DNA from: Patescibacteria group bacterium
GTDB taxonomy: Bacteria; Patescibacteriota; Patescibacteriia; Patescibacteriales; JAQTRU01
Reading direction: 5' to 3'
DNA: 64,000 nt
NCBI GenBank assembly: GCA_041645555.1
Contig: JBAZPX010000002.1
Span: 8,958 to 72,957 of the forward strand
The notes under the pieces were generated by a model that saw only the letters and a list, made by a program, of their open reading frames with translations, was not told the origin of the DNA and ran no database searches. Below are positions 1-64,000 of the stretch, in pieces; the stretch's first letter is position 1; the number at the start of each line of letters is the position of its first letter. The translations under genes were made by a program, and so were the position numbers.

Positions 1-112
1 ATTGTCTGCCCGCTGGATGTAAGATATCGCTAATAGCGCTAATAAAACGAATTGAGCGAATGGAGCGAATACTCCCAGTTGGAGACTACAAATTTTTAGC
101 GATAAAAAAATT

Positions 113-1273
113 ATGATGGAAAAAATAAAAAAAATATTAGAGAAAAGCAGGGTTGTTATATTGCTAGTTTCTGTTTTAATTATCGGACTTCTGGCTGGCG
201 TAGTCGGGGAGATAGTTTCACGCGTTTATATGTTTGAGGATGCTTACAATATTCCTTTCTTCGGCAATATCAGTTTTTCCGATAATAATTACCGGGGAGC
301 CAATTTAGTTATCCAGGGGGCAAAAAAGGTGGTGGTGGAGCAGAATGTAAAGGTCGCCGAGATTATAAATTCCATAAGCGGTAATTTGGCCGGAATTTTT
401 AAAAAGATCAAGACGGCCGATTCTGAATCAAAATTTAACCTTGATAGTTATTATAAACTAGACCAAGCAACGGGGCTCGGGCTTATTATTACCAGCGACG
501 GCTGGATTATAACCGACGCTTTGCCTAAAAATTTAAGTTATGAAAATATTTCAGAGGGTTTTACGGTTATTGACAAGGAGAAGCGGATATATAAGATTGA
601 CCAAGTAATAAAAGATACTTTGACCCCCTTTTCTTTTATCCACATAGAAGGAGCAAGAGATTTCCCCGCTCAGCAATTCGCGGAAAGTAAAGTAGAAAAC
701 GGGCAATTGGTGATAGCCGCTTCTTGGTCGGGAGACAGCTACCTGACCTCGATTATCGGAAGCCGGGAGGAGGGCTTATTAAGATCAAGCGATAATTTTT
801 CCGATGAACTTATCATCGCCGATGTTTCCGGCCAGGGCCTAAAAGAAGCGGTTCTGTTTGACCTGACTGGCAGAATTATCGGCCTCCTTGACAGTGAAGG
901 GAAAGTAAGGCCGATAAGCCATTTCCAGTCGGCTATTAAGAGTTTGCTTAAGAACAGGGATGTAAAACGCCCGAGTTTAGGAGTTAATTATCTTGATTTA
1001 TCTCTTTTGGCGAAGGAGAACAACAAGTATAAAAAAGGCGCTCTTATCTATAAAGGCGCAAGCGGTATCAGTGTCATAAAAAACAGTCCGGCGGGGAAAG
1101 CCGGCCTGAAAGAGGGGGATATTATAATCCAAGTTGATAATACGGAAATTAATGAAAATAATAATTTAACTAGTGTCATTCAGGGTTATTCAGCCGGCGA
1201 TAAAATAAATATTGATTATTTGCGAGCGGGGGAAAAGTTGGAAGTTGGAGTAGAATTAGGGGAGATAAAATAA
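113..1273 (+). CDS. HtrA/DegP-like trypsin-fold protein with C-terminal PDZ domain and N-terminal membrane anchor; catalytic His and Ser apparently missing
   Basis: N-terminal TM helix. GLGLIITSDGWIITDA aligns to the HtrA GSGfiis.dGyilTNxHV block without His. SGQGLKEAVLF sits where GNSGGPL is expected. PDZ-like NSPAGKAGLKEGDIIIQVDN. Confidence 0.6.
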   Translation: MMEKIKKILEKSRVVILLVSVLIIGLLAGVVGEIVSRVYMFEDAYNIPFFGNISFSDNNYRGANLVIQGAKKVVVEQNVKVAEIINSISGNLAGIFKKIKTADSESKFNLDSYYKLDQATGLGLIITSDGWIITDALPKNLSYENISEGFTVIDKEKRIYKIDQVIKDTLTPFSFIHIEGARDFPAQQFAESKVENGQLVIAASWSGDSYLTSIIGSREEGLLRSSDNFSDELIIADVSGQGLKEAVLFDLTGRIIGLLDSEGKVRPISHFQSAIKSLLKNRDVKRPSLGVNYLDLSLLAKENNKYKKGALIYKGASGISVIKNSPAGKAGLKEGDIIIQVDNTEINENNNLTSVIQGYSAGDKINIDYLRAGEKLEVGVELGEIK

Positions 1274-1297
1274 ATAATTCAGAGGAATAAAAAGGAC

Positions 1298-1326
1298 GGC
1301 GGGTATAAAGGCCGCCCTTTTTTATT
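1298..1326 (+). terminator. intrinsic terminator after the HtrA-like gene
   Basis: GGCGG/CCGCC stem with a 9-nt loop, followed by a T-run. Confidence 0.5.
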
Positions 1327-1362
1327 TTTCTTGGGATTGTGTTATAATATTGTTATCTGTTT

Positions 1363-2532
1363 ATGAGAATAAAATCGATTAGACAAGCAAAAAAACTGGC
1401 GGGCAAAAGAGTATTATTGCGAGCCGATTTTAATGTTCCTCTGGAAGGAGGCAGGGTTGCGGACGATTATAAAATAGTGGCGGGTTTGCCGACTATTCGT
1501 TTTCTTTTGCGCTACCGGTGCAAAATAATTATTGCCAACCATCTCGGACGGCCGGAAGGGGAAAGAGTAAAGAAATATTCGCTGGAGCCCGTAGCCAGGC
1601 ATTTGGGCAGATTGCTTGATGAGAAAGTTGGCTTTGTGGATGATTGCTTTGGTTTAAAAGCCGGCACGGCCGTGGGCAAAATGAGGCCGGGGGAGATTTT
1701 AATGCTGGAAAACCTGCGTTTTGCCAAAGGCGAGGAGAAAAATGATAAAAAATTTGCTCGGCAATTAGCTAGCTTAGCTGATATTTATGTTAATGACGCT
1801 TTTGCTAATAGCCATCGCCAGCATGCCTCTATGTCAGCCATTAAAAGATATCTGCCGTCTTATGCCGGCTTGTTGCTGGCCGAAGAAGTGGAGAATTTGA
1901 ATAAAATCATTAGGCCAAAGCCGCCATTGGTAGCGGTGATTGGCGGGGCAAAAATTGGAACTAAGATTTCTTTTATTAAGGAAATAAGCCAAAAGTCTTT
2001 TAAGGTTTTAATCGGCGGAGCTTTGGCTAACAATTTTTTTGCCGTTCGGGGAATGGAAATCGGCAGGTCCATGGTTGATAAAAAAAGCATTGCTTTAGCG
2101 AGGAAGCTAAGGGCGAAGAATATCCTCTTGCCTATTGACGTTGTCGTGAGCGATAATAAAGACGGCAGCGGCCCGGCGGAAGTGAAAAATGTTTTTAAAG
2201 TTAATAAAAACGAGGCAATTTTAGATATTGGGCCGAAAACCATAAGATTATATTCTTTATTTTTAAAAAAAGCCCAGACGATTATTTGGAACGGGCCGAT
2301 GGGTATGTTTGAGCAAAGCCATTTTAAGCATGGCACCCTGTCAATCGCGCGGGTAATCGCGTCTCGTTCCCGCGGCCGGGCGTTTGGCGTCGTCGGCGGC
2401 GGGGAAACGATTGAGGCTTTAAAGATAACCGGAATGGAGCATTACGTGGACTGGATTTCAACCGGCGGCGGAGCGACTTTGGCTTTTTTAAGCGGAGCCG
2501 AAATGCCCGGGCTTAGTAAAATAATAAAATAA
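1363..2532 (+). CDS. pgk: phosphoglycerate kinase
   Basis: Full-length PGK-like sequence (RADFNVP, ANHLGRP, GGGATLAFL motifs). Confidence 0.95.
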   Translation: MRIKSIRQAKKLAGKRVLLRADFNVPLEGGRVADDYKIVAGLPTIRFLLRYRCKIIIANHLGRPEGERVKKYSLEPVARHLGRLLDEKVGFVDDCFGLKAGTAVGKMRPGEILMLENLRFAKGEEKNDKKFARQLASLADIYVNDAFANSHRQHASMSAIKRYLPSYAGLLLAEEVENLNKIIRPKPPLVAVIGGAKIGTKISFIKEISQKSFKVLIGGALANNFFAVRGMEIGRSMVDKKSIALARKLRAKNILLPIDVVVSDNKDGSGPAEVKNVFKVNKNEAILDIGPKTIRLYSLFLKKAQTIIWNGPMGMFEQSHFKHGTLSIARVIASRSRGRAFGVVGGGETIEALKITGMEHYVDWISTGGGATLAFLSGAEMPGLSKIIK

Positions 2533-2563
2533 TATAAAAATAAAATAATAAAATAAAAATATA

Positions 2564-2959
2564 ATGGAGGGGATAAATCAAAAGCAGCATAGTTTTGAAG
2601 ATATAAAAGCCTGGCAATTAGCTAGAAATTTCCGAAAGAATATCTATAAAATCACGAAAATTTTTCCCAGAGAGGAGTTATATTGTCTGACAGCACAGAT
2701 GAGAAGGGCGGTTATCTCAATAACTTCCAATATTGCTGAAGGTTATGGCCGATACAATTTTCAAGAAAATATACAATTCTGCCGGACGGCCAGAGGTTCT
2801 CTTATTGAAATTTTAGACCAGCTTTATGTTGCTTTAGATGAAAGCTATATAAACCAAGAAAAATTTGATAATCTATATAATGAGGGGAAAAATGTGGAAA
2901 GAGCCATTAATGGTTATATAGGATTTCTAAAAGAGCAGCAGCTAAAATACAGAAAGTAG
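2564..2959 (+). CDS. four-helix-bundle protein (23S rRNA intervening-sequence protein family)
   Basis: AWQLARNF...FPREELYCLTAQMRRAVISITSNIAEGYGR...ARGSLIEI matches the family signature. Flanked by AT-rich inverted low-complexity repeats. Confidence 0.8.
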   Translation: MEGINQKQHSFEDIKAWQLARNFRKNIYKITKIFPREELYCLTAQMRRAVISITSNIAEGYGRYNFQENIQFCRTARGSLIEILDQLYVALDESYINQEKFDNLYNEGKNVERAINGYIGFLKEQQLKYRK

Positions 2960-3001
2960 TTAATTTTTTATATTATTTTATTATTTTATTATTTTAATTC
3001 T

Positions 3002-3763
3002 ATGATTCCAAACAAAATTGTGACAATCTTTATCGCGACTTTTTTAACGCTTGGCTCAATTTATCTGGCGATTTTAAGCTGGAACGCCGTCAAGACCCAT
3101 GATTATATCGGTATTAGTGAGCAACAACGCCATTCAATTACGGTTATGGGAGACGGCGAAGTAATTGGCGTGCCGGATATAGCCAAGGTCCAGCTTGGTT
3201 ATAGTATAGAAAAGAAAACGGTAGCCGCGGCCCAGGCAGATAATACGGAAAAGATGAACGCCGTTATAAAAAAGTTAAAAGATGACTTTAAGGTTGATGC
3301 CAAAGATATAAAGACAATAAATTACAGCATTTACGCGCAGTATGACTGGAATAAGGGCACGCAAATTTTTCGGGGCTATGAGGTAAGCCAGAGTCTTGAA
3401 GTAAAGTTAAGGGAGATGGAAAAAGTAAGCCAAATTTTAGACGCGGCCGGCGGTTTAGGATTAAATCAGATCGGCAGCTTAACGTTTGAAGTTGACGATG
3501 AAGAAATATTAAAACAGGAAGCAAGGATTAAGGCCATAGAAGCGGCCAAAACTAAGGCCGAAGATTTAGCAAAAGTAGCCGGGGTTAAATTAGGCCGGAT
3601 TATCAGTTTTTCCGAATCAGGCGATGGAACCATGCCCGTCGCTTACCGTTCCAGCTATAAAACGACTGACGAGGCATTAGGTATGGGCGGGGCCACTCCG
3701 GAAATTGAAGCTGGCAGCAGCGAGATAAAAATAACCGCCACGGTTGAGTACGAAATACTTTAA
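3002..3763 (+). CDS. SIMPL/DUF541 family periplasmic-type protein
   Basis: N-terminal TM/signal. GDGEVIGVPDIAKVQLGY, tandem alpha/beta halves and C-terminal ITATVEYEI are typical of SIMPL. Confidence 0.75.
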   Translation: MIPNKIVTIFIATFLTLGSIYLAILSWNAVKTHDYIGISEQQRHSITVMGDGEVIGVPDIAKVQLGYSIEKKTVAAAQADNTEKMNAVIKKLKDDFKVDAKDIKTINYSIYAQYDWNKGTQIFRGYEVSQSLEVKLREMEKVSQILDAAGGLGLNQIGSLTFEVDDEEILKQEARIKAIEAAKTKAEDLAKVAGVKLGRIISFSESGDGTMPVAYRSSYKTTDEALGMGGATPEIEAGSSEIKITATVEYEIL

Positions 3764-3782
3764 ATCAATTATCAATTACTAT

Positions 3783-4177
3783 GTCATTGCGAGGAGCGTA
3801 GCGACGAAGCAATCTAACGAACACCTAAAATAATATGAGGGAGGAAAGGTGTCATTATGTTTATATAAACACCAACAAATGGAATTCGGTTTTGTATACC
3901 GGAGTGACTAATAATTTACTAAATAGAAATTACCAACATAAAATAAAGGAGAATAAGGAAAGTTTTACGGCTAAGTATAAAGCCAATAAACTTGTTTATT
4001 ATGAAATATTCTCTGACATTCGTGACGCTATCGCCAGAGAAAAGCAAATCAAAGCCGGTTCAAGAAAAAAGAAAATTGAGCTGATAAAAGAGTTTAATCC
4101 AAAGTGGCGAGATTTAAGTGAGGATTTATAATTCGTTAGATTGCCGCGTCCCGCCTGCGGACGGGACTCGCAATGAC
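3783..4177. mobile_element. GIY-YIG cassette bounded by a two-block inverted repeat (copy 1)
   Basis: Left arm GTCATTGCGAG (3783-3793) and CAATCTAACGAA (3810-3821). Right arm TTCGTTAGATTG (4132-4143) and CTCGCAATGAC (4167-4177). The same architecture recurs at 29858-30258. Confidence 0.45.
3835..4131 (+). CDS. GIY-YIG family nuclease (URI domain)
   Basis: YVYINTNKWNSVLYTGVTNNLLNRNYQH ... REKQIKAGSRKKK. Paralog at 29916-30212. Confidence 0.85.
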   Translation: MREERCHYVYINTNKWNSVLYTGVTNNLLNRNYQHKIKENKESFTAKYKANKLVYYEIFSDIRDAIAREKQIKAGSRKKKIELIKEFNPKWRDLSEDL

Positions 4178-4188
4178 AATAAGAAGAA

Positions 4189-5322
4189 ATGGATAAGCAA
4201 ACCCTAAAAACCAAATTAAAACAGCAAGCCAAGAAAATCGCTTGGCGGGTAATTACCACGGTTATTTTAACTTTAACCGCGGTGATTACGGTTTGGGTTT
4301 ACGCCGCTTTTGTTGAACCCCTGGCCGGACCAAATTCTTCCGACCAGGATTTTGCCCAGAATATTTTAGGCAATAATGACGCTAATAATGATTTTAGCTC
4401 TTCTAATGTCGCTTCTAACGCGGATGGAAGTATTATTGAAAGGCAGGAATATCAGCAAACCCAAATCGGCACTTATGCGGATGCCACGACAACGCCAGCT
4501 GCGGCGGCTTCAGTTTTTGCGGCTTTAAAGGGACTGGATTATTATGGGTATCAGGAGTACACCAGTGGAAGCGGCAATTGGACCGTGCCCGCGGGTGTAA
4601 ATTTTATTGATGTGTTGCTTGTTGCGGGTGGTGGAGGAGGAGGTGGTGGTACTGCTACGGTCGGGGGTGGAGGAGGAGGTGGTGGAGAGATAGTTATGAG
4701 AAGAAACTATAAAGTCGCTGGTTCTGCCACTATAGCATACAGTGTTGGAGCGGGTGGGGCAGGTGGTGCCGCGAGTACTGCGGGTAATAGCGGAGCAAAT
4801 ACTACTTTCGGAACGCTGACTGCTTACTTAGGGAATGGTGGTGGCACAAATGCGAGTGGAGCAACACGTGGTCAGGGAGGACATTGGGCAGGAATTCTCA
4901 GTGCTGGAAGTCTTACCCTTGGGGATACAGCAACTGGAGGAGCAGGTGGAGGCTTGTGGTCTGCACCAGATGGCTCAACTGCCTTAGCAACGATGGCTTG
5001 TGGGCAAAATGGTAAAGTAATAGGTGGTCTGGATTTCATCCGTATTGGGGGCGGGGGTGGTGCTGCTGGGGGTCCTATAAACGAAGGAAAAGGTTTTGGT
5101 GGGCATTCTCTTAGTACCGGTGGTAGTGATACAGGTTCCGGTGGTGCTACAGCAGCCGGTTATCCTGGCGGAGGTTCTTATGGTGCTGGTGCGGATGTTA
5201 AAGCTTCAGATGCCGTAGGTAATTCAGCAGTAGCTAATTCAGGTGGGGGTGGAGGAGGTGGATACGGGAATAACAAGGCTGGTGGTGCCGGCGGTTCAGG
5301 GTATATTTTAATAACTTGGTAG
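4189..5322 (+). CDS. membrane-anchored protein: shared N-terminal constant region plus glycine-rich C-terminal domain
   Basis: The first ~88 aa are homologous to the genes at 30266, 31126 and 31675 (TM helix, EPLAGPN, DGSIIER). The C-terminus has poly-Gly runs, WTVPAGV and a terminal GGSGYILITW, like phage/CPR glycine-rich domains. Confidence 0.8.
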   Translation: MDKQTLKTKLKQQAKKIAWRVITTVILTLTAVITVWVYAAFVEPLAGPNSSDQDFAQNILGNNDANNDFSSSNVASNADGSIIERQEYQQTQIGTYADATTTPAAAASVFAALKGLDYYGYQEYTSGSGNWTVPAGVNFIDVLLVAGGGGGGGGTATVGGGGGGGGEIVMRRNYKVAGSATIAYSVGAGGAGGAASTAGNSGANTTFGTLTAYLGNGGGTNASGATRGQGGHWAGILSAGSLTLGDTATGGAGGGLWSAPDGSTALATMACGQNGKVIGGLDFIRIGGGGGAAGGPINEGKGFGGHSLSTGGSDTGSGGATAAGYPGGGSYGAGADVKASDAVGNSAVANSGGGGGGGYGNNKAGGAGGSGYILITW

Positions 5323-5460
5323 TAATATAGATAAAAAATAAAATATAAAAAATTTTTCCTATAATTTTTATTTTTAATCTTTAATCTTCCCCGCCACTTT
5401 ATCATATATTATATTTAAGGGCGGGGTCCCGCCAAGGCGGTGATAATTTTTTTGAACAAT

Positions 5461-6744
5461 ATGCCTAAAATAAAAAAAATAGTGGCGCGGGAAATTTTAG
5501 ATTCCCGCGGCAATCCGACGATTGAGACTAGAGTAGAACTGGATAATGGCTTGGCGGCTTCCGCCAGCGTGCCTTCTGGCGCTTCTACCGGAGAGCATGA
5601 AGCTTATGAATTGCGGGATGGAGATAAAAAAAGGTATGATGGCTTAGGAGTTTTAAAAGCGGTGGAAAATGTTAATAATAAAATTTTTAAGGTTTTGGCC
5701 GGAAAAGCGATAGCGAGACAGGAAGAAATTGACCGGGAGATGATAAAAGCAGACGGCACGGATAACAAAAGCAAACTAGGCGCTAACGCGATTTTGTCTG
5801 TGTCCTTGGCTTGTGCCCGGGCAGGCGCTTTGGCCGAGGGCAAGGAACTATACGAATATCTGGCTGATAGTTTTAAATTTCAAAATCCCCCAACCCCCTT
5901 TTCGAAAGGGGGCAAATACCGAATGCCAACGCCATTTTTTAATATTTTTAACGGGGGCAAGCACGCAGACACTAATTTAGATTTTCAGGAGTTTATGATT
6001 GCGCCGGTTAAAAAAATGAGTTTTATTGAAAAAGTAAGAATGGGGGCGGAAATTTTTCATGAGCTAGGCCGGGTTTTAAAAAAGGCCGGGTTTGATACGG
6101 ATGTCGGAAGCGAAGGCGGTTATGCTCCTGATATTATTTCCAGCATTCAAGCGATTGAGTTAATCCTGGCGGCGGTTTTAGAAGCCGGTTATACGCCGGG
6201 TAAAGACATCGGGCTGGGGATTGATGTCGGCTCCTCCGGGCTTTACAATAAAAAGGCGGAAAAATATATTTTTAAGTTAGACCAGGCGAATTTTACAAAT
6301 AACACCTTAATTGGTTTATATTATGAATGGTTTAGGAAATATCCGATTATTTCCTTAGAAGACGGACTGGCTGAAGACGATTGGGAAGGGTGGCGGGAGT
6401 TAACGAAAGAACTGGGAGAGGAGATGTTAATAGTCGGAGATGACTTGTTCGCTACTAATATTAATCGTCTGCGGCGGGGCCAGAAGGAAAGAGCGGCCAA
6501 TACGATTTTAATAAAACCAAACCAGGTTGGAACTTTAACCGAAACCATAGAATGCGTGAAGTTTGCCCAAAAGCACAATTATAAATTAATGGTTTCGCAC
6601 CGGAGCGGGGAGACCGGCGATGATTTTATCGCGGATTTAGCCGTCGCCGTTGGCGCGGATTATATCAAAGCCGGGTCGCTTTCCAGGGGAGAGAGAGTGG
6701 CGAAGTATAATAGACTAATGGAAATAGAAAGTCAGCTAAAATAA
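5461..6744 (+). CDS. eno: enolase
   Basis: MPKIKKIVAREILDSRGNPTIE start and full-length enolase motifs. Start chosen at the ATG at 5461 rather than the ORF-track start. Confidence 0.95.
   Translation: MPKIKKIVAREILDSRGNPTIETRVELDNGLAASASVPSGASTGEHEAYELRDGDKKRYDGLGVLKAVENVNNKIFKVLAGKAIARQEEIDREMIKADGTDNKSKLGANAILSVSLACARAGALAEGKELYEYLADSFKFQNPPTPFSKGGKYRMPTPFFNIFNGGKHADTNLDFQEFMIAPVKKMSFIEKVRMGAEIFHELGRVLKKAGFDTDVGSEGGYAPDIISSIQAIELILAAVLEAGYTPGKDIGLGIDVGSSGLYNKKAEKYIFKLDQANFTNNTLIGLYYEWFRKYPIISLEDGLAEDDWEGWRELTKELGEEMLIVGDDLFATNINRLRRGQKERAANTILIKPNQVGTLTETIECVKFAQKHNYKLMVSHRSGETGDDFIADLAVAVGADYIKAGSLSRGERVAKYNRLMEIESQLK
5884..5918 (+). repeat. palindromic element family D copy, in frame inside eno
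   Basis: AATCCCCCAACCCCCTTTTCGAAAGGGGGCAAA. 31/33 identical to the reverse complement of 46780-46814. Related copy at 62456-62485. Confidence 0.75.
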
Positions 6745-6880
6745 TTTTCAATTCTCAATTTTTAATTTTTAAATAATTTTCAATGAATTAATTTCCAATT
6801 TATTATTTTTGTTTTAAAAATTGAAACATTTTGACATTGTTTAAAAATTGGAAATTATAAATTAGAAATTTTGAATTTTT

Positions 6881-8458
6881 ATGCTTAAACAAGAAAAATC
6901 AAAAAAACCGGTAAAGAATAACCTGCCAATTATTTTAGTAATCCTCGACGGTTGGGGTCTAGCCAAACCAGACAAAGGCAATGCGATAACTTTGGCCGAA
7001 ACGCCGACGATGAATGGCATAACCAGAAAATACCCTTTTACCCAATTGCATGCCCACGGCCGGTATGTCGGTTTGCCGCCGAAGCAGGATGGCAACAGTG
7101 AAGCCGGGCATATGAATATCGGCGCCGGCCGGACAGTGGAACAGGATGCGGTTAAGATTTCTAAAAGCATCAATGACGGAACTTTTTTCAAAAACACGGC
7201 CCTGTTAGAAGCTATAAAGCATGCCAGAGCCAACAAATCAAAAATGCATTTAATGGGCATGCTGTCTAACGGCATGAGCGCCCATAGCGAACCGGACCAT
7301 ATTTTGGCCTTGCTTACTTTACTTCAAAAAAATAAAGTAAATAATATTTTTATCCATTTATTCACGGACGGCCGGGATTCTCCGAAATATTCCGCTTTAA
7401 AATTAATAGAGGACATGGAGCGCAGTTTTAAAAATAACGAGCAAATTGCCACGATTATAGGAAGATTTTACGCCATGGACCGGAAGAAAAAATGGGAACG
7501 GACCAAGATGGCTTACGACGCCTTGCTTTTAGGCCAAGGCCATAAAGCTAAAAGCGCCCGCGCCGCCATAAGCGAGAGCTATAATAAAGGGGATAATGAT
7601 GAATTTATCGAGCCCTATATAATAAATCCAGCCGGCCGGATAGAAGATAACGACAGCGTCATATTTTTTAATTTGCGGTCTGACCGCGCCCGGCAGCTGG
7701 CTAAGATTTTTGTTCAGAAAGATTTCAACAATGATAATCCCGGTTCATTAAAGAGGGGCAAGGTTTTAAAAAACTTGTGCTTTGTGGCCATGACTGATTT
7801 TGGGCCGGATTTAGATTCTATCGTTTCCGCTTTTCCCAGTGTTGATTTAAAACAAACCTTGCCCATGGTATTGTCGGATATAAAGCAGCTTTATTTGGCG
7901 GAAACGGAAAAGTACGCTCACGTCACTTACTTTTTTAACGGCGGTTATTCCGGCCGGGTTAATGGCGAAGACCAGGCGGTAATCGCTTCTCCGGATGTTA
8001 GGTCTTATGACGCCACGCCGGCGATGGAATCAGGAGAACTGGCGAAGACCGTAATTTATGATCTTAAAAAGAAAAAATATGATTTTACCGTTCTTAATTT
8101 TGCCGCGCCGGATATGATCGGCCATACCGGCAATTTGGAAGCGGGCATAAAATGCTGCCACGAAGTTGATAAATATCTCGGCCAGATTATAAAAGCTTAT
8201 CTGGAAGTCGACGGGACCGTTATCGTAACCGCTGACCATGGCAATATAGAGGAGATGATAAACGTAGAAAGCGGGGAAATTGATACCGAGCATTCAACCA
8301 ACCCCGTGCCGTTTGTCATAGTTAACAAGAAATACAGGGGAGCGAAGAAGATTGGATTGAAAGAAAGGGGAGTTCTGGGGGATATTGCTCCGACTATTCT
8401 GGGATTAATGGGCCGGGGGAAGCCGAAGGAAATGACAGGAGAAAGCCTGATTAAATAA
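6881..8458 (+). CDS. gpmI: 2,3-bisphosphoglycerate-independent phosphoglycerate mutase (paralog 1)
   Basis: LDGWG, GNSEAGH, RFYAMDR, ETEKYAHVTYFFNGG, ADHGN motifs. Confidence 0.9.
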   Translation: MLKQEKSKKPVKNNLPIILVILDGWGLAKPDKGNAITLAETPTMNGITRKYPFTQLHAHGRYVGLPPKQDGNSEAGHMNIGAGRTVEQDAVKISKSINDGTFFKNTALLEAIKHARANKSKMHLMGMLSNGMSAHSEPDHILALLTLLQKNKVNNIFIHLFTDGRDSPKYSALKLIEDMERSFKNNEQIATIIGRFYAMDRKKKWERTKMAYDALLLGQGHKAKSARAAISESYNKGDNDEFIEPYIINPAGRIEDNDSVIFFNLRSDRARQLAKIFVQKDFNNDNPGSLKRGKVLKNLCFVAMTDFGPDLDSIVSAFPSVDLKQTLPMVLSDIKQLYLAETEKYAHVTYFFNGGYSGRVNGEDQAVIASPDVRSYDATPAMESGELAKTVIYDLKKKKYDFTVLNFAAPDMIGHTGNLEAGIKCCHEVDKYLGQIIKAYLEVDGTVIVTADHGNIEEMINVESGEIDTEHSTNPVPFVIVNKKYRGAKKIGLKERGVLGDIAPTILGLMGRGKPKEMTGESLIK

Positions 8459-8495
8459 TATAAAAATAAAATAATAAAATAATAAAAATTTGCAC

Positions 8496-10094
8496 ATGGC
8501 AGAAAATAAAAAACAAATAACTAGGCCTAAACCCGTTGTTTTAGTTGTGCTTGACGGCTGGGGAGTGACTCAGCCTTATAGCGGGAACGCAATTAGCCAG
8601 GCCAATACCCCCAACTTTAATGATTTAGTCGCTCACTATCCGTCTATGACCCTGCGGGCTTCCGGTGAAGCCGTGGGCCTGCCCTGGGGCGAAGCCGGCA
8701 ATAGCGAAGTCGGCCACCTTAATTTAGGCCTGGGCAGAATTATCTACCAGGACCTGCCCAGAATTAATAAAGCCATAAGCGACAATAGTTTTTATAAAAA
8801 TGAAGTTTTTTTAAAAGCGATTGACCATGCCAAGGCCAATAATTCTAAATTACATTTCTTGGGCTTGGTTTCTTCCGGTAATGTCCATGCCTCGATTGAG
8901 CATCTGTATGCCCTCTTAGCTTTAGCTAAAGAAAAGAAAGTTAAAGAAGCTTATATCCATGTTATTCTGGACGGACGGGACACCCCGTATAACAGCGGCG
9001 TTAGTTTTATGAAAGACCTTAACCATTATATAGCTGAGTGCGGGATAGGCAAAATTGCCACGGTGGCCGGACGGTTTTACGCTATGGACCGTGATAACCA
9101 TTGGGACAGGACGGCCAAGGCTTATGCGGCGATTGTGGAGGGCAAGGGCAACCAGGGAGAGGAAGTCATAAAAGTTTTAGAAGAAAGCTATAAGAAAAAA
9201 ATATATGATGAAGAATTTGTTCCGACAGTAATTATGGAAAAGGGCAAGCCGGTAGCTATGGTGGAAAACGGCGACAGTCTGATATTTCTTAATTTCCGGC
9301 CGGATCGGGCCAGGCAGATTACCAGAGCTTTTGTTTTGCCCGGTTTTAACAAGTTTGCCGGCTGGAAATATTTTGATAATTTATTTTTTGCCGGCTTTAC
9401 TGAATACGAAAAAGAGTTGCCGGCCGAAATTGCTTTTCCGCCTGAAGCAATCGCTAATACTTTGGGGGAAGTAATTTCTAAGAGCAAACTGAAACAACTG
9501 CGGATTGCGGAAACGGAAAAGTACGCCCATGTCACTTATTTTTTTAACGGCGGCCGGGAAGAGAAGAGCGAGGGAGAGGAGCATGAATTAGCGCCGTCGC
9601 CCGCCGTTATCAGCTATGATTTAAAACCGGAGATGTCGGCTTTTGAGGTTACGGAAAAAGTAGAGAAGGCCATAGATAACGAGGCCTTTGATTTTATTCT
9701 GATTAATTTTGCCAACGCTGATATGGTCGGGCATACGGGAAACCTGGCCGCGGCGATAAAAGCCGTTGAAGCAGTTGACAATTGCCTTGGTAAAATTATT
9801 AAAAGGGTCTTGGATAAAAACGGGACGATTCTAGTGACGGCCGACCATGGCAACGCCGAGATGATGTTTAATATGCAGACCGGCATGATAGACAAGGAAC
9901 ACACGGCTAACCCGGTGCCGTTTATTCTTATAGGCAAGCAGTTTGAGGGTAAAACCATCGGTTTTAAAGAGATCCCGGGCAGTGATTTAAGCTTGGTAAA
10001 GCCGCAGGGGATTCTGTCCGATATAGCGCCGACAGTGCTTAAGATAATGGGGCTGTCTAAGCCAAAGGATATGACCGGTCGAAGCTTATTTTAA
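8496..10094 (+). CDS. gpmI: 2,3-bisphosphoglycerate-independent phosphoglycerate mutase (paralog 2)
   Basis: Same motif set (LDGWG, GNSEVGH, RFYAMDR, ETEKYAHVTYFFNGG, ADHGN). ATG at 8496 preferred over TTG at 8490. Confidence 0.9.
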   Translation: MAENKKQITRPKPVVLVVLDGWGVTQPYSGNAISQANTPNFNDLVAHYPSMTLRASGEAVGLPWGEAGNSEVGHLNLGLGRIIYQDLPRINKAISDNSFYKNEVFLKAIDHAKANNSKLHFLGLVSSGNVHASIEHLYALLALAKEKKVKEAYIHVILDGRDTPYNSGVSFMKDLNHYIAECGIGKIATVAGRFYAMDRDNHWDRTAKAYAAIVEGKGNQGEEVIKVLEESYKKKIYDEEFVPTVIMEKGKPVAMVENGDSLIFLNFRPDRARQITRAFVLPGFNKFAGWKYFDNLFFAGFTEYEKELPAEIAFPPEAIANTLGEVISKSKLKQLRIAETEKYAHVTYFFNGGREEKSEGEEHELAPSPAVISYDLKPEMSAFEVTEKVEKAIDNEAFDFILINFANADMVGHTGNLAAAIKAVEAVDNCLGKIIKRVLDKNGTILVTADHGNAEMMFNMQTGMIDKEHTANPVPFILIGKQFEGKTIGFKEIPGSDLSLVKPQGILSDIAPTVLKIMGLSKPKDMTGRSLF

Positions 10095-10119
10095 AGTTAT
10101 TTTTTCCTACCGGAAAAAA

Positions 10120-10180
10120 GCCGTACTATCCCGCTAAGCGGGACGGCACACCCGCCCGACCGCTGACAGCGTCAGGCGGG
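10120..10180 (+). repeat. two tandem GC-rich nested hairpins
   Basis: GCCGT..CCCGC-TAA-GCGGG..ACGGC, then CCCGCCCGAC..CGCTGACAGCG..GTCAGGCGGG. A GC island in an AT-rich spacer. Confidence 0.5.
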
Positions 10181-10224
10181 CGCGGTGCGAATTACTGATT
10201 TTTTATATTAACTGTGATATTTTT

Positions 10225-10857
10225 ATGCTAATAAATGACGGTAGAAATTTTGTCGACAACCTAAATTTAAAATTCCAGGGGTATCGCGGCGTTATTTTCA
10301 GGCCGATACTGATAATTTTTCATCAACTTGGCCTGTCTGCCAATATTATTACTAATATCAGACTCTTGCTGGGGGTCGTTTTTTTATTCTGGTTTTATTA
10401 CGGCGATGGGTTTTCCGCCGCCTTGTTTCTCCTTTTTATTTTATTTTTAGATACTTTTGACGGAGCGTTGGCAAGATTCCAGAATAAAGCTTCGGACCGG
10501 GGGAAATTTCTTGATATTTTAACAGATTCTATAATTTATTCATTCGCTATCCTGGCGTTGTTTAAATTCGAAATAAATTCTTTTCTTTTGGCTTATAATA
10601 TTTTCATTATTGCCGTTGTCTACCTCCTGGGGACAATAAAAAAACAGGAGTTTAATAAATCCGAGTGGATTATCAGGCCCTATGCCCAGCTAAGCTATCT
10701 CAAAGCGATTGCGATAGTAGCTTTTTTCCTGTTTATTTTTTTCCGCAAAGATTTTCTTTATGAGGCTATCCTTATCAGTAATATTTTGGCGACTTGTTTG
10801 AGCGTTTATTATTTTATTTTTATCCAGATAAGATGGAAAAAAGTTTATGGCGCCTGA
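10225..10857 (+). CDS. CDP-alcohol phosphatidyltransferase family protein
   Basis: Exact DG-x2-AR-x8-G-x3-D-x3-D motif in DTFDGALARFQNKASDRGKFLDILTD. Multi-TM protein. Confidence 0.85.
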   Translation: MLINDGRNFVDNLNLKFQGYRGVIFRPILIIFHQLGLSANIITNIRLLLGVVFLFWFYYGDGFSAALFLLFILFLDTFDGALARFQNKASDRGKFLDILTDSIIYSFAILALFKFEINSFLLAYNIFIIAVVYLLGTIKKQEFNKSEWIIRPYAQLSYLKAIAIVAFFLFIFFRKDFLYEAILISNILATCLSVYYFIFIQIRWKKVYGA

Positions 10858-11392
10858 ACTAAAAATTTTATTGGCGGTATTCTGGCTTTTTTTGCCGGCG
10901 GCTTTCGCGAATATGATCCCGGTTTTTTTAAGGCGGCTGCCCGTGCTGGCCGTGCCTATGGATTTTGGGCGCAGTTTGGCCGGTAAGCGAATTTTCGGAG
11001 ACAACAAAACCTGGCGGGGATTTTTGTCCGGTATTTTAACTTCTTTAGTAGTTATAGAAATTCAAAGTTTTTTATATCCTTTCCCGGCCGGTTTTACCGT
11101 TATTAACTACGATGCCCCCTTTATCGGCTGGCTGGGCCTTGCGATGGGGGCGGGAGCGCTTTTAGGCGATGCCGCCGGCAGTTTTCTAAAAAGGCGATTA
11201 GGGATATTGCCGGGCGGGAACTTGCCCGTAATTGACCAGATAGATTGGATTATCGGGGCAATGCTAACCAGCAGCTTGCTCTATTCGTGGAATTGGGAAA
11301 TTTGGCTGGCCGCCATACTAATGTTTGGCCTCTTACACCCACCAGTTAATATTATCGGTTATTGGTTGTGCTTAAAGCCAAATAAATTTTGA
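10847..11392 (+). CDS. CarS-like (CDP-archaeol synthase family, DUF46) membrane protein
   Basis: PMDFGRSLAGKRIFGDNKTWRGF and GDAAGSFLKRRLG...IDQ blocks align with archaeal CarS. The start overlaps the upstream stop (ATGGCGCCTGA). Confidence 0.75.
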   Translation: MAPELKILLAVFWLFLPAAFANMIPVFLRRLPVLAVPMDFGRSLAGKRIFGDNKTWRGFLSGILTSLVVIEIQSFLYPFPAGFTVINYDAPFIGWLGLAMGAGALLGDAAGSFLKRRLGILPGGNLPVIDQIDWIIGAMLTSSLLYSWNWEIWLAAILMFGLLHPPVNIIGYWLCLKPNKF

Positions 11393-11395
11393 TAT

Positions 11396-12145
11396 ATGAG
11401 AATTTTATTTTTGAACGCCGGCTATGGCATGGGGTTTACTAAAAGCAAACGGCAATATATCACTAGCCTTTGGCGTTATTTAAAACCCGGCAGCAGCTCT
11501 TTAAAAAAAATAGCTTTGCTTATAAAACGGGTGAATCCGGAAATAATCGCTCTGGCGGAAATTGACAGCGGATCAGCCCGGGCGAATTTCATAAATCAGG
11601 TTGATTTTTTAAAGCGGGAAGGTAATTTCGCCGCTAGCATTTTCCAGTGTAAATACAAAAGTAAGCCGCTTAGAAAATTGCCGGTTTCTAAAAATCAGGG
11701 CAATGCTCTTTTAGCCAAGAGGGGATTAGCCGTTTCTCATAAATTTCATTATTTATCTTACGGAGTAAAACGTTTAATGATTGAGGCGGAATTTAAACCG
11801 AATTTCCGCCTTTTTTTGGTCCATTTAGCCTTAGGCCATCGTAGCCGGCAGAGACAAATAAAACAGTTATTGCGTTATGTAAAAGATTTAGAACAGCCAG
11901 TTATTGTCGCTGGTGATTTTAATTTATTAAAGGGGACGAGAGAACTTGATTCTTTTCTTAAGGAAGGTAAATTTTGTTCGGCTAATAAAAACCATCAGCC
12001 GACTTTTCCTTCCTGGAAGCCAAAAAAGGAGCTTGATTTTTTTCTGGTTTCACCACGGATAAAGATTAAAAGTTTTAAGGTTCTGCCCGATATAGTTTCC
12101 GACCATTTGCCGATTTTATTGGAGTTTGAAGTTGACAAAGGTTAA
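11396..12145 (+). CDS. endonuclease/exonuclease/phosphatase (EEP) family protein
   Basis: VAGDFNLL and SDHLPILLEF terminal motifs. Confidence 0.8.
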   Translation: MRILFLNAGYGMGFTKSKRQYITSLWRYLKPGSSSLKKIALLIKRVNPEIIALAEIDSGSARANFINQVDFLKREGNFAASIFQCKYKSKPLRKLPVSKNQGNALLAKRGLAVSHKFHYLSYGVKRLMIEAEFKPNFRLFLVHLALGHRSRQRQIKQLLRYVKDLEQPVIVAGDFNLLKGTRELDSFLKEGKFCSANKNHQPTFPSWKPKKELDFFLVSPRIKIKSFKVLPDIVSDHLPILLEFEVDKG

Positions 12146-12221
12146 AAAAGATGATAGGTTTATTTTTAGTATGATAATTCAATCGCACCTTCCATTCACG
12201 GTTTAGCAGAAAGGAGAACTC

Positions 12222-12476
12222 ATGCCAGAATTGTTGTTGCTGCTTTTCGTGATTTCCGTTTTTGTCCTGGCTATCAAAAGGACCATTTTTTTCTTCTGCG
12301 TTGATAATCTGGCAACCGGGCTGGGATTACTGCTCGCGTTCATTGCCGCTTATAAATGGAAGTTTTATACTTCTTTATCCGGTCAATGTCCCCGTCTCTG
12401 GCTTTGGCTGGCCAGAGGCCGTCTCTTTCTTCTTGGGATGAAGAAACTCCGGGTTGTCCGCCCCAGACCTCCTTAA
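12222..12476 (+). CDS. small hypothetical membrane protein inside the GC-shifted island
   Basis: AAGGAG Shine-Dalgarno 6 nt upstream of the ATG, two hydrophobic helices, and a strong terminator downstream. Confidence 0.4.
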   Translation: MPELLLLLFVISVFVLAIKRTIFFFCVDNLATGLGLLLAFIAAYKWKFYTSLSGQCPRLWLWLARGRLFLLGMKKLRVVRPRPP

Positions 12477-12507
12477 CTGGGCTTAGCTCTCATTCAACAC
12501 AAAAAAA

Positions 12508-12537
12508 ACGTGCGAGAAATCGCGCGTTTTTATTTTT
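12508..12537 (+). terminator. intrinsic terminator
   Basis: ACGTGCGA-GAAA-TCGCGCGT stem-loop followed by TTTTTATTTTT. Confidence 0.7.
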
Positions 12538-12552
12538 GAATTTTTGGTGGAT

Positions 12553-12581
12553 TTGACATAGCTGGTGTTATATGCTATGTT
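12553..12581 (+). promoter_or_regulatory. sigma70-like promoter candidate
   Basis: TTGACA, 17-nt spacer, TATGTT. Confidence 0.4.
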
Positions 12582-12721
12582 AAACCATTATTCTAAAAAA
12601 TAATTTTTAGTTTAATTTCAAGCAGCACATTAAAAAATAGAGTTTTAAATTGCAAGATCATTCGCTGTTCTGCTGAATAGCAGGGCAAAGCCGTCCAAAT
12701 TTACGCAAAGGGGTAAGTAGG

Positions 12722-13837
12722 ATGAAAAATCTCATGGTTATCGCGTTGGCGGTTATTTTTTTCAGTATATCTATGCCGAGTTTTGCGGAGTTCGAGGGGA
12801 CGACTTATGTCCAGGACAATTATACAATGGCCCTCAATGTTCTCAGCAAAGACGGGGAAATTGCAGAGCTGGAGTTCTGGTTCAACCCGTTCGGAGATAT
12901 CCTTCAGGAGGCAGAAGCATTTAAGGTGGGTTTCACGGTTTACGAAAAGACAGGGCGTGAATCTGTCGTTCGGATGCCGGGCGAATACCTGGTGGGGGAA
13001 AATTTCGGATTTTTTCCTGATCCGCACAATGGAAATAGCAGCGTTTGGTGTATCCTTGGCAAGGAATCAAAGATTGGATGGACAATCAAGTCCAACTACG
13101 ATTCCGATAACCCCAAGCCTTCAGTGATAAGGGTTGAGGTTAATAATATCCAAGCAAAAAAAGACCGGAATTGGTTAACTTTATATTCCGGTATCGAGAT
13201 GTATTTTAGCTTCACCACCGTAAAGCCGGACGACCTCAATTTTAACGGTGTACCCTTTGAATTAGAGGACGTGTATATCCTCTATACAATGTTTTTCGAC
13301 ATAAGGACAGACAATATTCATTATTCCCAGGAGGACTTGAATTTCCTTTGCGACATTGACGGAAACAAGATATTCGAAACGGCCGATCTTGACTGGGCCG
13401 TTAAAGTCTTTTTGGCGGCATCGCTGAAATTTGCAGGAAAAGCGGTTCCCGTTTCATGGGAAGAGCAGCTTTTAAGCAAATATCCTGGAGAAGTTGAATC
13501 GATTAAGGCTTTCGTTGGGATGTTAAAGGAAAAAATGCGCGTTCAGACAGCGGTTGAGGAAACTGCCCCGCGACAATTCTACCTCGGCCAGAACTACCCC
13601 AACCCCTTCAATCCGTCCACCACTATTCCGTTTTCCCTTTCGGAATCGGGAAATGCAACAGTCGAAGTCTACACGCTATCCGGACAAAAGATCAGCACTC
13701 TTGCGGATGACTGGATGTCGGCCGGATTACACTCCGTCGTATGGAAACCCCTTTCGGCTGTTGCCAGCGGCGTATATTTCGTACGCTTGCAGGCAGGCCA
13801 ACGGAGTTTAACCAAGCGGATTTTGTTCATGAAGTAA
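12722..13837 (+). CDS. secreted protein with T9SS (Por) type A C-terminal sorting domain
   Basis: Signal peptide MKNLMVIALAVIFFSISMPSFA. The C-terminus LGQNYPNPFNPSTTIPFSL...VYTLSGQKI...GVYFVRLQAG matches the Por_Secre_tail signature. Codon usage is visibly more GC-rich than in neighbouring genes. Confidence 0.85.
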   Translation: MKNLMVIALAVIFFSISMPSFAEFEGTTYVQDNYTMALNVLSKDGEIAELEFWFNPFGDILQEAEAFKVGFTVYEKTGRESVVRMPGEYLVGENFGFFPDPHNGNSSVWCILGKESKIGWTIKSNYDSDNPKPSVIRVEVNNIQAKKDRNWLTLYSGIEMYFSFTTVKPDDLNFNGVPFELEDVYILYTMFFDIRTDNIHYSQEDLNFLCDIDGNKIFETADLDWAVKVFLAASLKFAGKAVPVSWEEQLLSKYPGEVESIKAFVGMLKEKMRVQTAVEETAPRQFYLGQNYPNPFNPSTTIPFSLSESGNATVEVYTLSGQKISTLADDWMSAGLHSVVWKPLSAVASGVYFVRLQAGQRSLTKRILFMK

Positions 13838-13959
13838 GTGAAACAGACCCGTCTGGAAATCTCTCTCTTCTGTTATAGAGGGGGGAGGTTTTTTATATTA
13901 AAAAAGTGTCAAACACGGAATAGCGTGCCAGGCACCTTAAAAATTCAAGCGTTGATTTT

Positions 13960-14391
13960 TTAGAATAGAATATAACCGAATAAACTGACAAAAAATCCTA
14001 TAAGGCCGCCGACTAAAACTTGGGCCGGAGTATGGCCGATTTTTTCTAATAGATGCGGGTAACTCTTATCAAGCATCTGGTCTTCGCCTAAATCCTTGAC
14101 TAAGAGATTGAGAGTTTGGCCGTGCTGGCCAAGGTAGCGGCGGATTCCGGTAGCATCGCGGATGACGATAACCGCGAAGATAAAACTTAAAGCGAAAACA
14201 GGGGAAGAAAGTCCGAATTCAAGAAGAATAATTGTGGCCAGAGATACGACCATGGCGCTATGGCCGGAAGGCATGCCAGCGTAAGAAAGGATATTTTTAA
14301 AGCTGAATTTTTGCCTGTTGGCCTTAAAAAAGTATTTAGCTGATTGGGCGATTATACCCGAGATGATCGGGAGAAGTAAGACGTTATACAT
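13960..14391 (-). CDS. divergent PAP2 (DUF212) family membrane protein
   Basis: GMPSGHSA ... IRDATGIRR ... GHTPAQVLVG motifs. Confidence 0.85.
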   Translation of the reverse strand: MYNVLLLPIISGIIAQSAKYFFKANRQKFSFKNILSYAGMPSGHSAMVVSLATIILLEFGLSSPVFALSFIFAVIVIRDATGIRRYLGQHGQTLNLLVKDLGEDQMLDKSYPHLLEKIGHTPAQVLVGGLIGFFVSLFGYILF

Positions 14392-14480
14392 ATTTTTATG
14401 AATTTCTAATTTCTAATTCACCTAATTTCTAATAAAAGTTAAAAATTCAAAGCTCAAATGCCAAAATCCAAAATTATTTT

Positions 14481-14575
14481 TGACATTTGGATTTTAGATT
14501 TGATTTGTCATTAGTCCGCCAGCTGGCGGATTGACATTTGGATTTTTATTAGGAATTAGAAATTTTAATTTAGGA
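14481..14575. repeat. AT-rich intergenic repeat family B, copy 1, with a nested GC palindrome
   Basis: 14481-14514 is 32/34 identical to 48493-48526, and homology continues. The 16-nt TCCGCCAGCTGGCGGA (14515-14530) is present only in this copy. Confidence 0.7.
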
Positions 14576-14581
14576 ATTTTA

Positions 14582-16765
<2,184 letters not shown>

Positions 16766-16772
16766 TTAAAAA

Positions 16773-17264
16773 ATGGCAGAAGAAGAAAAAAAAGAGCGGA
16801 AAACATCTTTCCACAAAATTTTTTTAGCCTCCATTTTATTAAAAGGCGTTGACGGCATTTTGGAAGTAATAGGCGGTTTTTTGCTATTCCTATTTAATTA
16901 TGGAGACATAAACCGGTTTGTATTTTGGCTGGTCAGGCGAGAACTTAGCGAAGATCCAAAGGATATTATCGCTAATTATTTAGTAAACGCCGCCCAAAGC
17001 TTTTCCCTAGATCTCCAGTTGTTTTTAGCTTTTTATCTTCTTTTCCATGGTCTTATAAAAATAATTTTAGTAATCTCGTTGTGGCAGAAAAAGCTTTGGG
17101 CTTATCCGGCGGCCATTACTTTTCTTTTCTTTTTTATCCTTTATCAGCTTTATCGGTTTAGCTATAGCCATTCCTGGTGGTTAATCTGGATGACAATTTT
17201 TGATATTTTGATCATTTCCCTGGCGCAAAGGGAATATAAAAATTTAAAAAATAAGGAGAAATAA
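16773..17264 (+). CDS. small multi-TM membrane protein (DUF2127-like)
   Basis: Four predicted helices. ILLKGVDGILEVIGGFLLF resembles DUF2127. Confidence 0.5.
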   Translation: MAEEEKKERKTSFHKIFLASILLKGVDGILEVIGGFLLFLFNYGDINRFVFWLVRRELSEDPKDIIANYLVNAAQSFSLDLQLFLAFYLLFHGLIKIILVISLWQKKLWAYPAAITFLFFFILYQLYRFSYSHSWWLIWMTIFDILIISLAQREYKNLKNKEK

Positions 17265-17371
17265 AATGGCCGTAACCGAAAAAGGTTTAATTTTTTTGAA
17301 GATTTTTTATTTGACGTTTTTCACAAAATATGCTATCGTAATAGCAAATAATCAAATAAATTTTATTATCA

Positions 17372-20290
17372 ATGCAAAATATACGATTAAATAAAAAAAT
17401 AATTTTAGTCGCCATTATTTTTGCCTTTGGCTTGACCATAGCCGGTCCGAATAAGGTGGAAGCCGCTTTTGGCCTTGATCCCAGTTTTAAGCAGGTAAAA
17501 ACAGCCGATAGCACAGCGGTTTATTATTTAGACCACGGGCGCGGGTTTAAAAAGGCCTACGTTAATGCTAAGGCCTTTTTAGCCTATGGCAATAAATGGG
17601 AAGACGTAAAAATAGTCAGCCAAGCCGATCTTGATAAATGGCTGGAAATGCAATTAGTAAAGGAAAAGGATAATCCGGCTGTTTATTATATTAAAAACGG
17701 GAAGAAAGTTTTAATTGAATCAACCAGGGATTTTGCTAATCTGGGTTTTAAATTGGAGGATATCGTTAATTTAGATAAAACTGATTTAGAACAATACGCG
17801 TCCTCAACTTATGAAGATGTTAAGTTAATTGTTTATAAATTGGTTGACTATGAGTTAGTGAAAACGAAGGCGAGTTCGGCGGTTTATTATATTAAAAATA
17901 AGCTCAAGACGCCGATCAAATCGGCCGGGGATTTTATTAAACTTGGTTTTAAATGGGATGATATTAATCTAGTCGAGGAAGATGATTTAAACGATTTGGC
18001 TGCTGGCAGCTATGGAGAGGTTGGTTTGGATGCGGGTTTGACTTCGGCTACAAGCAGTCTGGCTGTTTCTTTGGGTTCGGATAGCCCCAAAAGCGGCGGC
18101 AGTCTGCCCCTTTCTTCTACCAATAATTTGCTGGCGATTTTCGATTTAAAATCAGAAGCCGGGCAGTTAGAGGTGAGCCGTTTAGATTTTACTTTAAAAG
18201 GAGTATTTTCTGAAGAAGTCTTAGCTAATATTTATTTAAGTTACGAAAATAAAGTTGATTTGGGGGTTGTCCCGGCGATAAACAAAAAGATCGTTAGTTT
18301 TAATTTTGGAGATAAACCTATTATTATCAGCCCGGCGGAAACAAAAAAAATTTATTTTTGGGTTGATTTAAATAGTTGTTTGGATTGTGCAAACCATAAT
18401 TTGCAGATTGCCATTAGCCAAGCTTCTGATATTAGTTCTAGCGGCGTAATCAGCGGTAATTTCCCAGTAACGAGTAGCTCTCTAAATTTAGTCAACGCTT
18501 CGCGCGTTTTAGGCCAGGTTAAAATCGAAGAGCTTACGGTCGGTGGAGCTAACCAGCAGGCGATTATTGGCGAGCCAGAACAGATTCTAGGCAAATTCAA
18601 AATAAGCGAAGTTTCCGGGAATGAAGATATTTTGGTAGATAGTTTGACAGTTAGACTCCAGGGTTCGGCTTTGTCTAGATATTTTTTTAGTTTGGCCCTG
18701 GAAGATGGAAAAGGGAAAATCGTCGCTCAAGCTAATTCAATCGGCGAAGATGGGCAAGTTTTGTTTAGTCTTGCTAACTATAAAATTAAAAAAAGTTCGG
18801 AAGAAATATTTACGGTGTCAGCTAGCCTTAATGAAGGCGATGGCCGGAATCTTAATCTGGCTGTAGCTAAGGCTAGTATCGTCGGTTCAGCCAATAATTT
18901 TGGGCTCAAAGTTAGTTATTTAAATATAGAAGAAAATATAGGTATCGTCAGGAAGAACCTGGGGGTGGTGGCTAAAAAATTAGAAGCCAACAAGAAAGTT
19001 TTTACTGAAAAAACCGGCACTATTATCGGCGTATTTGAAATTAGAAACGGCAACCAAAAGATTTATCTAGATAGTTTTGATTTAAGTTTAGTGAAGAGTT
19101 CCGGCGCGGCTAGTTTGGATAAGGAAATTTATATGGTGGATTATGATACTGGTGAAATTTTAGGCCAGGCGAGCGGTCAGGCTTTAGCGAGTGGCCGAGT
19201 AAATATTAATATTCCCGATAAGGTGCTTGAGCCCAAGAAGAGTTTAACCTTAGCTTTTATAACTACAATGCCAATAAAATTGCAGGACGGCTATACCTAT
19301 CAGCTGGTTCTTAATAAAGTAAATCACCGGACTGAAAACAATATTTTTTTAGCTAACGCGATTGACGTTAATGGAGAAATTTTTAAAGTTATTTTGTCTA
19401 AAGTCTCAATCTATCCCAACGATAGTCTTACCGGGAAAATTTACGCGAAAGGTCAAACCAAGGTCGTGGTCGCCAGTTTTTATCTGGAATCTTCAGCCGG
19501 AGATGATACTGCCATAACCGGCCTGTCTATTAACAAAGGCAGCGCCGGCGCCGGTCTTACTTATGATAACGGTTTTTCTAATTTAAAAGTTTATCTTGGC
19601 AGCAAGAGAATTACTACTATCGCCCAGCCGGATAAGAGCGCTTATAGTTTCGAGGATTTTTCTTATAAGTTGCCGGCTGGGAAAAGAATAGAGGTAAAAG
19701 TTTATGTTGACACAATTAAGGATTTAAAAATAGATAAAGCCGACCTGCAAATTACCGGTTTAACGGCGCGGGGTTATAGTTCGGGCATAGATACCGAAGT
19801 CTCCGGTTTAAATGTTGCCAGCCCCGCCGTTTCTTTTATCGAAGCCAAAACGCGGGTTGAAGCTACGGCGGCCGGCCGGATAATTATAAATAAAAAGGAC
19901 AACATCGCCGCCAGCTTTAAAATAACCAATAACGGCGGAGAGGCCTTAAAGTTAGATTATTTAACGATTAATTCTTCCGGCAGCGGGTTTTCTAACGGCG
20001 CCGGCTATAGCAATTTAAGGGTCGGGAAAGCTTCTGACGGCAAAAGCATCAGCGGCAAAATTTCTAAACCAGTAACCGGCAGCAATCGGATTAAGTTGAA
20101 TTCCTATGTTTTAGAGCCAAGCCAAGAATTGCTTGTTAATATTTACGTTGATACCAGCGCTACCGTCTCTGCCGGCAATTTCAGCGTTTATTTAAGTAAT
20201 CTTGAGGCTTCGGGGAAAACTTCAAAAGTAGCGGCGAGTATAAGCGGTTTGCCGACCGCGGAGTTAAACATTACGGTAGTGGCGAATTAA
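17372..20290 (+). CDS. large secreted/surface protein with N-terminal triple repeat and tandem beta-sandwich-like modules
   Basis: Signal peptide. Three ~45-aa repeats (AVYYIKNGKK..I.S..DF..LGFK.EDI..V...DL..Y), then repeated ~110-aa modules. Confidence 0.8.
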   Translation: MQNIRLNKKIILVAIIFAFGLTIAGPNKVEAAFGLDPSFKQVKTADSTAVYYLDHGRGFKKAYVNAKAFLAYGNKWEDVKIVSQADLDKWLEMQLVKEKDNPAVYYIKNGKKVLIESTRDFANLGFKLEDIVNLDKTDLEQYASSTYEDVKLIVYKLVDYELVKTKASSAVYYIKNKLKTPIKSAGDFIKLGFKWDDINLVEEDDLNDLAAGSYGEVGLDAGLTSATSSLAVSLGSDSPKSGGSLPLSSTNNLLAIFDLKSEAGQLEVSRLDFTLKGVFSEEVLANIYLSYENKVDLGVVPAINKKIVSFNFGDKPIIISPAETKKIYFWVDLNSCLDCANHNLQIAISQASDISSSGVISGNFPVTSSSLNLVNASRVLGQVKIEELTVGGANQQAIIGEPEQILGKFKISEVSGNEDILVDSLTVRLQGSALSRYFFSLALEDGKGKIVAQANSIGEDGQVLFSLANYKIKKSSEEIFTVSASLNEGDGRNLNLAVAKASIVGSANNFGLKVSYLNIEENIGIVRKNLGVVAKKLEANKKVFTEKTGTIIGVFEIRNGNQKIYLDSFDLSLVKSSGAASLDKEIYMVDYDTGEILGQASGQALASGRVNINIPDKVLEPKKSLTLAFITTMPIKLQDGYTYQLVLNKVNHRTENNIFLANAIDVNGEIFKVILSKVSIYPNDSLTGKIYAKGQTKVVVASFYLESSAGDDTAITGLSINKGSAGAGLTYDNGFSNLKVYLGSKRITTIAQPDKSAYSFEDFSYKLPAGKRIEVKVYVDTIKDLKIDKADLQITGLTARGYSSGIDTEVSGLNVASPAVSFIEAKTRVEATAAGRIIINKKDNIAASFKITNNGGEALKLDYLTINSSGSGFSNGAGYSNLRVGKASDGKSISGKISKPVTGSNRIKLNSYVLEPSQELLVNIYVDTSATVSAGNFSVYLSNLEASGKTSKVAASISGLPTAELNITVVAN

Positions 20291-20316
20291 AGCTTAATTT
20301 TTCAGATAATACCAGG

Positions 20317-20349
20317 GTGCGGGGGAAGTTAAATCCCCGCACTTTTTTT
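20317..20349 (+). terminator. intrinsic terminator
   Basis: GTGCGGGG/CCCCGCAC 8-bp stem followed by TTTTTTT. Confidence 0.8.
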
Positions 20350-20459
20350 GTCCAAAATTTAATATTAAGGTAAAATAAAGATAGCTCATTAATTTTGCTC
20401 CTTATTTCTCCATAATTTTTTATTGGCAAAAAATTCAAGCAAAAATAAGGAGAGAAAAG

Positions 20460-20762
20460 ATGTGTGGATTATGCGGATTATGTTTAGGGACATTTTTCGG
20501 CCTGCTTGTTTGGGGATTTTTTACCCTTATTTCTGATTTTACCTTCTGCCCTTTTTTGGGGCTTATGTCGGGCATAGCGGTGGGCATAACTTTCGTGGAG
20601 GCGAGAAATAAAAAGGAGGTCGTTTGCTGGATGTTAGGGGCAGTAGTCGGCATGATAGCGGTTATTTTTGGTGCCATCTTGTTTTTACCTTTTACTGTAA
20701 GTTTCACTATTGGGGCAATCATTACCGTAGTCGTGGCCATAATTCTAGGGGCGAAACTATAA
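20460..20762 (+). CDS. small hydrophobic membrane protein
   Basis: AAGGAG Shine-Dalgarno upstream, three hydrophobic segments, hairpin downstream. The overlapping minus-strand ORF lacks such signals. Confidence 0.55.
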   Translation: MCGLCGLCLGTFFGLLVWGFFTLISDFTFCPFLGLMSGIAVGITFVEARNKKEVVCWMLGAVVGMIAVIFGAILFLPFTVSFTIGAIITVVVAIILGAKL

Positions 20763-20796
20763 GGTTAGGTTGAAATTCGAAACCTAGCCTTTTTTC

Positions 20797-20949
20797 TTGC
20801 CGAAAATTAAATATTTAGGTAAAATGGAAATAGAGATATGAACCCCGTTAGAAGTTTTATTTGGGAAAGATAAAGACGGGGATATTCAAAAAAACATTAT
20901 GTTTCAACAAACAACATCAAATGCGGATAAAGCAACTTTTAACGGGGTG
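20797..20949 (+). promoter_or_regulatory. cysS leader: promoter, 11-codon uORF ([11 protein letters not shown]) and long-range inverted repeat
   Basis: TTGCCG-17-TAAAAT promoter. uORF 20838-20873. ACCCCGTTAGAA (20842-20853) pairs with TTTTAACGGGGT (20937-20948), or alternatively with ACGGGG (20876-20881). Confidence 0.4.
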
Positions 20950-22341
20950 AACAAATTATTTTTATACAATACACTCACTAGGAAAAAGGAAGAATTCAAA
21001 CCGATAAAGAAGGGCAAAGTCGGCTTATATACCTGCGGACCGACGGTTTATAATTTTGCCCATATCGGCAATCTGCGCACTTATTTGTTTGAAGATATCT
21101 TGAAGCGCGTTTTGTTTTTTAACGGCTATGAAGTTAAGCATGTTATGAATATCACTGACGTCGGGCATTTAACCGGCGACCGCGATATGGGCGAAGATAA
21201 GCTGGAAAAAGGCGCCGCCAGAGAGGGGAAAACCGCCTGGGAAATAGCGAAGTTTTACACAAAAGCGTTCAAAGAAGATTTGGATAAACTAAATATAATT
21301 CAGGATGATATTATCTGGCTGAAAGCTACGGAAACCATTCCGGAGCAAATAGAATTAATAAAAAAGCTGGAAAAGAAAGGTTATACCTACAAAATTAGCG
21401 ATGGGATATATTTTGACACTTCGAAATTTAAAGATTATACAAAATTATCCCATCAGCCGTTAGCGGCTTTGCAAGAAGGGGCCAGGGTTGAAAAAAATCT
21501 GGAGAAAAAAAATTCAACTGATTTCGCTTTATGGAAATTCTCGCCCAATCCGCCAGCTGGCGGAGAAAAAAGGCAAATGGAATGGGAATCTCCCTGGGGC
21601 ATCGGCTTTCCCGGCTGGCATTTAGAATGTTCGGTTATGAGTATGAAAGGATTGGGAGACCAGCTTGATATCCATTGCGGCGGGATTGACCATATTAATA
21701 TCCACCATACGAATGAAATCGCCCAATCCGAAGCGGCCACTGGCAAAAAGTTCTTTAATTATTGGCTGCACGGAGAATTTTTAAATATTTCCGGGGGCGA
21801 GAAAATGGCGAAAAGCCAGGAAAATTTTTTAACTTTAGAAAACGCCTTAATTAAAAAGGGGATAAACCCTTTAGTTTATCGATTTGCGGTTTTACAAACC
21901 CACTACAGAAAACCGATGGAGTATAGCGAGAAAACGATAAAAAATGCGGAAAATGGTCTAGAACATCTTTATAATCAAATCAGGGAATTGGGTGATAAAA
22001 AGGGAAAGATAGACGCCGGTTTCAAGAGCAAATTTTTAGCGGCCATAAACGATGATTTAAACATGCCGCAAGCCCTGGCCGTGATCCAGGAATTATTAAA
22101 ATCAGATTTGCCGAAATTGGAAAAATTAGCAACAGCTTTGGATTTTGACAGGATGTTAGGTTTAAATTTAGGCGTAAAAGAGGAGAAAATTCCGGCGGAA
22201 GTGGAGGAATTAAAAAAACAAAGAGAAACCGCCAGGCGAGAAAAAAACTGGAAAGAATCAGACAAACTGCGCGATAAAATAGAAAGCTTAGGTTATATAG
22301 TTGAAGACACTAAAGAAGGATCAAGGGTCTTCAAAAAGTAG
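20899..22341 (+). CDS. cysS: cysteine--tRNA ligase
   Basis: HIGNLRTY and KMAKS class I motifs; WHLECS. The true start may be the in-frame GTG at 20947 ([16 protein letters not shown]). Confidence 0.95.
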
Positions 22342-22344
22342 TTG

Positions 22345-22610
22345 CACCTTTCGTGAAAGGAGGAAACTTGGCTAGGTTCATTGGGCGTCCAAACCATTTA
22401 CTTTGGAGGGCGAGAATGTTTCGAACAAGAGCTTTTTTATGCGCTTTGTACAGGGCGGCTTTCGCTGCCGCCAAGACCGAGGCCGGGGGAAGGAGGTGAT
22501 CCTAGTATTGCCTCCTGTCAGCCCCGGCTGCCAACCAAATCTAAGCCAGATTTGACCAGGAGACAATAGTTTCGCGAGCCGGGTGTCTTATTTTTGATGC
22601 CCGGCTTTTG
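22345..22610 (+). ncRNA. candidate structured RNA or structured cysS 3' UTR (unassigned family)
   Basis: GC-enriched, with no credible ORF and at least six hairpins. Ends in the terminator AGCCGGG..CCCGGCT-TTTT (22577-22610). Contains AAGGAGGTGATCC (22490-22502). Confidence 0.35.
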
Positions 22611-22674
22611 TTATAAAAACGCTTCGCTAGGATCTGCTTATTTTCGTATGGTAGTTATTTTATTTAGAATTCGT

Positions 22675-22793
22675 TATAATAGTATATTATGGACCCCGTT
22701 AGAAATCTTACTAGAAATAAATGGATAAAAAATATTAAAAAATAAATTAATATATTATTATGGAAAAAGAGAGTAACGAAATTTCTAACGGGG
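22675..22793 (+). promoter_or_regulatory. dus leader: TATAAT box, 18-codon uORF (MDPVRNLTRNKWIKNIKK) and 13-bp perfect long-range inverted repeat
   Basis: TATAAT at 22675-22680. uORF 22689-22745. CCCCGTTAGAAAT (22694-22706) versus ATTTCTAACGGGG (22781-22793). Confidence 0.4.
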
Positions 22794-23854
22794 CGAGGAA
22801 TTTTTGGTTAAAACTAAAAAAACCGATTTACGCCCTGGCGCCAATGGCCGGGATCACGGATTCGGCTTTTAGGCAGATTTGTAAAGACTTCGGGGCAGAC
22901 GTAGTTTATTCGGAAATGGCTTCGGCCACCGCTTTAGTTTATAACCCGGCCAAAACCCTGGAAATGCTTAAATTTAGCCCGAAGGAGCGGCCTTATGTTG
23001 TCCAGTTATTCGGTTCTAATCCTGAGCATTTTTCTAAAGCCGTGAAGTTGATTGAAAAAAAAATAAAACCGGACGGGATTGATATAAATTTTGGCTGTCC
23101 GGTGCCGAAAGTCGCTCGCCAGAAAGCTGGGGCAGAATTATTCAAAGATTTAAAATTATCCCGTGAGATTTTAAAAACCGTTATTGCCAATACCACTTTG
23201 CCGGTTTCGATTAAAACAAGGGCAAAAGTCGGGGCAATTGATATTTTAGAGTTTTTAAAAAATGTTTCTGATTTAGATATAAAAGCGATTATGATTCATG
23301 GCCGGACTTTCTCCCAGGGTTTTTCCGGACCGGTTGACTGCGAGATTATAAAAAAAGCCCGCCAATTTTTTAACGGGATAATTCTAGCTAACGGCGGGGT
23401 AGGTTTAAACCTCACCCCCGCCCCCTCTCCTAAACAGGAGAGGGGAGTTAAAGATTATTGCGATTGGCTGTTAGACAAAACTGGTGCTGATGGCGTTGGT
23501 ATTGGCCAGGGGGCGTTGGGAAGGCCGTGGATTTTTGAAGAAATCAAAACCTCACCCTCCGCCTCGGCAAGCCTTCGGCCCGCTTCGCCAAAGCTCCAGC
23601 GAGGCGAGCGAGACGGGCCGACCCCTCTCCTAATTAGGAGAGGGGAGAAAGGGGAGAGGTATATATTTAAAATTATTTTAAAGCATGCCGAGCTGGCTTA
23701 TAAATTAAAGGGCAGGTGGGGGATAATAGAGATGCGGAAGCATTTATGCTGGTATATTCAGGGCTTGCCCGGAGCCAGGAAATTGAGGGAAGAGTTGGTA
23801 AAAGTAGAAAGTTTAGATGAAATTAAAAAAATCTTTGCAAAAGGCAAAGATTAG
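22760..23854 (+). CDS. dus: tRNA-dihydrouridine synthase
   Basis: LAPMAGITD, DINFGCP, HGRT, GADGVGIGQGALGRPWIF motifs. Carries two GC-rich in-frame inserts. Confidence 0.9.
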   Translation: MEKESNEISNGARNFWLKLKKPIYALAPMAGITDSAFRQICKDFGADVVYSEMASATALVYNPAKTLEMLKFSPKERPYVVQLFGSNPEHFSKAVKLIEKKIKPDGIDINFGCPVPKVARQKAGAELFKDLKLSREILKTVIANTTLPVSIKTRAKVGAIDILEFLKNVSDLDIKAIMIHGRTFSQGFSGPVDCEIIKKARQFFNGIILANGGVGLNLTPAPSPKQERGVKDYCDWLLDKTGADGVGIGQGALGRPWIFEEIKTSPSASASLRPASPKLQRGERDGPTPLLIRRGEKGERYIFKIILKHAELAYKLKGRWGIIEMRKHLCWYIQGLPGARKLREELVKVESLDEIKKIFAKGKD

Positions 23855-23940
23855 ATTTAGGAATTAAGATTTAAGAATATAAATAGCAAGGAGACTCATA
23901 ATTCGTAATTCTTAATTCATAAATCTTAAATCCGCATTCG

Positions 23941-24909
23941 TTAGAGCCATTTTTTCTTTTCAAAAAATAAAAGCATCCCTAAGCTGCAGATCAGCATGAT
24001 GGCAATAATAATCCAAAAACCGTTTTCAACCCCTGCGAAAGGCATGCCGTTTATAGTATTCATGCCAAAAATCGCGGCCAGTAAAGTCAGGGGGAAAACA
24101 ATTACGGAAAAAATAGTTAAAGTTTTCATGATGTCGCTAATTTGGTAATTGAGCAGGGACTCATTAGTGGCATGCAAAGCTTCAATCATTTCTTTCTGGT
24201 TTTCCAGGAATTCCCAAATTCTTTTTGAATGCTCAACCAGCCGGTAATAATATTTTTTTATTTCTTTTTCCGGCACCAAACTGCTTTTCATCTCCGTTAG
24301 GCCTTTTAGAATGTTTTTGTGATTCTGCATGATTTTGCGAAGATTAATTATATTGCGCTTCAGGGAAAGAATTTGCGAAACGGCTTCTTTCTGATTTTGG
24401 GAAAAAATAATTTTTTCCGCCCGTTCAATAGCGATGCTGTTTTGGTCCAGAAGGGAATAACAGGAGAGCATTAATTTCTCCAGTAATTCATAGAGAAGAA
24501 TAGCCGAGGATTCAAACTTATAAGTTAGAAGAGAATTATCCTCTTTCCGGCAGAGATTGAAAAAATTATTCAGGGCGGCAAGGTTATTGTTATGCAGGGT
24601 GATTAAATAGCCATGGCCGACAAAAAAATCGATTTCTCCGGCGTCGATACCGCCATCAGCCAGAACCGGAAAATGGAGGATTAAGAATAAGTAGTCTTTG
24701 CCCGGCTCAGCCATTGGCCTCTGCGCCGTTGATTTCGCCAAGGAAGCCTGCAGATGTTTTAAATCAAAATCATATTTTTTCCGCAAGAATTCCACTTCTT
24801 GTTTGCCGGCATCAGCGATATTTAACCAAATTAGTTTTTTATCCGTTGTTTTAGGGCTGTCAATGGCTACTTGTTCGATGTTTTTTGAAATTTTTTTATA
24901 GTTAGGCAT
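23941..24909 (-). CDS. corA: CorA family magnesium/cobalt transporter
   Basis: GMN motif (FGMNTINGMP) before two C-terminal TM helices. Confidence 0.9.
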   Translation of the reverse strand: MPNYKKISKNIEQVAIDSPKTTDKKLIWLNIADAGKQEVEFLRKKYDFDLKHLQASLAKSTAQRPMAEPGKDYLFLILHFPVLADGGIDAGEIDFFVGHGYLITLHNNNLAALNNFFNLCRKEDNSLLTYKFESSAILLYELLEKLMLSCYSLLDQNSIAIERAEKIIFSQNQKEAVSQILSLKRNIINLRKIMQNHKNILKGLTEMKSSLVPEKEIKKYYYRLVEHSKRIWEFLENQKEMIEALHATNESLLNYQISDIMKTLTIFSVIVFPLTLLAAIFGMNTINGMPFAGVENGFWIIIAIMLICSLGMLLFFEKKKWL

Positions 24910-25096
24910 ATTTTATGAGACTGTGGATAAATAATTGTTAATTCTATTATAACATAGATTTGCCCCATTAGAAATAATGTCTCGCTGGAATTTATAAGTA
25001 GGGGTATATGTTTTGAGAAATTAAAGTATTATGCTATAATAAGATTGTTCTTAAGGGAGGCTTCCCAAAGGACTATTTATAATTAAAAATAAACGT

Positions 25097-26029
25097 ATGT
25101 TTGAAAAATTTATCCATTTTATTAAGTACAACAATGCCGTGGTCTTAATTATCGCCCTGGTCCTCGTTCTTGGCACAAGCGCTTTGGCTTCGGATGCCGG
25201 TCAAGCGGCTATTGGCCAAAAGCAGACTACCGTAGAGGGGGTGGACAATACCTTGCTCCTGGCGGCTAATTTGGATAATTTTGATATGGATTATAAGGTG
25301 GAAAAGATAGAGGAAGACGAGGGAATGTATTATGTTACCTATACCTATTTGGATTTGGTAAATGAAAATAACGCCTGGCAGTACCAGCTAAAAGAAAATA
25401 CCCGCCGCATTTCTAAAGAAAGCGCGGGGGATTTAGGCGTTTATCTGGCTGGGGAATTAAAGGAAGAATATGATGCCAGAATTAAAGAATTAAAACAGGC
25501 GCAAGCCGAGGCCCAAACTAGCGGGGAAGGAAAGAGAGTGGCAGTGACAGAATACAGCGGTTTAATCGGCGCCAGCCTGGACTTAGCCGCTAAGGTTTTC
25601 CCGGGTTATGAACCGGTAAAAACAGAAGAGCTAGAATCGCCGGTGATGGGAGAGTCATTGCGCCAGCTGCAAAACGGGGAAGTGAATACGGCTGCTTCCG
25701 GCCCAGATAATCTAACCCAGGTTTATCAAAACTATGTAGAGGAAAACGACCCGGATGCTGATAATGTTTTTGGCGCTAGCGACAATTGCCCGGCGATTTC
25801 TAATTCGGACCAGGCGGACAGCGATAGCGACGGCATCGGCGATGTTTGCGAAACCGAAGAAGCGGTAGCCGGCGCGGCAGAAGAAGCCGGTACGCCAGCC
25901 GCCGATGAGCAAACCGTAGAAGTAATTGAACTGCCGGCGGAAGAGGAAGTAGAAAATACTGAACCAGCGGCAGAAGAAGAAACTGCGGCAGCCAGGGAAA
26001 CAACACCAGCCGAAACTCCGGCAGAGTAA
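25097..26029 (+). CDS. membrane-anchored acidic protein with a thrombospondin type-3-like calcium-binding repeat
   Basis: N-terminal TM. DNCPAISNSDQADSDSDGIGDVCE matches DNCPxxxNxDQxDxDxDGxGDxC. Glu/Ala/Pro-rich tail. Confidence 0.65.
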   Translation: MFEKFIHFIKYNNAVVLIIALVLVLGTSALASDAGQAAIGQKQTTVEGVDNTLLLAANLDNFDMDYKVEKIEEDEGMYYVTYTYLDLVNENNAWQYQLKENTRRISKESAGDLGVYLAGELKEEYDARIKELKQAQAEAQTSGEGKRVAVTEYSGLIGASLDLAAKVFPGYEPVKTEELESPVMGESLRQLQNGEVNTAASGPDNLTQVYQNYVEENDPDADNVFGASDNCPAISNSDQADSDSDGIGDVCETEEAVAGAAEEAGTPAADEQTVEVIELPAEEEVENTEPAAEEETAAARETTPAETPAE

Positions 26030-26064
26030 AAAAACAGGATGATAAATTAAAAATTATTGGATTT

Positions 26065-26610
26065 ATGCCCAACGATTTTCGACAGACCGTAAATTTAAAG
26101 GAAAAACCTAAATTTAAGGCCAATTCCAGCCGGGCGGAAGGGATTGATAATGTTTTTAATGATTCCGGAGAAGAGTTCAGTAGAATTAACCGGCCAAAAG
26201 AAAGGAAAGTTAACGAATCCTTAGCCAGGCGATTGGCCGCAGTCTTTGCCCTCATAGCGGTTCTTGTGGCCGTTTATTTTTTGTTTTTAAGGAAAAGCGG
26301 AGGCGAAGAAAATATGGTGAAGGCCGGAAATTGGTATGCGGTAAAATTGGTTGATGAAGAAATTTTTTACGGCCAAATTAAGGATACGGCCGCGGATCCG
26401 GTTATTATCGAAAATGTTTATTATAATTACGACCAGCAAAAAAGCGTCCAGGCCGTTCCGGAAAACGGTAATTTGCGCTTAGTAAAAAGGGGAGAGGAAA
26501 CTCACGGTCCGGACGGGACTATGAATATCGTCCGTTCCCAGGTTTTATATATGGAACCCCTGAAAAAGGACTCAAAAGTTTTAGAAGCGATTTTAAATTA
26601 TGAAAAATAA
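26065..26610 (+). CDS. hypothetical single-pass membrane protein
   Basis: Long ORF with a central TM helix. No recognisable family. Confidence 0.55.
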   Translation: MPNDFRQTVNLKEKPKFKANSSRAEGIDNVFNDSGEEFSRINRPKERKVNESLARRLAAVFALIAVLVAVYFLFLRKSGGEENMVKAGNWYAVKLVDEEIFYGQIKDTAADPVIIENVYYNYDQQKSVQAVPENGNLRLVKRGEETHGPDGTMNIVRSQVLYMEPLKKDSKVLEAILNYEK

Positions 26611-26684
26611 ACTCCTACGAATTACGAATTTGTTACGAATATACAAATTGCGGGCGGAATAGTTTGTTGCGAGTTTTAAATATT

Positions 26685-27206
26685 ATGGCCGATAACAATG
26701 CTTTACAATTGAAAAACTTGGAAAGTGAGAAAATAATTGAAGCAAAGATTAAGGAGGGGGCAGGGGAGGCGGGCAAAATCGAGGTGCCGCCGCCAGTTGC
26801 AGAAAAGGAGATAAAGCTGGAAAGCAGGCAGGAAAAAATTATTGAAAAAGAAGGAGGAGGAACGAAAGAGCAGCCGAAGACAACCCCGCCCGCGGGGTTG
26901 ATTGATATTGGCGAAGCCGCGCAGGCGATAAGGGAAAGAGAAAAAGAAGTGGGAAAAATACTGGAAGCGGGAATGGAGGAAATTTATTTAAGCCTGCCCG
27001 CGGACAAACAAGCGGAATTTAAAGCTAAAGGCGAGGAAACAATAAGGGAAATAAACAGCTTATTGGGAAAAGCTAAGTTTAAGGTTGAAAAAATAATTAG
27101 TTTAATAAGAAAATGGCTTTCCCTTATCCCCGGGGTTAACAAATTTTTCTTAGAGCAGGAAGCGAAAATTAAGGCGGACGAGATTATAAAACTTAGAGAG
27201 CGATAG
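26685..27206 (+). CDS. hypothetical protein (Glu/Lys-rich, C-terminal amphipathic segment)
   Basis: ORF in the operon-like run upstream of the ATPase. ATG at 26685 preferred. Confidence 0.55.
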   Translation: MADNNALQLKNLESEKIIEAKIKEGAGEAGKIEVPPPVAEKEIKLESRQEKIIEKEGGGTKEQPKTTPPAGLIDIGEAAQAIREREKEVGKILEAGMEEIYLSLPADKQAEFKAKGEETIREINSLLGKAKFKVEKIISLIRKWLSLIPGVNKFFLEQEAKIKADEIIKLRER

Positions 27207-27231
27207 AAATTGATAATTTAAAATTAAAACC

Positions 27232-29754
27232 ATGGATTACGGCTTTCCCCAAGAAAATATTTATTCGCCTCAAACCAATCTAAATTTAGAATTGGGTCCT
27301 TGGTTAGTTTATTTAATTTGGGCAATTGTTATTATTTTTACCCTGCTTTTAGTAGCCAGGCTTATTAAGTTTTTTTATAACCGGAACCGGGCTTTTGACC
27401 ATATTATTTTTTCCGTCCGGCTGCCTAAGGAAAGGCCCGGGGAAAAAGAGGAAAATTTTGACGTTCAGCACCTGCGCGAAGAAATCGCCAAGGGCGAGAC
27501 GGTTTTTGCGAGCGTTGGCGGTTTGCGCGCGCAAAGAGGGATTTTAGCCTGGCTCTTAGGCCGCGAAGACCATTTTTCCTTTGAAATCGTGGCGCGGGAG
27601 AAAAAAATCTGCTTTTACGCGGTGGCTCCCCGAAAAATGGCCCGTTATCTAGAACAGCAGATTAACGCTCATTATCCGGAAGCGTTAATTGAGGAAGTGG
27701 AGGATTATAATATATTCACTCCGCGCGGAGAAATTATGGCCGGTTCTCTTAAAACCGACCGCAATTTTATTTTTCCAATAAAAACCTATAAAAAGCAGGA
27801 AACCGACCCGATGAATTCAATTATTAATGTTATGTCAAAACTGGAAGCGGATGAATCAATCGCTATCCAGTATGTGGTTCGGAGCGCTAAAGGCGTCTGG
27901 CATAAAAAAGCCGGGGCCATAGTTAGGGAAGTGGCTTCGGGCAAATCCATGGCCGAGGCCCTAAGATTAAACCGGGTGACAAAAGTAATTTCCGCGGTAG
28001 GTAATTTAGCCCAGCTGGCTAAGCCGCCGACGGAAGCGGAAAAGCAGAAACAACTTGGCATGGGGAATAAAACTTCAGCTCTGGAACAGGAGATGCTTAA
28101 AGAGATAGAGGAAAAAAACTCTAAAGCCGGTCTGGATGTTAACTTGCGAATCGTGGTAAGCGCTAAAAACAAGGGGCAGGCGGGGATATTTTTAGACAAT
28201 ATGGCGAGCGCTTTGCGCCAGTATAATTATTATGAATATGGCAATAATTTTAAAAATAAATTAGCGAGAGGCAATCAAAACAGGATAATCAACGATTTTA
28301 TTTACCGGCGGTTTCAGGAAAAATTAAGCTTTCTCCTTAATACCGAAGAATTGGCTTCGCTTTTCCATTTTCCCTTAAAATATACAGAAACGCCTAATAT
28401 CCTCTGGCTGACGGCTAAATACGCGCCGGCTCCGCCTAATGCTCCGGACGAAGGCATAATTTTAGGAGAAAATGTTTACCGCGGGGTAAGGAAAGAAATA
28501 AGAGTAAAAAGAGAAGACCGGCGCCGGCATTTCTATGTTATCGGCAAGTCCGGGACAGGCAAATCGCAGTTTATGGCGAGCTTGGCCATCCAGGACATAA
28601 TAAACGGGGAAGGAGTCGCCGTTTTAGACCCGCACGGTGACTTAATCCAGGATATTCTTTGCCGCATCCCGCCCGAGCGGATAGAAGACGTGGTGCTATT
28701 CTCTCCGGCGGATTTAGAGCGGCCCTTGGCCTTAAATTTAGTGGAATATGACCCTCGTTATCCGGAACAAAAGACTTTCGTGATAAACGAGATGATAAAG
28801 ATATTTGACAAGCTCTATGACCTAAAATCCACCGGCGGCCCAATTTTTGAGCAATATATGAGGAACGCTTTGCTTTTAATTATGAGCGATCCAACCACGG
28901 GTTCAACTTTAATGGAAGTGCCGAAAGTCCTTTCTGACCCCGTTTTCAGGAAGATGAAATTAGAGCATTGCAGCGACCCCACCGTAGTTGACTTCTGGAA
29001 GCAGGAAGCGGAGAAAGCCGGGGGCGAAGCGGCTCTGGCTAATGTCGTGCCTTATATCACCTCGAAACTTACCCAATTTATTTCTAACGATACGATGCGG
29101 CCGATAATCGGGCAGCAGAAAAGTTCATTTAACGTCCGCGATATTATGGACAGGCAAAAAATTCTTTTAATTGATTTGTCTAAGGGCCGGGTCGGGGAAA
29201 TGAATGCTTTCCTTTTGGGCATGATTTTAATCGGTAAAATTTTAATGTCCGCCCTGTCTCGGACCGATATACCGCTTTCCGACCGGAAAGATTTTTATCT
29301 CTATATTGATGAATTCCAAAATTTTACCACTGATTCAATCTGCTCCATTCTTTCCGAGGCGAGAAAATACGGCTTAAATCTAATTATCGCCCATCAATAT
29401 TTAGGCCAGCTTACAAAAAATAAAGATACGACGATTAAAGACGCGGTTTTCGGCAACGTCGGCACCTGGGCCTTATTCAAAGTCGGGTCCGATGACGCCG
29501 AAATTATGGAAAAAGAATTTTCTCCGGTCTTTAATCAATATGACCTTATTAATGTTGATAAATATACGGCTTATGTAAAGCTCCTGATTGATAACGCGGC
29601 CAGCCGGCCTTTTTCCATGAAGACCTTATGGCCTTTGCCGGGCGAAGCGCGGGAAGACATAGCTGGCCGGATAAGGGCCTTATCACGCCTTAAATACGGC
29701 CAGGACCGGAATATAATTGAAGCGGAAATTGCCAGGAGGGCGAAAACAATTTAA
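27232..29754 (+). CDS. VirD4/TraD-like type IV coupling-protein family ATPase, membrane-anchored
   Basis: N-terminal TM. Walker A VIGKSGTGKS, AVLDPHGDL, Walker B LYIDEFQNF, and RKYGLNLIIAHQYLGQL (TraD/TraG C-terminal-like). Confidence 0.8.
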   Translation: MDYGFPQENIYSPQTNLNLELGPWLVYLIWAIVIIFTLLLVARLIKFFYNRNRAFDHIIFSVRLPKERPGEKEENFDVQHLREEIAKGETVFASVGGLRAQRGILAWLLGREDHFSFEIVAREKKICFYAVAPRKMARYLEQQINAHYPEALIEEVEDYNIFTPRGEIMAGSLKTDRNFIFPIKTYKKQETDPMNSIINVMSKLEADESIAIQYVVRSAKGVWHKKAGAIVREVASGKSMAEALRLNRVTKVISAVGNLAQLAKPPTEAEKQKQLGMGNKTSALEQEMLKEIEEKNSKAGLDVNLRIVVSAKNKGQAGIFLDNMASALRQYNYYEYGNNFKNKLARGNQNRIINDFIYRRFQEKLSFLLNTEELASLFHFPLKYTETPNILWLTAKYAPAPPNAPDEGIILGENVYRGVRKEIRVKREDRRRHFYVIGKSGTGKSQFMASLAIQDIINGEGVAVLDPHGDLIQDILCRIPPERIEDVVLFSPADLERPLALNLVEYDPRYPEQKTFVINEMIKIFDKLYDLKSTGGPIFEQYMRNALLLIMSDPTTGSTLMEVPKVLSDPVFRKMKLEHCSDPTVVDFWKQEAEKAGGEAALANVVPYITSKLTQFISNDTMRPIIGQQKSSFNVRDIMDRQKILLIDLSKGRVGEMNAFLLGMILIGKILMSALSRTDIPLSDRKDFYLYIDEFQNFTTDSICSILSEARKYGLNLIIAHQYLGQLTKNKDTTIKDAVFGNVGTWALFKVGSDDAEIMEKEFSPVFNQYDLINVDKYTAYVKLLIDNAASRPFSMKTLWPLPGEAREDIAGRIRALSRLKYGQDRNIIEAEIARRAKTI

Positions 29755-29857
29755 ATAATCTTTAGCCGGCTTGTTCTAGTCTGGCTAAAAATGTTATAAT
29801 GAAGATGCTATATGTGGAGAAAAATATAGCATCTTTTTGCTGTGGGAAAATTGCATT

Positions 29858-30258
29858 GTCATTGCGAGGAGGAGCGAAGCGACGACGAAGCAATCTAACG
29901 AATATTTATAATAGTATGAAGGAGGAAAAATACTATTACGTGTATATAAACACCAACAAGTGGAATTCAGTTCTATACACCGGAGTAACCAACAATTTAT
30001 TGAATAGAAACTATCAGCATAAAATTCAAGAAAACAAGCAAAGTTTTGCCGCTAAATATAAAGCAGATAAACTAGTATATTACGAAGTGTTTAATAGTAT
30101 AAACGACGCTATAACCAGAGAAAAGCAGATTAAGGCCGGCTCCAGAAAGAACAAACTAGAGTTAATAAAAAAGATTAACCCAAAGTGGCGAGATTTAGGC
30201 GAAGATTTGTAGTTCGTGAGATTGCCACGTCCCGCCTGCGGGCGGGACTCGCAATGAC
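29858..30258. mobile_element. GIY-YIG cassette bounded by a two-block inverted repeat (copy 2)
   Basis: GTCATTGCGAG (29858-29868) and CAATCTAACGAA (29891-29902), versus TTCGTGAGATTG (30213-30224) and CTCGCAATGAC (30248-30258). Confidence 0.45.
29916..30212 (+). CDS. GIY-YIG family nuclease (URI domain), paralog 2
   Basis: MKEEKYYYVYINTNKWNSVLYTGVTNNLLNRNYQH. Start set at the ATG at 29916, by analogy with the copy at 3835. Confidence 0.85.
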   Translation: MKEEKYYYVYINTNKWNSVLYTGVTNNLLNRNYQHKIQENKQSFAAKYKADKLVYYEVFNSINDAITREKQIKAGSRKNKLELIKKINPKWRDLGEDL

Positions 30259-30265
30259 GTAAAGA

Positions 30266-31090
30266 ATGATGGACAAACAAATATTTAAAAACAAACTAAA
30301 GGAGCAATTAAAGCAAATCGGCTGGCGGGCTATCACCACGGTTATTTTAACTCTAACCGCGGTGATTACCGTTTGGGCTTATGCGGCTTTTACCGAACCT
30401 TTGGCCGGACCGAATAATTCAGACCAAGATTTTCTCCAGAACATCTTAGGCGCTAATAACAATGATAATGATTTTGACTCTTCAAATGTTGTGTTAAATA
30501 AAGATGGCAGTATTATTGAAAGATTGGAATATGTCCAGGGTCAGGGCTCAACTACTCCTACTTGCGGCAACAGCGTGCTTGAAGCTGGAGAAAACTGCGA
30601 TGATGGCGGGACTTCTTGGACCTCTGGCGCCTGCGCTGCTGATTGCTCAAGACGGAATTATTGGAGCAACCCCATGATTCAATCTGAAACACCATTTGCT
30701 AGCAATGTAAATAGCATTTGCCAATTGCACGGCTTTAATTCTGTCGCAGGCGTTTCTTATTCTTCCTTTGCTAGCACTATAGATTCGGCTGGCGGCTTTG
30801 TTACACAGATTAGCTTTCTTTGCGGGTATCCTAATAACCGTTTTTATAGCAGTTCATATATTACTTCTTATTCTCTTTTAGTTACCACCGGTTTTCTCTA
30901 TACCGGAACTAACTACGTTTGGGCCCTATCTACCTCTTCGTCCCAAACTGCTTCTGTCGCCGCGCTTCTGACTTCATCTACGATAGAAACTTATACTTAT
31001 AACCCATGGACTTGTTACACCTATTACTACAGCCTTAGTAGCTCATATAAAACTTCTTTCCGTGTATCCCAGCTTTGGTGTGCTGACTAA
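30266..31090 (+). CDS. constant-N / variable-C membrane-anchored protein, Cys-rich module plus Ser/Thr/Tyr-rich tail
   Basis: Constant region aa 1-89. TCGNSVLEAGENCDDGG..CAADC module. Ends QLWCAD. Confidence 0.8.
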   Translation: MMDKQIFKNKLKEQLKQIGWRAITTVILTLTAVITVWAYAAFTEPLAGPNNSDQDFLQNILGANNNDNDFDSSNVVLNKDGSIIERLEYVQGQGSTTPTCGNSVLEAGENCDDGGTSWTSGACAADCSRRNYWSNPMIQSETPFASNVNSICQLHGFNSVAGVSYSSFASTIDSAGGFVTQISFLCGYPNNRFYSSSYITSYSLLVTTGFLYTGTNYVWALSTSSSQTASVAALLTSSTIETYTYNPWTCYTYYYSLSSSYKTSFRVSQLWCAD

Positions 31091-31125
31091 TAATTAGAAT
31101 TTAGAATATCAAATACTAAATTAGA

Positions 31126-31656
31126 ATGGGTGACTATAGTCCCAAAAACCAAATCAAAGAACAGGCTAAGCAAATCGGCTGGCGGGCCATCACCACGGTT
31201 ATTTTAACTTTAACCGCGGTTGTTACGGTTTGGGCTTATGCGGCTTTTACCGAACCCTTGGCCGGGCCAAATAATTCTGACCAGGATTTCCTCCAGAATA
31301 TCTTGGGCGCTAATGATAACAACAATGATTTTGATTCCTCTTCGGTAGTGGCTAATAATGAGGGCAGTATTATTGAAAGATTGGAATATATTCAAGGTCA
31401 GGCTTCAACCACGCCGACCTGCGGCAATGGAGTTTTAGAAGCGGGCGAAAATTGCGACGATGGTGGCGTGAGTTGGACTGCCAGCACCTGCGCTGGTGAT
31501 TGCTCAAGACGAAATTATTGGAGCAACCCCATGATTGGAGATGCAACTTTTGTCAGCCAAAGTAGGGCGGACTATTGTCAGATGCTTTCTTTTAACAGTT
31601 GCGCAACTTTTAGCCTTAATGGTGGGGCAGTTAATCAAATTTGGTGTACGGACTAA
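31126..31656 (+). CDS. constant-N / variable-C membrane-anchored protein (short form)
   Basis: Same constant region and TCGNGVLEAGENCDDGG..CAGDC module. Ends QIWCTD. Confidence 0.8.
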   Translation: MGDYSPKNQIKEQAKQIGWRAITTVILTLTAVVTVWAYAAFTEPLAGPNNSDQDFLQNILGANDNNNDFDSSSVVANNEGSIIERLEYIQGQASTTPTCGNGVLEAGENCDDGGVSWTASTCAGDCSRRNYWSNPMIGDATFVSQSRADYCQMLSFNSCATFSLNGGAVNQIWCTD

Positions 31657-31674
31657 AGAAACTAAAAATTAAAA

Positions 31675-32394
31675 ATGGATAAACAAATATTAAAACAAAA
31701 ACTCAAGGAGCAAGCCAAGCAAATCGGCTGGCGGGCAATTACCACGGTTATTTTAACTCTAACCGCGGTGATTACCGTTTGGGCTTATGCGGCTTTTACC
31801 GAACCTTTGGCCGGGCCGAATGATTCAGACCAAGATTTTCTCCAGAACATCTTAGGCGCTAATAACAATGATAATGATTTTAATTCCTCAAATGTCGTAG
31901 CTAATCTGGACGGAAGTATTATTGAGAGATTAGAAGGTATAGCTTCTTCTACTTGTGGCAACGGTTTAGTGGAATCCGGGGAAGGTTGCGATGATGGCAG
32001 CACGAGTTGGACTGTTGGCACTTGCGCTGGGGACTGCTCAAGAATAAATTATTGGAGCAATCCCAGGATTGGCATTCATCTTATTGGGCATGACTCTTAT
32101 ATTATGAATAGTTTTTGCCAAATCCATAATTTTAATAGTTATACCACATTCAGCAGCACTTCTTCTTTAACAAACCAAGCTTCAACTAGGACTTCTTGGT
32201 CATCTTTTGATTGTGCTACCTACCTATATAGTATTTTAAATTATTCGCTTAAATCAGATTTATCCAGTTTTACTTCAAAGAGTCCTTACAGCACTTTGCT
32301 GGCGGTTATAACGACCACGGGTTGTAATGGGTATTCTGATTTAAAAAGCAGTTCTTATGATGTGTATACAAATCAAATCTGGTGCGTTGATTAA
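31675..32394 (+). CDS. constant-N / variable-C membrane-anchored protein
   Basis: Same constant region. TCGNGLVESGEGCDDGS..CAGDC module, distinct Ser/Thr-rich tail. Ends QIWCVD. Confidence 0.8.
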   Translation: MDKQILKQKLKEQAKQIGWRAITTVILTLTAVITVWAYAAFTEPLAGPNDSDQDFLQNILGANNNDNDFNSSNVVANLDGSIIERLEGIASSTCGNGLVESGEGCDDGSTSWTVGTCAGDCSRINYWSNPRIGIHLIGHDSYIMNSFCQIHNFNSYTTFSSTSSLTNQASTRTSWSSFDCATYLYSILNYSLKSDLSSFTSKSPYSTLLAVITTTGCNGYSDLKSSSYDVYTNQIWCVD

Positions 32395-32444
32395 TCTTAA
32401 AGATTAGGCATTAAGGAGTAAGAGATTAAAAATTAATTAATGAC

Positions 32445-32489
32445 TTAAAACAAAAACTCAAGGAGCAAGCCAAGCAAATCGGCTGGCGG
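32445..32489 (+). pseudogene. 5' stub of the constant-N family (no start codon, no ORF)
   Basis: 45/45 nt identical to 31690-31734 (the 5' end of the preceding gene). The sequences diverge immediately on both sides. Confidence 0.7.
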
Positions 32490-32551
32490 CTTGCCAAAAA
32501 GGTAAAAATTTTGTAAGATAATAAGGTAGAAATTATAATAAAACAAAAAAT

Positions 32552-33301
32552 ATGAAAAACAAAAATCAAGACCAAAATTCCGATTTTTTCAATGATTTTG
32601 GCGATGACCAGGGAACAAAGGGCGGCTTATTGGACGAGGGAGAAGAGCTTGACCTTGAAGCAAGAGGTTTTTTGCTTGAACCCGAAGAAGGTAAAAAAAG
32701 CAAGAAAAAAGAGAGGAAAGAGAAAGACCATGAAAAAGTAGTTATTAGCCGGGCCAAAGTTATTCTTATAAAAAGACTGCTGGAAAATGTTAAGGAAAAT
32801 AACGATAAGCTAGTAGAAATCCTGTCGGTTTTAGCCCCGGGCGATGAAGAGACCCGCATTGGCATCAGCCAAATAGGAGAGGAAGCTGAAGATGACGAAA
32901 TCACGCCCCAGTCCGGGGAAGAGGCCGGAAAAATTATTGAGGGAGTTTTTGACGGGGAAAATATGATCGGTCCGGACGGAAAGCAATACAGCGTGCCGGC
33001 TAATTACGCTTCCAAATCTAAATTAGTGGAAGGCGATATTTTAAAACTTACTATAACCAATAGCGGTACTTTTATTTATAAGCAGATCGGGCCGATTGAG
33101 AGAACGAGAGTGTTGGGAGAGCTAAAGAAGGACAATGACGGCGATTTTTTTGTAGAATCCGAAGGGGTAAAATGGCGTGTGCTTCCCGCCAGCGTAACAT
33201 ATTTTAAGGGCAATCCGGGCGACGAAACCGTTATTTTAATTCCGAAAACCGGAGAAAGCAAATGGGCGGCGGTGGAGAATATAATCAGGAAAAGGGAGTA
33301 G
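32552..33301 (+). CDS. hypothetical protein (acidic N-terminus, beta-rich C-terminus)
   Basis: Long ORF with a terminator downstream. No family recognised. Confidence 0.55.
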   Translation: MKNKNQDQNSDFFNDFGDDQGTKGGLLDEGEELDLEARGFLLEPEEGKKSKKKERKEKDHEKVVISRAKVILIKRLLENVKENNDKLVEILSVLAPGDEETRIGISQIGEEAEDDEITPQSGEEAGKIIEGVFDGENMIGPDGKQYSVPANYASKSKLVEGDILKLTITNSGTFIYKQIGPIERTRVLGELKKDNDGDFFVESEGVKWRVLPASVTYFKGNPGDETVILIPKTGESKWAAVENIIRKRE

Positions 33302-33356
33302 TTTTTGTATGTCGGATATTAGATGCTAGTTTTTAGCTTTTAGAACTATTTATAAA

Positions 33357-33389
33357 AACCACGTATTTCCGGGAAGGTCGTGGTTTTTT
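33357..33389 (+). terminator. intrinsic terminator
   Basis: AACCACG/CGTGGTT stem followed by TTTTT. Confidence 0.7.
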
Positions 33390-33491
33390 GTATCCTTGAT
33401 TTATTCTAATTTAATGGTAGAATGTAAAAGTAATAGGAGGTTTCCAAAACCTATTTTTAGTTTTTTATTTTTTATCTTTTATTTTTAAAAA

Positions 33492-35078
33492 ATGGCGACA
33501 TTATATAGAAAATACCGGCCGCAAAATTTTGCGGAAATGGTCGGGCAAAACCATATCAAGGTGACGCTGGAAAACGAAATTCAATCCGGCCGGATTGCGC
33601 ATGCTTATCTTTTCTGCGGACCCAGAGCCGTGGGCAAAACGACTTTAGCCCGGGTGATTGCCAAGGCGGTTAATTGCTTAAAAAGAAAAGAAGGGGAGAG
33701 CGAACCGTGCAACCAATGCGAAATTTGCGAAGAAATAACGGTTGGCCGGAGTCTGGATATTATGGAAATAGACGCGGCTTCCCATACCGGTGTGGATAAT
33801 GTTCGGGAAAATATTATTACTTCGGCCCGCACCGCCCCTTCCCGCTGCAAATATAAGGTCTTTATCATTGATGAAGTCCACATGCTTTCTATTTCCGCTT
33901 TTAATGCCCTGCTTAAAATCATTGAGGAGCCGCCGGCTAATGTTATTTTTATCCTCTGCACCACCGAAATCCACAAAGTCCCGACCACGATTATTTCCCG
34001 CTGCCAGAGGTTCGATTTCCGGCGGATAGGCGTTAATGACGTAGTCAGAAAATTAAATTATATTGTAAGCAAAGAGGGGATAAAAATAGATAAAAAAATT
34101 CTTGAGTCAATCGCCAGAAAATCTGAAGGGTATATGCGCGACGCGGAAGGGCTTCTCGGCCAGATAGTTTCTATCGGTGGCCGGGAAATTACGCAGGAAG
34201 AAGCGGATTTAGTCATACCGCGAAGCGATTTGGACGAAATTATTAACCTCATTGGCTATTTAATTAAAAAAGATGCGGCCAATGCCGTAAGGTTAACCAA
34301 TAAACTAGTGGACGAAGGGGTTAATTTGTCCGCCTTTATCTCCGACTTAATTGAAGTTTTAAGGAAAATAATGCTTGATAAAATCAGCGCCGGCAACCTG
34401 GCGCTGGAATTCGGCGAAACTTTAGAAATAAAAATTAACGAGGTTTCACGCGAGCTTACCTTAGAGCAGCTTACTTTTTTTATAGAGAGATTTATAAAAG
34501 TAAAGAATGAATTAAGAGATAGCTTTATCGCCCAATTGCCCATGGAACTGGCTATTACCGAACTTTGCCTGGTTAAAGAAGCGGCTGCCGCCAGAAACGT
34601 CCCGGTTGCCCCAAAATCATTTTCCGGAGCGGCCGTAAGGCCGATTTCTAACCCCGGAGCCGCCTCGGCTAACATGAGTTTAGAGGAAATAAAAAACCGC
34701 TGGCATGAAGTTTTAGCCCGGGTAAAACAGCATAACCATTCCTTATCCTTTATCCTCCGGGTCTGCCAGCCCCAGGACATAGCCGGCTGCGAGCTCTGCC
34801 TGGCTTTTAAGTATAAATTTCACAAAGACAGAGTAAGCAATATCCAGGTAAAGGGATTAGTAGAAAATATTTTATCTGAAGTTTACGGCCAGCCTCTTTC
34901 TATCCGGGCCATAATTGATGAGAGTTTAGAGATAAATGGCGGGCAGGGGAATGGCCAGGGGGTTGAAACTGAAAATTCCGGTCCGGAGCTAAAAGACGCG
35001 GAAAGCGCCAGCAAACCGGAGAACGGCAATATGTTAAATGACCTGTTAAAAACTTTCGGCGGAAGGATTGTGAAATAA
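33492..35078 (+). CDS. dnaX: DNA polymerase III subunit gamma/tau
   Basis: YRPQNFAEMVGQ, GPRAVGKTT, IIDEVHMLS, SRCQRFDF motifs. Confidence 0.9.
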   Translation: MATLYRKYRPQNFAEMVGQNHIKVTLENEIQSGRIAHAYLFCGPRAVGKTTLARVIAKAVNCLKRKEGESEPCNQCEICEEITVGRSLDIMEIDAASHTGVDNVRENIITSARTAPSRCKYKVFIIDEVHMLSISAFNALLKIIEEPPANVIFILCTTEIHKVPTTIISRCQRFDFRRIGVNDVVRKLNYIVSKEGIKIDKKILESIARKSEGYMRDAEGLLGQIVSIGGREITQEEADLVIPRSDLDEIINLIGYLIKKDAANAVRLTNKLVDEGVNLSAFISDLIEVLRKIMLDKISAGNLALEFGETLEIKINEVSRELTLEQLTFFIERFIKVKNELRDSFIAQLPMELAITELCLVKEAAAARNVPVAPKSFSGAAVRPISNPGAASANMSLEEIKNRWHEVLARVKQHNHSLSFILRVCQPQDIAGCELCLAFKYKFHKDRVSNIQVKGLVENILSEVYGQPLSIRAIIDESLEINGGQGNGQGVETENSGPELKDAESASKPENGNMLNDLLKTFGGRIVK

Positions 35079-35261
35079 CAGTTAATAATTGACTTTTAAC
35101 AATTAACAAAATCATTCAGGGATCGCCCGCCTTCGTCCCGAAACTTCGGGACTTCGGCGAGGCGGGTCTAATAGCCAGCCTTCGCTAAAGCTACGGCTTG
35201 GTAAATATAAGATGGAAATAATAACTAGATAAAAAAATAATTAAAAATAAAACATAACCAT

Positions 35262-35332
35262 TCGGGGATCGTCTAATGGTAGGACATCAGGTTCTGGTCC
35301 TGAGTATCGAGGTTCGAATCCTTGTCCCCGAG
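35262..35332 (+). tRNA. tRNA-Gln (anticodon CUG)
   Basis: Manual cloverleaf of 71 nt: acceptor TCGGGGA/TCCCCGA (U1:A72), D arm GTCT-AATGGTA-GGAC, anticodon arm TCAGG-TTCTGGT-CCTGA, T arm CGAGG-TTCGAAT-CCTTG, G73. Confidence 0.85.
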
Positions 35333-35439
35333 CACAGAAAGTTTAGCCCCAAGTTTGGGGCGAAACTTTATGAGTTTGTGGGATGCGGCGAGAACCTCTC
35401 CCCGTAAGGCCGTTAGGGCCGAATCGGCACCGAGGAGTC

Positions 35440-35461
35440 TTCGAATCCTTGTCCCCGAGCA
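35440..35461 (+). repeat. direct duplicate of the tRNA-Gln 3' end
   Basis: 22/22 nt identical to 35313-35334 (T loop through acceptor 3' strand plus GCA). Confidence 0.8.
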
Positions 35462-35496
35462 TAAAATTGGTGTTATAAATAAATAAGAAAATAAAT

Positions 35497-35832
35497 ATGC
35501 CCATCATTTTAACTGACGAAAATTTTGAAAAAGAAATCCAAAGGCCGGACAAAATGGTCTTAGTTGATTTTTATGCGACTTGGTGCGAGCCCTGCTCTAT
35601 ACTGGCGCCGATTTTAGAAAAATTGGAAAAAGAATTTGAGGAAAAAATTGTTTTACTAAAAGCTAATGTTGATGATACCCAGCTTAATGCCCAGAAATTT
35701 CAAGCGGATCGTATTCCGAGAGTAGTCCTATTTAAAAACGGCAAGCCCATAAGCGCTTTTACCGGGCTTATACCCGAATCCGCTATTAGGGAATGGCTGG
35801 AAAAAATGGTTCAAGGCAATATGCCGTCTTAA
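35497..35832 (+). CDS. trxA: thioredoxin
   Basis: Trx fold length with a WCEPC active site (variant of WCGPC). Confidence 0.9.
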   Translation: MPIILTDENFEKEIQRPDKMVLVDFYATWCEPCSILAPILEKLEKEFEEKIVLLKANVDDTQLNAQKFQADRIPRVVLFKNGKPISAFTGLIPESAIREWLEKMVQGNMPS

Positions 35833-35836
35833 TTAT

Positions 35837-36091
35837 ATGGAAGAAATAATTAAAAATTATTCGGAATATGCGGAGAAAAATGGTTTTCACTTGAATCCGG
35901 ACGGAAAAACCGTTGCCAGAGTGATAAATGGATTATTGGAAAATGAAAAGAAAAAAGGCAAAAGATACTGCCCTTGCCGGGGATTAAGCGGAAACCAGGA
36001 AGAGGACTTAAAAAAAGTCTGCCCTTGCGCTTATCATAAAGAGGAAATTGCCAAAGACGGCAGATGCTATTGCGGGTTATTCACAAAGTAG
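35837..36091 (+). CDS. ferredoxin-thioredoxin reductase catalytic-subunit-like protein
   Basis: AEKNGFHLNPD ... YCPCR ... CPC ... CYC cysteine pattern, resembling the FTR beta CPC/CPC/CHC pattern. Confidence 0.7.
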   Translation: MEEIIKNYSEYAEKNGFHLNPDGKTVARVINGLLENEKKKGKRYCPCRGLSGNQEEDLKKVCPCAYHKEEIAKDGRCYCGLFTK

Positions 36092-36099
36092 TTTAAAGT

Positions 36100-37059
36100 A
36101 TGAAATTTTTTATAAAAAAGACAGCTTGGTGGGTTTTATATTTAGTGGCATTTTTATCATTCTGTTTTGCCGTTAAATATTTTTCGGAGAAGAATTTAGT
36201 TTCCGCTTTTATCGTTTTTCCGATTTCAATGCTGGCTTACACAATTCTTATAATGAAAGACATAAAATTTCTTGGCTGGTTATCTTTTTTTACCATGGCT
36301 GGGGCGTCTTTCATGATATTCGCCGTTACGGGCGAACAAGTTGATGGCGCTTTCCCGAGCGGTCCGGACGAAAGAACGTTTTTATTGGCCTTTGCGCTAA
36401 TTCTCTCTTTCCTTCTTTTTAACTCTATCTTTTGGGCTAAAACAAAACGAGGCTGGAAGAAAGCGATAGCTTTGATTTTTATAGTCTTATCGGTTTTATA
36501 TTCATTGCTATTCGGGCTAAGCTCCCCGACCTATTATCAAAATTTTATCTACACGCGGATCTTTATATTAATTCTTCTTATTCTTAGCATTTTTTTAATT
36601 AAAAAAGGCGGAAAAGTTCAAAAAATTCTGGGGATTTTAGGCATATTTTTATCAATAGGCGCGCTCCTTTTAAGCGCCTTGCTGTTTGCCGGCCGGACCT
36701 ATCCGCTTGAAGAAAAAGAGAGAGGAGAAGTTATCGCTTTTCTTGAACCGAAAGCCAAAGAAATGTTTGATTACTATAATAAAGAAGATTATAATAATTT
36801 TTGTAAATATTGCGGGTCGCAATTAAAGTATCTTTTTGTTACAAATATTTCTCCCTTGATAGAAAGGAGAAAAGCATCCGGCCCGTATACGGACTTTGGC
36901 GAACCCAAAGTTAAGCGCGAAATGGGCCGTTATTATGTGGAATATCCCGTAAAATTTCAAAATGCAGAAAATCTTTTCTATATAACGTTCGTGCTGGAGA
37001 ACATTTCTCCCGACGCCACTATCTTTGGGTTTGAAATTTCTGACAAGCAAGAGCAGTAA
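36100..37059 (+). CDS. hypothetical polytopic membrane protein with soluble C-terminal domain
   Basis: About six hydrophobic helices, then a ~110-aa hydrophilic tail. Confidence 0.55.
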   Translation: MKFFIKKTAWWVLYLVAFLSFCFAVKYFSEKNLVSAFIVFPISMLAYTILIMKDIKFLGWLSFFTMAGASFMIFAVTGEQVDGAFPSGPDERTFLLAFALILSFLLFNSIFWAKTKRGWKKAIALIFIVLSVLYSLLFGLSSPTYYQNFIYTRIFILILLILSIFLIKKGGKVQKILGILGIFLSIGALLLSALLFAGRTYPLEEKERGEVIAFLEPKAKEMFDYYNKEDYNNFCKYCGSQLKYLFVTNISPLIERRKASGPYTDFGEPKVKREMGRYYVEYPVKFQNAENLFYITFVLENISPDATIFGFEISDKQEQ

Positions 37060-37092
37060 AATAAAAAAAATTAAAATAATAATCTTACGCAT

Positions 37093-38034
37093 TTGCGCAA
37101 AGAATACCAAAAAATATCGGACTTATATAATTTAGGCCTGATAAAAAATGTTGCCTGCTTGCGCCAAGGGCTTATCGTTCCTAAAGCAGTTATAGAAACG
37201 CCAAAAGGGAAGTTTATAGTTTCCCAACATAAATTATCAAACAAAAAAAATATCATCAGTAAATCCGAAACGTCTCTGCGATACGAAATCAGTTTGCTGG
37301 GAACTTTAAAAGATTTGCCTGTCCCGCATTACCTAAAGTCCGTTAATAATAAATTTATAGAAAAATTTGGTGATCGCTGGCTGACTGTAAATAAATATAT
37401 CGAGGGTAAAAACCCGAAAACGATAACTCCGGCTATGGCCCGCCAATTAGGCAGTTTTCTCGGAAGTTTTCATAGAAAAGGCAGAAACTTTAAAAAGATA
37501 ATAAAACAAAGACGGAAATTCTATGATTTAAACCCGAAAGTGATGAGGGAAATGCACTCTTCTGTTAAAAGGCAAAAAAACAAAAAATTAAGGGCGGTAG
37601 TGGAAGAAGTAAAAGCTGGGGTAATAGAAAATTTTCCGCCTCCTAAATTACCGACTGGACCGATACACGTTGACATAAAACCGGAAAACGAACTTTTTTT
37701 CAAAGGAAAATTAACAGGAATCGTTGATTTCGGTAATTTTTACATCGGCACCTTGATGGTTGATTTAGGCAAAACCATAATGTGGAATTGCTGCCGGAAC
37801 AAAAAAATTGATAAAAAACTTTTAAAAGAATTTATCAAGGGCTATGGAAGCAAGAGAAAACTAGGGCTGAAAGAAACCCTCTATTTAAAAAAATCAATCC
37901 TTTACGCCATTTACAGCCATATCTGGGTGGATTTATACCATATACCCTTCAAATACGTGCCAGAATCCTATGTTTTGTCTTTAGTTAATAATTTTTTGCC
38001 AGTAGCGAGGAAGATTATTTTAGAGGCCAAATAA
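37093..38034 (+). CDS. protein-kinase-like phosphotransferase (APH / homoserine kinase II / CotS family)
   Basis: IHVDIKPENELF catalytic loop and IVDFGNFYIG. TTG start as in the ORF track. Confidence 0.7.
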   Translation: MRKEYQKISDLYNLGLIKNVACLRQGLIVPKAVIETPKGKFIVSQHKLSNKKNIISKSETSLRYEISLLGTLKDLPVPHYLKSVNNKFIEKFGDRWLTVNKYIEGKNPKTITPAMARQLGSFLGSFHRKGRNFKKIIKQRRKFYDLNPKVMREMHSSVKRQKNKKLRAVVEEVKAGVIENFPPPKLPTGPIHVDIKPENELFFKGKLTGIVDFGNFYIGTLMVDLGKTIMWNCCRNKKIDKKLLKEFIKGYGSKRKLGLKETLYLKKSILYAIYSHIWVDLYHIPFKYVPESYVLSLVNNFLPVARKIILEAK

Positions 38035-38111
38035 ATTTTATTTTTTGTCAAAAAAACCGCTTAGAGGACTTGTGATTGTCCAAATAAGCGGTATTTGCTT
38101 CTCCCGGTAAA

Positions 38112-38306
38112 TTACGGCCTTTGCATTTCAGGGCCCTGCCACGGGAGATCGTGGGGATCATGTTGAGGGCGGAAAGGCCCGCCCCGAGGAGCAGATGTGG
38201 GGTTGTGCTGAGGCGGAAAGGGGTGCAAAGAGACGGCGAGATCAACACCTTTTTTGCCCACTTCTCCACCCTGATTTTTGGTTGCGGTAGCTTTTTTGTT
38301 ATCCAT
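38112..38306 (-). CDS. GC-rich 64-codon Pro/His-rich ORF with strong expression signals (could instead be a structured RNA)
   Basis: GGGAGG Shine-Dalgarno 4 nt before the ATG. Consensus promoter upstream and terminator downstream. Internal ~28-nt direct repeat. Confidence 0.35.
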   Translation of the reverse strand: MDNKKATATKNQGGEVGKKGVDLAVSLHPFPPQHNPTSAPRGGPFRPQHDPHDLPWQGPEMQRP

Positions 38307-38352
38307 CGTACCTCCCTTTTTTGTGAAAGGTTGAATTTTATTGGATTAAAAT

Positions 38353-38381
38353 ATTTTAGTATAAAATTAATTTGCTGTCAA
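38353..38381 (-). promoter_or_regulatory. near-consensus sigma70-like promoter
   Basis: On the minus strand: TTGACA, 17-nt spacer, TAAAAT. Confidence 0.5.
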
Positions 38382-38410
38382 GAGGAACAAATTTATGTTA
38401 TAATCAAGGC

Positions 38411-38881
38411 ATGAGCAGAGAATTGCGACAATCAATTTTAATTTTTTGCCTCTTGCTTCTTTTCTGGGCAAGCGGAGCCGTAGTTGATACGGCTTTGTGG
38501 GGGCATGAAACTTACCGCACGCCAGACTGGCTAGTTAAAAATCTGCATTTATTCTGGCTGGTTTTAAATCAATTTTTATTGCCCTTGCTGGTTTTACTGG
38601 TCATAAAGCCGAAATTAAATACCCTGATTTTGTATTTATCCGCTTCCTTTTCCGGCAGCGTTTTATGGGATTTAATTTATTCCGCCTTAACGCGCGGAGA
38701 ACTAATCAGTAATAGCCTGGAAAGATGGTTTACGCTTGATTTTTTAAATTTGGTAATCGGGATAGGGGAATCACAGGCAATTTATTTTCATATTTTCCGG
38801 CTCTTAGCAAGCGCCGCGCTATTTTACTGGCTGTATCGCCGTTTAAAAAAAGAGCATTTTGTTTCTAATCAGAAGATATGA
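38411..38881 (+). CDS. hypothetical membrane protein (probably leaderless mRNA)
   Basis: TGTTATAAT extended -10 ends 6 nt before the ATG at 38411. Four or five hydrophobic helices. Confidence 0.55.
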   Translation: MSRELRQSILIFCLLLLFWASGAVVDTALWGHETYRTPDWLVKNLHLFWLVLNQFLLPLLVLLVIKPKLNTLILYLSASFSGSVLWDLIYSALTRGELISNSLERWFTLDFLNLVIGIGESQAIYFHIFRLLASAALFYWLYRRLKKEHFVSNQKI

Positions 38882-38897
38882 TAAAATATTACTAAAT

Positions 38898-39830
38898 ATG
38901 GGGGAAGAAAACTTACAAAACAAAAGTCAGGAAAAGGAAGCAAGTATAAGCCGTTATCCGTCTAACAAAAAACTAGCTTTGGGGTTATGGCTGATTGAGA
39001 ATAGGAAAAAATTCAGAGCAGCTTTGGTTATATTTCTCGCCTTAGTAGCCGGGGTTTCCTGGTCTTATACGATTTACGGCTTTGCTTATTATCTTGCCAA
39101 GGGAATGAATGAGGACGAAATTTTAGCCAGGCAGATTGTCCAAGACCAGGTGGTTGGGCATGATTATATTTTAAAACTGGCGCCAACGGACCTTATTTTT
39201 TCCTCGCCGCAAATTTTTAAGGGCAATGAAGATAAATATGATTTTTTAGTAGAAATAAAGAACCCTAATTTAAGGCACTGGGCGAGTTTTAGCTATTGCT
39301 TTTTTGCCAACAGCAAAGAAGCGGATTGCGGCGAGAGTTTTATTCTCCCCGAAGAGACAAAAATCGTTTCGGCTTTGGCCAAAACTTTTAAATCAAGGCC
39401 AACCATAGCGACTTTTTCCGTAAAAAAAATTACCTGGTTAAGGGTTAACCCGCGCCAGTTTCCCAACTGGGAAAATTTTCGCGACGAGCATCTTAATATT
39501 GCCGTGGAAGGCGTAAAATTCACCCCGGCCGCGGAAAGCGGCTTGTCGGAAAAAGTAAATTTAAATAACCTGGAGTTCACTATTACCAATAAAACCCCGT
39601 TTAATTACTGGGAAGTCCCTTTTAATATTCTTCTTTACCGGGGGAGTTCAATCAGCGGCCTAAACAGGTATACCGCCTTAGAATTGATGTCAAGAGAAAA
39701 GCGCAAGGTGGAGATGAGCTGGCTGGGCGGCTTAAGCGCTTCTGATGATATAAAAATTGTTCCGGAAATTAATATCTTTAAAGATGGTATTTATATTAAA
39801 TACGAAGGAGGAATAGGGGAGGAGAAATAG
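38898..39830 (+). CDS. hypothetical single-pass membrane protein
   Basis: ATG at 38898, a TM helix near aa 45-65, and a beta-rich ectodomain. Confidence 0.55.
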   Translation: MGEENLQNKSQEKEASISRYPSNKKLALGLWLIENRKKFRAALVIFLALVAGVSWSYTIYGFAYYLAKGMNEDEILARQIVQDQVVGHDYILKLAPTDLIFSSPQIFKGNEDKYDFLVEIKNPNLRHWASFSYCFFANSKEADCGESFILPEETKIVSALAKTFKSRPTIATFSVKKITWLRVNPRQFPNWENFRDEHLNIAVEGVKFTPAAESGLSEKVNLNNLEFTITNKTPFNYWEVPFNILLYRGSSISGLNRYTALELMSREKRKVEMSWLGGLSASDDIKIVPEINIFKDGIYIKYEGGIGEEK

Positions 39831-39921
39831 AATGGGATAATTGGGATCCTTGGGATTCTTAGGATTATCTCAAATGTCTCAAAAATTCCAAGAGTCTCAA
39901 AAATCATACATACAACAACCA

Positions 39922-41028
39922 ATGTTTAATAAAATATCATTATATTTAAAGAACTTTGACTGGATATTGTTTTTCTCCGTGTTCTTGCTGTCTTGTTTCG
40001 GCTTAGCGGAAATCTACAGCGTAGCTTTGGGCCAGGAAACAGTAAGTTTGCTTAATTTTAAAAAGCAGATTTTTTTTATCGGCGTCGGGGTTATGCTTCT
40101 GTTTTTTTTCTCTTTTCTGGATTACCGCTTTTTAAGGAACTCAAGCCATTATCTTTATCTTCTGGGCACCGCCGTCTTAATCATTGTCTTGATTTTCGGG
40201 GAAACGGTAAGAGGCACGCGCGGCTGGTTTTTTTTCGGCACCTGGAGTTTCCAGCCGGTGGAATTTATAAAAATTATTTTAATCATATTTTTGGCCCGCT
40301 TTTTCTCGGTTCTCGCCACTCAATTAAGGCCCTGGAAGCATCTTATTCTGTCCGGTGCGGGCGGATTGCTCTTTGTAATCCTAATTCTTCTCCAGCCTGA
40401 TTTCGGTTCGAGCTTAATTTTACTTTTAATCTGGCTGGTGATGGTGATTATGGCCGGCTTCAATAAAAAGCATCTTTTGATCATCGCTTTAATTCTTTTA
40501 ACCGTCCTGGCCGGGCTTTGGATGTTTTCTTTTAAAGATTACCAGAAGCAGCGCGTCCTTACTTTCCTGGATCCTTCCTTTAGCCCCCTGAAACAAGGTT
40601 ATAATGTCGCTCAGGCCATAATCGCTGTCGGCGCCGGCGGACTTACCGGCCGGGGCATAGGTTTCGGCTCCCAGTCCCAGCTTAAATTTCTCCCCGAGGC
40701 CCAAAATGACTTTATTTTTGCGGTTACTTCCGAGGAATTGGGATTTTTTGGCGTTTCCCTTATGATTTTTTTCTTTGCCGTTTTCTTTTACCGGTGCCTC
40801 TCTAACCTTAACAAAGTAAACAATGATTTCGGCATATTTTTTATTCTAGGCGCCGTGGGCTTGATTTTTATGGAAATGTTTATTAATATTGGTATGAACA
40901 TAGGAGTTTTGCCCGTAGTGGGGATTTCCCTGCCTTTTGTCAGCTATGGCGGCAGTGCCATATTTTCCGCCTTTATTTTAGTGGGTATTATAGAAAGCAT
41001 TATAATCAGGTCAAAAATTAACTACTAA
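39922..41028 (+). CDS. SEDS family protein (FtsW/RodA/SpoVE)
   Basis: About ten TM helices; QPVEFIKI, GSQSQLKFLPEAQNDFIF, SYGGSA motifs. Start set at MFNKISLYLKNFDW. Confidence 0.85.
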   Translation: MFNKISLYLKNFDWILFFSVFLLSCFGLAEIYSVALGQETVSLLNFKKQIFFIGVGVMLLFFFSFLDYRFLRNSSHYLYLLGTAVLIIVLIFGETVRGTRGWFFFGTWSFQPVEFIKIILIIFLARFFSVLATQLRPWKHLILSGAGGLLFVILILLQPDFGSSLILLLIWLVMVIMAGFNKKHLLIIALILLTVLAGLWMFSFKDYQKQRVLTFLDPSFSPLKQGYNVAQAIIAVGAGGLTGRGIGFGSQSQLKFLPEAQNDFIFAVTSEELGFFGVSLMIFFFAVFFYRCLSNLNKVNNDFGIFFILGAVGLIFMEMFINIGMNIGVLPVVGISLPFVSYGGSAIFSAFILVGIIESIIIRSKINY

Positions 41029-41030
41029 AC

Positions 41031-41126
41031 CCCCACGAATTACAAATCCTTTACAAATTTACGAATTCCATTAAAAACGTTCCAAGATAATATTTGTATA
41101 TTCGTAATAAATTCGTAATTCGTGGG
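41031..41126. repeat. stand-alone ~96-nt palindromic element (family C, both arms)
   Basis: Left arm CCCACGAATTACAAATCCTTTACAAATTTACGAAT. The reverse complement of the right arm (41092-41126) is 33/35 identical to 26614-26648. Confidence 0.7.
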
Positions 41127-41134
41127 ACAATAAT

Positions 41135-41818
41135 ATGACTAAACAAATAAAATTAGAAGCTACAGCAAGAACCAAGAAAAAGGGGGAAAAAATAAGGAAG
41201 GACGGATTTATTCCGGCGGTTTTATACGGACCGAGCACGGAGAGCAGAAATTTGAAAATAAAGAAAATCGATTTTGAAAAAAATTTCGCTTTAGCCGGGG
41301 AATCGAGCCTGATTGACCTGACTATTTCCGAAGAAAAACCGGTTAAAGTTCTGATAAAGGAAGTGCAGAAAGAGCCCTTAAAAGACGCAATTATCCATGT
41401 TGATTTGTATCAGGTGGATATGAATAAAGAAATCACGACTGAAATTCCTTTGCATTTTATCGGCGAATCCGAGGCGGTAAAGGAACTAGGCGCAGTTTTA
41501 GTCAAAACTATTGATAGCGTGGGGGTGGAATGTTTGCCGGGAGACTTAGTAAGCCATATTGATGTTGATCTATCGACTTTAAAGAATTTTCATGACGCCA
41601 TAAAAACAGACGACTTAAAGCTGCCGGCCGGGATGAAGCTGGTTAATGAAACGAATGATATTGTGGTTAATGTGATAGAACCGAAAGTTGAAGTTGAAGA
41701 AATTCCGGCGGAAGAAGTTCCGGCCGAGGGCGAAGAGGCGGAAGCGGGCAAAAAAGAAGAGGGAGATGAAAAAAAAGAAGCCGAAGCGCCGGCCAGGGGA
41801 GGCAAGAAAAAAGAATAA
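41135..41818 (+). CDS. rplY: 50S ribosomal protein L25/Ctc with acidic/Lys-rich C-terminal tail
   Basis: RKDGFIPAVLYG, IKEVQKEPLKDAIIHVDLYQV motifs. Confidence 0.9.
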   Translation: MTKQIKLEATARTKKKGEKIRKDGFIPAVLYGPSTESRNLKIKKIDFEKNFALAGESSLIDLTISEEKPVKVLIKEVQKEPLKDAIIHVDLYQVDMNKEITTEIPLHFIGESEAVKELGAVLVKTIDSVGVECLPGDLVSHIDVDLSTLKNFHDAIKTDDLKLPAGMKLVNETNDIVVNVIEPKVEVEEIPAEEVPAEGEEAEAGKKEEGDEKKEAEAPARGGKKKE

Positions 41819-41843
41819 AACTTTAAATAAATCCCGTTCTAGG

Positions 41844-42986
41844 ATGCGGGGTAAAAGGAGGATGGTTATAAGAGATCTCAAAAATTCTTCCGTTTCTGAA
41901 ACGAAAGAGAAACAAGACGGCAAACCCGCCGGTCCAAATTGGCGGATTATTTGCTATGTTTTTATTATCATATTCTTAGTCCTTACTTTTATAACTTTTA
42001 CTTATTTAATCACTTTTTATCCTGATTTATTCAACCAGATAGGCCGTAATTTAAATACCTTAGGGAACAGCCAGCCAACGGAAAATATTTGTCCCGGCTG
42101 CTTGCCCCGTTCTATTGATGGCTATCCGGTTCCGGCCGGGAATGAAAATTTATTCCCAGTGGCCGTGGTTATAGACAACCACCCTGACGGACGGCCGGCC
42201 TTTGGCCTCAAGGAAGCCGATTTGGTTTATGAAGCCGAAGCCGAGGGCGGGATTACCAGATATTTGGCCTTTTTTGCCAGCGGAGAAGATATAGAAAAAA
42301 TAGGGCCGGTGAGGAGCGCTCGGCCTTATTTCGCTGACTGGGTAAAGGAGATGTCCGCTCTTTTTGTCCACTGCGGCGGCAGCCCGGAAGCTTTGGTAAA
42401 AGTATATAAAGAGAATATTTTTGACTTCAACGAATTTTACCAGGGCTCTTATTTCTGGCGCGACGAAAAGAGGCCAGGCCCCTATAATGTTTTTACTTCC
42501 TCGGCCAATTTGGGAAAATATTTAGAAAGTAAAAATTTAACCGAAGGCAAATTTTTAAGCTGGCAATTCAAAGAAGAGGAGCCGGCAGGGCAAGAAACCG
42601 AAGATATAGAAATAGGTTTTAAATCTCCTGGTTTTGTGGTAAAATGGAAATATGATAAAATAGACAATGAGTATATCCGGTATCTGGCCGGAGAGATTCA
42701 GCTTGACGGCCAAGGCAATAGTGAAATCCGGGCGAAAAATATTATTATCCAGTCTGAAGAGTCAAAAGTGCTTGATAAAGAATTAAGGTTAAAAGTTGAA
42801 ACTCTGGGCAAGGGCAAGGCCGTTATTTGTTTGGACGGCGGCTGCCGAGAAGGGGAATGGCAGAAGAGCAGCTCGGCCGCCCGCACCAGGTATTATATTA
42901 ACGGGGAAGAGGTAAAATTCAATCCCGGAAAAATTTGGATAGAAGTAGTCAGACCGGAATTAGAAATAACTTATCCCGTTAAATAA
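41844..42986 (+). CDS. DUF3048 domain protein, membrane-anchored
   Basis: PVAVVIDNHPDGRPAFGLKEADLVYEAEAEGGITRYLAFF. The ORF-track N-terminal extension overlaps rplY and is discounted. Confidence 0.7.
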   Translation: MRGKRRMVIRDLKNSSVSETKEKQDGKPAGPNWRIICYVFIIIFLVLTFITFTYLITFYPDLFNQIGRNLNTLGNSQPTENICPGCLPRSIDGYPVPAGNENLFPVAVVIDNHPDGRPAFGLKEADLVYEAEAEGGITRYLAFFASGEDIEKIGPVRSARPYFADWVKEMSALFVHCGGSPEALVKVYKENIFDFNEFYQGSYFWRDEKRPGPYNVFTSSANLGKYLESKNLTEGKFLSWQFKEEEPAGQETEDIEIGFKSPGFVVKWKYDKIDNEYIRYLAGEIQLDGQGNSEIRAKNIIIQSEESKVLDKELRLKVETLGKGKAVICLDGGCREGEWQKSSSAARTRYYINGEEVKFNPGKIWIEVVRPELEITYPVK

Positions 42987-43030
42987 TCGCCAGCCGAATT
43001 TAGCATGAATTACTAATAAATTTAATTCAT

Positions 43031-43504
43031 ATGAAAAAAAATAATTTGACGGGGTTCACCCTGATAGAACTTTTAGTGATTATTTCTATTATCGGATTTT
43101 TAACTGTGGCGGCACTTTTTAGCTTTAATATCGTAAGGATGCATTCCCGGGATGCCATCCGGGTTGGAAATGTCGCTACCCTGAACCGGGCTTTGGCTAT
43201 GTATATGAACGACCAGGACGGTTATCCAATTTCCTCCGGTGAATGCCTTAAGGCAACTAGCGGCCCGGGTAAAGACGTGCTGGATGCTGATGTAATTGTT
43301 GAGATCCCCCTTGACCCGCTTTGGCCAACAACCATACCGGCAAGCGTTAATGAAGACGGTTATGCCGAAGGCGCGGCCAGCAACTTCTGCTATTATTATA
43401 TGGGAACAAATCAAAATTATTATATCAGCTACTACCTTGAGTCAAATTCAAAATCGGGCTCAGCCGGCATTCATGTCACCACTCCGGCCGGAGCGCAAAA
43501 TTAA
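43031..43504 (+). CDS. type IV pilin-like protein (prepilin N-terminal cleavage/methylation domain)
   Basis: MKKNNLTG|FTLIELLVIISIIGFL class III signal. Confidence 0.85.
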   Translation: MKKNNLTGFTLIELLVIISIIGFLTVAALFSFNIVRMHSRDAIRVGNVATLNRALAMYMNDQDGYPISSGECLKATSGPGKDVLDADVIVEIPLDPLWPTTIPASVNEDGYAEGAASNFCYYYMGTNQNYYISYYLESNSKSGSAGIHVTTPAGAQN

Positions 43505-43520
43505 ATAAAAAAAGGAGCGA

Positions 43521-44018
43521 ATGGAAAATTTAACTGGTCTAAAATTAAGAAAAATAACTTTTATTATTCTTGTTTGCTGCTTGGCGGCAATTTTTTTTTC
43601 GAGCTTTAATCTGATTATTGCCAAAGCTCATGATGTAAAAAGAAGGGCTGATATAAAAATTTTGACCAAAGCCCTTGACCTTTACCACGATAAATACGGC
43701 GTTTACCCCGAGTCTGATGATGATCAGCGGGGGTGGGATTTAACTTATGACCCAAAGGCAGGAGAAGCCCGTTTTTTAACTATTTTAAAAGAAGAAGGAT
43801 TTATGGATAAAATGGCGGCAGACCCGATGAATAACGCCACTTTCCTTTACCGCTACCAAAAATACCCGTCCGGCAGTTTCGGCTGCAATCAGTCTTTTTA
43901 TATCCTGCAAATTTTGAATTTCGAATTGCCGACAGACAATACCGGACGGGGAATATGTCCGGAAATAAACTGGGGGGAAGATGCGCCGAACGGCTACACT
44001 ATCCAGGCCTTTGACTAA
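43521..44018 (+). CDS. pilin-like protein with degenerate prepilin signal
   Basis: Hydrophobic N-terminal helix. The AHDVKRRADIKILTKALDLYHDKYGVYP block parallels SRDAIRVGNVATLNRALAMYMNDQDGYP in the neighbouring pilin. No FTLIE motif. Confidence 0.5.
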   Translation: MENLTGLKLRKITFIILVCCLAAIFFSSFNLIIAKAHDVKRRADIKILTKALDLYHDKYGVYPESDDDQRGWDLTYDPKAGEARFLTILKEEGFMDKMAADPMNNATFLYRYQKYPSGSFGCNQSFYILQILNFELPTDNTGRGICPEINWGEDAPNGYTIQAFD

Positions 44019-44020
44019 AT

Positions 44021-44911
44021 TTATATTTCTATAATTGCCAAACGGTTACGGCCGGAGAGGTCTTTTTTTATTTTAATTTCATTTTTAGGCAGCTCGCTTT
44101 GCGCGAGCTTTTTTATTTTTCCTGCCTGAGCGGGGTCTATTTCGCAAAGGATGGAAAAAGAAACCGGGTTTAAGCTCTTAAGCTGTCTGGCCTGCCTGAA
44201 TAGCTCTTTATAATATTTTAACCCGTCCCTGCCCCCGTCCAAGGCCTTTTCTGGCTCATATTTGACGGTAGGAGAGGATTTTATCTGTGTTGGAGTAAGA
44301 TAAGGAAGATTAGCGAGAATTATCATCTTGGAATTATGATTTATGAATTTTGAGTTAAGAAGAGCGGGTTTAAGCAAATCGCCGTGAACAAATTTTATTT
44401 TTCTATTAACCCCATGCAATTCGGCATTTTTTTTGGCGACAGAAAGCACTTTTTCCGAAATATCTACACCCAACATTCTTAAATCATAATTCTTAATTCT
44501 TAAATCTAATTGCTTCGCCAAACTTATTATAATGCACCCCGAACCCGTCCCTACATCTATTAGCGTCATGCGCTTCTTATTATGAACTATAAGATCAAGC
44601 GCTTCTTCCACCATCAGCTCCGTTTCCGGCCGGGGGATAAGAACATTTTTATTAACGAAAAAGTTAAGACCGTAGAATTCTTTTTGGCCGGTTAAATAAG
44701 CTACTGGCTCGCCCTTAAGACGACGGCTGGTTAATCTTTTATAATAGCTAGCCTGGTTATTGGTTAATTCTTTCTCCGGATAAGTAAAAAGAAATTCCCG
44801 GTCTTTCTTTAAAATATGGGATAATAAAATTTCCGCCTCTAGAGCCGGATTTTTAATACTGCCTTTTTTAAGCTGGCCTGTTGCTTTTTGCAGGGCTTGC
44901 TTTATGAACAT
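44021..44911 (-). CDS. prmC: release-factor glutamine N5-methyltransferase (PrmC/HemK)
   Basis: DVGTGSGCI SAM motif and NLPY (NPPY variant). Located downstream of prfA. Confidence 0.85.
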   Translation of the reverse strand: MFIKQALQKATGQLKKGSIKNPALEAEILLSHILKKDREFLFTYPEKELTNNQASYYKRLTSRRLKGEPVAYLTGQKEFYGLNFFVNKNVLIPRPETELMVEEALDLIVHNKKRMTLIDVGTGSGCIIISLAKQLDLRIKNYDLRMLGVDISEKVLSVAKKNAELHGVNRKIKFVHGDLLKPALLNSKFINHNSKMIILANLPYLTPTQIKSSPTVKYEPEKALDGGRDGLKYYKELFRQARQLKSLNPVSFSILCEIDPAQAGKIKKLAQSELPKNEIKIKKDLSGRNRLAIIEI

Positions 44912-45117
44912 ATTTATGATAAGTTATTCGTAGATAGGGAGCCGTTGCTGGGAAAACCTCGCGAGTAATCTTCAATACCGGCAACGGCCCCCGATCGCGA
45001 ATATTATCGCTCCTTTTTATAAATAGAGCTTGAAGCCGTCAGGATGGAAAAAAAGATTTTCTTCCCGCGAGGGATACGGAGTATAAAAACAGAAGCCATT
45101 CCTGACGGCTTCTTTTT

Positions 45118-46149
45118 TTATAATTTTTTTCTTACCTCCTCAACAATATCGCCAATTTCTCCGTCCATAATCCGGGCGATGGAATGCCAGGTTTTTGGGA
45201 GGCGATGGTCAGTGACGCGATCCTGCGGAAAATTGTAAGTCCTTATTTTATCGCTTCTTTCTCCCCGGCCGAATTGCTGCTTTCTTTCGGCTGATTCTCT
45301 CTCTTGCCTATCTTCCTCGGCTATTTGCAAAAGGCGGGAACGGAGAATCTGCATGGCCTTTTCCTTATTCTGATGTTGGGATTTCTGGTCCTGGCACTGG
45401 ACGATTAAACCGGTCGGCAAATAAAGGATACGGATGGCGGAATTAGTGGTATTAACCGATTGGCCGCCCGGTCCGGAAGAAGCAAAAGTATCGATCCTGA
45501 TGTCGCTGGGGTTTATTACCAAATCCACCTCTTCCGCTTCGGCCAAAACTGCGACGGTCGCGGTAGAAGTGTGAATCCGGCCCTGCTTTTCCGTTTCCGG
45601 CACTCTTTGCACGCGGTGGGTGCCGCCTTCGTATTTAAGATGGCCAAAAACGTTTTTACCGGAAACAGAAAAAATGACCTCTTTAAATCCGCCGATGCCG
45701 ATACGGCTGGAGTTAAAAATTTCCGTTTTCCAGCCCTGCCGTTCGGCGAACCGGGAATACATCCGAAAAAGGTCAGCCGCGAATAAAGCCGATTCGTCTC
45801 CGCCCGCGCCGGCCCGAATTTCCATAATAACGTTCTTTTTATCCCGCGGGTCAGACGGCTTCAATCTAACCTCTATCTCATTTTTTAAATCCTCGTACTT
45901 CTTTTCCAGCTCCGCAAGCTCTTCCTGAGCCATTTCCTTCATCTCTCCGTCCGGCTCCTCTCCTATTATTTTTTCATTCTCCTTTATCCGGCCGTTTATT
46001 TTCTCCAATTCTAAAACCACCCCGACTGTTTCCTTAATTTCCGCATGCTGCTGGGAAATTTCGACTAATTTTTTGGGGCTGGATATGGCTTTCGGGTCAG
46101 CCAGCTGATCTTCAAGCTCTTTTAATTTTTTCTTTATTTCTTCATACAT
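45118..46149 (-). CDS. prfA: peptide chain release factor 1
   Basis: GGQSVN motif and RVPETEKQGRIHTS (PxT tripeptide region). Confidence 0.95.
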   Translation of the reverse strand: MYEEIKKKLKELEDQLADPKAISSPKKLVEISQQHAEIKETVGVVLELEKINGRIKENEKIIGEEPDGEMKEMAQEELAELEKKYEDLKNEIEVRLKPSDPRDKKNVIMEIRAGAGGDESALFAADLFRMYSRFAERQGWKTEIFNSSRIGIGGFKEVIFSVSGKNVFGHLKYEGGTHRVQRVPETEKQGRIHTSTATVAVLAEAEEVDLVINPSDIRIDTFASSGPGGQSVNTTNSAIRILYLPTGLIVQCQDQKSQHQNKEKAMQILRSRLLQIAEEDRQERESAERKQQFGRGERSDKIRTYNFPQDRVTDHRLPKTWHSIARIMDGEIGDIVEEVRKKL

Positions 46150-46466
46150 AGTTCAAGATGTTTAGATTGATTACTTGGTTTTTATGAACCCTTAATGCGA
46201 ATGCCGCGAATTGCGAATACAGTATTCACGGCATTCGCATTGTAGCAGGAAAATTTAAGTCCGCAGGAAGGATTTGCATTGATGGATTATCTAAAGGCTT
46301 AAGTCCGTTCCGCATCTTTCCTGTTAAAAGTATTCACTTTAAAGGGTTGATAACCGTATAAATCCGTACATCTAAAATCCTACAATAAAAAAAGCAACTA
46401 GCTGTGGTAATTACATTCTATCATATCTAAGTCTAATTACCAGTTGCTAATTACTTTTTAAAGTCG

Positions 46467-46778
46467 CTATTTTTTATCTTTTTTTTCTGCCTTAACCGTA
46501 ACTTCTTTTTTCGCCCTAACTTTAGCCTTAGCCGCTCTCTTAACCCTTTTGCCTTTGTGGGTCTTTGCCACTTCTGTTTGCGCCTTGACTCTAGCGTGGA
46601 ATTTTTCTACCCGGCGGGCGGAGTCAACGAGTTTTTGCTTGCCGGTATAAAAAGGATGGCAGGCCGAACAAAGCTCGGTTTTAATTTCCGACAAAGTTGA
46701 ACCGGTAACAAAAGTATTGCCGCAAGCGCAACTTACTTTTGCCTCTTTATAATATTTTGGGTGGATATCTTTTTTCAT
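46467..46778 (-). CDS. rpmE: 50S ribosomal protein L31 with Lys-rich C-terminal extension
   Basis: [24 protein letters not shown]. Confidence 0.9.
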
Positions 46779-46779
46779 A

Positions 46780-46814
46780 TTTTTGCCCTCTTTCGAAAAG
46801 GGGGTAGGGGGATT
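46780..46814 (-). repeat. palindromic element family D copy in the rpmE 5' leader
   Basis: The minus strand reads AATCCCCCTACCCCCTTTTCGAAAGAGGGCAAAAAT, followed directly by the ATG. Confidence 0.7.
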
Positions 46815-46967
46815 AATAAATAAAAAAGCACGAGAATTAAGTGCTGTTTAAATGCTAACATAAAATAAAAAATAAAGCAAGAAGTGGGTCAGGCACCATT
46901 CCACTATCGCTTGGCAACAGACAATGGCGGTTTTTTGTTATTTTATTTTTTCTGTTATAATAAGGGC

Positions 46968-48425
46968 ATGACGAAAGTTGCCAATATTGCCAAAAACACT
47001 TCTTACCTGACCTTAGCTTTAATCATGCAAAAGGTCATTTCTTTTACCTATTTTACGCTTTTGGCGCGCAATCTAGGGCCGGAGGATTTAGGCAAATACT
47101 ATTTTGCCATTTCCTTTACTACTATTTTTGCTATCTTTATTGATTTGGGCCTGATAAACGTTCTAACCAGGGAAGTGGCAAAAACTCAAGATAGGGCCAA
47201 AGAATTGCTGGGCAGTGTTTTAACTATAAAACTGCCTCTGGCCGCTTTAGCTTTGCTCGTGGTCGGAATAATGATAAATTTAATGGACTATCCGGAGATT
47301 ACCCGCAATTTGGTTTACCTTTCTTCGGCCTGTATGGTCCTTGATTCTTTTACCACGACTTTCTTCGCCGTTATCCGCGGTTTCCATAATTTAAAATTTG
47401 AAAGTATCGCTTCCGTAATTTTTCAGCTGATTGTTATGGTTTTCGGCTTAACCGCTCTTTACGCCGGCGAAGGGCTTTATTGGATAATGGCGGCCTTAGT
47501 TATGGCCAGCACCTTTAATTTTATTTATTCTCTTTTTGTCCTTTGGCGGAAGATGGGGATAAAGATAAGGCTGATTTACGACCGGGCTTTGATAAAATTA
47601 ATTATAAATATCGCCATACCTTTCGGCTTATATGCTGTTTTCCAGAGAGTTTATACTTATCTTGATTCGGTTCTTTTATCAATTATGGCCGGGGATAAAT
47701 ACGTCGGGCTTTATCAGATCGCTTTTAAAATAATTTTTGCTCTGCAGTTCTTGCCTATGGCTTTCACGGCCTCGCTTTATCCGGCCATGAGTTCTTATTG
47801 GGTCAATAACCGGAAGCAGCTCGCTGTTTCTTTTGAGCGGGCTATGAATTATCTAATTATAATTTCCCTGCCCATCACCGCCGGAACTATCGTTATCGCC
47901 GACAAAATTATTTTAATCTTTAAATCCGGGTTTGCCGAAGCGGTTCTGCCCATGCAGATTATTATCGCCAGTTTAGTTTTTATTTTTTTAAATTTCCCGA
48001 TTGGCTCGCTTCTTAATGCCTGCGACCGGCAAAAAATAAATACTGTTAACATGGGAATCGTTACGGTCTTGAGCGTAATTTTGAATTTATTTTTAATTTC
48101 TAAATTCCAGGCCATTGGCGCGAGCTTGACGGTCCTAGCCACCAATATTTTAATGTTCATCCTAGGTATTTACTGGGTAGGCAAAATCATTGACTATCGG
48201 AAAGGGAAAATTTTTCTGGTTTTTTTGAAATCGCTTTTAGCCGCGGTTGCAATGGGCGCTTTAGTTTTATTCTTTAAGCCCTTGGTCAATATTTTTGCCC
48301 TGGTACCGGCCGCCGCAGCAGTTTATTTTATTCTCCTTTTCTTACTCGGCGGTTTTAGGAAAGAAGACATAATAAGCATATATAATTCCTTTTTAAATAA
48401 ATCGAAGACAGAAAATGCCAAATAA
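46968..48425 (+). CDS. MOP-superfamily oligosaccharide/lipid flippase (Wzx/MurJ-like)
   Basis: About 14 TM helices. TGTTATAAT ends 6 nt before the ATG at 46968. Confidence 0.8.
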   Translation: MTKVANIAKNTSYLTLALIMQKVISFTYFTLLARNLGPEDLGKYYFAISFTTIFAIFIDLGLINVLTREVAKTQDRAKELLGSVLTIKLPLAALALLVVGIMINLMDYPEITRNLVYLSSACMVLDSFTTTFFAVIRGFHNLKFESIASVIFQLIVMVFGLTALYAGEGLYWIMAALVMASTFNFIYSLFVLWRKMGIKIRLIYDRALIKLIINIAIPFGLYAVFQRVYTYLDSVLLSIMAGDKYVGLYQIAFKIIFALQFLPMAFTASLYPAMSSYWVNNRKQLAVSFERAMNYLIIISLPITAGTIVIADKIILIFKSGFAEAVLPMQIIIASLVFIFLNFPIGSLLNACDRQKINTVNMGIVTVLSVILNLFLISKFQAIGASLTVLATNILMFILGIYWVGKIIDYRKGKIFLVFLKSLLAAVAMGALVLFFKPLVNIFALVPAAAAVYFILLFLLGGFRKEDIISIYNSFLNKSKTENAK

Positions 48426-48492
48426 CCAAAAATCCAAAATTCAAAAATCAAATGTCAAATCAATTTCAAATGTAAAAATCCAAAGCTACTTT

Positions 48493-48575
48493 TGATATTT
48501 GGATTTTGGATTTGATTTGTCATTAGGATTTTGACATTTGTCATTTTATTAGAAATTAGAAATTGTAATTTGGCT
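48493..48575. repeat. AT-rich intergenic repeat family B, copy 2
   Basis: Homologous to 14481-14575, without the GC palindrome. Confidence 0.7.
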
Positions 48576-48589
48576 TTTAATTCTCTACC

Positions 48590-49666
48590 ATGAAAACCTT
48601 ATTATTCACATTAGAATATCCTCCTTTCTACGGCGGCATAGCTAATTATTACGGCAATTTAGTTAAACACTGGCCGCAACCGGATGAAATTTTTGTTTTG
48701 GATAATAATAACAGCCGCTTGATAAAAAATTGGTCTTGGCCTAAGTGGCTGCCGGCTATTTGGCAGCTTAAAGAAGAAATAAAAAATAAAAAAATAGGCC
48801 ACGTCTTGGTCGGCCATATTTTGCCCTTGGGGACAGTTACCTGGTTTTTGTCTGGAAAGATGAACTTTAAATATTCAGTAATTCTTCATGGTATGGATTT
48901 TACTTTTGCCTGCCGCAGCGCGAGGAAAAGATGGCTAACAAAAAGAATTCTTAAAAAAGCGGAAAATATAATCTGCGCCAATAGTTATACGGCGAAATTA
49001 GTGGAAAATTTTTTAGGCAGTAAAAATAAAATAGTAGTGGTTAATCCGGGAATTGCTAATCATATAACATATAACACGCAACACATAGCACGGCTAAAGA
49101 AAGAACGTAACCTTGAAAACAAATTTATCCTGTTAACCGTAGGGCGTTTGGTAAAGAGAAAGGGGATTGATATGGTTTTGGCTTGCCTGCCCGAAGCCCT
49201 TAAACAAGCGCCTAATTTAGTTTATGTTATAATTGGCGACGGGCCGGAAAAAGAGAATCTTAAAAAGCTTATTATTAATTTAAAGCTGGAGAAAAATGTC
49301 TTAATGGTTAATAAGGCCGGGGACGAAGAAAGAAATGCCTGGTATGGAAATTGCGATATTTTTATTATGCCGGCCAGGCAGATTAACGATGACTTTGAGG
49401 GCTTCGGTATTGTCTATTTAGAAGCCAATCTAGCCGGCAAGCCGGTTATTGCCGGAGATAGCGGGGGAGTAAGAGACGCGGTGGTTGACGGGGAGAATAG
49501 CTTATTGGTTAATCCGGAAAGTAAAGAAGAAATTACCGCCGCCATTATAAAATTAGCTAAAGATGAAAATTTAAGAAAAAAATTAGGGGAGAAGGGGAGA
49601 GAGCGGGCGATAGAAGAATTTAATTGGGAGAGACAAATCCGGAAGATATATAATTTAATTAAATAA
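48590..49666 (+). CDS. glycosyltransferase family 4
   Basis: GT-B/GT4 C-terminal pattern: FIMPAR...EGFGIVYLEANLAGKPVIAGDSGG. Confidence 0.85.
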   Translation: MKTLLFTLEYPPFYGGIANYYGNLVKHWPQPDEIFVLDNNNSRLIKNWSWPKWLPAIWQLKEEIKNKKIGHVLVGHILPLGTVTWFLSGKMNFKYSVILHGMDFTFACRSARKRWLTKRILKKAENIICANSYTAKLVENFLGSKNKIVVVNPGIANHITYNTQHIARLKKERNLENKFILLTVGRLVKRKGIDMVLACLPEALKQAPNLVYVIIGDGPEKENLKKLIINLKLEKNVLMVNKAGDEERNAWYGNCDIFIMPARQINDDFEGFGIVYLEANLAGKPVIAGDSGGVRDAVVDGENSLLVNPESKEEITAAIIKLAKDENLRKKLGEKGRERAIEEFNWERQIRKIYNLIK

Positions 49667-49700
49667 AAAGGAAGCGTCTAAAGCATAAGAACGCTTCCTG

Positions 49701-49991
49701 TCATTTGGAGAAAAAAATCTTTATCTCCCTATAGACGAGAAAAACCCCTAAAACCAGGATCGAGTTAAACAGCAAAGATAAATCCAACTGGCAGTAAAAA
49801 GGAGACACCAACCCGAAAAACCACATAGCATAGTATACCGCCAGGCAGGTAAGCCCCAGAAAATAAAGGACTTTATCCTTTGCCGAAATACTTTTCTGCC
49901 GGATAGTGCCGCTGAAAATTATAAGCAACACCGATAGAATGAATAGGAGAAAGAGCCTAAAGCCCCAAAAATAAAAACAGGCGATTGTCAT
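49701..49991 (-). CDS. small three-helix membrane protein
   Basis: Start MTIACFYFWG. The ATG overlaps the upstream stop (ATGA). Terminator hairpin at 49670-49698. Confidence 0.5.
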   Translation of the reverse strand: MTIACFYFWGFRLFLLFILSVLLIIFSGTIRQKSISAKDKVLYFLGLTCLAVYYAMWFFGLVSPFYCQLDLSLLFNSILVLGVFLVYREIKIFFSK

Positions 49992-50158
49992 ATTTTTTCC
50001 TCCCAACCCTTTGTGGCGAAGTCCAATATTATCCCGATGACGCAAAGAACGGCGCAAAGCAAAAAAGCGAATGGGAACACGGAGGGGAAATAAATGAAGT
50101 AGAAAAAAATTTCGCCCTCGTTGCCAGCGTACCCCAGTGTATTAAAGAACATTTCCAT
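49988..50158 (-). CDS. 56-codon membrane protein, below the ORF-track cutoff
   Basis: MEMFFNTLGYAGNEGEIFFYFIYFPSVFPFAFLLCAVLCVIGIILDFATKGWEEKI. GGGGGG Shine-Dalgarno-like run upstream. Stop overlaps the next start. Confidence 0.4.
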   Translation of the reverse strand: MEMFFNTLGYAGNEGEIFFYFIYFPSVFPFAFLLCAVLCVIGIILDFATKGWEEKI

Positions 50159-50228
50159 AGCCCCCCATTATCAGGATTATCGGGTTATCAAATTATTTAC
50201 ATATTAGTATATTCAAGCCAAAAGTCAA

Positions 50229-50921
50229 ATGATTAGCATCATCATCCCAATTTATAACCAGGCGGATAAGCTGCATAAATGTTTAGATAGTATCTTGGCG
50301 CAGACTTACAGAGATTACGAAGTTATTATTGTTGATGACGGTTCAAGCGATGATGTCCAAAAAATTATTAAAAAGTACGAGGGCAAGTTAATTGTTAAAT
50401 GTCAAAAGTCAAAAGTCAATCTAGGCGCGCCCGCGGCCCGGAATAGGGGATTTAGGGAAAGCAGGGGGGGGTATTTGTTTTTCTGCGATGCTGACGTGGT
50501 TTTAGCTTCCTGTGCCCTGGAAACGATGCTTATGGCCTTAAAAAGCCATCCGGAGGCCGGCTATGCCTATTCCTCTTTCTTTTGGGGCAGAAAACTTTTT
50601 AAATTAGGGCCGTTTTCGGAAGAAAGATTAAAACAGATGCCCTATATTAATACTATGTCCTTGATAAGAAGGGAGGCTTTCCCTAAAGGGGGCTGGGACG
50701 AATCAATAAAAAAGTTCCAGGACTGGGATTTATATTTAACCATGCTGGAAAACGGCCATAAAGGTTTCTGGCTTGATAAAGTTTTATTTAAAATCAAGCC
50801 GGGGGGGACAATAAGCTCCTGGCTGCCGTCTTTTACCTATAAACTCCTGCCGTTTCTGCCTAAAGTTAAAAAGTATAAAGAAGCGTTAAAGATAATAAAA
50901 AGTAAACATCATTTACTCTAA
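50229..50921 (+). CDS. glycosyltransferase family 2
   Basis: IIIPIYNQ...VIIVDDGSSD and the DAD motif of GT-A enzymes. Confidence 0.85.
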   Translation: MISIIIPIYNQADKLHKCLDSILAQTYRDYEVIIVDDGSSDDVQKIIKKYEGKLIVKCQKSKVNLGAPAARNRGFRESRGGYLFFCDADVVLASCALETMLMALKSHPEAGYAYSSFFWGRKLFKLGPFSEERLKQMPYINTMSLIRREAFPKGGWDESIKKFQDWDLYLTMLENGHKGFWLDKVLFKIKPGGTISSWLPSFTYKLLPFLPKVKKYKEALKIIKSKHHLL

Positions 50922-50925
50922 GCCT

Positions 50926-51384
50926 ATGTTTAAAAAAATAATATTTTTTGTCGGCCTCTTGGCGGTTTTAGTTATTGCCACCTCGTTAGTTCTTTCCCTA
51001 TCCAACGCAAAAAGGAAAACGGAAATGATCAAAATAAACGGTGCGGAGATTAAAGTTGAAGTTGCCAAAACATCGGCCGAGTACTACCAAGGACTATCCG
51101 GACGGGATGATTTGTGCCAAAATTGCGGCATGCTTTTTGTATTCGCCGACAAAACGGAAAGAACCTTTGTTATGCGCGGCATGCTTTTCCCGATAGATAT
51201 TATCTGGATTGACGGAGAAAAAATTGTTAAAATAGATAAAGATCTGCCGCCACCGGTTTCTAATTCCGGGGATGGCGGAGAATATAAAAGCGGCCAGCCG
51301 GTTAACTATGTTTTAGAAGTAAAAAGCGGTTTCTGCCGGGAAAATAAGGTAAAGATAGGGGATAAAGCAGAGTATTTGAAATAA
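50926..51384 (+). CDS. DUF192 domain protein
   Basis: MLFVF...TFVMRGMLFPIDIIWID pattern. Confidence 0.8.
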   Translation: MFKKIIFFVGLLAVLVIATSLVLSLSNAKRKTEMIKINGAEIKVEVAKTSAEYYQGLSGRDDLCQNCGMLFVFADKTERTFVMRGMLFPIDIIWIDGEKIVKIDKDLPPPVSNSGDGGEYKSGQPVNYVLEVKSGFCRENKVKIGDKAEYLK

Positions 51385-51390
51385 GCGAAG

Positions 51391-52875
51391 ATGAAAAATT
51401 TATTTGACAGGAAAACCGGACAAATAATTTTAGTCATATTCTTAGCGGAATTGTTTTCAATTTTTGCTTTTTTGCTGCCTGATTTTGAGAAGGCCGCTTT
51501 TTTTATTATCGCCGCTTTGGTCTTAGCCTTATCATTAATCAAGCTGGAATATGGCATTTTAATACTTTTGGCGGAATTATTTATCGGGTCTAAGGGTTAT
51601 CTATTTTATTTTGAAGACGGCGGAACAATAATTTCTATCCGCCTCGCTTTATGGCTTATTGTGATGGCAGTCTGGCTGGGGAAATTATTAGCCAGCTGGA
51701 TAAGAAACAGACAACGTCCTAAGTTAGAACCAAGCGGAAAGAATACTTATTTTTATTATTTTATTATTTTATTTTTATTCATTGCCTGGGGGATAACTAA
51801 TGGTTTCCTAAACCATAACGGTTTCGGCAATACCTTCTTCGATTTTAACGGCTGGCTTTATTTTATCTTAATTTTTCCAATTTATGATTTTCTTAAAAAT
51901 AAGGAAAATATTTATGATTTAGGCAGGGTTTTTCTGGCCGCTATAATTTGGCTAAGCGCCAAAACTTTTTTCCTGCTTTTTGCCTTTTCCCATATTTCAT
52001 CTGACATAATTTTGGATCTCTACCAATGGGTGCGGACTACCGGAGTCGGCGAAATAACACCGGTTGAAGGCGGCTTTTACCGCATATTTTTCCAGTCGCA
52101 TATCTTTATCCTTGTCGGTTTCTTCATGCTCTTGGCCTTCTCTCCCTATTGGCCGCCAAAAAATAAAAAATTATTCATTATTTATTATTCATTATTTATT
52201 TTATTCCTGTCCGTTATCCTCATAAGTTTTTCCCGCAGTTTTTGGATAGGCCTGGCAATCGGTCTTTTATTTTATTATCTGATTACGGTTCTAAGAGAGA
52301 AATGGAAAGCTGCTCTAAAAATATCCGCGGTTCTGCTGGTTGCTGGAGCAGCCGCCATAATCTTGGCTTTAATTATTGTTAAATTTCCTTATCCTGCTCC
52401 CTTAGGCGGTTTTAATGCCGCTTCGCTTTTTTCCAACCGCTTAAGCAATCTAGGAGAAGCGGCTGTTTCTTCCCGCTGGCAGCTTCTGCCGCCCTTATGG
52501 ACCGCCATAAAAAAGGCGCCAATTTTAGGCTCCGGTTTTGGCGCCACCGTTACTTATGAATCAAAAGACCCGCGGATCCTGGAGTCCAGCCCAACCGGGG
52601 AATATACAACCTACGCTTTTGAATGGGGCTGGCTGGATATCTGGTTAAAGTTAGGATTTTTCGGTTTATTGGCCTATTTATTACTTCTAGCTAAAATTAT
52701 ATATGACGGTCTTTTAGTAAAAAGCAGGCTGGGACTTGGCCTGGCTTTAGGACTCATAGTTATCGTAATCGTAAGTTTTTTTAGCCCCTATACCAACCAT
52801 CCCCTGGGAATCGGCTACTTAATAATCGCCGCGGCGGCCATAGAAAGGCTTAAAGCCGGTAATAGTCTTGCCTAA
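51391..52875 (+). CDS. O-antigen ligase/polymerase-like (Wzy_C) membrane protein
   Basis: About 12 TM helices with a FSRSFWIGLAIGLL central loop region. Confidence 0.7.
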   Translation: MKNLFDRKTGQIILVIFLAELFSIFAFLLPDFEKAAFFIIAALVLALSLIKLEYGILILLAELFIGSKGYLFYFEDGGTIISIRLALWLIVMAVWLGKLLASWIRNRQRPKLEPSGKNTYFYYFIILFLFIAWGITNGFLNHNGFGNTFFDFNGWLYFILIFPIYDFLKNKENIYDLGRVFLAAIIWLSAKTFFLLFAFSHISSDIILDLYQWVRTTGVGEITPVEGGFYRIFFQSHIFILVGFFMLLAFSPYWPPKNKKLFIIYYSLFILFLSVILISFSRSFWIGLAIGLLFYYLITVLREKWKAALKISAVLLVAGAAAIILALIIVKFPYPAPLGGFNAASLFSNRLSNLGEAAVSSRWQLLPPLWTAIKKAPILGSGFGATVTYESKDPRILESSPTGEYTTYAFEWGWLDIWLKLGFFGLLAYLLLLAKIIYDGLLVKSRLGLGLALGLIVIVIVSFFSPYTNHPLGIGYLIIAAAAIERLKAGNSLA

Positions 52876-52964
52876 TTTTTTGTTATGCTGTATATTAAAG
52901 ATTATGTTATTTAATTTTTCCACATGGCATGTCATGTGTTGCATGCTATGTGCTATATGAAAAT

Positions 52965-53429
52965 ATGCCTGACCAAATAATATCTCAAGACGGTTATGAC
53001 AAATTAAAAAAAGAACTGGATTGTTTAACAAACGTCAGGAGAAAAGAAATCGCGGAAAGAATTGAGAAGGCTAAAGAGTTGGGGGATTTAAGCGAGAATG
53101 CCGAGTACCAGGATGCCAAAGACGAGCAGGCTTTTAATGAAGGCCGGGTTATGGAAGTAACTAACCTCCTTAAAAATCTAACCGTCATTGAAAACGACCA
53201 TGAGAAAAAGAGCGGAGTGGCTATGGGTTCAAAAGTATTGGTAAAGAATAACGGCGGGATAGAAAAAGAATATATGATTGTAAGCTTTAACGAAGCTGAC
53301 CCGATAGCCGGAAAAATCTCAAACGAATCGCCTTTGGGCGTGGCTTTTTTAGGCAAAAAGCAGGGGGATAAGGTAAGGGTTAATACCCCTAAAGGCGAAG
53401 CTGAATATGAAATTATAAAAATTGAATAA
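52965..53429 (+). CDS. greA: transcription elongation factor GreA
   Basis: DLSENAEYQDAKDEQ coiled-coil tip and the C-terminal domain. Start set at MPDQIISQDGY. Confidence 0.9.
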   Translation: MPDQIISQDGYDKLKKELDCLTNVRRKEIAERIEKAKELGDLSENAEYQDAKDEQAFNEGRVMEVTNLLKNLTVIENDHEKKSGVAMGSKVLVKNNGGIEKEYMIVSFNEADPIAGKISNESPLGVAFLGKKQGDKVRVNTPKGEAEYEIIKIE

Positions 53430-53464
53430 ACCACAAAATTCACATTTTCATCTTGGAGGGAAAG

Positions 53465-53590
53465 ATGTTAAAAAAATTTTTGTTTTTTTTGATTGATTTT
53501 TTCATCCTTCCCGTTGTGGGCCGCTTGACCTATATAATCTCTGGGTATTGGCCCCCACTTCATTTGGATGACGGGAGACCGAAAAAATAA
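53465..53590 (+). CDS. 41-codon hydrophobic peptide, below the ORF-track cutoff
   Basis: GGAGGG Shine-Dalgarno 4 nt upstream. MLKKFLFFLIDFFILPVVGRLTYIISGYWPPLHLDDGRPKK. Terminator follows. Confidence 0.35.
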   Translation: MLKKFLFFLIDFFILPVVGRLTYIISGYWPPLHLDDGRPKK

Positions 53591-53612
53591 TTTGAAAAGT
53601 GCAACAAAAAGA

Positions 53613-53639
53613 GCCGCTACCGCAAAGCGGCCTTTTTTC
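53613..53639 (+). terminator. intrinsic terminator
   Basis: GCCGCT/AGCGGC stem followed by TTTTTT. Confidence 0.7.
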
Positions 53640-53640
53640 T

Positions 53641-53669
53641 TTGACTTTTAGATAAAAATGTCTTAAAAT
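53641..53669 (+). promoter_or_regulatory. sigma70-like promoter of lysS
   Basis: TTGACT, 17-nt spacer, TAAAAT. Confidence 0.5.
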
Positions 53670-53704
53670 ATTAATATTAATTAACGTATTAAATTACTAA
53701 CTAT

Positions 53705-55189
53705 ATGCCTGATACCAACAAGGTAAGCGAATATGAAGAAAGAATAAAGAAACTGGAAAATCTTAAAAAAGAAGGAATTAACCCGTATCCGGCAAAAACC
53801 AAAAGAACGCATCTAATTAAGGCGGCTCTTTTAGATTTCGCCAAATTGGAAAAGGGAAAAGAAAAAATCTCCCTGGCCGGCCGCTTGCGCAGCCTGCGCT
53901 CCCATGGCAATCTGACCTTTGCCAATCTGGAGGACGAAAGCGGAAAAATCCAGATTGCCGTTTCCAAAAAAGAAATCGGGGATAAAAATTATAAAATTTT
54001 TGAAAAATTTATAGATATGGGCGATTTTATTGAGGTGGAGGGGGAGTGCTTTTTAACGCATAAAGGCGAGAAAAGCGTTTTGGCTAAAAACTGGAAGCTT
54101 CTGGCTAAAGCTCTAAGGCCTCTGCCGGATAAGTGGTCGGGCCTTAAAGACGAAGAAGAACGATTTAGAAAAAGGTATTTGGATATTATATTTAATCCGG
54201 AGGTAAAAGAAATGATAGGGAAAAGAGCTAAGTTTTGGCAAGCAACCCGCGAATTTTTAATTAAAAAAGGATTTTTAGAAATAGAAACTCCGGTTTTAGA
54301 AATTACTACCGGCGGCGCTGATGCCCGGCCGTTCATAACTCACCACAACGCCTTGAATTTAGACGCTTATTTGCGCATCTCGGCCGGGGAACTTTGGCAG
54401 AAAAAATTAATGGTCGCCGGCCTGGAAAAAGTTTTTGAAATCGGCCGGATTTTTAGGAATGAAGGCATGGATTCGGAGCATCTGCAGGATTACTCCCAGA
54501 TGGAATTTTACTGGGCTTATGCCGACTACGAGGAGGGAATGAAACTGGTGGAGGAAATGTATAAATATATCGCCCAGGAAGTCTTCGGCACGCTTAAATT
54601 TAAAATCAGGGGCTTTGAGGTTGACTTAAGTAAAACCTGGGAAAGATATGATTATCAAAAAACAATAAAAAAATATACCGGCGTTGATATTTTAAAAGCT
54701 AAAGAAAAAGAAATAAAAGATAAGCTTAATGAATTAAAGGTGGAGTACGACAAGAAGGGCTTTAATATCACGCGGGCCATTGATAATCTTTGGAAATATT
54801 GCCGCCGGCAGATTAGCGGCCCGGGCTTCTTAGTCGGAGCGCCAATTACGGTTTCGCCTTTGGCCAAGCGGGATGACAAAGATCCGGAAACCGCCCAGCG
54901 TTTTCAGGTAATTCTGGCCGGCTCGGAACTCGGCAACGGCTACAGCGAATTAAACGACCCGACTGACCAGGAAAAAAGATTTAGAGAGCAGCAAAAACTA
55001 AGGGAAGCAGGAGATGAAGAAGCCCAAATGTTTGATAAAGATTTTGTTGAAGCTTTGGAATACGGCATGCCCCCGACCTGCGGTTTTGGCTTTTCCGAAC
55101 GGCTGTTTGCTTTTTTAATGGATAAACCGGCCCGGGAAACCCAGATTTTCCCTTTGATGCGCCCGAAATGGCGAGAAGATAGTAAATAG
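53705..55189 (+). CDS. lysS: lysine--tRNA ligase (class II)
   Basis: OB domain plus class II motifs (FRNEG, GFGFSERL). Confidence 0.95.
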   Translation: MPDTNKVSEYEERIKKLENLKKEGINPYPAKTKRTHLIKAALLDFAKLEKGKEKISLAGRLRSLRSHGNLTFANLEDESGKIQIAVSKKEIGDKNYKIFEKFIDMGDFIEVEGECFLTHKGEKSVLAKNWKLLAKALRPLPDKWSGLKDEEERFRKRYLDIIFNPEVKEMIGKRAKFWQATREFLIKKGFLEIETPVLEITTGGADARPFITHHNALNLDAYLRISAGELWQKKLMVAGLEKVFEIGRIFRNEGMDSEHLQDYSQMEFYWAYADYEEGMKLVEEMYKYIAQEVFGTLKFKIRGFEVDLSKTWERYDYQKTIKKYTGVDILKAKEKEIKDKLNELKVEYDKKGFNITRAIDNLWKYCRRQISGPGFLVGAPITVSPLAKRDDKDPETAQRFQVILAGSELGNGYSELNDPTDQEKRFREQQKLREAGDEEAQMFDKDFVEALEYGMPPTCGFGFSERLFAFLMDKPARETQIFPLMRPKWREDSK

Positions 55190-55197
55190 TTAATTGC

Positions 55198-55620
55198 ATG
55201 ACTTTAATAAAAAATTTTTTTCAAGAGATTTTATGTCTAGAAGCTCTCGTCGGCATTCTTTTGATACTATCAATGATATGTCAATTCCGGTTGCAAAGTC
55301 TCAATCAAGAAATTGTAGAATTACAAAATGAAATCACTAATAATAAAATTAACCAAACGATGAACCAAAGTTCAGATATACAAACGAAATTATTTATATC
55401 TGATCAAAGTTGGGAAACTAAAACAAAAGAAAAAATGAAGGGTGAGTTTCAAAAGGCCATTGGTGAAGAAAATGACAAATTTGAAAGTACTAATGCGGAT
55501 AAATCTAGTATTATAGGAGACTATCAGGGGAAACAAAGCAAATGGATTTTTTTCTTCTGGTCTTCGATCGGATTTTCACTAATATTGTATATTTTAATTT
55601 TGGAAAGAAGAATAAAATAG
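55198..55620 (+). CDS. hypothetical protein with N- and C-terminal TM helices
   Basis: ORF only; Asn/Gln/Lys-rich middle. Confidence 0.45.
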   Translation: MTLIKNFFQEILCLEALVGILLILSMICQFRLQSLNQEIVELQNEITNNKINQTMNQSSDIQTKLFISDQSWETKTKEKMKGEFQKAIGEENDKFESTNADKSSIIGDYQGKQSKWIFFFWSSIGFSLILYILILERRIK

Positions 55621-55627
55621 AAATTAT

Positions 55628-56236
55628 ATGGATTTAGGAATAGATAAACAACAAGCTGAAGAATTATTAAACAAATATATTAAAGATGACATCGTCAAGA
55701 TGCATTGCTGGGAAAGCGAAGCCATAATGCGGGCATTGGCCAGGCATTTTAACGAGGATGACCCCGCCGTCGCTGAAGCTATGGCGGGCGAGTGGGGAAT
55801 TATCGGGCTACTCCACGACATTGATTGGGACTTAACCAAAGATAACCCCAAAGAGCATACGGTCAAAGCCGTAGATATATTAAAACAGGCTGGAGCCAGC
55901 GATTTTTTAATAGAAACCATAGTTTCCCACGGTTATGGCAGCGAGCTTTGCGGAATAAATCAGAATAAAGTAAGGACCACGAAAATCCAGCATGCTTTGG
56001 CGGCCGCTGAAACTTTAACCGGCCTAATTATTGCCACGGCCTTAGTCCAGCCGGATAAAAAATTAGCTAGCGTCAAGTTAGAATCTTTAAAAAAGAAATT
56101 TAAAACCAAAGCTTTCGCCGCCAAATGCGATCGGGAAATTATTATGGAATGTAAAAAAATAGGTTTATCTTTGGATGAATTTTTAGAGATTGGCTTAAAG
56201 GCCTTGCAGGGAATAGCTGATAAATTAGGATTATAA
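55628..56236 (+). CDS. HD-domain phosphohydrolase
   Basis: H...GLLHDIDW motif. Confidence 0.7.
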   Translation: MDLGIDKQQAEELLNKYIKDDIVKMHCWESEAIMRALARHFNEDDPAVAEAMAGEWGIIGLLHDIDWDLTKDNPKEHTVKAVDILKQAGASDFLIETIVSHGYGSELCGINQNKVRTTKIQHALAAAETLTGLIIATALVQPDKKLASVKLESLKKKFKTKAFAAKCDREIIMECKKIGLSLDEFLEIGLKALQGIADKLGL

Positions 56237-56239
56237 AAT

Positions 56240-56659
56240 ATGAAAATAGTTATTTGCGGAAGCATGGCTTTCTCCGGAAAAATGGTCGAAATTGCCAATA
56301 AGCTAAAACAGGCCGGCCATAAAGCCGTCCTTCCCCGCAACACGGAAAATTATGCGGCTAGAAGTTTAAAAGAGGAGATTGGTTCAGAATCAACCGAAAA
56401 TAAAATAAAGCACAATTTAATCAGGGAATATTACAATGAAATAAAAAATTCCGACGCGGTTTTAATAGTTAATGAAGATAAAAATAACATTCCTAATTAT
56501 ATCGGCGGAAATTCTTTTTTAGAGATGGGATTTGCCCATGTTTTAAATAAAAAAATATTCATTCTTAACAGCCTGCCGGAAATGATTTATACTGATGAAA
56601 TTAAAGCTATGCAGCCGGTTATTTTGGAAGGTGATTTAGACAAAATAAAAAAAGCTTAG
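56240..56659 (+). CDS. nucleoside 2-deoxyribosyltransferase-like (NDT/DNPH1 fold) protein
   Basis: MKIVICGSMAF start and YIGGNSFLEMGFAH block with a conserved Glu. Confidence 0.5.
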   Translation: MKIVICGSMAFSGKMVEIANKLKQAGHKAVLPRNTENYAARSLKEEIGSESTENKIKHNLIREYYNEIKNSDAVLIVNEDKNNIPNYIGGNSFLEMGFAHVLNKKIFILNSLPEMIYTDEIKAMQPVILEGDLDKIKKA

Positions 56660-56698
56660 CCAACGAGCAGCTAAGCTTTCAGAAAAAAAGCACGGATA

Positions 56699-57109
56699 TC
56701 ACCTAATTTTGATAACTTTCACGCCCTCCGGGAAGGGAGCCTTGACGGTTCCGTCCTCTCTCAGGGCGAGAAAAACGTTTTCCGGAGAAGGCGGATTGCC
56801 GGGATCTCTCAGAACCTTTGTATAAATCACGACGCCGCTGGGCTTGCCCAAATCGTCTACCAGAATGAACCTGTCTCTGGTCGACAATTCCTCGAAAGTC
56901 CGAGAAACTTTTATCACTTCGGCATCGTCAGGGACCGAAGAAAACGCCCCGAAAAAAACAGATACGGCTGTCAGTGGCCCTAATGATGCGCCAGAAAAAT
57001 TCCTTGGTTCAACCGGAAACTCAAGCTTTTCCATAAGAATCGGTTCACTGTCCTTGACCGCTACCGAGTAAATAAACCAGTCTCCAGGCCGCAACTCTCC
57101 AAAAATCAT
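56699..57109 (-). CDS. hypothetical protein, compositionally atypical (GC-richer)
   Basis: 136-aa ORF antisense to the flanking operon direction, with a two-fold internal similarity. Confidence 0.5.
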   Translation of the reverse strand: MIFGELRPGDWFIYSVAVKDSEPILMEKLEFPVEPRNFSGASLGPLTAVSVFFGAFSSVPDDAEVIKVSRTFEELSTRDRFILVDDLGKPSGVVIYTKVLRDPGNPPSPENVFLALREDGTVKAPFPEGVKVIKIR

Positions 57110-57190
57110 GGTGTTTCTCCTTTCTTAAAACGAGCGTTAGTTTTTGGGGGATTATAATATAATATTCTATCACCTAACTTTTGTCAATAA

Positions 57191-57817
57191 ATGCCTGAAG
57201 ATAAAAACTTAAAACAAATTTTAAATTTTCTGCATGAAGCGGGAGAATTGAAAAAAGCTTACCGGTTTAGCGAGAATTTATGCAAAGAAAAATTCGGCGA
57301 TTCCAGCGCCGACCATTCCTGGCGGCTGGCTTTAATGAGCTTTATAATCGCCGGGGAAATCAAAGCTCCCGTGAATATTTTAAAGGTTTTAAAGATTGCC
57401 CTTGTCCATGATTTGCCGGAAGCCATAACCGGAGACATTGACTTTAGATTAATCGCCGCGGGAAAAATAACCAAAAAAGAAAAAAATAAACTTGAAGCCA
57501 AGGCGATGAAAAAATTTAAGAAACTTTTGCCGCCAAAAATCGGCCGGGAAATTTATAATCTTTGGCTTGAATATGAAACAGGAGAGACGAAAGAAGCGAA
57601 ATTTGTTAAAACGCTTGATAAAATGGAGTCTATATTGTTTTTTAATGAAGTTAAAAATAAAAATAAGATCGATGTGCCGGATTTAATCGGTACATATGGG
57701 AATAAACAGGTAGACCAATTCCCTAAATTAAAAAATATTTTTGAACTAGTGAAAAGAGAACTAAAGAACGAATTTAAAAAAACTGACTTTCCCTGGAAAA
57801 AAGAATACAATATTTAA
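57191..57817 (+). CDS. HD-domain 5'-deoxynucleotidase (YfbR-like)
   Basis: SADHSWRLALM ... VHDLPEAITGD motifs. Confidence 0.75.
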   Translation: MPEDKNLKQILNFLHEAGELKKAYRFSENLCKEKFGDSSADHSWRLALMSFIIAGEIKAPVNILKVLKIALVHDLPEAITGDIDFRLIAAGKITKKEKNKLEAKAMKKFKKLLPPKIGREIYNLWLEYETGETKEAKFVKTLDKMESILFFNEVKNKNKIDVPDLIGTYGNKQVDQFPKLKNIFELVKRELKNEFKKTDFPWKKEYNI

Positions 57818-57880
57818 AAATTAATAATTCTTTCAGCCAAAGGCTGATCCGCCTCTGGCGGAAAATCTAAAATCAAAAAT

Positions 57881-59146
57881 ATGCTGGACATAAAATTCAT
57901 CCGCGCCAATGCGGCTAAAATCAAGGAGGCGGCCAAAAATAAAAATATTAAGGTTGATCTTGATAAACTCCTTAAAGTTGACGAGGAGAGACGGGAAGGG
58001 CAGGCTAAAATTGACGAGTTAAGAAGTAAACGAAACGAGTTAGCGGCCGCAGCCAAAGGAGGCAAGCCCGCGCCAGCCCAAATTGAAGAGGGGAAGAAGC
58101 TGAAAGAAGAAATTGCCGACTTAGAAAAAAAATCTGAAAAAATTGAAGGGGAATACAGGGACTTAATGGAAAGAGTCCCGAATCTTTATTATCCTGACAC
58201 GCCGATTGGAAAAGATGATTCGGAAAACAAAGAAATTGAAAGAATAGGGGATCCGACTAAATTTAGCTTTACCCCCAAAGACCACGTTACTCTGGGCAAG
58301 GAATTGGATGTTTTAGATTTTGAAACTGCGGCGAAGGTTTCAGGCGCCGGATTTTTCTACTTAAAAAATGAGCTGGCTTTGCTCGAATTCGCTTTAATCC
58401 AGTTCGCTTTGGAAAAATTGGTAAGTAAAGGTTTTACTCCTTTTTCCACGCCCGATTTAGCTAAAAGTTTTATCATGAACGGCACGGGCTATAACCCCAG
58501 AGGCAATGAAGACCAGATTTATGAGGTAAAAGGCGAGGATACTTCCTTAATTGCCACGGCCGAAATTACCTTAGGCGGCTATTTAGCCAATAAGACGCTA
58601 AAAGAAGAGGATTTAGACATAAAATACGTCGGTTTTTCCCATTGTTTCAGGAAAGAAGCCGGAGCTTATGGCAAAGAATCCCGCGGCCTTTACCGCGTTC
58701 ACCAGTTCAGCAAAGTGGAAATGTTCGTTTTTTCTAAACCGGAGACTTCGGAAAAAATGCACCAGGAGATGAAAGAAATTGAAAAAGAAATCTATACCGA
58801 GCTGGGCATTCCTTTCCGGGTAATGGAAATCTGCACCGGAGATTTAGGCGGACCGGCTTACCGGAAGTACGATTTAGAAGCCTGGATGCCGATGAAAAAT
58901 GACTGGGGAGAAGTCACTAGCTGCTCCAATTGCACCGACTTTCAGGCTCGGCGCCTGAATATAAAATATAAAACCAAAGAAGGCAAAACCGAATATGTCC
59001 ATACCTTAAATGGCACAGCTATCACCTCCAGCCGCGCTCCTTTGGTAATCCTGGAAAATTTTCAGCAAGCCGACGGTTCGGTCGCAATTCCTAAAGCCCT
59101 GCACAAATATTTACCGGGCGGCCTTAAAGTCATAAAAAGGAAATAA
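57881..59146 (+). CDS. serS: serine--tRNA ligase
   Basis: N-terminal coiled coil and class II motifs (FRKEAG, GTAITSSR). Confidence 0.95.
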   Translation: MLDIKFIRANAAKIKEAAKNKNIKVDLDKLLKVDEERREGQAKIDELRSKRNELAAAAKGGKPAPAQIEEGKKLKEEIADLEKKSEKIEGEYRDLMERVPNLYYPDTPIGKDDSENKEIERIGDPTKFSFTPKDHVTLGKELDVLDFETAAKVSGAGFFYLKNELALLEFALIQFALEKLVSKGFTPFSTPDLAKSFIMNGTGYNPRGNEDQIYEVKGEDTSLIATAEITLGGYLANKTLKEEDLDIKYVGFSHCFRKEAGAYGKESRGLYRVHQFSKVEMFVFSKPETSEKMHQEMKEIEKEIYTELGIPFRVMEICTGDLGGPAYRKYDLEAWMPMKNDWGEVTSCSNCTDFQARRLNIKYKTKEGKTEYVHTLNGTAITSSRAPLVILENFQQADGSVAIPKALHKYLPGGLKVIKRK

Positions 59147-59148
59147 GT

Positions 59149-60054
59149 ATGATTTTGACATCTATCGGCGTGGCCGTTTTCTATTTTAGTTATTTAGTCA
59201 TTTTTTTCTTGATATATTTAATCTGGCAGTTTGATAAGTTAAACGGGCCAGTCGCGATTTTTTTAATTTTAGCTTGCCTTCTTTTCCTCTACGCCCGCTT
59301 CTTAGAGCCGAATATAATAAAAATAAGGCGTTATAAAATAAAGCTAAATAAAAAAATTACCGCCCCTTTCCGGATAGCGGTTTGGGCTGACCCGCATATT
59401 GGTTTATTCACAAAAAGTCAGTTTTTAAAAAAAGTCATAAAAAAAGTTAACCAGCTTAAACCTGATTTTATCCTTATTCCCGGAGATTTTGTCTATAATT
59501 TAGCCGAGAAAAAAATAGAAGATAAATTCGGTTGTTTAAAAAATTTATCTGTTCCGACCTTTGCGGTTTTTGGCGGTCATGACTGCGGAGTTGAGAGAGA
59601 AAAGGATGTTTCCGGACAGTTAGGAAAAATTTTGGCGGATTACGGCTTAAAAATTATTGACAATGGAATCGAAGAAATAAAAATAAAGGGGCAACAGATT
59701 AAAATAATAGGGTTAAGCGATATAGAAACAAGACAACCTGATTACAATTTAATAAAAAATCTTACTGACGACGACGTTAATATAGTTCTCGCGCATAACC
59801 CGGATACGGCTTATGAATTCCCGTCTTATAATATGGATTTAGTTGTCTGTGGGCATACGCATGGCGGCCAAGTCAGAATTTATCCTTTTTATAAATACGC
59901 TTATAAATACATTGCGAGGATGGCCCATGATTTTGATAAAGATTTACGGAATTTTAGAGGAACAAAAGTATTTATTACAACCGGCATTGGTCTAGACGGC
60001 TTGCCATTTAGATTTTTAATGCCGCCGGTGATTGATATTTTAGAAATTGAATAA
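59149..60054 (+). CDS. membrane-anchored metallophosphoesterase
   Basis: DPHIG, GDFV, GGHD, HNP, GHTHGGQ motifs. Confidence 0.85.
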   Translation: MILTSIGVAVFYFSYLVIFFLIYLIWQFDKLNGPVAIFLILACLLFLYARFLEPNIIKIRRYKIKLNKKITAPFRIAVWADPHIGLFTKSQFLKKVIKKVNQLKPDFILIPGDFVYNLAEKKIEDKFGCLKNLSVPTFAVFGGHDCGVEREKDVSGQLGKILADYGLKIIDNGIEEIKIKGQQIKIIGLSDIETRQPDYNLIKNLTDDDVNIVLAHNPDTAYEFPSYNMDLVVCGHTHGGQVRIYPFYKYAYKYIARMAHDFDKDLRNFRGTKVFITTGIGLDGLPFRFLMPPVIDILEIE

Positions 60055-60088
60055 CTACGAATTACAAATCTATTACAAATTTACAAAT
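60055..60088. repeat. family C repeat arm (left of ORF 60125)
   Basis: CTACGAATTACAAATCTATTACAAATTTACAAAT, inverted relative to 60572-60605. Confidence 0.65.
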
Positions 60089-60124
60089 ACCAAATTTTAC
60101 ATCTAACTAAGGATTAAAACCATT

Positions 60125-60544
60125 ATGGATATAAAAGACATTTTACTAATTATTTTCCCGTTTATCTCGGGTGTAATAAGCGCCTGGATTACTTATTTAT
60201 TCACACTTAGGGCGAAGAAGAATGAAAATATCTTGAAGTTTAAAGAAGAAAAATATGCAAATCTTTTAATTCTCTTGCAAGGCTTTGTCGGGAATACCAC
60301 TTCCGGAGAACTTAAAAAGAAATTTTTTGAAGAACAATACAAGTCATGGTTATATGCGTCAGATGATGTTGTTGAGTCCGTGAATGATCTGGTAAAATTA
60401 CTTATTGAGGAAAGAGGCAAAACTCCAGATTCTAAAAGAGGGAGAGATGTCGTTGGAAATATTGTTCTGCAAATGAGAAAAGATTTACTGGGAAAGACAA
60501 AGCTGGAAAATAATGATTTTTGGTATACGGATGTTATTGAATAA
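60125..60544 (+). CDS. hypothetical protein with N-terminal TM helix, bracketed by family C inverted repeats
   Basis: 139-aa ORF; no family recognised. Confidence 0.55.
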   Translation: MDIKDILLIIFPFISGVISAWITYLFTLRAKKNENILKFKEEKYANLLILLQGFVGNTTSGELKKKFFEEQYKSWLYASDDVVESVNDLVKLLIEERGKTPDSKRGRDVVGNIVLQMRKDLLGKTKLENNDFWYTDVIE

Positions 60545-60571
60545 AATATTTTAATTTCTAAGTTAAATATT

Positions 60572-60605
60572 ATTCGTATATTTGTATTGATTCGTAATTC
60601 GTAGG
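60572..60605. repeat. family C repeat arm (right of ORF 60125)
   Basis: The reverse complement reads CCTACGAATTACGAATCAATACAAATATACGAAT. Confidence 0.65.
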
Positions 60606-60614
60606 AGTAAAAAT

Positions 60615-61550
60615 ATGCCAAAAATAAAAATTGCTTTGCTTTCCGGCGGTTGGGGAGAGGAGAGGGAAATCTCCTTAAAGACTGGGGAGCAGATTTACAA
60701 AGCGCTTGATAAAAAGAAATACCAGGTTTCGAGATTCGACCCCAAAAACGATTTAGGAAAATTTTTTAGCGACGCTTTAAAGAAAAAATTTAACCTGATA
60801 TTCCCGGCTTTGCACGGCCCTTTTGGCGAAGACGGAAAACTGCAGGGGCTTTTGGATATTCTCGGAACGCCCTATTTATTCTCCGGCTGTTTGGCAAGCG
60901 CCTTGGCTATGAATAAATATAAGACCAAAGTGATTGTTAAACAGGAGGGGGTAGTAATGGCTCGCGATATCCTGATTAGAAAAGGAGAAAAATTTACTTT
61001 GAATAAAATTATTGGGAAATTGTCCTTGCCTATAGTTGTTAAGCCGTCTGAATTAGGCTCATCCGTTGGCATGTCCATTGCTAAAACCAAAAAAGAACTG
61101 GAGCAGGGGATTAAAACCGCTTTCCGGCATGATAAAGAGGCGCTTTTGGAAAAATTTATAAAAGGCAGGGAGCTAACTGTGCCGGTTATGGGCAATAATC
61201 CGCCCAAGGCCCTGCCGGTAATTGAAATCATACCGAAAATCTCCGGCTGGTTTGACTATAAAGCGAAATATGAAGTGGGCGGCAGCGAGGAGGTCTGCCC
61301 GGCTAAAATCCCCGCCAGAATCAAAATAGAAGCCCAAAGAGAGGCCGTAGCCGCTTATAAAGCTATTGGCTGTAAAGATCTGGCTCGAGCGGATTTTATT
61401 TGGGAAAAGGGGAGTAATAAGCTTTATTTCTTAGAAATAAATACTATCCCGGGTATGACCGCCACTTCTTTAGTGCCTAAATCCGCTAAAGCCGCCAGAA
61501 TGACCTTTAGCCAATTCTTAGATAAGTTAATTAGCGGAGCTTTAAAATAA
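60615..61550 (+). CDS. ddl: D-alanine--D-alanine ligase
   Basis: HGPFGEDG, ATP-grasp blocks, FLEINTIPGMT. Confidence 0.9.
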   Translation: MPKIKIALLSGGWGEEREISLKTGEQIYKALDKKKYQVSRFDPKNDLGKFFSDALKKKFNLIFPALHGPFGEDGKLQGLLDILGTPYLFSGCLASALAMNKYKTKVIVKQEGVVMARDILIRKGEKFTLNKIIGKLSLPIVVKPSELGSSVGMSIAKTKKELEQGIKTAFRHDKEALLEKFIKGRELTVPVMGNNPPKALPVIEIIPKISGWFDYKAKYEVGGSEEVCPAKIPARIKIEAQREAVAAYKAIGCKDLARADFIWEKGSNKLYFLEINTIPGMTATSLVPKSAKAARMTFSQFLDKLISGALK

Positions 61551-61552
61551 AT

Positions 61553-62449
61553 ATGTATAAAAGGAGGAAAAAAATTGATTATTACGACAAAAATCTGGCT
61601 AATCCGTTCTTCCATCGCCGGCGGAAGAAAAGGATAAGTTTTTCCACGAGCTGGTCGGGAAAAAGAAAATTGATGGCTCTTCTGATTTTAGTCTTGGCCG
61701 GCGGTTTGGTTTGGCTTATTTTTTCTCAAACTATTTTTTCAATCAACAACATAACCGTCAGGGGGGCAATAAGAATTCCGACGGGGGAAATCGAAAACCT
61801 GGCCTGGCAGCAAACAAGGGAAAAAAGATTTTTATTCTTTCCCCAAAAAAATATTTTTACTTTCAGCAAGGAGGGGGTAAAGGGAAAGTTAGAACAAAGT
61901 TATTCTTTTGAAAAACTTACTATCAATAAAAATCTTCCCCACACCTTAGTAATTGATATCCAGGAAAAATCGTACGCTTTCATCTGGTGCGAAGGAGAAA
62001 AATATTATTATGCTGATATCGATGGCTATATGATAAACGAAGTTAGCCCTTTAGAGATAAAGCAAAAAAAATATCCGATAATCCAAAACCAAGGCGACGG
62101 AAAAATAATTAATGATTCCGCCGGCGGATTGGGCAGAATTGACATCAACGAAAATCATATAAACTATATTATAAATCTCTCCGATAGGTTTCTGGCTGGA
62201 AAAAATGGAGCCGGGGAGGCAGGAGGAAGTTTCCAGGACTTAATTATTGAAAAATTTATAATAGATAAAGACGCTAATACCGTAAAGATGGCTTTAGCCG
62301 AAGGTCCGACCGTGTATTTCAACACTAATGAAGACCAGGAAAAACAAATAAAAAAATTACTAACCATAAAAGAGGAAACGCTAAAGGATGATTTCAAAAA
62401 CAAAAGCTATATAGATTTAAGATATGGGGACCGGGTTTATTACCGATAA
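61553..62449 (+). CDS. ftsQ: FtsQ/DivIB-like cell division protein (POTRA)
   Basis: Single TM followed by a POTRA-like FSINNITVRGAIRIPTGEI. Positioned after ddl. Confidence 0.65.
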   Translation: MYKRRKKIDYYDKNLANPFFHRRRKKRISFSTSWSGKRKLMALLILVLAGGLVWLIFSQTIFSINNITVRGAIRIPTGEIENLAWQQTREKRFLFFPQKNIFTFSKEGVKGKLEQSYSFEKLTINKNLPHTLVIDIQEKSYAFIWCEGEKYYYADIDGYMINEVSPLEIKQKKYPIIQNQGDGKIINDSAGGLGRIDINENHINYIINLSDRFLAGKNGAGEAGGSFQDLIIEKFIIDKDANTVKMALAEGPTVYFNTNEDQEKQIKKLLTIKEETLKDDFKNKSYIDLRYGDRVYYR

Positions 62450-62455
62450 ATAAAT

Positions 62456-62485
62456 ACCCCCTTGATAAAGGGGGTTAGGGGGATT
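62456..62485 (-). repeat. palindromic element family D copy after ftsQ
   Basis: The reverse complement reads AATCCCCCTAACCCCCTTTATCAAGGGGGT. Confidence 0.6.
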
Positions 62486-62732
62486 AAGACCTAAATTTTA
62501 TTTTGATTTTTATATAATCTTGTTTAATCTTAGCTATTTTTGCTAATATTAGCCAAAAACAATAATGCCATAAAAATGAACGGCCGTTCGTCTCAATGGC
62601 AAAAATTATCCAAGCGCGAAAAATTTCAATTAGAAATAAAAATTCCTTACAACAACAAAAATATCATCTATAATAAAATCTAAATCATAGATTATAAATC
62701 ACTTAAATTACTAAATTAGAAATTTAAAATTT

Positions 62733-62927
62733 TTGGCCAAAGACGTATCAGAGTACCATAAAGATTTTAAATTTTACAAACCTATGGACGAAAAAATATT
62801 TAGATTCTTATTTATCCTGGCGGCCTTAGTCTACGGCCTGGTCTTTATCGGGATTTTTCTGATATTTCTAAAAATCTTGTTATTATTCGCGCCGGAGATA
62901 AATATAATAGGATTAACGATTACTTAG
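62733..62927 (+). CDS. possible small membrane protein (TTG start)
   Basis: ORF-track entry with one long hydrophobic segment. Weak start signals. Confidence 0.3.
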   Translation: MAKDVSEYHKDFKFYKPMDEKIFRFLFILAALVYGLVFIGIFLIFLKILLLFAPEINIIGLTIT

Positions 62928-63176
62928 AGGATGAGAAGGGCGGCAGAGTTTAGATATTAACCTTAAGGAGCACGGCTTGCCACGGCTAAACGAAAGATAT
63001 ATTATATATTATAGACTATAGGTTAATTAATCTACATTATGCGAAGTATTGATGTAAAAAAAATAAAACTCTGTGATTATATCCCCTCTTGTCAAAGTGC
63101 CAGTTTAACCTATCTGCTACCATTATATCATATTAGGGACAAAAGTCAAGGCCGGTTGCGGGACCGGCCTTTTATT

Positions 63177-63479
63177 TTAAATTTCATTTTTTATCGCTTC
63201 CTTAATGGAGCCCGGGACAATGTTTGCCAGCCAGCGGGAAAATCTTAAAGGCTGCTTCTCTTTTATAATTTCCACTCGCACCTTGTAGTCAATAAAATTT
63301 CTTTTAAAAAAGTCGGTTAAATCGTGATCGCTAATGGCCATCTTCCGGCCGTAGTCGTCATAACCGATAAACAGTCCCCTCCTCCCACGGTCATCAAAAA
63401 CTAACGTTCCTAAAGACATCGGCCGTCCCCCATTCGGATTGACCAATGATTTTTTGTTAACGACGATTGCGTTTTCCAT
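63177..63479 (-). CDS. hypothetical 100-aa protein
   Basis: ORF followed by a strong AAGGCCGGT/ACCGGCCTT hairpin (63148-63172). Confidence 0.5.
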   Translation of the reverse strand: MENAIVVNKKSLVNPNGGRPMSLGTLVFDDRGRRGLFIGYDDYGRKMAISDHDLTDFFKRNFIDYKVRVEIIKEKQPLRFSRWLANIVPGSIKEAIKNEI

Positions 63480-63641
63480 AGCATTTGACAGACAAATTTA
63501 AGCCCTCCATTAAATTTATGCTATAATTATTACAGCCTGTTTGGGGGTGTCAGCCCTCATCCAGGTTAGAAAAAGCGGTTTGACAGCCGCTTTTTCGTTA
63601 AACCGCTTTATCTTAGCATGGGCAATTTAAAAGTCAAGTAG

Positions 63642-63670
63642 TTGACAAACATTTTAAACTATCATACACT
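63642..63670 (+). promoter_or_regulatory. sigma70-like promoter
   Basis: TTGACA, 17-nt spacer, TACACT. Confidence 0.45.
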
Positions 63671-63676
63671 GTTGAT

Positions 63677-64000: not shown

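Follow-up and report, generated by a model that had tools for sequence, protein, structure and literature searches.

Does a small nuclease gene located directly upstream of a tandem array of related genes drive the diversification of that array, exploit it, or merely adjoin it? The locus raising this question lies in a 64,000-nt window from a Patescibacteria group bacterium (GCA_041645555.1, contig JBAZPX010000002.1, positions 8,958-72,957 of the forward strand). It comprises three consecutive genes (g1, g2 and g3), a distant member of the same family (g0) and two GIY-YIG nuclease cassettes, designated A at g0 and B at g1. The initial annotation had read this arrangement as a nuclease-stimulated system for shuffling surface proteins. 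The sequence of the array region is reproducible: positions 27001-34000, including a short 5' fragment after g3 (hereafter the stub), are 100% identical in two ENA assemblies, a shorter JGI contig that covers the stub is 100% identical to the window, and so is a shorter Logan contig that stops early in g3. No structural variants of the locus were found in these four assemblies.

Open reading frame calls recovered the three tandem genes, separated by spacers of 35 nt (g1-g2) and 18 nt (g2-g3), and a second cassette with a fourth family gene was indeed present 26 kb away, at 3783-5322. The features are collected in Table 1. A shared 5' block of about 300 nt was also recovered, its identity to g1 being 82% in g2, 77% in g3 and 70% in g0 (4207-4506). 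The 3' halves of g1-g3 had been described as unrelated, which did not hold: the three genes are homologous over their whole length and can be aligned all the way from start codon to terminal Q(I/L)WCxD with pairwise identities of 64-74%. Their 3' halves align across the Cys-rich module, NYWSNP, the CQxHxFNS motif and the terminal Q(I/L)WCxD, and the main difference between them is a variable-length Ser/Thr/Tyr-rich insert. Only g0 carries a different cargo, with a C-terminus matching PHROG 863 (E=4.9e-23), one of the phage tail-fiber families. An ortholog of g0 is present in L014 (dS 0.39), g2 is identical to the NCBI MAG protein WC619_01585, and g3 has orthologs in other genomes (P0288, P0289/L140). 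Searches of Pfam and NCBIfam with g0-g3 returned no matches except TIGR02232, which g1 reached just under the cutoff (18.8 versus 20.8 bits). An Rfam scan of 29000-33500 (E<=10) gave two chance-level matches only, a terminator scan of the array found none, and an AlphaFold2 model of g2 built on a 14-sequence alignment had a mean pLDDT of 52.6, too low for a fold search.

Table 1. Features of the tandem array, the distant family member and the two nuclease cassettes, in window positions.
Feature	Position	Strand	Description
Cassette A	3783-4177	+	5' SRM 3783-3814 (+); ssn-like gene 3835-4131; 3' SRM hairpin 4139-4177 (minus orientation)
g0	4189-5322	+	N-terminal ~88 aa shared with the family; glycine-rich tail-fiber-like C-terminus
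Cassette B, 5' SRM-like repeat	29858-29895	+	GTCATTGCGAG-loop-GCAATC
ssn-like gene B	29916-30212	+	predicted single-domain GIY-YIG nuclease, 98 aa; Pfam GIY-YIG E=1.2e-13
Cassette B, 3' SRM-like repeat	30220-30258	-	relaxed SRM match; stops 7-10 nt short of the g1 start codon
g1	30266-31090	+	274 aa; putative signal/anchor, acidic module, Cys-rich acidic repeat, WCxD-type C-terminal domain with long S/T/Y insert
g2	31126-31656	+	176 aa, minimal member; domains as in g1, without the insert
g3	31675-32394	+	239 aa; 'GIASSTCGNGLVESGE' sub-lineage
Apparent g1/g3 gene-conversion tract	g1 30311-30487, g3 31717-31893	+	7 mismatches/177 nt; exact runs of 20, 74 and 59 nt
g4 remnant (putative deleted fourth array gene)	32419-32489	+	spacer, mutated start, codons to gene nt 60; last 45 nt identical to g3
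Putative ancestral 3' flank of the array	32490-32539	+	CTTGCCAAAA..AAATTTTGTAA.ATA block; promoter-like sites for a 249-aa gene

From their sequences we infer that g0-g3 are members of a family specific to Patescibacteria, whose proteins are secreted or anchored at the surface and built from three parts. The first is a basic leader followed by a hydrophobic helix with A-x-A at its end, predicted to act as a Sec signal or signal-anchor; in some variants, which end in VNA|AFIEP, the signal peptide is of the classical short type. The second is a strongly conserved acidic module of about 45 aa, AF[VT]EP..GP..DQDF.QNILG..NDF.SS.V..N.DGSIIERLE, a putative stalk or spacer because it also forms tandem repeats in very large proteins. 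The third is an interchangeable C-terminal cargo domain, of which Lcl_C, DUF1554, glycine-rich and WCxD types were found. Across genomes, the N-terminal ~88 aa show a mean column identity of 69% with 21 invariant positions. A profile search recovered 387 cluster representatives of 65-1535 aa, in some of which a module of about 40 aa is repeated up to 11 times within a single protein. A type IV pilin or pseudopilin was rejected: the Gly before the helix is unconserved (KIAWR, SLTWR), there is no Glu at +5, and a conserved AAF[VT]EP follows the helix. A phage origin of the module was not supported either, the family profile giving two weak matches only when viral contigs were scanned. Family members stand beside a VirD4-like ATPase in three genomes. 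Arrays, fused double units and varied cargos occur with no cassette nearby in L010, L007, L033, L140 and L015. For example, the cassette-free array of L010 has members of 96, 396, 96 and 138 aa, that of L007 has members of 96 and 317 aa, and that of L140 has at least two genes.

The shared 5' region had been described as homogenized, a description that suits one gene pair. Constant-region dS is 0.34 in g1/g3 and 0.80-0.99 in the other five pairs among g0-g3, whereas downstream of the constant region it is 1.2-1.8 (1.23 in g1/g3). Synonymous sites of five of the six pairs are thus nearly as diverged in the constant region as in the 3' halves, the pattern named beforehand as pointing to selection alone. 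Because constant-region dS is 0.8-1.0 in these five pairs, most of the 5' conservation is apparently explained by purifying selection on the protein. The long exact identities between g1 and g3 do exist, with lengths of 74 and 59 nt rather than the 75 and 47 nt first given. They fall within the one clear conversion tract that nucleotide comparison resolves, about 177 nt long and confined to g1/g3 (longest-run permutation test, p=0.0015). Before alignment nt 222, 34 informative sites group g1 with g3, versus 5 and 7 for the other two groupings; after it the counts are 26/39/37 (Fisher p=6e-8 for the switch). This switch bears out the recombination footprints claimed for the 5' region, and similarity along the array genes is mosaic, with the phylogenetic incongruence that indicates conversion. 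There is also a lesser drop in divergence over the TM-coding stretch in all three array genes, where third-position divergence is 13-17% vs 42%. Because of this low divergence, there may be homogenization beyond the single counted tract, or nucleotide-level constraint, in that stretch.

A further footprint lies after g3. The 45-nt stub is exactly as first described, 32445-32489 being 100% identical to 31690-31734 at the 5' end of g3, but the homology is longer (about 32419-32489) and takes in 26 nt of spacer upstream and three degenerate codons. In L140, the spacer and start of the second array gene align with the stub region without gaps (31/37 nt). Directly after the stub comes a CTTGCCAAAA..AAATTTTGTAA.ATA block that L015 also has, following the stop codon of its lone family gene; 0/2000 shuffles equalled this match between window and L015 flanks. 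Because L140 has a gene start at that very position and the stub runs straight into the ancestral 3' flank, the stub is best read as the remnant of a deleted terminal fourth gene (g4), and its interpretation as a recombination footprint stands in the form of a putative relic of array contraction. The deletion would have taken g4 from gene nt 61 through its 3' end. Simple tandem duplication was rejected as the origin, since one duplicated segment cannot yield a full gene followed by its own first 60 nt and then the ancestral flank, whereas a deletion can.

It is extremely improbable that the stub instead arose in assembly, or that it is a repeat present by chance or for some function (as a regulatory decoy, for instance). 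At 45 nt it is near usual k-mer sizes, but the ENA contigs were assembled with k=141 (MEGAHIT-style), which exceeds the repeat and so argues against an assembly join; the stub is identical in both ENA assemblies and the JGI contig, with unique sequence <=60 nt away on either side. It directly abuts the -35 box of a promoter-like site of the next gene (the promoter scan gave TTGCCA-17-TAAGAT and TTGTAA-17-TATAAT for the 249-aa gene), yet no comparable fragment was found at the other family loci examined, except a stub in L140 seen by eye. A chance repeat is further opposed by homology reaching into the spacer and mutated start codon, colinear with a genuine gene start in L140. Stub-like matches in L033 proved to be repeats within the cargo of a fused double gene. 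Copy number at the orthologous locus, after the shared ATPase, differs among related genomes: one gene in L015, at least two in L140, and three plus the remnant in the window.

The cassettes themselves had been taken for part of an undescribed system. They fit instead the NTS-ssnA-NTS architecture of Ssn ssDNA nucleases (Chenal 2025, PMC11893778), in which a 94-aa SsnA with a single GIY-YIG domain is flanked on both sides by an inverted hairpin NTS of 20-50 nt whose 5' leader is conserved and oriented (CGTCATTCCCGCG..GCGGGAATCYRG). Both nuclease copies in the window are 98 aa long. A longer ORF from 29799 merely reads through the SRM, and in this extended ORF Pfam GIY-YIG covers residues 45-120 and no further domain is present. 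The two copies share 82% protein identity, and because dN is 0.095 with synonymous sites saturated, both appear to be old and under purifying selection. The relaxed SRM architecture (GTCATTGCGAG-loop-GCAATC) has four matches only in the 64-kb window, namely the four cassette ends of Table 1. The published SRM string, HGTCWYN(0-2)YYVSBRHN(0-5)WNVSBRGN(0-2)RNCYNB, has zero matches on both strands of the window because the loops here are longer than it allows. The 3' SRM units of A and B fold with z of -2.6 and -3.9, that of cassette B reaching -14.3 kcal/mol as DNA, and the hairpin loops covary. Among the 80 closest metagenomic relatives of the nuclease, the SRM-like unit seen here lies upstream in 42 and on both sides in 35, the latter comparable to the 42% of Ssn homologs reported with flanking repeats (PMC11893778). 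About 8000 homologs were recovered, of 91-135 aa and mostly 97-100 aa among the matches listed; the best PDB sequence match was weak (UPF0213 BH0048, E=0.13). Judged by architecture, each cassette fits an Ssn-type SRM-ssn-SRM element. Elements of this kind reach a density of up to four in 15 kb in Patescibacteria.

The element occupies the short intergenic spacer before g1, with a second copy before g0. Its nearest relatives (70-93% identical) are found at unrelated intergenic sites scattered between housekeeping genes, the 93% relative sitting between unrelated enzyme genes. In the sister genome STD1_219, the nuclease ORF is lost or interrupted at both sites and the family genes are intact; the site orthologous to cassette A (L014) holds an ORF-less remnant that keeps both SRMs. 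At the matching ATPase-to-family-gene junction, L015 and L140 have no cassette. Five cassettes or remnants in three related genomes stop 7-12 nt short of a family start codon: both window cassettes, the two STD1_219 sites and one in L140. Placement is therefore non-random in this lineage, and pure coincidence is unlikely.

The like geometry of these five junctions would suit a dedicated partner of the family, a nuclease whose cuts at or near the constant region promote unequal recombination and the shuffling of cargo among surface-protein genes. However, the proposed co-occurrence of nuclease and family elsewhere was not found, with a family gene in the stored flank of 0/80 closest metagenomic nuclease relatives, and cassettes of the same kind are scattered between housekeeping genes. 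The purifying selection on both window ORFs favors such a partnership, whereas the loss or interruption of the ORF at both STD1_219 sites does not. The recombination footprints and two independent 5' stubs (in the window, and in L140 beside a cassette remnant) are also in its favor, but arrays, fusions and cargo diversity exist without cassettes, the constant region is not continuously homogenized, no SRM lies within the array, and the four assemblies hold no structural variants. The target repeats of Ssn in Neisseria are concentrated around membrane-protein genes, and genes next to dRS3 show greater diversity, yet the characterized Ssn enzymes cleave only ssDNA, adjoining their own repeat (PMC11893778). 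Overall, we consider a dedicated, shuffling-driving nuclease very unlikely. Array dynamics need no Ssn element, and with arrays and cargo swaps in cassette-free relatives, a new nuclease-driven diversification system is unsupported.

The converse relation, in which the SRM-ssn-SRM element exploits the family by using its 5' region as a one-sided homology anchor for copying between loci, or co-duplicates with the family 5' end, is unlikely but has more to recommend it. Similarity between A and B begins exactly at the 5' SRM and continues into the constant region, the upstream flanks being unrelated; cassettes are more alike within a genome than across orthologous sites (loops are common to A/B, and to L014/L018); compared with L140, the window has B, g1 and g2 as an inserted block; and L140 keeps, across the ATPase, a B-type remnant together with a g1-like stub. 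On the other hand, the saturated synonymous sites of A and B mark them as ancient paralogs and leave no sign of recent spread, the left side has no homology, a target-site duplication was not seen, and the sample is three genomes.

One specific form of such a relation, by analogy with N. meningitidis SsnA, is that SRM-ssn-SRM and the conserved family 5' end form a co-mobilized unit, which we regard as quite doubtful. As in SsnA, the nuclease would cut ssDNA a few nt upstream of its repeat. Here the cut would fall on the antisense strand, in the 7-12-nt spacer before the start codon, and the freed family-gene strand would have as its 3' end the constant region, which has homology to all paralogs. 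Through one-sided homologous recombination, cassettes and the cargo genes joined to them would then be copied from one family locus to another, a process that could leave 5' stubs. If this were true, the Ssn element would be a passenger and occasional driver of the remodeling of Patescibacteria surface-protein arrays. The explanation we favor as probable is a homology-driven tandem paralog cluster and a separate Ssn-type element upstream, side by side. The cluster would evolve by ordinary homology-driven tandem duplication, 5' gene conversion and deletion. In short, an unannotated family of Patescibacteria secreted proteins forms an ordinary tandem-paralog cluster here, with a known element adjoining it.

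Patescibacteria live attached to other microbes, and to our knowledge almost nothing is known of their surface proteins. The unannotated family defined here (about 390 cluster representatives), with a common module inferred to serve as export signal and stalk, swappable C-termini and frequent arrays, provides reasonable candidates for host-contact proteins. By architecture, the newly described Ssn/SRM elements would extend to Patescibacteria, and the reproducible junction between Ssn element and family is a concrete place to test the effect of Ssn on neighboring genes.

Several known systems resemble parts of this locus. Free-standing GIY-YIG homing endonucleases (phage Seg, I-TevI type) likewise consist of a small insertion encoding a GIY-YIG catalytic domain, which some related genomes have and others lack at the same intergenic site; they were rejected on the 98-aa length without a DNA-binding domain, the hairpin repeats at both ends, and the many unrelated sites of the closest relatives in place of one cognate target. 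Polymorphic toxin loci (Rhs, CDI) also join a conserved N-terminus to a variable C-terminus and have truncated copies downstream, and were rejected in turn: the 35- and 18-nt spacers hold no immunity genes, no toxin-domain matches were obtained, and the remnant is a 5' end, not a 3' orphan. Phage tail-fiber and receptor-binding genes combine a conserved N-terminal attachment or stalk with swappable C-terminal domains and recombine at the conserved part, and the g0 C-terminus matches tail-fiber PHROGs; the window genes, in contrast, are chromosomal, lie among housekeeping genes and carry a putative signal/anchor sequence.

The cassettes share with Ssn (Chenal et al. 2025, Nat Commun, PMC11893778) a protein of about 94-100 aa with a single GIY-YIG domain, inverted hairpin repeats of 20-50 nt on both sides that begin GTCAT and end ..ATC in an IS-like layout, and an intergenic position of the repeats beside envelope-protein genes. 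They differ in a TTGC/GCAA stem and loops of 15-22 nt that fail the published search string, in having four repeats, all at two cassettes, rather than hundreds dispersed, and in a Patescibacteria host. For the array, the parallel is with tandem clusters of secreted-protein or lipoprotein paralogs in which conserved segments recombine, such as a Staphylococcus aureus cluster (Tsuru and Kobayashi 2008, PMC2568036). The window family differs in having no lipobox, a much more diverse C-terminal cargo and its own N-terminal module, absent from Pfam and NCBIfam. The two have in common head-to-tail paralogs with very short spacers, a conserved gene-end region that serves as recombination substrate, and copy number and mosaics that vary among related genomes.

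The three array genes (g1-g3) run head-to-tail, 35 and 18 nt apart in the ORF list as first annotated, and their proteins match locus tags WC619_01580 to 01590 of an NCBI Patescibacteria MAG, which has further family members at WC619_04000 and WC619_04105. The shared 5' region reported for four genes was recovered by repeat search over ~300 nt, with identities to g1 of 82% for g2, 77% for g3 and 70% for g0, the distant member. As described, g0 lies behind the second nuclease cassette and carries another cargo (C-terminal domain), a glycine-rich one similar to phage tail-fibre PHROGs (E=4.9e-23). The exact runs common to g1 and g3 measure 74, 59 and 20 nt, correcting the earlier 75 and 47 nt. 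The initial annotation also held the 3' halves of g1-g3 to be unrelated; protein alignments instead revealed end-to-end homology, only g0 having a divergent C-terminus. The common order in g1-g3 is a conserved N-terminus, a Cys-rich acidic repeat (TIGR02232-like, slightly below that model's cutoff), NYWSNP, CQxHxFNS and a terminal Q(I/L)WCxD. The minimal form is g2, a Ser/Thr/Tyr-rich insert is present in g1 and g3, and 11 more proteins from other metagenomes have the same layout.

Features of the array, its cassettes and related loci (positions without a prefix are those of the window; L-prefixes denote loci in relatives)
Feature	Coordinates	Remarks
g0	4189-5322	grouped with g1-g3 by repeat search
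g1	30266-31090	274 aa; ORF list
g2	31126-31656	176 aa; ORF list
g3	31675-32394	239 aa; ORF list
Segment before g0	3802-4185	80-83% identical to segment before g1 (repeat search)
g0 spacer and start	4178-4200	AATAAGAAGAAATGGA
g1/g3 conversion or crossover tract	30311-30487 (g1); 31717-31893 (g3)	~177 nt
One copy of ~40-aa module	30400-30530	coding
Stub	32445-32489	exact copy of 31690-31734 (repeat search)
Match to L140 spacer and second-gene start	32419-32455	gapless, 31/37 nt
ATPase and WCxD-type gene	27232-29754 with 30266-32394; L015:1578-4929; L140:243-3646	three genomes
Junction 1	window g0	cassette A
Junction 2	window g1	cassette B
Junction 3	L014:4790-4990	STD1_219, g0 ortholog; ORF-less remnant, both repeats, ~110 nt between, MITE-like
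Junction 4	L018:4667-4960 (same place L005:11426-11719)	STD1_219; nuclease with in-frame TAG
Junction 5	L140, upstream of ATPase	ORF-less B-type remnant and ~45 nt of g1-like start
Cassette remnant and second family 5' stub	L140:1-243	remnant, then g1-like start (ATGGACAAACAAACACTAAAA...), stop after 10 codons
Cassette followed by AATAATAAAAAAAGGA	L131:3600-3640	
Four ssn-like genes	L135:3779-14337; L136:1650-12208	~11 kb of 15-kb locus, one direction
Two fused family units	L033:1678-3459	ORF ~590 aa; likewise P0018
GC-rich palindromic units	23418-23447 and 23618-23647; 46786-46824 and 62457-62495	first pair inside Dus-like ORF 22760-23854
AT-rich repeats	26617-26652, 41035-41070, 48448-48483, 60057-60092; 14454-14514 and 48466-48526	
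Phosphoglycerate mutase paralogs	6881-8458; 8490-10094	cofactor-independent, tandem
Stretch common to both mutases	7898-7944; 9507-9553	47 nt, 94% identity

The constant region (the shared N-terminal ~88 aa and its coding DNA) had been regarded as homogenised, which holds mainly for g1/g3. Nei-Gojobori estimates on the codon alignment of g0-g3 gave, over the first 88-90 codons, dS of 0.34 and dN of 0.06 for g1/g3, against 0.80-0.99 and 0.12-0.22 for g1/g2, g2/g3 and all three g0 pairs; over the next ~73 codons, pairs within the array reached dS of 1.2-1.8 and dN of 0.35-0.47. Since silent sites are nearly randomised in 5 of 6 pairs while the protein is held constant, and since the region is conserved between genomes (mean column identity 69%, 21 invariant residues among 19 sequences), purifying selection explains most of the constant-region conservation. 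A clear g0 ortholog is present in the sister genome STD1_219 (dS 0.39). Selection alone, the alternative named in the initial annotation, comes close to fitting those five pairs, and the g1/g3 tract is the exception. On the 5' side of alignment nt 222, g1 and g3 are grouped together by 34 informative sites, and the alternatives are backed by 5 and 7; on the 3' side the three groupings receive 26, 39 and 37 sites (Fisher p=6e-8 for the switch), and the longest identical g1/g3 run exceeds permutation expectation (p=0.0015). The tract reflects one conversion or crossover event. A weaker signal is the lower third-position divergence of the TM-coding stretch (13-17% among array genes versus ~42% elsewhere in the constant region).

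The 45-nt segment after g3 (the stub) is identical to the 5' end of that gene, as originally noted, and homology with g3 reaches further, over a degenerate start and the spacer. Two ENA assemblies (k=141) carry 7 kb around the array at 100% identity; so, over less sequence, do one JGI contig that covers the stub and one Logan contig that stops early in g3. The stub is thus not an assembly join. Two relatives bear on its origin. Locus L015 reads ATPase (VirD4-like), one family gene, a homolog of the 249-aa gene, two more ORFs and DnaX, with the block CTTGCCAAAA..AAATTTTGTAA.ATA directly after the family gene's stop codon; the window has this block directly after the stub (0 of 2000 shuffles scored as well). 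Locus L140 reads ATPase, g3-type gene and, after a 32-nt spacer, the beginning of a further family gene that is cut off by the contig end; the window aligns to this spacer and start without gaps but has ATT at the position of the L140 ATG. A single tandem duplication cannot yield a full gene, its first 60 nt and the ancestral flank. On the simplest reading of these alignments, a fourth gene, the ortholog of the second gene of L140, would once have closed the array, and a deletion would have taken away all of it from nt 61 onwards. Unlike the 45 nt, which match g3 exactly, the 26 nt upstream carry several differences, a contrast suggesting that the lost gene had been converged on g3 at its 5' coding end, either prior to the deletion or following it. 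The stub is a relic of array contraction, read as a deletion remnant. A second family 5' stub, in L140, follows an ORF-less B-type cassette remnant upstream of the ATPase, on the other side of that gene than cassette B and g1 in the window.

Cassettes A (before g0) and B (before g1) each code for a 98-aa GIY-YIG protein and have GTCATTGCGAG-loop-GCAATC units in inverted orientation on either side; the window holds four such units, all at the cassettes. The 3' units of both fold into stable ssDNA hairpins, and the loops vary between cassettes with the hairpin retained. Among the 80 closest metagenomic relatives, the unit occurs upstream in 42, downstream in 50 and on both sides in 35. The initial annotation recognised no described system here; the cassette matches the Ssn architecture published in 2025, namely 94-aa single-domain GIY-YIG enzymes that are specific for ssDNA and cut it a few nt upstream of an oriented hairpin repeat (NTS/SRM), with repeats on both sides in 42% of homologs, a layout called IS-like (PMC11893778). 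In both, a small single-domain GIY-YIG gene lies between inverted hairpin repeats; the cassettes differ in that their repeats fail the published strict SRM search string, which has no match in the window. Architecture and protein size nevertheless point to an Ssn-type assignment. The A and B nuclease genes are old paralogs, both maintained by selection since dN is 0.095 with synonymous sites saturated. A third ssn-like gene (P0219), 71% identical to copy A, lies outside the window on a 122.7-kb contig.

The nuclease is not tied to the family in general. In the stored flanks of the 80 closest metagenomic relatives, no family gene occurs. The relatives examined at 68-79% identity (L051-L056) have unrelated neighbours, such as a membrane-protein gene and pheT, or lie on contigs too short to reveal a neighbour, and a 93%-identical relative of cassette A (L131) is flanked by HAD/PEP-utilizer and phosphatase genes. 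The sequence following the L131 cassette resembles the g0 spacer and start, a weak, A-rich match that is possibly carried-over flank. Element density is very high in L135 and L136, where the four ssn-like genes are spread among housekeeping genes and neighbour an M16 peptidase, a UvrD/PD-(D/E)XK helicase-nuclease, pheS, pheT and a TSP3-like gene. The cassette is absent from the ATPase-to-family junction in L015 and L140, the latter having an array nonetheless. In this lineage the two nonetheless associate non-randomly. Among ~45 distinct family genes the cassette or a remnant of it is present only at the five junctions tabulated, and in 5/5 the 3' repeat ends 7-12 nt before the family start codon; an empty site corresponding to the L018 cassette was seen in L033. 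A/B locus similarity starts exactly at the 5' repeat, and cassettes are more alike within one genome than across orthologous sites. Three explanations fit: the cassette was co-duplicated with the 5' end of a family gene, it was copied via one-sided homology in the constant region, or it has a target preference.

Sequence searches returned family matches from Patescibacteria and unclassified metagenome proteins only (17 and 61 by word-indexed search; 36 loci in ~12 species-representative genomes; 387 cluster representatives by exhaustive profile search). Many members are stand-alone 96-aa proteins consisting of the constant part, others carry Lcl_C, DUF1554, glycine-rich, WCxD or further cargos, and some are two complete units fused in one ORF, the second unit in L033 and P0018 keeping AAF(V/I)EP without the signal/anchor. 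Large proteins (300-1500 aa), e.g. P0020, P0021 and P0043, contain 3-11 tandem copies of the ~40 aa that end the constant part (..DQDF.QNILG..NDF.SS.V..N.DGSIIERLE..). This module falls outside all Pfam and NCBIfam models, Pfam gave zero matches on these three proteins, and the module looks like an undescribed repeat domain. The N-terminus combines a basic stretch with a ~22-residue hydrophobic helix ending in A-x-A right before an invariant F-x-E-P, and in variant members a short signal peptide of the classical type ends in VNA|AFIEP. We infer export by Sec, cleaved or not, with the acidic module serving as a putative stalk or spacer; the AlphaFold model was too poor for use. Tandem arrays are common (four members in L010, one disrupted; two in L007), and copy number after the ATPase varies between relatives, from one gene in L015 and at least two in L140 to three plus a remnant in the window. 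In three genomes a WCxD-type gene comes immediately after the ATPase (840 aa, DUF8128/TraG-like, VirD4-type), and a functional link between the two is possible. A 2025 survey of Patescibacteria reported thousands of stand-alone T4CP homologs and zero adhesins (PMC12102498).

Other repeats in the window include GC-rich short palindromic units of the CCCCTCTCC..GGAGAGGGG and CCCTC..GGGGG types and several copies of AT-rich intergenic repeats of the ACGAATTACAAAT type, one pair of which spans 61 nt at 89% identity.

Overall, the locus is a cluster of tandem paralogs that contains one conversion tract and a deletion remnant and differs in copy number between relatives, and an Ssn-like element is inserted in its 5' spacer. 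The order of events at the array is one we infer, and Ssn nuclease activity of the cassette proteins is predicted by analogy. Nuclease-stimulated shuffling of surface proteins, as initially suggested, is not supported, and no structural variant of the array is visible in the two ENA assemblies and the JGI and Logan contigs. We consider it improbable that element and constant region are co-mobilised, a cut that the Neisseria enzyme predicts in the pre-start spacer exposing a recombinogenic constant-region end. The family itself is unannotated; the locus as a whole pairs a familiar arrangement, tandem genes for putatively secreted proteins that recombine, with an element described only recently.
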